A stretch of DNA of 33,504 bases. It comes from Fidelibacterota bacterium (GTDB lineage: Bacteria; Fidelibacterota; Marinisomatia; Marinisomatales; UBA1611). Made by a program: the position numbers and the translations under genes. The notes below the pieces were generated by a model. That model had not been told where the DNA came from, did no database searches, and worked only from the letters and a program-made list of their open reading frames with translations. The stretch spans positions 27,114 through 60,617 of the forward strand of contig JAYNUL010000001.1 in the NCBI GenBank assembly GCA_038281125.1. The letters are read 5' to 3'. Shown here in pieces: positions 1 through 33,504 of the stretch (its first letter is position 1; each line of letters begins with the position of its first letter).

Positions 1-648
1 AATCATGTTTTTGCAGTTTGGGATTTCATGTCGGTGCTGAAAGCATTACAATTAGATTTAACAACTGTTAATGTACCCTGGACGCCAAATAACAATCCAA
101 ATACTGCGCGATTTATAAATGAGATTGTGCATGGAGAAGAAAGCGATTTAGATATAGATGGCCAACCAAAGAGCCATTTTGAGATGTATCTAGATGCGAT
201 GACAGAAGTCAATGCAAACAGGACCCAAATCGATTCTTTTATTAAAAGTATTAATTCTAAATATAGTGTTTCCGATGCATTAAATAGTGTTGCCATAAAT
301 GACGATGTAAAAGAGTTTACTCATTTTACCTTTGAAATAATTAATTCTGGAAAAATTCACTGCATAGCAGCTGCATTCACCTATGGAAGAGAAGATATCA
401 TCCCTGAAATGTTCATCGAGATCATAAATGAATTAGGACCCGGGAACGTCCATTGTAATAGACTAAAATATTATCTGGAAAGGCATGTTGAGATAGATGG
501 GAGTCTCCATGGTCCTATTGCAAGGGAAATGGTGAAAGAATTATGTGGAACAGATAAAAAGAAGTGGGAAGAAGTTTTAAATGTGGGTAGAGAATGTATT
601 TTGAAGAGAATCCAACTATGGGATGCGATTTATGATATTATAGTTTAA
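1..648 (+). CDS. DUF3050-family protein (heme-oxygenase-like fold), 5'-truncated by the window
   Basis: The frame is open from base 1 (NHVFAVWDF-MSVLKALQ), so the ORF-track Met at 28 is internal. Motifs HVFAVWDFMS, INEIVxxEESD, SHFEMYL, FTYGRED and YYLERHVEIDG..HGP match my recollection of DUF3050. Confidence 0.8.
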   Translation, partial: NHVFAVWDFMSVLKALQLDLTTVNVPWTPNNNPNTARFINEIVHGEESDLDIDGQPKSHFEMYLDAMTEVNANRTQIDSFIKSINSKYSVSDALNSVAINDDVKEFTHFTFEIINSGKIHCIAAAFTYGREDIIPEMFIEIINELGPGNVHCNRLKYYLERHVEIDGSLHGPIAREMVKELCGTDKKKWEEVLNVGRECILKRIQLWDAIYDIIV

Positions 649-669
649 GATTATAGATACTAAAGGTAG

Positions 670-1620
670 CTACAACATGCCTTTAACATTCCGTAACTCA
701 TTTACTCCATTTTTATAAACTGCATGGTCAAAAGACCATTTTAAACATGCTGCTCCAACTTCCCCATCTTTTCTTAGTGCGATGTATCCAATTTGAAAAT
801 CGGGATTCCCACCATGCGCTTTAATAACTCTATTCAAAGCCTCTTCACATGCCTCATCAGGGTTGTATCCTTGTCGCATCAGTTCGACTACAAGAAAACT
901 TCCAGTAGATTTGATAACCTCTTCCCCAAGACCTGTTGCGGCAGCGCAACCAATCTCATTATCAACAAATAATGCCGCCCCTATAATTGGACTGTCTCCA
1001 ACTCTACCATGCATCTTGTAGGCCCAGCCACTGGTTGTACACGCACCAGCAAGATTTCCTTCCCTGTCCTGAACTAGAACAGAGAGAGTGTCATGCGTTT
1101 CGTGAGGAGTCATTTCTCGCCTATCTTTTAACCATTTTTTCCATTCTTTTTTTGATTTCTCAGTAAGAAGATTCATTTCTTCGAACCCTTTTGATTTCGC
1201 AAATTGTTTTGCACCCTCACCAACTAGCATAACATGCTTTGTATCATCCATTACCATTCTTGCTACTGATACAGGGTGCTTTATATTCTGTAAAAATGCA
1301 ACAGATCCAGCATTCCCAGTTGAATCCATAACGCAGGCATCTAGGGTTACATGGCCTAGTTCATCTGGAAGACCACCGTATCCAACAGAATTATTTTCTA
1401 CATCAGATTCAGCGTGCCTTGCTCCTGCCTCTGCAGCATCCATTGCAGACCCTTTGCTTTTTAATACCTTCATGGCTTCTTCATTGGCGGGTATACCAAA
1501 ATTCCAAGTAGACAGTATTACAGGATTGTTTTTATTATTTTTTATTTTATTTGATTTCGCTAGAATCATTGGAGATGAAGCGCCAGCCAAACTAGCCATC
1601 AGGAACTGCCTTCTTTTCAT
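670..1620 (-). CDS. N(4)-(beta-N-acetylglucosaminyl)-L-asparaginase (glycosylasparaginase, Ntn hydrolase) with Tat signal
   Basis: N-terminal KRRQFL twin-arginine signal; SVGYGGLPD..G.VTLDACVMD; autocleavage site HD/T; TTSG.AYKMHGRVGDSPIIGA; ATGLGEE. ATG at 1620 is preferred over the adjacent GTG at 1623. Confidence 0.9.
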   Translation of the reverse strand: MKRRQFLMASLAGASSPMILAKSNKIKNNKNNPVILSTWNFGIPANEEAMKVLKSKGSAMDAAEAGARHAESDVENNSVGYGGLPDELGHVTLDACVMDSTGNAGSVAFLQNIKHPVSVARMVMDDTKHVMLVGEGAKQFAKSKGFEEMNLLTEKSKKEWKKWLKDRREMTPHETHDTLSVLVQDREGNLAGACTTSGWAYKMHGRVGDSPIIGAALFVDNEIGCAAATGLGEEVIKSTGSFLVVELMRQGYNPDEACEEALNRVIKAHGGNPDFQIGYIALRKDGEVGAACLKWSFDHAVYKNGVNELRNVKGML

Positions 1621-1711
1621 CACACGCTCACTTTTTATGTTTATTGTTGTTCTTTATATAATTAACTATAATGATAATTTATTGACAAGATGAGTTATGT
1701 TCAATGAATCA

Positions 1712-2875
1712 TCAAACGAGGCTCTTCTTTAAGCGAATTAGGGTGATTTCGGCTGGAACTCCAATCCTTAGTGGAGGTCCCCAGTAGCCAGTTCCTCTGT
1801 TGACGTAAATCTGTGTTCCATCATGGTTGTAGTGCCCAGCAAGGTATGCGTTTGCAAGTTTTGTTGGGTATGTAAATGGCCAAAATTGTCCACCATGTGT
1901 ATGCCCAGACAATTGAAGATCTACACCTGCATCATGGACTGAATAAATACTATTTGGCTGATGGGCTAGCATAATTTTTGTAGTAGTGTTATCAACATGT
2001 TTAATTGCCTTCTTTGGATCTGATCTGTGAGATTTGATTATTTGATGTGCTCGAAAGTCTGTTATTCCGGCAATCGCTATATGTTTTCCATTCTTGGTTA
2101 TTAATCTGTGCTCATTAATAAGGTTTGTCATACCAAGTCGATCAGTCTCATCAAGCCAGGATTCCGCACCAGAATAGTATTCATGATTACCAGTAACGAA
2201 AAAGGTGCCATGCCTAGCAACCATATCTTTAAATGGTTGCAGTTCTTTTGATAGATGTTTTACAGAACCATCAACCATATCACCAGTGACAGCAATTAAA
2301 TCAGGATTAACATTTTCAATTTTACGCAACACATCATCAACATAGCTTATTTTTATGGTGGGACCTACATGGAGATCAGAAATCTGTGCAATGGTAAAAT
2401 TTTCAAACTCATCTGGAAGAGACTTGAGAAAGATATCCTGCTCAATTATCGCTGGGCCCTTTCGCGATGAGTAAAATCCATAAGATGTGGCAGCTCCAGA
2501 GATTCCAAGTACCCCCAGGGTTAAACTTTTCTTTATAAAATCTCTTTTTGAATCATCAACTTCCTGCTGCGAACCCATTAGATAGCTCACAAAGGTTACT
2601 GCATAGCCAAAAAGATCCTTGGTTAAAAGAATTAAAAAGGTTAATACAAAAAAGCCTAGGCTTGTGTATCCAAACAGGGAGATGCGGTCTATGATTTTTG
2701 TTTCACTACCGCTATATCTAAGTAAGATAGGCAATAAAGGTAAAATACTTAGAAAAAAGACTAGAATGTATAAGGTTATTCCACCAGACGATGTCAAACC
2801 TAAGGTTGGTATTACTTTCCACGCAACGTAACCATGTATGATCCATAACACGGTTAATACAACAATTAGGAACAT
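1712..2875 (-). CDS. Membrane-anchored metallophosphoesterase (YkuE/YaeI-like, calcineurin-like)
   Basis: Three to four N-terminal hydrophobic helices, then metal motifs SDLH, TGDMVD, GNHEYY, LAHQP, LSGHTHGGQ and YVNRGTGYWGPPLR. Confidence 0.9.
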   Translation of the reverse strand: MFLIVVLTVLWIIHGYVAWKVIPTLGLTSSGGITLYILVFFLSILPLLPILLRYSGSETKIIDRISLFGYTSLGFFVLTFLILLTKDLFGYAVTFVSYLMGSQQEVDDSKRDFIKKSLTLGVLGISGAATSYGFYSSRKGPAIIEQDIFLKSLPDEFENFTIAQISDLHVGPTIKISYVDDVLRKIENVNPDLIAVTGDMVDGSVKHLSKELQPFKDMVARHGTFFVTGNHEYYSGAESWLDETDRLGMTNLINEHRLITKNGKHIAIAGITDFRAHQIIKSHRSDPKKAIKHVDNTTTKIMLAHQPNSIYSVHDAGVDLQLSGHTHGGQFWPFTYPTKLANAYLAGHYNHDGTQIYVNRGTGYWGPPLRIGVPAEITLIRLKKSLV

Positions 2876-2910
2876 ATTTTTTACTTTTTAAAAACTATTA
2901 ATTCTAAATA

Positions 2911-4083
2911 CTAAGAATCATATGCAGGGATGCCCGTGACTTCTTGCCCTAATATGAGAGTATGCATTTCATGGGTACCTTCATAGGTAAATACTGATTC
3001 GATATTGGCCATATGCCTTATGGGAGAATAGTCCTCCATAATGCCATTCCCTCCAAGAATTTCTCTGGAAGTTCTAGCAATATCTCTTGCAATAAAGCAG
3101 TTGTTTCTCTTAGCCATTGAAACCTGCTGAAAGGTCATCTTATTTTCGTCTTTCAATCTTCCCAGTCTATAAACTAGCAACTGCGCTTCAGTAATTCGTG
3201 TAACCATTTCTGCGAGCTTTGCCTGAGTTAGTTGATACCCTGCGATAGGTTTTGAAAATTGTTTTCGCTCTTTAGCATAATCTAAAGCTGTGTTGTAACA
3301 ATCAACAGCAGCTCCTACCATTCCCCATGCAATCCCATATCTTGCTTGAGTAAGACAACTAAGTGGGCCTTTCAAACCTTTAATATTAGGTAGGCGAGAA
3401 GAATCAGGAACACGAACATTAGCCATGGATAATTCCGAAGTAATTGAGGCTCTTAAGCTTAATTTACCATGAAGGTCACTTGACGTAAACCCTTCCATTC
3501 CTTTTTCTAAAAGGAATCCTCTAACAACACCTTCCTCATCTCGAGCCCAAACGAGTGCTACATCTGCTAGGGAACCATTTGTGATCCACATTTTGTTTCC
3601 GTTTATTACCCAATCATCTCCTTCTCTAGTGCAGGTTGTCACCATTCCACCGGGATTAGATCCAAAATTAGGCTCAGTTAGTCCAAAGCAACCTAACAGA
3701 TTCCCAGAACCCAACCCTGGCAACCATTTTTCTTTTTGCTCTTCCGATCCATAAGAATGTATGGGATACATAACAAGAGCGCCCTGAACACTTGCAAAAG
3801 ATCGAAGTCCAGAGTCACCTCTCTCTAGCTCATGCAGAATTAATCCATAGGCGACATTGCTGACGCCTGCACCTCCGGATTCTTCTGGAAGCGAGGATCC
3901 CATAAATCCCATCTCCCCTAATTTTGTAGCAAGCTCTAGCGGAAAGGTACCTTTTTCATAGTGTTCATGGATTAATGGCATAAATTCTTTCTGCACAAAC
4001 TCATATGCAGTTCTTTGAATCAAAAGTTCTTCTTCCGACAATAAGTCAGTTATATTGTAAAAGTCAGGTCCAAATGCTTTCAT
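2911..4083 (-). CDS. Acyl-CoA dehydrogenase, glutaryl-CoA dehydrogenase-like
   Basis: YGLILHELERGDSGLRSFASVQ, GCFGLTEPNFGSNP, NGNKMWITNG, KLSLRASIT and FTYEGTHEMHTLILG, as seen in the glutaryl-CoA dehydrogenase subfamily. Confidence 0.88.
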   Translation of the reverse strand: MKAFGPDFYNITDLLSEEELLIQRTAYEFVQKEFMPLIHEHYEKGTFPLELATKLGEMGFMGSSLPEESGGAGVSNVAYGLILHELERGDSGLRSFASVQGALVMYPIHSYGSEEQKEKWLPGLGSGNLLGCFGLTEPNFGSNPGGMVTTCTREGDDWVINGNKMWITNGSLADVALVWARDEEGVVRGFLLEKGMEGFTSSDLHGKLSLRASITSELSMANVRVPDSSRLPNIKGLKGPLSCLTQARYGIAWGMVGAAVDCYNTALDYAKERKQFSKPIAGYQLTQAKLAEMVTRITEAQLLVYRLGRLKDENKMTFQQVSMAKRNNCFIARDIARTSREILGGNGIMEDYSPIRHMANIESVFTYEGTHEMHTLILGQEVTGIPAYDS

Positions 4084-4178
4084 AATTATCCTATTGAATT
4101 ATTATAAATTAAGACATAAAACCACTTGAATACTGATGGTTTAATGTAAGATTTTTTTCACACCAAAAATTATTAGTT

Positions 4179-5186
4179 ATGGTAAAAGATGATCAATATT
4201 ATATGGGGCTCGCCATTAAGGAGGCGTTAAAAGGATCTTATAACACCTTCCCTAACCCAAGAGTTGGAGCTGTCGTAGTTGCAAATGGAACAGTTGTTTC
4301 TAAAGGATATCACGAATCTTTTGGTGCACCCCATGCTGAATCGGTAGCCATTGATAAAATAAAAGGTGATATCAAAAATGCTACTCTATATGTAACCCTA
4401 GAACCCTGTGCCCATAATGGAAAAAGAGGCCCCTGTTCAGAAATGATTGATCCAAAAAAGTTTTCGAAGGTTGTTATTGGTTCAAAAGATCCCAATCAAA
4501 TTGCTACTGGTGGTTTAGAGCAACTCTTAAAAAAAGGAATAAAAGTTGTTGAATCGGTATGTGAAAAAGAATGCAAAAGCATTAACAGAAGATTTTTCAC
4601 ATTTTATGAACAAAAGCGTCCTTACATAATCTTAAAAATGGCTTTGACTCTTGATGGTTTCATCGCCGAAGAAAGTGGCAAATCCAAATGGATTACTAAT
4701 GATAGATCAAGGAATTCTGTTCATAAACTTAGAAGCAGTTGTGATGCCATTCTTGTTGGAAATCGTACTGTTGAAAAAGATAATCCTAGTCTCACTAGCC
4801 ATGGCAGAGGTAAGGATCCTCGCGTGATTTTGTTTAGCAAAGATTTTGATAAAAAGTTAGCACTAAAGGTTTTTAATCAAGAACCCCTTATTTTTGATTT
4901 AGAAAACTCTGACAACAACCCCAAAAAAAATATAGAAAAAATGCTAAATTATTTACATGCAAATTCCTACCAATCATTGTTGGTTGAGGGTGGTGGGACT
5001 ACATTTACGCACTTTTTAGATGAAAATATTTTTGATGAATTACAAATTTTCTATGCACCTAAAATTATTGGAACAGGGATTCCATTTTTTAAGGGCAAAA
5101 AAAACCTAGAAGAAGATTTAGGTCTTAAATTAGATAAGATTGAAAACTTTGGAAATGACGTAAGACTAACCTTTTATAGATACTAA
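4179..5186 (+). CDS. ribD: Bifunctional riboflavin biosynthesis deaminase/reductase
   Basis: PNPRVGAV; Zn motif HAE...LYVTLEPCAH...PC; reductase motifs TLDGFIA..SG.SKWIT, DAILVG..TV..DNP.L and LLVEGG. Confidence 0.95.
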   Translation: MVKDDQYYMGLAIKEALKGSYNTFPNPRVGAVVVANGTVVSKGYHESFGAPHAESVAIDKIKGDIKNATLYVTLEPCAHNGKRGPCSEMIDPKKFSKVVIGSKDPNQIATGGLEQLLKKGIKVVESVCEKECKSINRRFFTFYEQKRPYIILKMALTLDGFIAEESGKSKWITNDRSRNSVHKLRSSCDAILVGNRTVEKDNPSLTSHGRGKDPRVILFSKDFDKKLALKVFNQEPLIFDLENSDNNPKKNIEKMLNYLHANSYQSLLVEGGGTTFTHFLDENIFDELQIFYAPKIIGTGIPFFKGKKNLEEDLGLKLDKIENFGNDVRLTFYRY

Positions 5187-5788
5187 TGTTTACTGGACTC
5201 GTTGAAGAAATTGGAACAATAAAGGAATATAAAAGCATTCCTGATGGCAAAGAGGCATGGATTGAAGGCCATATAGTTATTGATGATTTAAAAAAAGATG
5301 ACAGTATCTCATGCTCTGGCATATGCCTGACTGTTGTTGAAACAAAAGATCAATTTTTTAGAGTTCAATTAGTTAATGAAACTCTAGAAAAATCAACAGC
5401 AAGATATTGGGATAAAGATACAAAAATAAATCTTGAACGTGCTCTATTACCAACATCACGAATGGGGGGGCACTTTGTACAGGGTCATGTGGATGGGACT
5501 GTCAAAATATTAGATATCATACCAATGGAGGACTCCGCTGTTTGGCACTTTAGCCTTCCTGAAAAACTTGGACTGTTTCTTGTTGATAAAGGATCTATAT
5601 GTCTAGACGGGATAAGCCTTACAATTGTTGAAAAACTTGACCATTGTTTTACTGTTGCTCTAATCCCTCACACTTTAGGTGTTACCACCTGGGGTCAAAA
5701 AAAAGTAGATGATTTTGTAAATATTGAGGTAGATATCATGGCGAAATACATAAAAAATCTAATGCCCAAGGAAGAAAATGAAGTTTAG
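5186..5788 (+). CDS. ribE: Riboflavin synthase (alpha chain)
   Basis: Diagnostic N-terminus MFTGLVEE; GICLTV, INLERAL, GGHFVQGHVD, KGSICLDGISLTI, VNIEVD. TAATG overlap with ribD. Confidence 0.95.
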   Translation: MFTGLVEEIGTIKEYKSIPDGKEAWIEGHIVIDDLKKDDSISCSGICLTVVETKDQFFRVQLVNETLEKSTARYWDKDTKINLERALLPTSRMGGHFVQGHVDGTVKILDIIPMEDSAVWHFSLPEKLGLFLVDKGSICLDGISLTIVEKLDHCFTVALIPHTLGVTTWGQKKVDDFVNIEVDIMAKYIKNLMPKEENEV

Positions 5789-6974
5789 TTCTGTAGCAGA
5801 CATCCTCAGTGACATCGCCGATGGAAAACCAGTAATTGTTATTGACAGTGAGGACAGAGAAAACGAAGGAGACCTGGTAATCGCATCAGAGTTAGCTACC
5901 CCAGAAACAATAAATTTTATGGCAAAAGAAGGTCGAGGTTTAATCTGCGTGTCCCTGACAGAAGAAAGAGCTGAACAGTTAGACCTAGAAGTGATTGAGA
6001 ACAAAAACTCGGGTCTCCATAAAACAAACTTTACTGTTAGTGTGGATGCAAAAGAAAATACCACAACTGGCATTTCCGCGTTTGATAGATCTGTGACCAT
6101 TAAAACTCTTATTTCAGATAATACAAATTCCAGAGATTTATCACGCCCCGGTCACATTTTTCCAATAGTCGGTAAGAACGGTGGAGTATTAAGGCGTGCT
6201 GGGCATACAGAGGCAAGCATTGATCTTGCAACACTGGCGGGTTTACAGCCAAGCGGCGTGATATGTGAGATTATGGCCGATGACGGCACGATGGCAAAGG
6301 GAAAAGAGCTTGATCGATTTGCAAAAAAACATGACCTCAAAATCATTTCGATTTCATCATTAATCAAGCACCTTAGCAAAGAACGTGATCTAGTAAAAAA
6401 AATTGACTCGATCAAATTACCAACTAAGAATGGCGAATATGATCTCCATACATATGAAGGCATTTTTGATGGAAAAACACACCTCGCACTTACAAAAGGT
6501 GATTATCTTTCAAGGGAATCAGTATTGGTGAGGGTCCACTCAGAATGCCTTACTGGTGATGTATTCCATTCTCTAAGATGTGATTGTGGTGACCAGCTAG
6601 ATGTGGCCCTGAATTTGATTGAGTCAGAAGGATCTGGAATCGTTATATACCTTAGGCAAGAGGGTCGAGGAATTGGTCTTAAACACAAGATAAAAGCCTA
6701 TAAGTTGCAAGAAGAGGGTCTTGATACGGTTGAAGCAAATGAAAAGCTTGGCTTTAAACCAGACCTGAGAGATTATGGAATTGGTGCGCAGATTTTAAAA
6801 AAGCTCGGTGTGAAAAAGTTAACAGTCTTAACAAACAATCCTAAAAAGTTGATCGGCTTGGAAGGGCACGGTTTAGAGATAACATCAAGAAGACCAATTA
6901 TTGTTGGTGAGAACAAGAACAATTCAGGGTATTTAAAAACTAAAAAAGAAAAGCTTGGGCATATTCTAAGATGA
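5778..6974 (+). CDS. ribBA: Bifunctional DHBP synthase / GTP cyclohydrolase II
   Basis: DRENEGD, RPGHIFP, GGVLRRAGHTEA, VRVHSECLTGDVFHSLRCDCG, QEGRGIGL, TNNPKK. Confidence 0.96.
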   Translation: MKFSSVADILSDIADGKPVIVIDSEDRENEGDLVIASELATPETINFMAKEGRGLICVSLTEERAEQLDLEVIENKNSGLHKTNFTVSVDAKENTTTGISAFDRSVTIKTLISDNTNSRDLSRPGHIFPIVGKNGGVLRRAGHTEASIDLATLAGLQPSGVICEIMADDGTMAKGKELDRFAKKHDLKIISISSLIKHLSKERDLVKKIDSIKLPTKNGEYDLHTYEGIFDGKTHLALTKGDYLSRESVLVRVHSECLTGDVFHSLRCDCGDQLDVALNLIESEGSGIVIYLRQEGRGIGLKHKIKAYKLQEEGLDTVEANEKLGFKPDLRDYGIGAQILKKLGVKKLTVLTNNPKKLIGLEGHGLEITSRRPIIVGENKNNSGYLKTKKEKLGHILR

Positions 6975-7405
6975 TAGCAATTGTATGTAGCGAGTTTAAC
7001 TCTAAAGTAACCGATGGCCTGTTGGAGGGATGCCTCCTGGCATTAAACAAGGAGGGTGTAAGCAGCGAAAAAATTGATATTCACAAGGTTCCTGGAGCCT
7101 TTGAACTACCTGGAAAGGTAAAGCGTCTTACAAGGGGAGATACAAGCTATGATGCGATAATTACATTAGGCTGCGTGATAAAGGGTGAGACTGATCATTA
7201 TCACTACATATCTCAGGCAGTTACAGATGGTATCATGTCATTAACTATTGAACTGGATAGTGATTATCCTAAAATAATTTTTGGTGTATTAACCTGTCAA
7301 AGTAAAGAATTAGCGATAGCGCGTTCTGGCTCTAATATGGATAAAAATAAGGGATATGAGGCAGGAAAAGCTGCACTAAAAATGATCTCCACCAAAAAAG
7401 ACTAG
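6971..7405 (+). CDS. ribH: 6,7-dimethyl-8-ribityllumazine synthase
   Basis: IAIV..EFN, VPGAFELP, LGCVIKGETDHY, IFGVLT, NKGYEA. ATGA overlap with ribBA. Confidence 0.95.
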   Translation: MIAIVCSEFNSKVTDGLLEGCLLALNKEGVSSEKIDIHKVPGAFELPGKVKRLTRGDTSYDAIITLGCVIKGETDHYHYISQAVTDGIMSLTIELDSDYPKIIFGVLTCQSKELAIARSGSNMDKNKGYEAGKAALKMISTKKD

Positions 7406-7418
7406 ATTTTTAAAATCT

Positions 7419-8567
7419 TTACCTTTTTAGCTCCCTACTCATTGCTCTAAGGAGAGATTTTTCATGATCTACTGGCACATCTCCAGCAAGCCTCCAAAAC
7501 ATGACCCCCGTTAGATTTAGTTTTTTCCCTTCTTTGACTTTCCGAACTACAGTAGAAACACCATTAAATCCGTATTCTTTTTTACTACCTAATCTGCTTT
7601 TGCTATAGAGGACAAAATCTAATGTGTCTGGAATACTTGGATTCATGCTTATGATATCCTCATAAGTTAAAAATTCTTCGCCCCAACCAGCTCGAGCATA
7701 GAATGGTATTCCTATTACAATCTTTGATTGAGGAATACCAAAACTAGTCCAATAAGAGACTGAACCCTCTGGCCCAAAAACAGATTCAAAGGTAGCGTGC
7801 TTTGAACCAAGATCATTATCATAGTTCATCAAAGATACCCAATCTAAATAGTGCCACCATCCATTTTGAGGGAAATGTGAAATTTGTTTTTTATTTGAGT
7901 ACCAGATACTATTCCCATTTAAAATAGCAGCAGAAAAAATCTTATTTCCTCTTCCAAATTCTTTATCAAGAGCCTCACGAAATTCTTTGATAAATGTGAT
8001 ATAATAGTCTGTAAGCGCGTTATTGATTTTCTCCATCTCGTTTTTATCATCAAGCCATGATGGCTCCCAATCACAATCAAATCCATCTAGATCATTATCT
8101 CTAATAAACTTAATTATGTTACGAATTAGGTTTTGGCGGTTTTTTGTAATGCCCATCAGCTCTGACGTCACCTTAAACCCACCACCACCAAATGAGATTA
8201 ATGCCTTAACACCGTTAGCATGGGCAGATGCTACTATCTCATTGAGATTTTCCCAGCCAGTTGTCATAGAAATCTCACCTTTATTATTGGTGGCTTGTAG
8301 AAATGAGATACCAACGTGGGTCATTTTTTTGAATTGACTATCTGTAGGCATTTGGCCCTCCATTAGATAACCCATTATTACTGAATTTGGTGGCACGGGT
8401 TTGGTCTGATAGTCACTTATTGTCGCTATAAATTTTGATGGAATCTCAATTGTGGTTATTGAATCAGATTTACTTTCTATACCTTTAATGTTTTTTTTGA
8501 GTCCAGTATTATAAACACATGCGATTGAATTCATAATTATAATTAGGGAATATCCAATGGTTTTCAC
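7419..8567 (-). CDS. Glycoside hydrolase family 18 (chitinase-like), probable lipoprotein
   Basis: ISFGG, catalytic DxxDxDxE (DGFDCDWE), LMNYD, KIVIGIPFYAR, GVMFW. An in-frame GTG at 8567 gives a signal peptide ending in a lipobox-like SIA-C. The ORF-track start at 8639 is the alternative. Confidence 0.85.
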   Translation of the reverse strand: MKTIGYSLIIIMNSIACVYNTGLKKNIKGIESKSDSITTIEIPSKFIATISDYQTKPVPPNSVIMGYLMEGQMPTDSQFKKMTHVGISFLQATNNKGEISMTTGWENLNEIVASAHANGVKALISFGGGGFKVTSELMGITKNRQNLIRNIIKFIRDNDLDGFDCDWEPSWLDDKNEMEKINNALTDYYITFIKEFREALDKEFGRGNKIFSAAILNGNSIWYSNKKQISHFPQNGWWHYLDWVSLMNYDNDLGSKHATFESVFGPEGSVSYWTSFGIPQSKIVIGIPFYARAGWGEEFLTYEDIISMNPSIPDTLDFVLYSKSRLGSKKEYGFNGVSTVVRKVKEGKKLNLTGVMFWRLAGDVPVDHEKSLLRAMSRELKR

Positions 8568-8660
8568 AATAAAATCTCGCTTTAGCTTTTTGACATTATC
8601 AGAGAAGTTTTCAATAGAATTAGATTTACTTATAAACATATAAAAAGTTTTATTAGTTTA

Positions 8661-9977
8661 TTAATTGTGGATTGCATTTCGTTGAAATAAACGATCTAAA
8701 TTATCATCATATATTATCACTTTATGCTCCAACTTTAGCTGGTTGGTTATAGTTGAAATTTCCTTTTCTGAAAAATGAGCATTATCTCTTTTTGCTGATT
8801 TTGAGAGTAAAAACTCTCTTGCTAAGTATTGGTCTTCTTTTGAATGAATTTTTCTTTGAACCTGTTTGTTATCTAACAGTCCAAGATTTATTGCTTCTAT
8901 TGTTAATATCTTATCTCTTAATGCAAAATAAAATGCCTGAATGGGATTATCTAAAAATGTTTTTGGACTAGAATTCCTTAAATGATTTAATAAATCGTTT
9001 ATACTAAATGAGCCTCTTTGAAACGTAGCGAGAACTCTACCTGAATTAAGCTTTAAGTCAACCATAAAATCAGTCAATCTTTCCTTGGTTTTTGGATTAA
9101 TGCTTTGGTTGTCTTCGGCTTTCTCGTATACAATAGTACCTATTTTTTGCAGGGTGCTAATAACAAGCTCATCATCAATGCTAACATTATTACTCATTAA
9201 TCCATTAACGTAATCATTTGCCCTTATTTGCGATTGTTTTTTTAATATCAATTGCATCAGATCCAGTTTAGAATTTTGATAATCTTCTTCACTTATGATC
9301 ATTTGTTTTCGTTCATCTAATTTTAAAAGAAGATGCCATCCATAGCTGGATCTGACGGGTCCCATAATTGCATCAACTGGCATGGAGAACGCAACCTGCT
9401 CTATATTTGGATCAAGGGTATTATAAGGTACCCAACCAAGATGACCACCAGAATTATTTAGCACTTTATCTTTAAATAATTTTTTCGCGTAATAATCAAA
9501 TAAACTCAAATCATTTCTAATCAGGGGAGCGATCGTATCCAAAATATCTTTTTCTTGATGAAAAATGTGTTTTAATGAGATTTCAGTATTACTCCATCTG
9601 AAGTGTTTTCTTGCGGTACTGTCCTCGATCACTAGGTTTTTTTGATCTATAACTTGATCATAAAGCTCTTCACGAAGCGCCAGCTCTTTTGATAATAGAA
9701 CCCTACTCTTTCCTGCAGAATCAAGAGAAAGATTTTGGGATCTTGCAGCTTGTGCAAATAGCCTGGTGCGAACCAATTCATCAAGAGTTCTTTCACGCTC
9801 AAATTGTGAGTCTTTTATTTTTGTATTGATTAACTTGTTGGAATAAAGGTCAGTAAAATCTTTGGCTGTCACACAGCTGGTACCAATAGTAGCAAGAATT
9901 TCAGGTTCAACTTTTTTTTCACAAGCATGAAAAAAAAGACCAACTAATAAAATAAAATGTATCTTTATCATTATCAA
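8661..9977 (-). CDS. PpiC/parvulin-type peptidyl-prolyl isomerase lipoprotein (PrsA/SurA-like chaperone)
   Basis: Hydrophobic signal ending FHA-C; rotamase motifs LKHIF, SGGHLGWV, EQVAFSM and GPVRSSYGWHLL; helical SurA-N-like flanks. The start could be 9971. Confidence 0.82.
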   Translation of the reverse strand: MIMIKIHFILLVGLFFHACEKKVEPEILATIGTSCVTAKDFTDLYSNKLINTKIKDSQFERERTLDELVRTRLFAQAARSQNLSLDSAGKSRVLLSKELALREELYDQVIDQKNLVIEDSTARKHFRWSNTEISLKHIFHQEKDILDTIAPLIRNDLSLFDYYAKKLFKDKVLNNSGGHLGWVPYNTLDPNIEQVAFSMPVDAIMGPVRSSYGWHLLLKLDERKQMIISEEDYQNSKLDLMQLILKKQSQIRANDYVNGLMSNNVSIDDELVISTLQKIGTIVYEKAEDNQSINPKTKERLTDFMVDLKLNSGRVLATFQRGSFSINDLLNHLRNSSPKTFLDNPIQAFYFALRDKILTIEAINLGLLDNKQVQRKIHSKEDQYLAREFLLSKSAKRDNAHFSEKEISTITNQLKLEHKVIIYDDNLDRLFQRNAIHN

Positions 9978-9998
9978 AAAATAAAGGCCGATGAGGAT

Positions 9999-10031
9999 AA
10001 AAAAAAAGGGGGAGTAAAACTCCCCCTTTTT
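9999..10031 (-). terminator. Rho-independent terminator after the 1093-aa gene
   Basis: Perfect stem GGGGGAGT-aaa-ACTCCCCC (10008-10026), flanked by A9 (9999-10007, read as U9 on the minus transcript) and T5. It lies about 20 nt past the stop at 10051. Confidence 0.88.
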
Positions 10032-10050
10032 AGATTGGCTAAACCAATTG

Positions 10051-13000
10051 TTATTTCATTAATAACATTTTTCCAGTCAAGATTCTGTTATCTGAAGTCA
10101 CCTTATAAAGGTATAAACCGGATGGTACCTTTTGCCCCTGAGTATTATTAGCGTTCCATTGAATAGCATATGTACCCGCAATTAATTCGCCATTCTGGAG
10201 TGTAATAACCTCATTACCCAAGACATTGTATACTGTCACATTTACTTTTGAAGTATAGTCTAAGTCAAAACGAAGAGTTGTGACAGGATTAAATGGGTTA
10301 GGATGATTTCCTCGCAAAGCAAACTCTTTTGGAGTAATAATTTGGTCTTCTTCAGAAGCAAGAGTACCAATCCATGGATTGTCTAGATTATTATCTCCAA
10401 AAGTAGTCTGCAGTACTACGGTACCGCTTGCATCTGTGTTGGTGTAAAATACCTTATCTGCACCAAAGCCAGCCTCATTGTCAAGAGCTCCATTATCTCC
10501 ACCCTCATTTTCAATGCCTGGATAATATGCACCTAATTTATAGGTGAATACATTCCCATGGCCTGCAGGCAATGTTAATGAACCCGTGAACACACCATCT
10601 CCATCAGGATCAGTGAGTCTAGGCACATCTGGAGACACTACAGTTGCACAAGATGATCCCATGCAATCACCCCATGTACACCAGCAGTTTAAGAACGATC
10701 CATTCATAATGAGTGTATCAGGATAACCAGTAAAATATTCACCAGTATTAACATTAATGGTATTTTCCATCCAAGTAGCATGGATCTCAACCATTACTTC
10801 ATTCTGCAATTCACCTATTGGAAGGATCGCTGGTTGATCAGCTTCAAGAACTATATCTTCTCCAGTGAATTCAAATGTTCTGTCTGCACCTGTTTCCCAT
10901 CCATTATTGTTAAAGTTTTCATCAGGATTCGCTTTAAACTTCCATGTATGCATACTACCAGGTACTGCAGATATTGATTTGGTGAACGAATAAAGATTCG
11001 GATCTAATAGGTCTTGTTCGAAAACATCACCGGCACTCCAACCATTTACTCCACCTCTAAGCTCTAAGAAATGAGTATTATCATCCCAACCTTGAGAAAG
11101 TAGTGTTGTCATATCTGCTTGAAAGGTGACATTCGCCTCAACAGGGTCGCCTCCACAGGTATAGCATGAGCTAAAGCAAAATGGTTCAGTCATGGAATCT
11201 TCTTCGCCAACTACGATGGTACGATCACCCCAGTTGTCTCCATCTCCACAACCTTCATTTGTCAAATTACCTCCATCTTCATACCCTGCATCATTACCAC
11301 CATTATTAAACTTGTAATAATGTTCTCCAATTGAAAGTGCCATCTTTACCATATAGATTGTTTCTTCTTCAGGTACCAGTGTCATCAACTGATAGTTATT
11401 GTGCCACTGACCACCCCCAAGAAAAATGCCTTCCGTTGCAACTGGTGTTTCTTCCATGTCTACATGAAACACAACATAAGATTCATCACAAGAAATACAC
11501 TCCCCGAAACATACAGGGTCAAGGACGGTATTCACATCAGGGACAATCAAAAATCTGTCACTCCCAAAACCACCTGCTCCACCACATACTGGATCGGTTA
11601 CACTTTCATCATTTCCCCATGAATTACCATTAATGTATTTAAAATAGACAGTATCTCCAGCATTTGCTTCAAAATCCACAGTGTAGATACCATCATTATC
11701 ATAGTCCATCAGCTCTGTTGCACTTGGGTCCCATCCTTGGAAACTTCCAGCTACATGAACACCATCTTCAGACACCTCATGGTTTGTCATATCTAGATTC
11801 AAAGTAATGGTACGAGGTAGGAAGGGGTTTGCAGTATTATTACTACCGAAAACAGTTTCCAACGCAACAGTCCCGCTCGCGTCAGTTGGTATATAAAAGA
11901 CTTTGTCTGCACCAAAGCCTGCCTCATTGTCAAGAGCTCCATTATCTCCACCCTCATTTTCAATGCCTGGATAATATGCACCTAATTTATAGGTGAATAC
12001 ATTCCCATGATTTGCAGGAAGACTCAAAGTACCAACATAGATACCATCTCCATCTGAATCTGTGAGTCTTGGAACATCAGGCGAGACCGGATCAGAGCAC
12101 GCGGATCCCATACAATTTCCCCAAGTAAACCAGCCACCGAGGAAAGATCCATTCATGATAAGTGTATCAGGTGTCATTGAAAATGGTTCACCGCTATTGG
12201 CATTTAATGTACCTTCCATCCAAGTTGCATGTATTTCTACTTCAACAGCGTTAGCTAAAGGACCTACAGGCAATATTGCAGGAACTTCAGGTTCAAGTAC
12301 CATATCCTCTCCAGTGAAATAAAATGCTCTGTCTGCACCTGTTTCCCATCCATTATTGTTAAAATTTTCATCAGGGTTAGCTTTGAACTTCCATGTATGC
12401 ATACTGTAAGGAACTGCAGTCACCTCCTTGGTGAATGAGTAAAGATTTGGGTCTAGCAAATCTTGCTCAAAAACATCACCCGCAGACCAGCCATTTAACC
12501 CACCTCTAAGTTCTAGGAAGTGAGTTAGATCATCCCAGCCCTGAGATATCAATACGCTCATGTCAGCCTGAAAGGTTACATTAGCAGTTACTGGCGTAAT
12601 GCATGTCATACAGGAACCAAAACAAAATGGTTCTGTCATAGAATCCATTTCACCAACAGAAACAGTGCGATCGCCCCAATTGTTTGGATCACCACAACCT
12701 TCTGCAGAAAGGTTATCACCACTTTCAAACCCTGCATCATTCGCACCATTACTAAACTTATAATAGTGATCTCCTACGGGAAGAGCGATTTTAATCATAT
12801 ACAATGTTTCTTCATCAGGGACCAAAGTCATTTGATGAAAATTTGGATAAAACACTCCACCACCAAGAAAGACACCTTCCTCTGAAACTTGTGTCTGTTC
12901 CATATCTACATGAAAAGTCACATAGGACTCATCGCAACCAATACATTCGCTAAAACATACTGGATCAAGTACCGTATCTTCATCAGGAACATCTAGAAAT

Positions 13001-13332
13001 CTGTCGCTACCAAATCCACCTGCTCCTCCACAGACGAGATCGCTAACGCTTTCATCATTTCCCCATGAATTTCCATTGATATATTTAAAATAGACTGTTT
13101 CATCTGTTACGCCTGACATATCAACAACGACGGTGTAAACACCATCACCATCATCATCTGCCAAGGGTGTAGCAGCTGGATCCCAGCCCTGAAAACTACC
13201 TGCAACATGAACTCCATCATCTGAAACGGTTACATTAGACATATCAACATTTAATGTAACGTTTACAGCAAAGAGAGATGAGGTCATGGCTAGTAGCATG
13301 ATTTTAGAAAAAATCTTAAAACGATTTATCAT
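10051..13332 (-). CDS. Secreted non-catalytic multi-module protein: 2 x 4 putative CBM20/CBM48-like beta-sandwich modules plus Por/T9SS-type C-terminal sorting domain
   Basis: Sec signal (..SSLFA). Modules start VT[L/F]xVDM..GVHVAGSFQGWDP..DGDGVY..YFKY; the whole ~483-aa block is duplicated. C-terminus NHPNPFNPVT...VYNVLG...W...G..VPSGLYLY...KMLLMK. No GH catalytic motif seen. SD-like GGAG 6 nt before ATG. Glucan binding is inferred from motif resemblance and context. Confidence 0.72.
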   Translation of the reverse strand: MINRFKIFSKIMLLAMTSSLFAVNVTLNVDMSNVTVSDDGVHVAGSFQGWDPAATPLADDDGDGVYTVVVDMSGVTDETVYFKYINGNSWGNDESVSDLVCGGAGGFGSDRFLDVPDEDTVLDPVCFSECIGCDESYVTFHVDMEQTQVSEEGVFLGGGVFYPNFHQMTLVPDEETLYMIKIALPVGDHYYKFSNGANDAGFESGDNLSAEGCGDPNNWGDRTVSVGEMDSMTEPFCFGSCMTCITPVTANVTFQADMSVLISQGWDDLTHFLELRGGLNGWSAGDVFEQDLLDPNLYSFTKEVTAVPYSMHTWKFKANPDENFNNNGWETGADRAFYFTGEDMVLEPEVPAILPVGPLANAVEVEIHATWMEGTLNANSGEPFSMTPDTLIMNGSFLGGWFTWGNCMGSACSDPVSPDVPRLTDSDGDGIYVGTLSLPANHGNVFTYKLGAYYPGIENEGGDNGALDNEAGFGADKVFYIPTDASGTVALETVFGSNNTANPFLPRTITLNLDMTNHEVSEDGVHVAGSFQGWDPSATELMDYDNDGIYTVDFEANAGDTVYFKYINGNSWGNDESVTDPVCGGAGGFGSDRFLIVPDVNTVLDPVCFGECISCDESYVVFHVDMEETPVATEGIFLGGGQWHNNYQLMTLVPEEETIYMVKMALSIGEHYYKFNNGGNDAGYEDGGNLTNEGCGDGDNWGDRTIVVGEEDSMTEPFCFSSCYTCGGDPVEANVTFQADMTTLLSQGWDDNTHFLELRGGVNGWSAGDVFEQDLLDPNLYSFTKSISAVPGSMHTWKFKANPDENFNNNGWETGADRTFEFTGEDIVLEADQPAILPIGELQNEVMVEIHATWMENTINVNTGEYFTGYPDTLIMNGSFLNCWCTWGDCMGSSCATVVSPDVPRLTDPDGDGVFTGSLTLPAGHGNVFTYKLGAYYPGIENEGGDNGALDNEAGFGADKVFYTNTDASGTVVLQTTFGDNNLDNPWIGTLASEEDQIITPKEFALRGNHPNPFNPVTTLRFDLDYTSKVNVTVYNVLGNEVITLQNGELIAGTYAIQWNANNTQGQKVPSGLYLYKVTSDNRILTGKMLLMK
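10372..13263 (-). repeat. Intragenic tandem duplication of ~1449 nt (copy 1 ~13263-11812; copy 2 ~11811-10372)
   Basis: Matching peptides in both halves (YFKYINGNSWGNDESV, WKFKANPDENFNNNGWETGADR, HGNVFTYKLGAYYPGIENEGGDNGALDNEAGFGADKVFY). Identical DNA at 10472-10560 = 11921-12009 and 10879-10914 = 12328-12363, both with offset 1449. Confidence 0.95.
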
Positions 13333-13359
13333 TTATTTCTCCATTGTGTTTTGATTATT

Positions 13360-13383
13360 TAGTGACTCTGAACAGAGACACTA
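13360..13383. promoter_or_regulatory. Palindromic candidate operator, copy 1 (upstream of the 1093-aa gene)
   Basis: TAGTGACTCTG-AA-CAGAGACACTA: 11-bp arms with 1 mismatch, 27 nt upstream of the start codon, and similar to the palindrome at 21883-21906. Confidence 0.65.
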
Positions 13384-13464
13384 TTTTTTTTAAGTAAAAT
13401 AATCAATTTATTATTTTAATAATATAAATAAGATATTTCTATATTTACAAAACAATTTTTGCAA

Positions 13465-14472
13465 CTATAGTGAGGTTGTAAGGGTTATTTTTTGTGGATC
13501 TCCTAATGGACCCATATCTAAAAAAGTATAGTCTATAAAATAATGTGAATTAGCTATCTTCAATTTTATTCCGCATCCAATTGAAAATCCCGCAACGCTA
13601 TCTCTTTGATAAACATTAGCTAATCCCGATCGAAGGAATAAGAATTCCTTAAATACAAGCTCAGAGCCAAGATTAATACTTTCAGTATTATCATTAGGAT
13701 GGAGAGCATCAGCAGCAACTAATATGGATAAATCGCTAGGTAAATCTTTTTTATAGGCCAATCCAAAACGAAAAATGAGTGGTAACTCATACGCATCTGT
13801 TGCAAAATTTGCATTAATGTTGATGGGGTCAGACTCAAGACTTGGATCGACCTCTGTCTGCAACAATAGGTCACGCCCTTCCATCTGCATCTTTGTGCCA
13901 TAATTTGAAATACTCATACCCATGGTTAATCCAGGAATTTGGGTATTATAGAGCGTACCAAGATCAAGGGCAAAGCCATTGGCCTTAGAATTATATATAC
14001 TCTCCCGTATTACCTTTGCAGTTACTCCAAATGAAAATCTATCAGTAAGAGATCTTGAAAAGGTAAGCTGACCCATCATAGACCCTGCGCTAAATTTTTC
14101 TCCTGTCCCCTCTGGATCTCTAGTGGTTGTTACTTCCATTTCACCCATGTGCATAGCACTTATTGCTGCGCCAAGTGTACCAAAAGGAGTTTTATAGGAC
14201 CCACCAATGAAGTCCAGGTCCACATCCATTATCCAATCTTGATGATCAAGTATAATTCCATTTTTCTTGCTTGAAGACAATCCAGCAGGGTTCCAATAGA
14301 GAGCGGTTACATCATTTGATACTGCAGAATACGCCCCACCCATTCCAAGAGCCCTTGCTCCTATTCCTATTTTAAGAAACTGTGCAGCGGTTGTCCCAGT
14401 CTTTGAAACAGTCTGCGACATCAGTGGAAAACAAAAGACTATAATAACTATTTTAGTTAAATGAAATTTCAT
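13465..14472 (-). CDS. PorV/PorQ-family (UPF0164, FadL-like) outer-membrane beta-barrel
   Basis: Signal peptide followed by the family hallmark GTTAAQFLKIGIGARALGMGGAYSAVSNDVTALYWNPAGL, then alternating amphipathic strands. ATGA overlap with the upstream gene. Confidence 0.85.
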   Translation of the reverse strand: MKFHLTKIVIIVFCFPLMSQTVSKTGTTAAQFLKIGIGARALGMGGAYSAVSNDVTALYWNPAGLSSSKKNGIILDHQDWIMDVDLDFIGGSYKTPFGTLGAAISAMHMGEMEVTTTRDPEGTGEKFSAGSMMGQLTFSRSLTDRFSFGVTAKVIRESIYNSKANGFALDLGTLYNTQIPGLTMGMSISNYGTKMQMEGRDLLLQTEVDPSLESDPININANFATDAYELPLIFRFGLAYKKDLPSDLSILVAADALHPNDNTESINLGSELVFKEFLFLRSGLANVYQRDSVAGFSIGCGIKLKIANSHYFIDYTFLDMGPLGDPQKITLTTSL

Positions 14473-17400
14473 TTTATTACTGCAAATTTTCCTAAGTGCG
14501 GTTTAAAATCATATGCCCCCTGCCCTAATGGCTCAACATGATAAAAGTAAATTCCATATGCAATATCTAGATTATCTTTCGTGAGCATATTCCACTCAAG
14601 TGACCCATCATCTAGGCTTGTATTATGTTCAAGAGTATTTACCAGCTCTCCAGATAGAGTAAATATTTGAATTCTGCATTGCGGGGGAAGATGATTAAAA
14701 TGTATGGAACGCGGACCTCTTCCATCGGCATATGGATTTTGCCCTTCCCAACTTGCTGCTACAATGTAAGGATTTGGCACAACTTTTATTTTTTGAGATG
14801 AACTAGTCAGCAAACTCTGGTCAAACGAAGCGCCTTTAGAAATGAATTCATAGATATCAAAACTTGAAAAAGGTTTCGTCGTGTATAAAGCTAATGTGTC
14901 ACCCAGCTTTGGCACATCAAGATTTGGGATATTGTCATGCCCGGGAGTCACATTCCAAGTCACAAAGGAGGTATCACCTACCCTCTCCATTAATATAATT
15001 CGGTCCGAATAAGAGAAGTGTCCTGGCCTCGCTAGTTCTAGCTTTAGTGCATAGTCCGAACCAAAAGGTGTCCCAGTAAATCCAAAATCTGACCAGGTTC
15101 CAATAACGGTGTCAATTATGTTAAAATAATCAAACTGATCTTCTCTTAAATAAAATTCACTATTAATAATAGAATCAAGTGGTATAGAGTCAGGAAGACC
15201 AGGTGCCTTACTGTAATAAGTCCATGTTCTATCAATGATTGCCATATCAATGCTTAAATCTTGGTTGTCTAGATCAATAACTTTGAAATTTGCCATGGAA
15301 GAGTCTATAGTTATTGACTGACCATTTTCCCGAACTAGATTAACAGAATTTGTGGAAAATATTGCAGAATCAGAAAAAACTAAACCATAATTCCTTGGAT
15401 AGGCAACACCCTGGGTCGCAATACCTCCAAAGCTAAATGGACTGAATGTAAAATCATAATCTGATTCAGATTCAGGATAAAAGTGAGAAAGGTCGCTGTC
15501 TACGCTAATGGTTTTCTGATTACTGATCTCTAAGACCATTCCATCAAACTGTCCCAGGTCACCATCAAGGTCAGAACTCCAGGGGACTACAGTATCTAGT
15601 TCGGTACTGTTTGTAACGTTTACAACCATGAATTCAGTTGTCAATGGCACAGCCTCATCTAGATCAAATATATCGAGGTTTGGTTCTCCAAGATCAGGGA
15701 CTCCGTTACCCTCGGTCATCTCACCTTTATCAAATTCTCCATTATTTTCCGTACCGAATGGATTATAATTATAGTCGTAGTCATCATTGTTGGGATCAGG
15801 ATTTTGTGCAGCGTCAAATCCATATTCTTGTTCATTACATAACCCATCTGCCCCACAATCATTCCAATTGTCTTGATTTTCATCACCCGCACCCGGGTTT
15901 GCATAGTCATTGCACCCACCAAGCCCATCCTCAAAATAATCCAAACAACCATCCATCCCCACATCGTGTGAATCATCTGACCAGTCTCCATCATCGTCAA
16001 CCAAGTTCATTCGGGTATCTTTAAAGTAAACCCGATAGATATTATTGTCTGGAATTTTAGAGGGATCAATGTTGTTTATTTTCATGGTTCCAGTGCCCAC
16101 AGGTGTTGAAACTGGGTAGACATCCTTTTCTTTAGGCGCTTCAACATAGCCAATTGCAGGAGCATCGGGGACAACGGTAATAACATTCTTGGCAGTAATT
16201 ACCTTACCACCTCGGTTCATAGTCACAAATTTTGATGTCTCTGCGGGCAGGATTTCTTTTTCAATAGAGCCGTGATCATAGGCAGTGACCGCGTAAAAAT
16301 ATCGATGCCCGTTAATTACATTTGTATCGGTCCAGGAATGAACTAAGCCTGAATTGCTACCAAGATAAAATTGTACCCCATCTACGTGTCCAGGATAGAA
16401 ATCTTGGTGCTCGTTAATCTTGTCATATTGTTTAATGGGGATATTAAACTTTGCAGTGCCAAATGCATCCGTTACCACTCCAGCATCAGTAAACTGAGTA
16501 TCAGTAGCTTTGTAAATTTTATACCCTTCAAAGTCATCTCCGGTAATCCTGTCAACAGATAGTTCCGCGTTATCGTCCCAATAAATTGTTACGTAACCGT
16601 CGCCTGAATAGGCCCATACGCTTGGTAGATCTGGTGCCTTTGCAAAATTATAGTTTTGATTATATATGGTCTGCACTGTCTGCTTATTGCGAACCAGGTC
16701 AGGAAGATTATCACCAAATAATAATGCAATAGAGAATCGTTCCGTAAGGTTTTTTCTTAGAGGAAAATATCCTGAACTAAATAGAAAGTCAGCATCTGTA
16801 TTGGAAATGGAATTGTTAAAATAACCGGGCAACATTTCCTCCCAGAGCCTAGGATCATCATTCATCTGTGGACCTACACCAAAATTGAAATAGTAGAAAC
16901 TTGAAAGACCTATTTGGTCCGATTCATCTACATCTGTTTTATCAATATTTGGCTCCCCAGGAAGGTCTGTACCCATTCCTGATGTTGGAAGGCCATCACC
17001 CTCTCCAAGGTCACCACTGCCTGGCATACCATCTATCCCTACATCATCCGTTGCCAGATTCCAGTCGCCATCATTGTCAATACCATCCTCCCTGCTCTCA
17101 TCAATGAGTCTATTATCCAGACCAATGCCAGTAAAATAGTCTATATATTTTAGACCATCTCCAGATAGAGCATCAAAATACAAGTAGGTGTCTTCAAACA
17201 CTCCAGGAGCTAACTCAATGGACGCTCCATTGTTCTCATCAATAAGACCGTTTAGATTATCATCAATCAGATTTCTGGGTATTTCTTCAAGGAGTTGACC
17301 TGGCATAAACAAATGCTCACTATTAGATTTTTGAATAGTAACACCAGCTGAGGGCATGGTTGCCAGAGTTCTCTCATATGTCTGGTAGTCAATCACAACA

Positions 17401-18437
17401 ACTGTATCACCAACTGCGAAAGAGCGGCTAGAAAATACCTCCTCTGAAAGAGTGAGCCCCGTTCCCTCAGATCCATCACCATCGTTATCTATCCCATCAT
17501 ATGGATTACCAGGACTCTCTAAAAATGCATAACCTGCAAGACCAACCGGTGACCAGCCACTGGATCCTATACCACCTAACCCTGTCTCTAAATCAGTTCC
17601 GTTATCATACGAAAATGCAATGTCATCTGATTTCTCAAAGTCAGCCCAGTCATCTCCGCTATCACCATCTCCGCCTGTAATTGTACCAACAATATAGCCA
17701 AATACCATTTTTTCCATATCATAATCGCTGATATTTTTAATATCATATAGCCAAAATAATACATCCTCTGCCAGTATATGATTCCACTGTAGTCCTCTCT
17801 GCGTACATCTAAGTCCCATCCCACGACGTTCAAGATCATTTGAATCCGGAAAATAAAAGAATTCTGCATCTTGCGCATCATCCATAACAAAATAGCTTTC
17901 CTGTTCTGCATTTTTCTGATCTTTACCAAAGTAACCATTCCAAGAACCTGCCCAACCCGGATCAAGGGGGTCATCTAGCTTATCTGGCCACTGATCTGGC
18001 CAGGTGTTTACATTTGCATTTTCACCATCAGAAGGCCCCATGTGGCTCATGGCAACTAATGGCGTATCTGGGTTACTATATCCTGGTAAAGGCTCCCAAC
18101 CCCAATGAGTATCAAGATTAAACTCACTTCCTCTAGGACTATCTATGGTAATTACGCTCTTTTTCTTAATATTATTTAGATCAACAAATTCTGTTCCCAC
18201 CATGTGTCCAACGTCACCAATATATTCATGGCCTGAGTTTATTGGCCATTCCCCGCCGATATCTTCTGGCTCACTTGTCCAGCGCCCTACCAGACCATAG
18301 TTATAGAATGTAGTTCTAATCTTGTTACCAGAGTGATCGTTTTTTGCTCTTGCGAGTGAATTTCCTTTTGGCCCACTAGCAAAAGCAATGCCCATTGATA
18401 GGAATAGAAGAGTAAATACGTATAAAAATCTTTTCAT
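14469..18437 (-). CDS. Large acidic secreted protein of unknown function (1322 aa) with Dx[D/N]xDG loops, an Fn3-like segment and a variant C-terminal sorting domain
   Basis: Sec signal with no lipobox Cys; many DGIDNDGD-type motifs; Fn3-like AP.LP...VTIYWD...FEGYKIYK...WTDTNVINGHRYFYAVTAYD; C-terminus IKVVPNPY...IQIFTLSGELV...W...IAYGIYFYHV...KFAVIK. Confidence 0.75.
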   Translation of the reverse strand: MKRFLYVFTLLFLSMGIAFASGPKGNSLARAKNDHSGNKIRTTFYNYGLVGRWTSEPEDIGGEWPINSGHEYIGDVGHMVGTEFVDLNNIKKKSVITIDSPRGSEFNLDTHWGWEPLPGYSNPDTPLVAMSHMGPSDGENANVNTWPDQWPDKLDDPLDPGWAGSWNGYFGKDQKNAEQESYFVMDDAQDAEFFYFPDSNDLERRGMGLRCTQRGLQWNHILAEDVLFWLYDIKNISDYDMEKMVFGYIVGTITGGDGDSGDDWADFEKSDDIAFSYDNGTDLETGLGGIGSSGWSPVGLAGYAFLESPGNPYDGIDNDGDGSEGTGLTLSEEVFSSRSFAVGDTVVVIDYQTYERTLATMPSAGVTIQKSNSEHLFMPGQLLEEIPRNLIDDNLNGLIDENNGASIELAPGVFEDTYLYFDALSGDGLKYIDYFTGIGLDNRLIDESREDGIDNDGDWNLATDDVGIDGMPGSGDLGEGDGLPTSGMGTDLPGEPNIDKTDVDESDQIGLSSFYYFNFGVGPQMNDDPRLWEEMLPGYFNNSISNTDADFLFSSGYFPLRKNLTERFSIALLFGDNLPDLVRNKQTVQTIYNQNYNFAKAPDLPSVWAYSGDGYVTIYWDDNAELSVDRITGDDFEGYKIYKATDTQFTDAGVVTDAFGTAKFNIPIKQYDKINEHQDFYPGHVDGVQFYLGSNSGLVHSWTDTNVINGHRYFYAVTAYDHGSIEKEILPAETSKFVTMNRGGKVITAKNVITVVPDAPAIGYVEAPKEKDVYPVSTPVGTGTMKINNIDPSKIPDNNIYRVYFKDTRMNLVDDDGDWSDDSHDVGMDGCLDYFEDGLGGCNDYANPGAGDENQDNWNDCGADGLCNEQEYGFDAAQNPDPNNDDYDYNYNPFGTENNGEFDKGEMTEGNGVPDLGEPNLDIFDLDEAVPLTTEFMVVNVTNSTELDTVVPWSSDLDGDLGQFDGMVLEISNQKTISVDSDLSHFYPESESDYDFTFSPFSFGGIATQGVAYPRNYGLVFSDSAIFSTNSVNLVRENGQSITIDSSMANFKVIDLDNQDLSIDMAIIDRTWTYYSKAPGLPDSIPLDSIINSEFYLREDQFDYFNIIDTVIGTWSDFGFTGTPFGSDYALKLELARPGHFSYSDRIILMERVGDTSFVTWNVTPGHDNIPNLDVPKLGDTLALYTTKPFSSFDIYEFISKGASFDQSLLTSSSQKIKVVPNPYIVAASWEGQNPYADGRGPRSIHFNHLPPQCRIQIFTLSGELVNTLEHNTSLDDGSLEWNMLTKDNLDIAYGIYFYHVEPLGQGAYDFKPHLGKFAVIK

Positions 18438-21400
18438 TTAGAGAGATAGGTTAATACCTACGTTAATTCGTCTTGGTTCACCATACCAGTCTGGCTTTAG
18501 CAAGTGTTCATTGAGATGACCTATCCTTCCAGGATCGGTAAGAGAGACATCTTTTGCAGTAAGTGTATATGTTGATCGCCCGGTGTCATTCCATACAGAG
18601 AATTCATTTTGTACATCAAGGAGGTTATAAATATTGCAATATATATTTGATTTTAGCCCAAGCAGATTAATAGAATATGATGCACGAAGGTCCAAATCAA
18701 ATACGTTTGGTTTTCTCTCGCTGTTATCAGCAAAGCCGGCAAATGCTCCTGACCCTGAGACCACACCAGTCTTAAACTCAGGCGTGTATGGTTTTCCTGT
18801 CCACAGTTTACCAATGGAGCTTATGATCCAATTTTTCCCGCCAATTGTCCCACGAAAATTAAGTGTGTGAGTCTGATCCCAGTCAAGAGGTAACATATTC
18901 AATCTTGGTGCCTGATTATCTTGAGCATCAAAATATGCATCTTGTGGGTTGGAATATGTACCTTCCGCGATCATCCAGGTATAATCAATACCACCTCCAA
19001 ACCTACCCGTGAATTGTCGATCTAAAACAAGAGTGAACCCGCGCGTATTTGCATAGTCTTTATTCTCATATTTTCTGTAGTTCCCCACTGGGTATTTTTT
19101 TATCGCGGTGCTTACCCCAACCCAGTCTCTGGTATCCCGGTAAAATACAGTAAGGTCGATAGATGTTCTGTAAGCGATCTCTTGTTTAAATCCAATCTCA
19201 TACATGACTGTCTTTTCAGGTTTTAGCGCTGCGTTGCCAAGTATCCCACCGTTATTATTGTTTGTAATTTCAAATTCAGGATTCTCATATAAAAAACTAA
19301 AATTTGGTACCTGAAAGAAGTGCCCATAAGAAACATGAACGACACCTTTGTCAGTGATTGGATAGGCTATCCCAATCCGAGGACTTATCTGGAAAGATGA
19401 CTTTACCTTCTTATATCCGTATCCCCACCTATAGGCATCACGATAATCCATTAGTTGTCTGTTAAAAGCCTGACCATATGACTCTACCGTTGAATCAAAC
19501 TCGACTCCAGCAGTGAAAAGATTTTCAATCGAAACTGCTCCCTGTTGGCTAATAGAATCAATAATGGATACATCACTATGTAATATTGAAAAATCGTGTT
19601 CCCAAAAAACGGATGTATCCCTTTTTGTTGTTGCAAGATAATATTTTAGGTTGCCAGGGAGTTGCTCATTCATGGGGACTTTCCACGCTGGATCAAAATA
19701 GTCAAAACGCGTACCTGCGTTGATAATTAATTCATCTAATTCAATTTTATCTTGAATATATATTGATAGCTCTTTGGGACTAACTCTAAAATAGTCATGC
19801 TCAGAGGTATAGGTGGGATTAATTACTGGAGTAAATGGACTGATTCTCCCTCCTGCAAGAGGATTGTATCCAAGAGTATCCCCACTCTGTGTAATAGACC
19901 ACTCGCCGACCGTTTTATAGTTTAAAAACTTATCATCTGCCCAAATATCATATACTTTATAAAGTATTCCTGCTTTAATCAAATGAATAGGATTTAATTG
20001 AGAGGAAAGATCAAGTTTTATTTGTTTAAAAGATGTGTTCCTGCTAAACCGTCCATTTTGAGTCCCTCCCATTCCAAATGACCAAGCCGGAGTGATAAAC
20101 TGATCACCCGCAACATACCCTGTTTGATCCCTCATATCAATGACCTCATACATGTCATTACCAATCGGGGTTACGTTATACCGTGAAAGGTCCTGAAATA
20201 AATCATAGCCAGTTCTAACCTGTATTGAATCATTCAAATTGATACCATTGAGCTCGTTCTGATCCATTATGACTTTTGAGTATGGCACATCATTCTGATC
20301 ATAAAGCCTCTGGTTATAGCCGCTGCTAAAATCAAGGTATTTAAGTTCATAAAAAGTGTTTTGACTTAAACTGTGAGTTAGGGAAAACATATGGGACTGA
20401 TCAGATTCATAGTTCCAGAGTAAACCCTCTGGATTATACTTATAGTAACTGTCATAGTTTTTATAGGATTTTTCAGTTATATAACCAGTGTAACTCGCCT
20501 TAATCCCTGATCGAATTTTATACGTAAGCTTGAACTGGCCTGATAGTCTTTTAAATGGTGACAATGGGACAATCTTCTCATCACTAAATAAGCCTGTCGG
20601 AGTGAATAATTTCCTACCATAATAACGTCCTGATGATTGGAAATATCTGAAAGTGGAGTAAAAGGTTAGCCTGTCACCAAAAATGGGAACCGGGCCGCTC
20701 AAACTCCCAGAAACATTAGATTGTTGAAAAATATTTTCAAAAATATTTAAATACTTTGTATATCCATCATCATCTAAACTGAATTCATGCTCACCCCAAT
20801 CTCTGCGCCCGTTCCCCTCTCCAGGGCTTGGTTGCGTAGTTTTTCCATCACCGTTGTAATCATAATAGTCTCCAAGGTGCCCGTCATAACCAACATCATC
20901 GTTCAAAGGCTCAGAGCCTTCATCTCCATCCCAGGTTTGATTACCGTTTCTGTCCCAATAAATTTCCCCCTCGTCCCAGATACCATTATTATTTAAATCG
21001 TAAAGAATTTCACCATAATCCCAGTTTCCGTCACCGTTAATATCCGTAAAAGATTGCCAATTGGAAAAGGGTGACGATAGCGAATATATGTCTGAATGAT
21101 TTGAATGATAACCTCCTGCATAGAAGTCAAGATTCCCATCATAATTCTGACCTCCGTCCTTGGTTACCACATTTACAATACCGGACATTGCCTGCCCGTA
21201 CTCCGCGTTAAAAGTACCCGAGATTACCTGAACCTCTTGAATACCAGCATTCTCAATCTCCAAGCCAGAGCTACCGTCATAAGAGTCCGTAGTAGCAACA
21301 CCATCTACCCAAAAAGAAACTTCACTGCTGCGCCCGCCCCTTACATGAAAACCACCATTTGGATCACGCACAATTCCAGCCTGCAGCTCGATTATATCCC

Positions 21401-21830
21401 CCACATCAGTTACTGGTAAATTTTCGATATCTTCAGAACTCACTACCGCGGACATTGATGTTTGATCTAATCGAACAGTGGGCTTTTCTGCAGTTACGAC
21501 TATTTCCTCTCCTTCTATTGTCTCTGGCCTTAAGGAAAAATCAGCTCTTGCTGTTAGATCCACTATAACCTGTGCGCCCTCGATAGTTACAGTGCCGTAT
21601 CCAATCATTGAAGCAGAGATTTGATATATTCCAGGTGGAACGTTCAAAATAAAGTATTCACCCTCAAGATTAGTAGCAGCACCGTAGGAAGTGCCCTTAA
21701 CAATGATATTACATCCTATCAGAGGCTCATCGTTCTCATCTGCAACCCTCCCAGATATTTTCCCAGTTGTACCCGCGTACAATAATTGTGACAATAAAAA
21801 GATGGTAATGATGAATTTTAAATTTTTCAC
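18438..21830 (-). CDS. TonB-dependent receptor with N-terminal carboxypeptidase-regulatory-like domain (non-SusC type)
   Basis: GTG start and signal peptide; GKISGRV.D...EPLIGCNI...G.YFILNVPPG.Y; plug FHVRGGRS.EV...ISGTFNAEYGQAMSGIVNVVTK; barrel motifs SPRIGIAYP, SYGHFFQ, LKPEKTVMYEIG, NIYNLLD, PRRINVGINLSL. Confidence 0.92.
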   Translation of the reverse strand: MKNLKFIITIFLLSQLLYAGTTGKISGRVADENDEPLIGCNIIVKGTSYGAATNLEGEYFILNVPPGIYQISASMIGYGTVTIEGAQVIVDLTARADFSLRPETIEGEEIVVTAEKPTVRLDQTSMSAVVSSEDIENLPVTDVGDIIELQAGIVRDPNGGFHVRGGRSSEVSFWVDGVATTDSYDGSSGLEIENAGIQEVQVISGTFNAEYGQAMSGIVNVVTKDGGQNYDGNLDFYAGGYHSNHSDIYSLSSPFSNWQSFTDINGDGNWDYGEILYDLNNNGIWDEGEIYWDRNGNQTWDGDEGSEPLNDDVGYDGHLGDYYDYNGDGKTTQPSPGEGNGRRDWGEHEFSLDDDGYTKYLNIFENIFQQSNVSGSLSGPVPIFGDRLTFYSTFRYFQSSGRYYGRKLFTPTGLFSDEKIVPLSPFKRLSGQFKLTYKIRSGIKASYTGYITEKSYKNYDSYYKYNPEGLLWNYESDQSHMFSLTHSLSQNTFYELKYLDFSSGYNQRLYDQNDVPYSKVIMDQNELNGINLNDSIQVRTGYDLFQDLSRYNVTPIGNDMYEVIDMRDQTGYVAGDQFITPAWSFGMGGTQNGRFSRNTSFKQIKLDLSSQLNPIHLIKAGILYKVYDIWADDKFLNYKTVGEWSITQSGDTLGYNPLAGGRISPFTPVINPTYTSEHDYFRVSPKELSIYIQDKIELDELIINAGTRFDYFDPAWKVPMNEQLPGNLKYYLATTKRDTSVFWEHDFSILHSDVSIIDSISQQGAVSIENLFTAGVEFDSTVESYGQAFNRQLMDYRDAYRWGYGYKKVKSSFQISPRIGIAYPITDKGVVHVSYGHFFQVPNFSFLYENPEFEITNNNNGGILGNAALKPEKTVMYEIGFKQEIAYRTSIDLTVFYRDTRDWVGVSTAIKKYPVGNYRKYENKDYANTRGFTLVLDRQFTGRFGGGIDYTWMIAEGTYSNPQDAYFDAQDNQAPRLNMLPLDWDQTHTLNFRGTIGGKNWIISSIGKLWTGKPYTPEFKTGVVSGSGAFAGFADNSERKPNVFDLDLRASYSINLLGLKSNIYCNIYNLLDVQNEFSVWNDTGRSTYTLTAKDVSLTDPGRIGHLNEHLLKPDWYGEPRRINVGINLSL

Positions 21831-21880
21831 AATGTTATAGATTAAGGGACTACTATATGCCGTAAATGTTTAAATTATCT

Positions 21881-21908
21881 ATTAGTAACTCTATTTAGAG
21901 TTATTAAT
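21881..21908. promoter_or_regulatory. Palindromic candidate operator, copy 2 (divergent receptor/trmB intergenic region)
   Basis: ATTAGTAACTCTA-TT-TAGAGTTATTAAT: 13-bp arms with 1 mismatch, near the middle of the 139-bp divergent spacer. Confidence 0.72.
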
Positions 21909-21969
21909 TTAAGTGCAAATAAATGCAATCTAAAATTAATTTTTAACTGTAAACAGAATTGCTTGAAAG

Positions 21970-22767
21970 ATGAAAGAAATTCAAAGTTTTTTGGTGAAAT
22001 TTGGCTTTACAAATAATGCTGCCAAAGCATACACAGCACTCTTAAAGAATAGTCCTTCCACAGGGTACGAGATCAGCTCTCAGACTGATATCCCCAGGTC
22101 GGCAATTTATAATGTATTGAATAGGCTTGTTAGTCAGGGCTATGCAAATAGCGTAGGTGATTCTCCTAAAAGATACATCCCTCTTCAGCCACCTGCTTTA
22201 ATTGCTCTATTAAACCAATCACACAATGAAAAGTTAGATGGCTTAGAAGAAGCAATTAAAAATATTGAAATCGATGATCAAACTTTTGATTTTTGGCACT
22301 TGCATGGATATCGGAATATCATATTAAAAGCAAAAGAGCTAGTTAAGAATGCCAAGAAAAAGATAGTAATCAGTGGATGGAAAAGAGAAATTGTTGAAAT
22401 AAAAAAAGAACTGATTTCTGCAAAGAAACGAGGAATTGAGAATACTATATTTTCTTTTACGAGTATAGATAAAAGTCTGGGGAAAATAGTTTCATACGAG
22501 CTTAATGAAGATGATTTAAGAAAAATATGGACACCAAAAATCATTATGATTGTAGATAACCAACATACAATTATGGGTAGTACAAAAAAAACAGATGACT
22601 GTAAAGCTATTCTAACAAAGAATACCGCCATTAATGAAATTGCAACGAATCACATCATCCTAGATATCACACTTGCAGGGCGCCGTTTAGGATTTGAATC
22701 TGATTCCTATGTAAAAAATATCATGCGTGATCCAGCTGAAAATCTGCAGCACTTGTTAAACGTTTAA
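21970..22767 (+). CDS. TrmB-family transcriptional regulator
   Basis: N-terminal winged HTH (GFT..AAKAYTALL....TGYEIS..TDIPRSAIYNVLNRLVSQG..P.RY.P), a linker helix, and a C-terminal effector domain (G..NI....ELVKNAKKKIVIS...IMIVDN). Confidence 0.85.
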   Translation: MKEIQSFLVKFGFTNNAAKAYTALLKNSPSTGYEISSQTDIPRSAIYNVLNRLVSQGYANSVGDSPKRYIPLQPPALIALLNQSHNEKLDGLEEAIKNIEIDDQTFDFWHLHGYRNIILKAKELVKNAKKKIVISGWKREIVEIKKELISAKKRGIENTIFSFTSIDKSLGKIVSYELNEDDLRKIWTPKIIMIVDNQHTIMGSTKKTDDCKAILTKNTAINEIATNHIILDITLAGRRLGFESDSYVKNIMRDPAENLQHLLNV

Positions 22768-22804
22768 TTAGCATAATCATTGCTGTAAGGTTGAACATAT
22801 TTTG

Positions 22805-24307
22805 ATGGAAAGGTATTCAAATAAACAAAGATCAAGCGGAGTTTTATTGCATATTTCCTCTCTACCAGGTCCATATGGTATTGGCGAAATTGGAAATGAG
22901 GCAAAAGCTTTTATAAATGATCTTGTTACGATGAATCAACAATATTGGCAAATTCTTCCCACAAATTATCCAGAAAGACATAATAGCCCATATGACACTA
23001 ATTCTGCCTTTGCTCAAAATCCGTTTTTAATTAGCTTAGATGGATTAATAGAAGATGGGCTTCTAAGTGAATCTGATTTGGAACCAATACCAGAATTCAC
23101 AATTAATAAGGTTGAGTTTGAAAAGTTAAAAAAATGGAAACATATACTTCTTAGTAAAGCTGCAACCAATTTTTCAAATACAGATAACAATGATCTAGTT
23201 AATTATCATGAATTTTGTGAAAAGCAAGGGTTTTGGCTCAATGGTTATGCAACTTTTATGGTATTAAAAGAAATGCAAGACCAAACAGATTGGTCTTATT
23301 GGGAGTTAAAGTATAGAAAGTTCAATGAGAATATCCTTGATGAAATAGAATCCATAAAAAAAAGTGAGATTGAAGAAATAAAAATATTACAATACTTATT
23401 TCACAAACAATGGAAGACACTGAAAACATTTGCCAATGATAAAGGAATTAAATTAATTGGAGACATTCCTATTTACATATCTTTCAACAGCGCAGATGTG
23501 TGGACAAACCAAGAACTTTTTAAATTAGATAAAAGTTGTAAAATGAAGTGCCAGTCCGGGGTACCTCCAGATCATTTTATGGAATCCGGACAGCTATGGG
23601 GGCACCCTATATATAACTGGGAGGAACATGAAAATTCAGGTTTTTCATGGTGGGTAAATCGTATAAACCACACGATGCAATACGTTGATTTAATAAGAAT
23701 TGATCATTTTAATGGTTTTGCAAAATATTGGGAGGTCCCGATTCAGGATTTAGATGCAGCCGGAGGTCGGTGGGTCAAGGCTAAAGGAATCGAGCTTCTT
23801 AAAGAAGTCTTTAAGAACAATAATAAGGTTAACCTAATTGCTGAAGACCTAGGCGAGGCATCTGTTGATGCTGCGGTATTACGAAATAAATATGGTATTC
23901 CTGGGATGAATGTACTGCAGTTTCTATTTTATGATGGGGATAGTATTGATAACATTGAAGAGAATACAGTTTTGTATACAGGCACACATGATAACGACAC
24001 CTCGATTGGTTGGTTTGAGTCTTTAAATAATAAACTGTCTATTGATGAGATCAATGATCTTAAAAATATTTTAAATTCAGATTCGAAAGGTATGAATTGG
24101 TCAATGATAGAATTTTCTTTCCAAGCACGCGCAAAAACCGTAATTGTACCAGTCCAAGATATTTTAGGATTAGGTTCAGATTCACGAATGAATACTCCAG
24201 GCACCATTAGTGAAAATAATTGGTCATGGAGGATGGATAGTAGCGAACTAAAGGATACGATGTTGAGAAAAATGAGAGACATTACTGAAGAGGCAAACAG
24301 AGCATGA
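22805..24307 (+). CDS. malQ: 4-alpha-glucanotransferase (amylomaltase, GH77)
   Basis: RSSGVLLHISSLPG, WQILP, IGDIPIY, SGVPPD.F...GQLWG.P; catalytic RIDHF, IAEDLG and TGTHDNDT; RMNTPG, NWSWR. ATG 22805 follows TTG 22802. Confidence 0.95.
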   Translation: MERYSNKQRSSGVLLHISSLPGPYGIGEIGNEAKAFINDLVTMNQQYWQILPTNYPERHNSPYDTNSAFAQNPFLISLDGLIEDGLLSESDLEPIPEFTINKVEFEKLKKWKHILLSKAATNFSNTDNNDLVNYHEFCEKQGFWLNGYATFMVLKEMQDQTDWSYWELKYRKFNENILDEIESIKKSEIEEIKILQYLFHKQWKTLKTFANDKGIKLIGDIPIYISFNSADVWTNQELFKLDKSCKMKCQSGVPPDHFMESGQLWGHPIYNWEEHENSGFSWWVNRINHTMQYVDLIRIDHFNGFAKYWEVPIQDLDAAGGRWVKAKGIELLKEVFKNNNKVNLIAEDLGEASVDAAVLRNKYGIPGMNVLQFLFYDGDSIDNIEENTVLYTGTHDNDTSIGWFESLNNKLSIDEINDLKNILNSDSKGMNWSMIEFSFQARAKTVIVPVQDILGLGSDSRMNTPGTISENNWSWRMDSSELKDTMLRKMRDITEEANRA

Positions 24308-25947
24308 ATGAACAATTTGAAATAGCATATTTTTCTGCTGAAATAGGTATATCATCAAGCATACCAACATACAGCGGAGGATTGGGAGTGTTAGCAGGGG
24401 ACCATATAAAATCGGCAGGAGATGCAAATTTAAGCATGTGCGCTATTACGTTACTATATAAGGAGGGATATTTCAAACAACGCATTGATGAAAATGGCGT
24501 GCAAACAGAAACCTATCCAAGATTTGACCCCGACCCATTGATAAAACAATTAGATTTACGTTTTTCACTTGAGCTTCAAAACAGGGAAGTATTTATACAG
24601 GTGTTTAAATTTGATTATACATCAAACTCTGGCCACCGCGTCCCAATATACTTTTTAGATACAGACTTAGACGTAAACACAAAAGAAGATCGTAGTATTA
24701 CCCATAGACTTTATTCTGGAGACAAAGATCACAGGATCCTTCAAGAATCCATTCTTGGTTTTGGTGGAATAAAACTATTAGAAAGTCTGAAGCAAAATAA
24801 TATTAAAACCTATCACATGAATGAGGGACATTGTTCATTTTTAACCCTTAGTCTTTTGGATAAATTTGGTGGAGATGAAGAGAAAGTGAGAGCTCTTTGC
24901 CACTTCACTACTCATACTCCTGTTCCTGCGGGGCACGACCATTTTTCAATGGACCGTGTAAAAACTAAACTCAATGGTCTGCTGCCAAATGATTTAACGT
25001 TGCCTTCAATAAAAGATTCGCAAAGATTGCACATGACAGAACTTGGATTACATTTTAGCAGAACTGCTAATGGAGTGTCAGAGCTGCATGGCGATGTTGC
25101 ACAGAATCAGTTTCCATGGAAGGATATTGGATATATAACCAATGGCGTACATCACAGCTATTGGATGGGTACATCTTTAAAAGGTGTTTTTGATAAGCAT
25201 CTACCTGGGTGGAGACTTGATCCAGACAAGTTACTTCAAATTGATTCAATTCCTGATAAGGTTCTTCAAAAGGCGCATCTAGATAGGAAAAAAAAGTTGA
25301 TTTCTTATGCCAACTCTCAGACTGGAAAAGTATTAGACCTGGATACACTAACCATCGGATTTGCAAGGCGGTCTGCAACATACAAAAGAGCTCAATTACT
25401 CTTTTATAACCTAGAAAGACTTCGACAGCTAGGGCAAAAGAAGATTCAAATAATCTATTCAGGAAAAGCACATCCAAATGATGGAGAAGGTAAAGAATTA
25501 ATCCGCGAAATTGTTCAAAAATCCCATAACCTATTTGGATCAATTAAAGTTATATATCTTGAAAATTATGATATGTGGCTTGGAAGATTGATTACCTCAG
25601 GAGTTGATGTTTGGCTAAATACACCACTTAGACCGAACGAAGCATCAGGCACAAGTGGAATGAAAGCAACCTTGAATGGTGTTCCTAATCTTTCTGTCTT
25701 AGATGGTTGGTGGGCCGAAGGGTGCAATCACAAGGTTAATGGCTGGGCTATAGGGGATCCAAGTGATCCAAATGATGAGAAAGATTCCGATCACTTGTAT
25801 CATCTACTAGAAGATCAAATTATTCCAATGTTTTACCAAGATAAAGAAAAGTGGGTTGCTATGATGAAAGAAGCTATTAAAACAGGAGTAGGGTATACAG
25901 CATATAGAATGATAAGTGAATATAAAAATAAATATTACAAGGTATAG
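24304..25947 (+). CDS. glgP: Alpha-glucan (maltodextrin/glycogen) phosphorylase, GT35, compact 547-aa form
   Basis: IAYFSAE, YSGGLGVLAGDH, HMNEGH, FTTHTPVPAGHD, ITNGVH, GFARR.ATYKR, GKAHP, and the PLP-lysine motif EASGTSGMKA. Confidence 0.93.
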   Translation: MNEQFEIAYFSAEIGISSSIPTYSGGLGVLAGDHIKSAGDANLSMCAITLLYKEGYFKQRIDENGVQTETYPRFDPDPLIKQLDLRFSLELQNREVFIQVFKFDYTSNSGHRVPIYFLDTDLDVNTKEDRSITHRLYSGDKDHRILQESILGFGGIKLLESLKQNNIKTYHMNEGHCSFLTLSLLDKFGGDEEKVRALCHFTTHTPVPAGHDHFSMDRVKTKLNGLLPNDLTLPSIKDSQRLHMTELGLHFSRTANGVSELHGDVAQNQFPWKDIGYITNGVHHSYWMGTSLKGVFDKHLPGWRLDPDKLLQIDSIPDKVLQKAHLDRKKKLISYANSQTGKVLDLDTLTIGFARRSATYKRAQLLFYNLERLRQLGQKKIQIIYSGKAHPNDGEGKELIREIVQKSHNLFGSIKVIYLENYDMWLGRLITSGVDVWLNTPLRPNEASGTSGMKATLNGVPNLSVLDGWWAEGCNHKVNGWAIGDPSDPNDEKDSDHLYHLLEDQIIPMFYQDKEKWVAMMKEAIKTGVGYTAYRMISEYKNKYYKV

Positions 25948-25956
25948 GGTATAATA

Positions 25957-27756
25957 ATGGAAAGAATTGACCTCATCATTATAATTGTCTATCTGCTTGC
26001 GATTGTGATTGTAGGCCTTGTCATGCAGAAAAGAGCATCAAAAGATATTGATTCCTATTTTTTAGGAGATCGGAAATTACCCTGGTGGGTACTTGGTGCA
26101 TCCGGAATGGCATCCAATACTGATATTGCTGGCACAATGATTAACACAGCGTTTATCTATGCCCTTGGTACGAAAGGATTTTTTATTGAAATACGTGGTG
26201 GCGTAACCCTCATCATGGCTTTTTTAATGGTGTTCATGGGTAAATGGAATAGGCGGTCAAGGGTCATGACCCAGGCAGAGTGGATGCACTTTAGATTTGG
26301 AACTGGTAAAGAGGGAGATACCGCAAGAATTATTGCCGCATTTGCCTCAATAATTATGACAATTGCAATGGTAACCTATTTTGTAATTGGAGCAGGAAAA
26401 TTTGTGGGTTCATTTTTAGGGATCGAGCCTATCTATGCCTCACTTGTCATGGTAATATTGGCAATGATCTATACGGTTGCTAGTGGATTATATGGTGTAG
26501 TATGGACCGATGTTTTCCAGGGTGTTTTTATTTTTGGCGTTATTATTTACATATCATCAATGGCAATGAGCCTTGTAGATCTTCCCGAAGAGTTTATGGT
26601 CTCTGTACCTATGCTAGATGGTTCATTTACTACGATCAAGACCACTCTCTCTGAGTGGTCCAGAATCACCCCCCCAAATGAGATGAACATGCCTGCTGGT
26701 TCTACATTTGAAATTTATAACCTCTTTGGTATTGCGATTATGTTCTATCTTTTTAAGGTAACCTTGGAAGGATCTAGTGGGGCTGGCGGCTACATGCTGC
26801 AACGATATTTTGCCGCAAGGAGCGACAGGGAAGCTGGACTACTATCTTTGTTTTGGACTTCTCTTCTGGCTTTTCGTTGGCCTTTAATTGCATCCTTTGC
26901 GATGCTAGGCATACACCATGGATTAAATCCAGAATATAATGTTATCGCTGATCCTGAGCTGGTGCTGCCAACCGTAATTAAGCATTATATCCCTACGGGT
27001 GTAAAAGGCTTCTTAATGGCAGGATTAATGGCGGCTGCTATGTCTACTTTTGATTCAACCGTTAACGCAGGTGCTGCCTATTGGGTAAAAGACCTCTATC
27101 AAACCTATTTACGACCTAATGCAACAGAAAAGGATTTAATGTTCCAGGGCCGAGTTGCATCTCTAGTCATTGTTGCGCTGGCACTATTATTCAGTCTTAC
27201 AATTAGGAATATTAATGAGATCTGGGGCTGGATTACCATGGGAATCGGTGCAGGAATGTTCATTCCTCAGGTAATACGCTGGTACTGGTGGAGGTTTAAT
27301 GGATACGGCTTTGCCATCGGGACCGCCTTTGGAATGATCGCGGCTGTGCTTACCAAGGCATTTGGAGGCCCTCTTCCTGAATACACCTCCTTTCTTATCG
27401 CCAGCGGAAGTTCTTTAGTGGGATGTTTGGTCGGTACTTTTTATACAGAGCCGACTGAAGATAAAGTATTATTTAATTTTTATAAAATAACTCGTCCTTT
27501 CGGCGCTTGGGAAAGTGTTCGAAACCAGCTGCCTAATGACATCCTGATAAAAATTAATGAGGAAAATAAACGAGACATTATTGCAACATTTTTCGCGGTA
27601 CCATGGCAGATCGTACTTTTTTTAACTGGAATGATGATCGTACTAAAGCAGTGGTCGAATGTTTTAAATTTATTGACCCTCCTTGTAGTTCTTTCTGCAG
27701 GCCTTTATTGGTTCTGGTTTAGGCATCTTTCAAGCGAGGTCAAGGTCGACTCATGA
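25957..27756 (+). CDS. Sodium:solute symporter (SSS/SLC5) family transporter, probably for glucose/malto-oligosaccharides
   Basis: Many TM helices; YFLGDRKLPWW, YT..SGLYGVVWTD..Q, QRYFAARS, GLMAAAMSTFDS. Substrate is inferred from context only. Confidence 0.88.
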   Translation: MERIDLIIIIVYLLAIVIVGLVMQKRASKDIDSYFLGDRKLPWWVLGASGMASNTDIAGTMINTAFIYALGTKGFFIEIRGGVTLIMAFLMVFMGKWNRRSRVMTQAEWMHFRFGTGKEGDTARIIAAFASIIMTIAMVTYFVIGAGKFVGSFLGIEPIYASLVMVILAMIYTVASGLYGVVWTDVFQGVFIFGVIIYISSMAMSLVDLPEEFMVSVPMLDGSFTTIKTTLSEWSRITPPNEMNMPAGSTFEIYNLFGIAIMFYLFKVTLEGSSGAGGYMLQRYFAARSDREAGLLSLFWTSLLAFRWPLIASFAMLGIHHGLNPEYNVIADPELVLPTVIKHYIPTGVKGFLMAGLMAAAMSTFDSTVNAGAAYWVKDLYQTYLRPNATEKDLMFQGRVASLVIVALALLFSLTIRNINEIWGWITMGIGAGMFIPQVIRWYWWRFNGYGFAIGTAFGMIAAVLTKAFGGPLPEYTSFLIASGSSLVGCLVGTFYTEPTEDKVLFNFYKITRPFGAWESVRNQLPNDILIKINEENKRDIIATFFAVPWQIVLFLTGMMIVLKQWSNVLNLLTLLVVLSAGLYWFWFRHLSSEVKVDS

Positions 27757-30476
27757 TAAGATTACTTTTATTATTAACTTCTATTGTGTATGGCCAATCG
27801 TTGGAGGTTACCTTCCGATATGTGGCAGGACCTAATGATGATTTTACGAGGGTATTTATTCCTGGGACCATGCCAAGCGGCTCATCAAATGATTGGGGAC
27901 CAAATTCAAACGGAGTAATTAGCCCAAGTGCTCCCTCTAGAATGGACTATAACCAGTCAACTGATTCTTATGAAAGAGCATACTCACTAAATGTAGGTGA
28001 TGAGCATCAATATAAAATTCATTTTCATCATAATTCATCTGGGTCTGACTATACCTGGATACCTGATCCACTTAATCCATTAACAACAGATGACAACTGG
28101 ACCAATTCAATATTAGAAGTTACTGACCCTCTCCTATTTCAGGAAGCTCGGCACATCAACAATTCTGGAGAGGTCACCGGATTTAGTATGGGTATCTTCG
28201 CTTCAGAAAGTGTCGACTCTATACGATATTCAATTGGTGGTGACACTCTTCCAGGTACAGAGTATTATCAGGACAATGGTGTGTTGTACATTCCTTTTAA
28301 TCCACCTCTATCTGTTTACGATCCTATCTGGGTACAGGCATCTATATCTGGCTCCTGGGATACGGTTTATGATTTTGGTGCCATAGAAATTATTGAGGCT
28401 CCCATGCCAGAAGGAATTGATTTGGGTCCTACTTGGGTAAACAATTCTATGTTCCTAGCTGTCTATGCACCATCTCAACCAGTAATGAGAGTGATTGTTA
28501 ATACCCCGGAAAATTCTTCAGAAGAACCTGAAGCGTTAACCATGTACAAAGATCCAAACATCCAGGATACATGGTGGATTGAGCTAGATCTACCAAATGG
28601 TGAATACGAATACGAATACCTTCTGATTAATGGCAACAGAATTGCTGATCCCTTTTCAAGAAGGCTCACAAATGGAAAAACAAGAATAGAAATAGGTCCA
28701 GGCGGAATATCTACCGCTGATGATTTTTTATGGAGTTCGAATGACTATATTAGACCATCGTTGGATACACTTATCATCTACGAATTACATGTAGATGATT
28801 TTTCTGCTCAGGGCAATGGACAGGGAACATTTTCAGATGTTATCGATAGGCTAGATCATTTGAAAATGGCAGGAGTAAACGCGATTGAATTACTCCCTAT
28901 CACTGAATTTCCTGGTACCCATTCATGGGGCTATGACCCTCAACTTATGTCAGCAGTAGAAGAAAACTATGGAACACCCGAAGAGTTTATGAGGTTAGTC
29001 GATGAAGCGCATTCAAGAGGGATAGCAGTAATCATAGACTTAGTGTGGAATCATATTAAATCAACCAGCCCAATTTGGGAGATACAACCGGACTATGATT
29101 TAAATCCATACATCAAGCTGCATACAGATTTGAATCCAAATGAAGCAGAGGGATCCTGGGGAATGTTAGACTGGGATCATTTTAATACAAGAACTATAGA
29201 CTATATTAATAGAGTACACAAAATCTGGGTGGATGAATACAAAGTAGATGGATTTAGATTTGACGCTATGTACATGATTGGCTGGGATATGCAGCAACAG
29301 GAATACGGAATACCAGCCTGGTCAACTGCACTCAGAAACCATGACCCCACAGTCTACCAAATTGCAGAACATTTACCATCAAACCCATGGCTAATTGAAA
29401 ACACAGATTTATCCTCCGGATGGCATGATAGCTTTCATGACAGACTGCTCAATGATGTCCACGGTCAAAGTCTATCAACTATGTCCATTATGAGACAGAT
29501 TATTGGCTTGCATGAATACTCTGACTGGGGTGATCCATATAATAGCCTTACCCAAGCGGTGAAATACATGGTTAGTCATGATGAACAATCTATTTTACAG
29601 GAAATGGTAACGTTTAATAGTTATTCCATCGAAGAAGCGAGAAGTCGAGATAAGTTTTACGCAACAATACTTTTTACATCACTTGGTATTCCAATGCTCT
29701 TCCAGGGCCAAGAGTTCGGACTACAGACTGGTTGGGATGATGATAATAATAATGGTAATTATGATGATGAAAAGCTGCAATATCGCCCGGTAGATTGGTC
29801 ACTATTGGATACAGAGACTGGACAATCACACCTAGAGCATTACTCAAAATTAGCCAAACTTAGAAAATCTAATCCCGCATTTTACGAAGGGACTTTTTAT
29901 GATCTATATCGATACACAAGTCAAAAGGTTATCGTTTATGGATACAAGGACGAATCACCAAATAATAATAATGATCAAGTTGTTGTAGTGGCTAACTTTT
30001 CGTCTTTGGAAAGAACTATAGAAAATGTGCCCTTCCTTTCATCAGGGACCTGGCATGATGCATTTAGCCCCGCAAATGTAATAACAGTTGACCAAGACAA
30101 TTACTATGATGAATATTCTATTCCTGCTAAATCAGCAATTGTATTTACCAATAGAGACTACCAACTAACAATCCCCTCATCGAACGAATCACTTCCAGAT
30201 CGATTTGAGATAGTGGAGTGCTATCCAAATCCCTTTAATGGGAAATTAAATATCCGCTATCACATAAGTAACGCATCTAATATTCATGCCACCATCTATG
30301 ATTTAAGTGGGAAGGTCATCAAAAGCTTTAAATATGAACAGAAGTATCCCGGACAGCATCAACTCATTTGGGATACAAAAAACAACAACGGAGATGCAGT
30401 AGCAACCGGGTTGTATTTTGTATCACTATCGTCAGAAAATAGAACTATAAATACAAAAGTCTTGTACCTGAAATAA
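27753..30476 (+). CDS. Secreted GH13 alpha-amylase-family enzyme with N-terminal CBM48-like modules and Por/T9SS-type C-terminal domain
   Basis: Signal peptide; IYELHV, IELLP, SWGYDP, DLVWNH; catalytic triad DGFRFDA / IAEH / SHDE; C-terminus YPNPFNG...IYDLSGKVI...W...G.AVATGLYFV...KVLYLK. Confidence 0.88.
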   Translation: MIRLLLLLTSIVYGQSLEVTFRYVAGPNDDFTRVFIPGTMPSGSSNDWGPNSNGVISPSAPSRMDYNQSTDSYERAYSLNVGDEHQYKIHFHHNSSGSDYTWIPDPLNPLTTDDNWTNSILEVTDPLLFQEARHINNSGEVTGFSMGIFASESVDSIRYSIGGDTLPGTEYYQDNGVLYIPFNPPLSVYDPIWVQASISGSWDTVYDFGAIEIIEAPMPEGIDLGPTWVNNSMFLAVYAPSQPVMRVIVNTPENSSEEPEALTMYKDPNIQDTWWIELDLPNGEYEYEYLLINGNRIADPFSRRLTNGKTRIEIGPGGISTADDFLWSSNDYIRPSLDTLIIYELHVDDFSAQGNGQGTFSDVIDRLDHLKMAGVNAIELLPITEFPGTHSWGYDPQLMSAVEENYGTPEEFMRLVDEAHSRGIAVIIDLVWNHIKSTSPIWEIQPDYDLNPYIKLHTDLNPNEAEGSWGMLDWDHFNTRTIDYINRVHKIWVDEYKVDGFRFDAMYMIGWDMQQQEYGIPAWSTALRNHDPTVYQIAEHLPSNPWLIENTDLSSGWHDSFHDRLLNDVHGQSLSTMSIMRQIIGLHEYSDWGDPYNSLTQAVKYMVSHDEQSILQEMVTFNSYSIEEARSRDKFYATILFTSLGIPMLFQGQEFGLQTGWDDDNNNGNYDDEKLQYRPVDWSLLDTETGQSHLEHYSKLAKLRKSNPAFYEGTFYDLYRYTSQKVIVYGYKDESPNNNNDQVVVVANFSSLERTIENVPFLSSGTWHDAFSPANVITVDQDNYYDEYSIPAKSAIVFTNRDYQLTIPSSNESLPDRFEIVECYPNPFNGKLNIRYHISNASNIHATIYDLSGKVIKSFKYEQKYPGQHQLIWDTKNNNGDAVATGLYFVSLSSENRTINTKVLYLK

Positions 30477-30485
30477 TATAAGAGC

Positions 30486-32468
30486 ATGAGAATTATTTGC
30501 GCATTTATTGGTATTGCTCTTCTTTCCATCCAATCTTGTACTGATTCAAATGTAAATCAAAAACTCAGTTATGGTTCCTTTTTAAATCAGGATGGAATCC
30601 AATTTAAAATACATGCTCCAAGTTCCAACCAAGTTCAATTAATCATTTTTGAGAATCCAGAAGATGAAAATGGAACTGCATATGAAATGTCGCCTGATGG
30701 AAATGGTGATTGGACCGTTTTTATTAAGGGCTTAGGTGTGGGGACAATATATGGTTATAGATTGTCTGGTCCTGTCAATGAAGATAGCGTAATCATTGCA
30801 GATCCATACTCCAAAGCAGCTATTACTCAAAATACTTGGAGGCATGTTGCAAAGACCTTGGTAGTCGATGAATCTTTTGACTGGCAGGGAGATACTTGGA
30901 AAAATTTTGATCCCCTGGATCTTATAATCTATGAGGCGCATTTAAGAGACATGACGAACCATCCATCCTCTGGAGCCTTGTCTCCTGGTACCTATAAAGG
31001 GTTTATTGAAAATGATCAAAATGGTGGAATTGCACATTTAAAGAAAATGGGTGTAAACGCAATTCAATTTTTGCCTATTTGGGATTATGCAAACGTTGAA
31101 ATCCCCTACAAAGAGAGAGCCGGCGGTATGTTTAATGATTGGAACCCATATGAAAGAAATCACTGGGGATATATGCCGACTTTTTTCATGGCCCCAGAGA
31201 GTTACTATGCATCAGATGGTAACAGAAACATTGGTAGCTGGAACGGAAAAGATGGAAGAGCTGTAAAAGAGTTCAAAGAACTGGTAAGAGAATTACATAA
31301 AAATGATATTGCAGTCATTCTTGATGTGGTTATTAACCATGTTTCAAACTACGATTGGCACCCTTTAAAATTTATTGATAGAGATCTGTACTTTCATTTA
31401 GATGAAAGAGGAAATTATGTTAGCCAATGCTGTGGTAACCTATTGGATATGGATAATAAACACGTTCAGCAATATGTTATTGAAAGTCTAAAATATTGGA
31501 TGCTGGAGTATCATATTGATGGATTTAGATTTGATCAGGCTCATCTACTATCCTTAGAAACTGCTGAACTGATTTCTAGCGAACTAAGATCTCTCAACCC
31601 AGGTGTAATTATTTATGGAGAGGCCTGGGACAATCGGAGTAAAGAATTCTCTATAATAGAATGGGGATCATTCAATGCCCATTTTCGAGATGTCATTCGA
31701 GGTGATCTACATGACTTTGAAAAAAAGGGGTTTCTTTTTGGATCATATAGACCAAATGAAGACAAGAATGATTTAATGTCAATCATTTCCGGGACCTCTG
31801 AAATTAGTGGTGGTATCTATAAGAAATCACATCATGCCATTAACTTTTTAGAGGTGCACGATGATTACTGCTTCAGTGATTTTCTTAGACTATCTAGTGG
31901 CGAAAATAAAAAGGATGATCTCATTACAGATAAATTAAGCCACATTGCACTTTCTCCAAGATTAAATAAGATGAATAAACTTGCTGCATTTATTTTATTT
32001 ACTAGCCAGGGTATACCATTATTTCATCAGGGACAAGAGTGGGGGCATTCTAAAATCATAGCAGAAACAAAAGCCCCCGATTTAAATGTTCATAAAATGG
32101 ACCCAAACTCATACAATAAAGACAATGAAACAAATTGGGTTAATTGGAACGAATTAAGCCAAAATCAAGATTTAGTAGATTTTTATAAAGCTCTAATTCA
32201 AATAAGGAAAGAATATCCTCAATTAAGAAAAACTCGCCCCCAGGATATTTCATTTTACAATTTCAAAAATGAATTTAGTTTGGGATATGGTTTCAATGAG
32301 ACAATGATTGCCTATATAAATGGCGATAATAAAGAAGAACTAGAGGTTATCTTACCAGATGGAATTTGGAGTTTATTGATTGGCACCTCAGATCAAACTA
32401 CCAGTGAATTGAATAATGGAAAATTTATTTTAGGACCAAAAGATGGTGTATTGTTAGTAAGAGAATGA
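30486..32468 (+). CDS. GH13 pullulanase/isoamylase-like debranching enzyme, lipoprotein
   Basis: Lipobox-like IQS-C; N-terminal CBM48 (FKIHAP...GDW...YGY...DPYSKA); IIYEAHLRD, NHWGYMP, DVVINH, DGFRFD, YGEAWD, INFLEVHD, SQGIPLFHQGQE, NSY. Confidence 0.87.
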   Translation: MRIICAFIGIALLSIQSCTDSNVNQKLSYGSFLNQDGIQFKIHAPSSNQVQLIIFENPEDENGTAYEMSPDGNGDWTVFIKGLGVGTIYGYRLSGPVNEDSVIIADPYSKAAITQNTWRHVAKTLVVDESFDWQGDTWKNFDPLDLIIYEAHLRDMTNHPSSGALSPGTYKGFIENDQNGGIAHLKKMGVNAIQFLPIWDYANVEIPYKERAGGMFNDWNPYERNHWGYMPTFFMAPESYYASDGNRNIGSWNGKDGRAVKEFKELVRELHKNDIAVILDVVINHVSNYDWHPLKFIDRDLYFHLDERGNYVSQCCGNLLDMDNKHVQQYVIESLKYWMLEYHIDGFRFDQAHLLSLETAELISSELRSLNPGVIIYGEAWDNRSKEFSIIEWGSFNAHFRDVIRGDLHDFEKKGFLFGSYRPNEDKNDLMSIISGTSEISGGIYKKSHHAINFLEVHDDYCFSDFLRLSSGENKKDDLITDKLSHIALSPRLNKMNKLAAFILFTSQGIPLFHQGQEWGHSKIIAETKAPDLNVHKMDPNSYNKDNETNWVNWNELSQNQDLVDFYKALIQIRKEYPQLRKTRPQDISFYNFKNEFSLGYGFNETMIAYINGDNKEELEVILPDGIWSLLIGTSDQTTSELNNGKFILGPKDGVLLVRE

Positions 32469-33504
32469 AATATACATATCTTTTATTACTATCTTTTTTT
32501 TTGATATGCTGTGGAGGTGAAAATTTGAGTTTTTCGAACCTTGAATGGATAAATAATCAAACAATCTATGAGGTGAACCTAAGGCAATACACCCCTGAGG
32601 GTACTTTCGCATCTTTCCGGGAGCATCTTCCAAGACTAAAAAAAATGGGAGTCGGTGTTTTATGGTTTATGCCCATCCACCCAATTGGTGAAAAAAATAG
32701 GAAAGGCATACTAGGAAGTTATTATTCTGTAAGAGATTATCTTGATATAAACCCAGAGTTTGGCACTAAGAAAGAATTTAAATCTCTTGTAGATGAAATT
32801 CATAAAATGGGGATGTATGTTATAATTGATTGGGTCGCAAATCATACGGCATGTGATAATGCTATAGTATCTGATAATCCTGATTGGTATACTAGAAATA
32901 AAAGTGGAGATTTTCAACCTCCAACAGGGACTGATTGGAGTGACGTCTATGATTTAGACTTTTCTAACCCTGATTTAAGAAGCTATATGACCAACGCAAT
33001 GGAATATTGGGTTAAAGAATTTGATATTGATGGTTTTAGATGCGATGTTGCGGGCATGGTGCCTACAGATTTCTGGGAGACCACAATAAATAAGCTAAGG
33101 TCCATCAAACCAGTCTTTATGCTAGCTGAATGGGAGGATCCAGAATTATTAAATAAAGGTTTTCAAGCAGATTACAGTTGGCAACTTTATCATATTATAA
33201 AAGATGTCTCTAATGGCAATAAAGAGGTATCGGACATTCGCGATTTTTATGAAAATCCAAAAAAGAAGTATCCTGAAGGTGCATTAAAAATGAACTTTTT
33301 AGATAATCATGATGAAAACAGTTGGAACAGAATAATGGTTCAACACTTCAAGGAGAAAGTGTATCCATTATCAACTATGTTATTCACATTACCTGGAATA
33401 CCCATGATATATTCTGGACAGGAGGCTCGATTAAATAAAAGATTAAAATTTTTTGAAAAAGATACAATCGATTGGGGTACTTTTTCAGATGAGAATTTTT
33501 ATAA
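32465..33504 (+). CDS. GH13 alpha-amylase-family lipoprotein, 3'-truncated by the window (absent from ORF track)
   Basis: My translation from ATG 32465 (ATGA overlap): MKYTYLLLLSFFLICCGG...IYEVNLRQYTPEGTF...LWFMPIHPIG...GSYYSVRDY...DWVANHT...DGFRCDVAGMVP...MLAEWE...FLDNHDEN...GIPMIYSGQE. The frame is open to the window end. Confidence 0.92.
   Translation, partial: MKYTYLLLLSFFLICCGGENLSFSNLEWINNQTIYEVNLRQYTPEGTFASFREHLPRLKKMGVGVLWFMPIHPIGEKNRKGILGSYYSVRDYLDINPEFGTKKEFKSLVDEIHKMGMYVIIDWVANHTACDNAIVSDNPDWYTRNKSGDFQPPTGTDWSDVYDLDFSNPDLRSYMTNAMEYWVKEFDIDGFRCDVAGMVPTDFWETTINKLRSIKPVFMLAEWEDPELLNKGFQADYSWQLYHIIKDVSNGNKEVSDIRDFYENPKKKYPEGALKMNFLDNHDENSWNRIMVQHFKEKVYPLSTMLFTLPGIPMIYSGQEARLNKRLKFFEKDTIDWGTFSDENFY

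Follow-up and report, generated by a model that had tools for sequence, protein, structure and literature searches.

Marinimicrobia (SAR406) are abundant ocean bacteria and almost wholly uncultured. The stretch of DNA analysed here, referred to as the window, covers 33,504 nucleotides of a draft genome from this group and carries two divergent gene arms, the + arm headed by the gene of a TrmB regulator and the - arm by that of a TonB-dependent receptor. The features are listed below by their position in the window.

10003..10031, - strand: canonical intrinsic terminator with a G+C-rich stem of 13 pairs and a T-run behind it, which ends the - arm
10051..13332, - strand: 1093-aa secreted multi-CBM protein (CBM48, X25, AMPK1_CBM, T9SS sorting tail), the gene behind O2
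13358..13385, no strand assigned: candidate operator O2 as a 28-mer, TTTAGTGACTCTGAACAGAGACACTATT, core 13362-13381
13360-13383: O2 palindrome (24 bp), TAGTGACTCTGAACAGAGACACTA
13465..14472, - strand: PorV/PorQ-family outer-membrane protein, 335 aa (NF033709 at 196 bits for a cut-off of 90, PF19572), third gene of the - arm
14469..18437, - strand: 1322-aa protein matching no Pfam or NCBIfam family, second gene of the - arm
18438..21830, - strand: TonB-dependent receptor, 1130 aa (Plug, beta-barrel, CarboxypepD_reg), first gene of the - arm
21881..21908, no strand assigned: candidate operator O1 as a 28-mer, ATTAGTAACTCTATTTAGAGTTATTAAT, core 21885-21904, GTAACTC-N6-GAGTTAT
21883-21906: O1 palindrome (24 bp), TAGTAACTCTATTTAGAGTTATTA
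21970..22767, + strand: trmB, 265 aa (winged helix, coiled-coil helix, first effector subdomain only), head of the + arm
22802..33502, + strand: the + arm behind trmB, with genes for a GH77 4-alpha-glucanotransferase, a glucan phosphorylase, a sodium:solute symporter and three GH13 enzymes

Among the three GH13 genes of the + arm, one has a T9SS tail, one a CBM48 domain and one runs off the window; the intergenic gaps in this arm measure at most 34 bp and hold no further motif site. Orthologues of the 1322-aa protein, 70-87% identical, are found in the same gene order in three related genomes (G003, G007, G002). In polysaccharide utilisation loci of Bacteroidota, such as that of the starch utilisation system with its regulator SusR, a single locus-encoded regulator likewise serves genes for a TonB-dependent receptor, surface glycan-binding proteins and glycoside hydrolases acting on starch-like glucans. 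The present locus differs in the family of its regulator and in that no SusD-type gene is detected there by Pfam, the 1322-aa protein without family and the PorV/PorQ-family protein standing instead.

An earlier note on this DNA had described the two palindromes and had proposed them as a candidate operator of the TrmB regulator, and the window, when reread, gives exactly the positions and sequences it reported. Within the divergent spacer, O1 is separated by 50 bp from the start of the TonB receptor gene and by 61 bp from that of trmB, and O2 lies 79 bp past the stop of the PorV-like gene and 25 bp ahead of the start of the 1093-aa gene. As had been claimed, no spacer of the locus is longer than the two they occupy (132 and 139 bp), the next one in the ORF list being 73 bp. 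The direct match between the two, 16 of 24 positions, also holds, and 18 of 24 positions match when one is compared with the reverse complement of the other. In each palindrome 10 of the 11 arm pairs are complementary, and one half-site of O2 is weaker, reading GTGTCTC on the gene strand.

O1 and O2 are two copies of GTAACTC-N6-GAGTTAC, a 20-bp motif conserved across Marinimicrobia. A 28-bp scoring matrix was derived from 73 distinct sites found in other genomes, leaving out of the training both the window and the two contigs of its closest relative, and was run over the 2.12-Mb draft genome, which is 79% complete. O1 (28.1) and O2 (18.4) were the best and second-best scores of the draft, followed by 15.1 and 10.5, both within coding regions, and the best further score within the window was -3.7. 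The number of matches expected by chance per genome is 0.0009 at a score of at least 28 and 0.19 at a score of at least 18.4. O2, which also scores below the minimum of the training set (19.4), is not significant by score alone; its significance comes from its place, intergenic and in the same locus, together with its conservation at the orthologous position. In the same draft only these two copies come within one mismatch of the consensus, the next ones needing four, and four matrix matches exceed 8, two of them inside genes. The motif is thus not at background frequency, the genome having two sites, both in one locus. The two lower matches were rejected as chance, C169:260-287 (15.1) lying inside the ORF of a large outer-membrane protein and C56:6212-6239 (10.5) inside that of a ribosomal protein. 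Besides, the conservation has the outline of a footprint, with invariant half-sites and variable flanks and central N6: the O1 block is invariant over 9 aligned spacers with diverged flanks, and O2 in the closest relative has identical half-sites and differs in most of the central 6 bp.

In related genomes the motif follows the trmB gene, in agreement with the conservation expected if the palindromes were operators. In the relatives set, 18 of the 19 loci have it at -32 to -235 from the trmB start. Of 70 public Marinimicrobia/Fidelibacterota loci, 65 carry it upstream of trmB at a distance of 300 bp or less, a count that is not independent since the matrix was built from those same loci. Among 92 sites scoring at least 18 in 549,286 bp, 86 are located immediately before or after trmB. 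The gene divergent from trmB encodes a GH13 enzyme (40 distinct proteins), a TonB receptor (15, orthologues of the one in the window) or a GHMP kinase (6), and the gene after trmB bears a site of its own in 15 other loci. Co-occurrence was counted with the pattern allowing one mismatch and with the reversed pattern as control. All 18 TrmB-positive relatives contain the pattern (48 sites, 13 for the control), as do 5 of the 23 TrmB-negative ones (9 sites, 11 for the control). The predicted targets comprise GH13, GH77 and GH57 enzymes, starch-binding proteins, TonB receptors and, in three Marinimicrobia genomes, GAPDH; the expectation that sites should precede sugar genes is borne out in genome G037, where six of six precede genes of alpha-glucan metabolism or glycolysis.

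The second position is conserved as well. The place of O2, after the PorV-like gene and before the starch-binding gene, has a site in 7 of the 9 orthologous loci, the genes behind the sites encoding CBM48/X25, CBM20/53 or AMPK1_CBM domains. The two loci without the site belong to G007 and G002, and TrmB was found in neither genome; the G007 locus has kept the target genes and lacks trmB, its best matrix score being 0.0 over 19.9 kb, and the best score of the G002 locus is -3.9. Among 21 more distant PorV-like loci, a site is present at the O2 position in three, all from TrmB-positive genomes, and in none of the other 18.

These distributions bear on whether another regulator binds the palindrome, the proximity of trmB only reflecting a common alpha-glucan locus. 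In favour of such a regulator, a perfect site separates two GH13 genes of a 96% complete genome (G025) in which neither protein nor profile search found TrmB; plausible sites without a TrmB match also occur in G010 (81% complete) and G023 (57% complete). The profile search, run on five TrmB-negative genomes without a positive control, found no TrmB. However, the site accompanies trmB across three different divergent neighbours, the orthologous locus with all target genes and without trmB has no site, the pattern counts of TrmB-negative genomes are at the level of the reversed control (9 against 11), and Pfam detects no other regulator family among the 21 ORFs of the window, all of which makes this explanation improbable.

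That the palindromes act instead as hairpins, in the role of intrinsic terminators, dispersed REP-like repeats or structured RNA, could be suspected from the 10/11 inverted repeats of both O1 and O2, and from the fact that O2 comes behind the PorV-like gene's 3' end and precedes a T-run on the + strand. Yet this T-run is antisense to all genes there and is not kept in relatives. No terminator is called at O1 or O2, and the one that is called, 3.3 kb away at 10003-10031, looks different; it is also the only 11/11 G+C-rich palindrome of the window. A dispersed repeat would come in many copies, but only two are present in the 79%-complete genome. The orientation of the sites speaks against a 3'-end element, a possibility that the earlier note had named as fatal to its proposal: among 111 sites, 67 lie between divergent and 38 between tandem genes, and none between convergent ones.

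Concerning RNA structure, the note had called the palindromes covarying. The symmetric differences between O1 and O2 at positions 5/20 and 11/14 are literally there, but as evidence the covariation fails, positions 11/14 of the 24-bp palindrome belonging to the central N6, which is not conserved. Positions 5/20 correspond to columns 7/22 of the 28-mer, where 44 of 98 distinct sites are off consensus, on both sides in only 4 and in complementary fashion in 3, and at columns 5/24 there are 19 sites that depart from the consensus, none of them on both sides. Departures being one-sided in 40 of 44 and 19 of 19 cases, respectively, base pairing is not maintained, and compensatory changes that keep the pairing, as expected of a structured RNA, are not what the core columns of these 98 sites display. 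The two halves of the motif vary independently, and the symmetric change between O1 and O2 is not a general rule and is incidental. Hairpins are in this way largely refuted and very improbable.

The protein encoded by trmB has the winged helix of its family (PF01978, 67.8 bits for a Pfam cut-off of 25.6, residues 9-74), and its best PDB match by sequence is 3qph_A (phmmer, E 6.9e-12, residues 3-161). Its AlphaFold2 model has a pLDDT of 87, and Foldseek gives TrmBL2 and TrmB as best matches. Tyr47 aligns with Tyr50, a DNA-contact residue of P. furiosus TrmB (PMC4158304), and is invariant in 18 of 18 orthologues; the neighbouring D51 is replaced by N48. A palindromic operator, also typical of the family, is predicted from GTAACTC-N6-GAGTTAC beside trmB and the target genes. 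The effector domain, on the other hand, is incomplete when set against the sugar-sensing TrmB subgroup, the second subdomain being absent by profile, alignment and model: PF11495 scores 36.1 bits over profile positions 2-105 of 233 only, the alignment of the model with the sugar-binding domain 2f5t (233 residues) extends over 132 columns, and the alignments to the TrmB, TrmBL1 and haloarchaeal equivalogs end at about residue 170, with NCBIfam scores of 61-63 bits for cut-offs of 600-650. Orthologues are mostly 264-290 aa long. In P. furiosus TrmB, the second-subdomain sugar contacts given in PMC4158304 are N305, G320, M321, V324, I325 and E326, and six of the seven sugar contacts known from that source are located in the subdomain that the 265-aa protein lacks. 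With this subdomain absent, homology does not imply a sugar inducer, and a maltose- or glucose-type effector is doubtful as judged from sequence and model. The first effector subdomain has its own invariant residues, namely W109, H110, Y114, W137, Y176, W187, D196, N218, D232 and R239.

Taken together, conservation, genome scan, orientation and placement at sugar genes all favour the proposal that the palindromes are operators of the TrmB regulator encoded at 21970-22767, to which we assign a probability of roughly 0.8 from sequence comparison. The protein that binds the motif is very probably TrmB itself. TrmB proteins form dimers, and a dimer would sit on the 20-bp inverted repeat with one winged helix per half-site. 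O1 would control the + arm led by trmB, with the GH77, phosphorylase, symporter and three GH13 genes, and the regulator would thereby be autoregulated; it would also control the - arm with the TonB receptor, the 1322-aa protein and the PorV-like protein. O2 would control the gene of the 1093-aa starch-binding surface protein, or stop read-through into it. The design, in which a local regulator controls itself through a palindromic operator, is a textbook one.

Regarding the sign of the regulation, TrmB rather likely represses, by promoter occlusion or as a roadblock that a signal derived from alpha-glucan would relieve; that this signal is a sugar has about even odds. Between the end of the 28-mer and the gene start there are a median 29.5 bp for the divergent gene and 25 bp for the 1093-aa gene, distances within which a core promoter does not fit between site and gene, which favours repression. 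It is less likely, though conceivable, that TrmB binds these operators as an activator, or activates and represses according to site position as do TrmBL1/Tgr, haloarchaeal TrmB and Sulfolobus MalR. Dual and activator-only members of the family are described in PMC4158304. In most loci 61-95 bp separate the trmB-side site from the start codon, an activator-like placement with room for a promoter downstream of the site, and many loci of GH13 type share an ATATTAG-like element within a few bases past the site. Nevertheless, the divergent-gene side and O2 are too near the start codon for such a promoter, and the activation mechanisms described for these regulators depend on TBP/TFB, an archaeal machinery absent from bacteria.

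In archaea, TrmB proteins recognise palindromes in sugar-gene promoters (PMC4158304), and the haloarchaeal motif TACT-N7-8-GAGTA that the earlier note had cited is correct according to the same source. Halobacterium salinarum TrmB (VNG1451C) resembles the present system by its palindromic operator at promoters of sugar and central-carbon genes, and ACT-N7-GAGT is present in both consensus strings, this being a comparison of strings and not a statistical test. In the same line, gapII is a target in haloarchaea (PMC10817205), as GAPDH is in some Marinimicrobia. The outer bases of the motif differ, Marinimicrobia having GTAAC, and the haloarchaeal regulator, 360 aa long, possesses the whole effector domain (G337, E343) and acts on about 113 promoters, in contrast to 265 aa, no second subdomain and two sites in a 79%-complete genome.

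The TrmB of P. furiosus and Thermococcus litoralis, acting on the trehalose/maltose and maltodextrin operons through TACT-N3-AGTA, is likewise a local repressor of alpha-glucoside uptake encoded in its own cluster, and shares the DNA-contact tyrosine (Y50, Y47 in the window's protein); the best PDB match by sequence, 3qph_A, belongs to this TrmB. Its half-sites are much closer, N3 against an effective N8 in Marinimicrobia, its targets encode an ABC transporter whereas those of the window encode a TonB-receptor/T9SS system, and its sugar is bound in the missing subdomain. TrmBL1/Tgr, with the glycolytic motif TATCAC-N5-GTGATA of Thermococcales, also uses an inverted repeat before genes of amylases, transport and glycolysis, with an effect set by site position, but differs in half-site sequence and spacing and in being a global regulator, assembled into tetramers or octamers and equipped with a complete effector domain. 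Finally, TrmBL2 (PDB 5bpd, 5box, 5bqt) agrees with the window's protein in length (about 264 aa) and in architecture, likewise lacking the second effector subdomain, and gives the best match by fold (E 3.8e-14). TrmBL2 is a chromatin protein that binds coding and intergenic DNA alike, whereas the window's protein has a sharply defined predicted palindromic operator and a small sugar regulon; nonspecific binding of the TrmBL2 type is not what is seen when judged, indirectly, from a motif confined to few intergenic places.

A tentative and rather doubtful extension of these comparisons is that a short TrmB of TrmBL2-like architecture, devoid of the canonical sugar pocket, serves throughout Marinimicrobia as a sequence-specific and signal-responsive alpha-glucan regulator, which would sense a ligand in the first effector subdomain, with the invariant residues there as a new effector site, and would read the ACT-N7-GAGT core as haloarchaeal TrmB does. 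If true, a DNA recognition code would have been kept between two domains of life. Among open-access texts, no regulatory circuit was found in print for Marinimicrobia and no publication on this TonB-dependent/amylase locus, and titles and abstract beginnings revealed no bacterial TrmB operator at sugar genes; a binding site of this kind seems not to have been described before for this group. The motif is a testable candidate operator for a two-domain bacterial TrmB, and lets the members of an alpha-glucan regulon be predicted in metagenome-assembled genomes, namely TonB receptor/PorV-like uptake units, secreted starch-binding proteins and enzymes of GH13, GH77 and GH57, joined in some lineages by GAPDH. 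In addition, the locus offers a simple system for signal sensing by a TrmB without known sugar pocket.

A promoter scan of sigma-70 type, whose consensus may not be that of this phylum, gave 7 weak matches near O2 (2.3 in shuffles) and 1 near O1 (1.9 in shuffles), not one of them convincing. Runs of RNA libraries contain at most 0.11 of the words of the window, as assembled contigs only, from which neither strand nor transcript starts and ends emerge. Among the RNA pieces listed, one ends at 13352, another at 21889 and none spans O2, and there is little cover on the trmB side, gaps that were given no weight; the pieces correspond to parts of the receptor, 1322-aa, PorV-like and 1093-aa genes.

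The earlier note had singled out two 24-bp palindromes as putative TrmB operators, and its coordinates and sequences are exact on re-reading of the window. The locus in which they lie is arranged as follows:

10003-10031, minus strand: canonical intrinsic terminator (13-pair stem with 6 G-C pairs, then a T-run), directly 3' of the 1093-aa gene and closing the minus arm
Beyond the 132-bp spacer: 1093-aa protein that combines CBM48, X25 and AMPK1_CBM modules with a T9SS sorting tail
13360-13383: palindrome TAGTGACTCTGAACAGAGACACTA, within the putative operator O2
Minus strand: minus-arm genes for a TonB-dependent receptor, a familyless 1322-aa protein and a PorV/PorQ-family protein
21883-21906: palindrome TAGTAACTCTATTTAGAGTTATTA, within the putative operator O1
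21970-22767: trmB, encoding a 265-aa TrmB-family protein
Plus strand, behind trmB: GH77, glucan phosphorylase, sodium:solute symporter and three GH13 genes, with gaps of at most 34 bp

As the note had stated, the two 24-mers are identical at 16 of 24 positions, and no spacer in the locus is longer than the two that contain them. With one 24-mer reverse-complemented, 18 of 24 positions agree. The two spacers measure 132 and 139 bp, the next longest 73 bp. In each 24-mer, 10 of the 11 arm pairs are complementary. Since about eight distinct palindromes of comparable quality occur in the window, palindromy alone is unremarkable, and it is the sequence common to both copies that counts.

The expected conservation of the motif in orthologous loci is borne out. 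TrmB orthologues are present in 18 of 41 related genomes, and GTAACTC-N6-GAGTTAC (at most 3 mismatches) is located 32-235 bp upstream of trmB in 18 of 19 loci of these relatives. Among public loci having 300 bp of upstream DNA, 65 of 70 carry a site within those 300 bp before trmB at a matrix score of at least 18, a count that is descriptive because matrix training drew on these same loci. A search allowing at most 2 mismatches gives 95 occurrences of the pattern in 72 public loci totalling 549,286 bp; at a matrix score of at least 18, a site lies just 3' of trmB in 15 loci and only 6 of 92 sites are found away from the trmB flanks. The matrix used for the genome scan was built from 73 distinct sites, excluding the window and the two contigs of its closest relative; the ACT and AGT bases are invariant in 73/73 of these sites, the adjoining C/G pair is kept in 140 of 146 symmetrised counts, and the central bases are free. 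In the source draft genome (2.12 Mb, 333 contigs, 35.5% G+C, 79% complete), the only matches above 15.1 are O1 (28.1) and O2 (18.4), the next two (15.1 and 10.5) both being within coding regions. The number of chance matches expected per genome is 0.0009 at 28 or more and 0.19 at 18.4 or more, and 28 of 200 symmetric column permutations of the matrix yield some match of at least 18.4, so that O2 needs its context.

This context was surveyed with the PorV-like protein as query, and it supports O2 as a predicted site. More precisely, 7 of the 9 loci with at least 53% identity have a site in the spacer 3' of the PorV-like gene (the window's own, G003, G018, G019, G017, G040 and G027), and the genes behind these sites encode starch-binding modules (CBM48/X25, CBM20, CBM53, AMPK1_CBM). 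In G003, the half-sites are identical to those of the window, but the six bases at the centre are mostly different; relatives do not conserve the T-run that adjoins O2. A weaker half-site form, GT(A/G)TCTC, recurs at this position across several genera (window 13372-13385; L101, L103, L104, L137; G032:C2:33315), which suggests a deliberately lower-affinity operator. Among distant paralogous PorV-like loci, 3 of 21 have a site, all from TrmB-positive genomes, and 18 have none.

The two orthologous loci lacking the site come from G002 (68% complete) and G007 (84%), in which no TrmB was found by protein search or by a profile search run without positive control. A 19.9-kb stretch of G007 keeps the order of GH13, receptor, 1322-aa homologue, PorV-like gene and CBM protein; trmB is missing from it, and no position in it scores above 0.0 with the matrix. 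With at most 1 mismatch, the pattern is present in 18/18 TrmB-positive genomes (48 sites versus 13 for the reversed control) and in 5 of 23 TrmB-negative ones (9 versus 11), a co-occurrence given without p-value since these 41 genomes are kin and hence not independent. Counter to this link, a perfect site separates two divergently oriented GH13 genes in G025 (96% complete; L136, contig C18), and neither protein nor profile search (the latter again without positive control) returned a TrmB match.

The palindromes could also be read as terminator-like hairpins. However, of 111 distinct sites scoring at least 18 in all fetched loci, 67 are divergent, 38 tandem and 0 convergent (3 others lie in doubtful ORF calls and 3 at locus edges), no terminator is called at O1 or O2, and departures from the core consensus are one-sided, so that base pairing is not kept; the hairpin reading is thereby very improbable. 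The palindromes are predicted to be operators rather than hairpins. The one-sided core departures also dispose of the covariation proposed in the earlier note, whose symmetric differences are a coincidence of half-sites varying independently.

The predicted sites lead 40 distinct GH13 alpha-amylases, 15 TonB receptors, 9 GH77, 5 GH57, two clusters of 6 starch-binding proteins, 6 GHMP kinases and 3 GAPDH. Matches were expected upstream of sugar-metabolism genes, and this holds in G037 (96% complete) for 6/6 sites with at most 1 mismatch: a GH13-PPIase-receptor-1371-aa-PorV-like unit, a CBM20/53 protein, the trmB/receptor pair, a T9SS-tailed protein, GH57 and GAPDH. In L132, L134 and L143 (three genomes, three families), the site is 29-73 bp upstream of the GAPDH gene. 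The GAPDH sites carry the predicted regulon into glycolysis and parallel gapII control by haloarchaeal TrmB.

The model of the 265-aa protein (pLDDT 87) combines a winged helix with a long coiled-coil helix and a single alpha/beta subdomain, its closest fold matches being TrmBL2 and TrmB. Whereas the second subdomain of P. furiosus TrmB carries 6 of 7 sugar contacts, according to the review PMC4158304, the present protein lacks it, so that a sugar inducer is not predicted by homology; conserved aromatic/polar residues in the remaining subdomain speculatively hint at another ligand site. The same review lists TACT-N3-AGTA, TATCAC-N5-GTGATA and TACT-N7-8-GAGTA as archaeal TrmB-type motifs. The last is the haloarchaeal motif cited in the earlier note, and its resemblance stands as a string comparison, ACT-N7-GAGT being common to it and to GTAACTC-N6-GAGTTAC. 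Related proteins are already annotated publicly as 'TrmB family transcriptional regulator'; no described operator or regulon for Marinimicrobia TrmB proteins was found in open-access texts.

Between the site and the start codon there is a median of 29.5 bp for the divergent gene and 25 bp for the 1093-aa gene, gaps too short for a core promoter, so that a bound TrmB dimer would sit on or behind the promoter of both genes. Judging from these distances, repression of the two genes is fairly probable (about 0.6). The distance to the trmB start is 61-95 bp in most loci. In 9/9 aligned receptor-type spacers (window 21899-21908 and eight relatives), the right half-site is GAGTTAT instead of GAGTTAC, a form creating TTATTAAT. 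This sequence resembles a -10 box that, on the trmB side, would overlap the operator. In many GH13-type loci (L039-L075), an ATATTAG/ATATTA element follows 5-10 bp past the site on the trmB side with near-fixed spacing; it is a candidate -10 box, which would place the operator over the -35/spacer region of the trmB promoter. L040, L090, L093 and L095 have, at about -32 of trmB, a symmetric variant specific to their clade, GTAACTA-N6-TAGTTAC, a canonical site being also present 3' of trmB in L040 and upstream of it in L093.

The terminator at 10003-10031, possibly bidirectional, exemplifies how terminators appear in this genome. The three-gene unit in which a CarboxypepD_reg-containing TonB receptor is joined by a familyless protein of 1300-1370 aa and a PorV/PorQ-family protein is repeated (window 13465-21830; L155 6313-14430; L156 5084-12865) and may play the part of SusC/SusD uptake pairs in this phylum; with the PorV-like protein as query, 8 matches are found in the genome of the window, and 41/41 relatives have matches as well. 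The G003 bin contains two near-identical trmB-receptor regions on contigs C6 and C28 (L002/L019, L028/L029), probably from two strains, both TrmB copies being about 88% identical to that of the window. Finally, Marinimicrobia-type trmB and operator occur in L058 and L090 on contigs binned as Winogradskyella and Dehalococcoidia, which are probably mis-binned.
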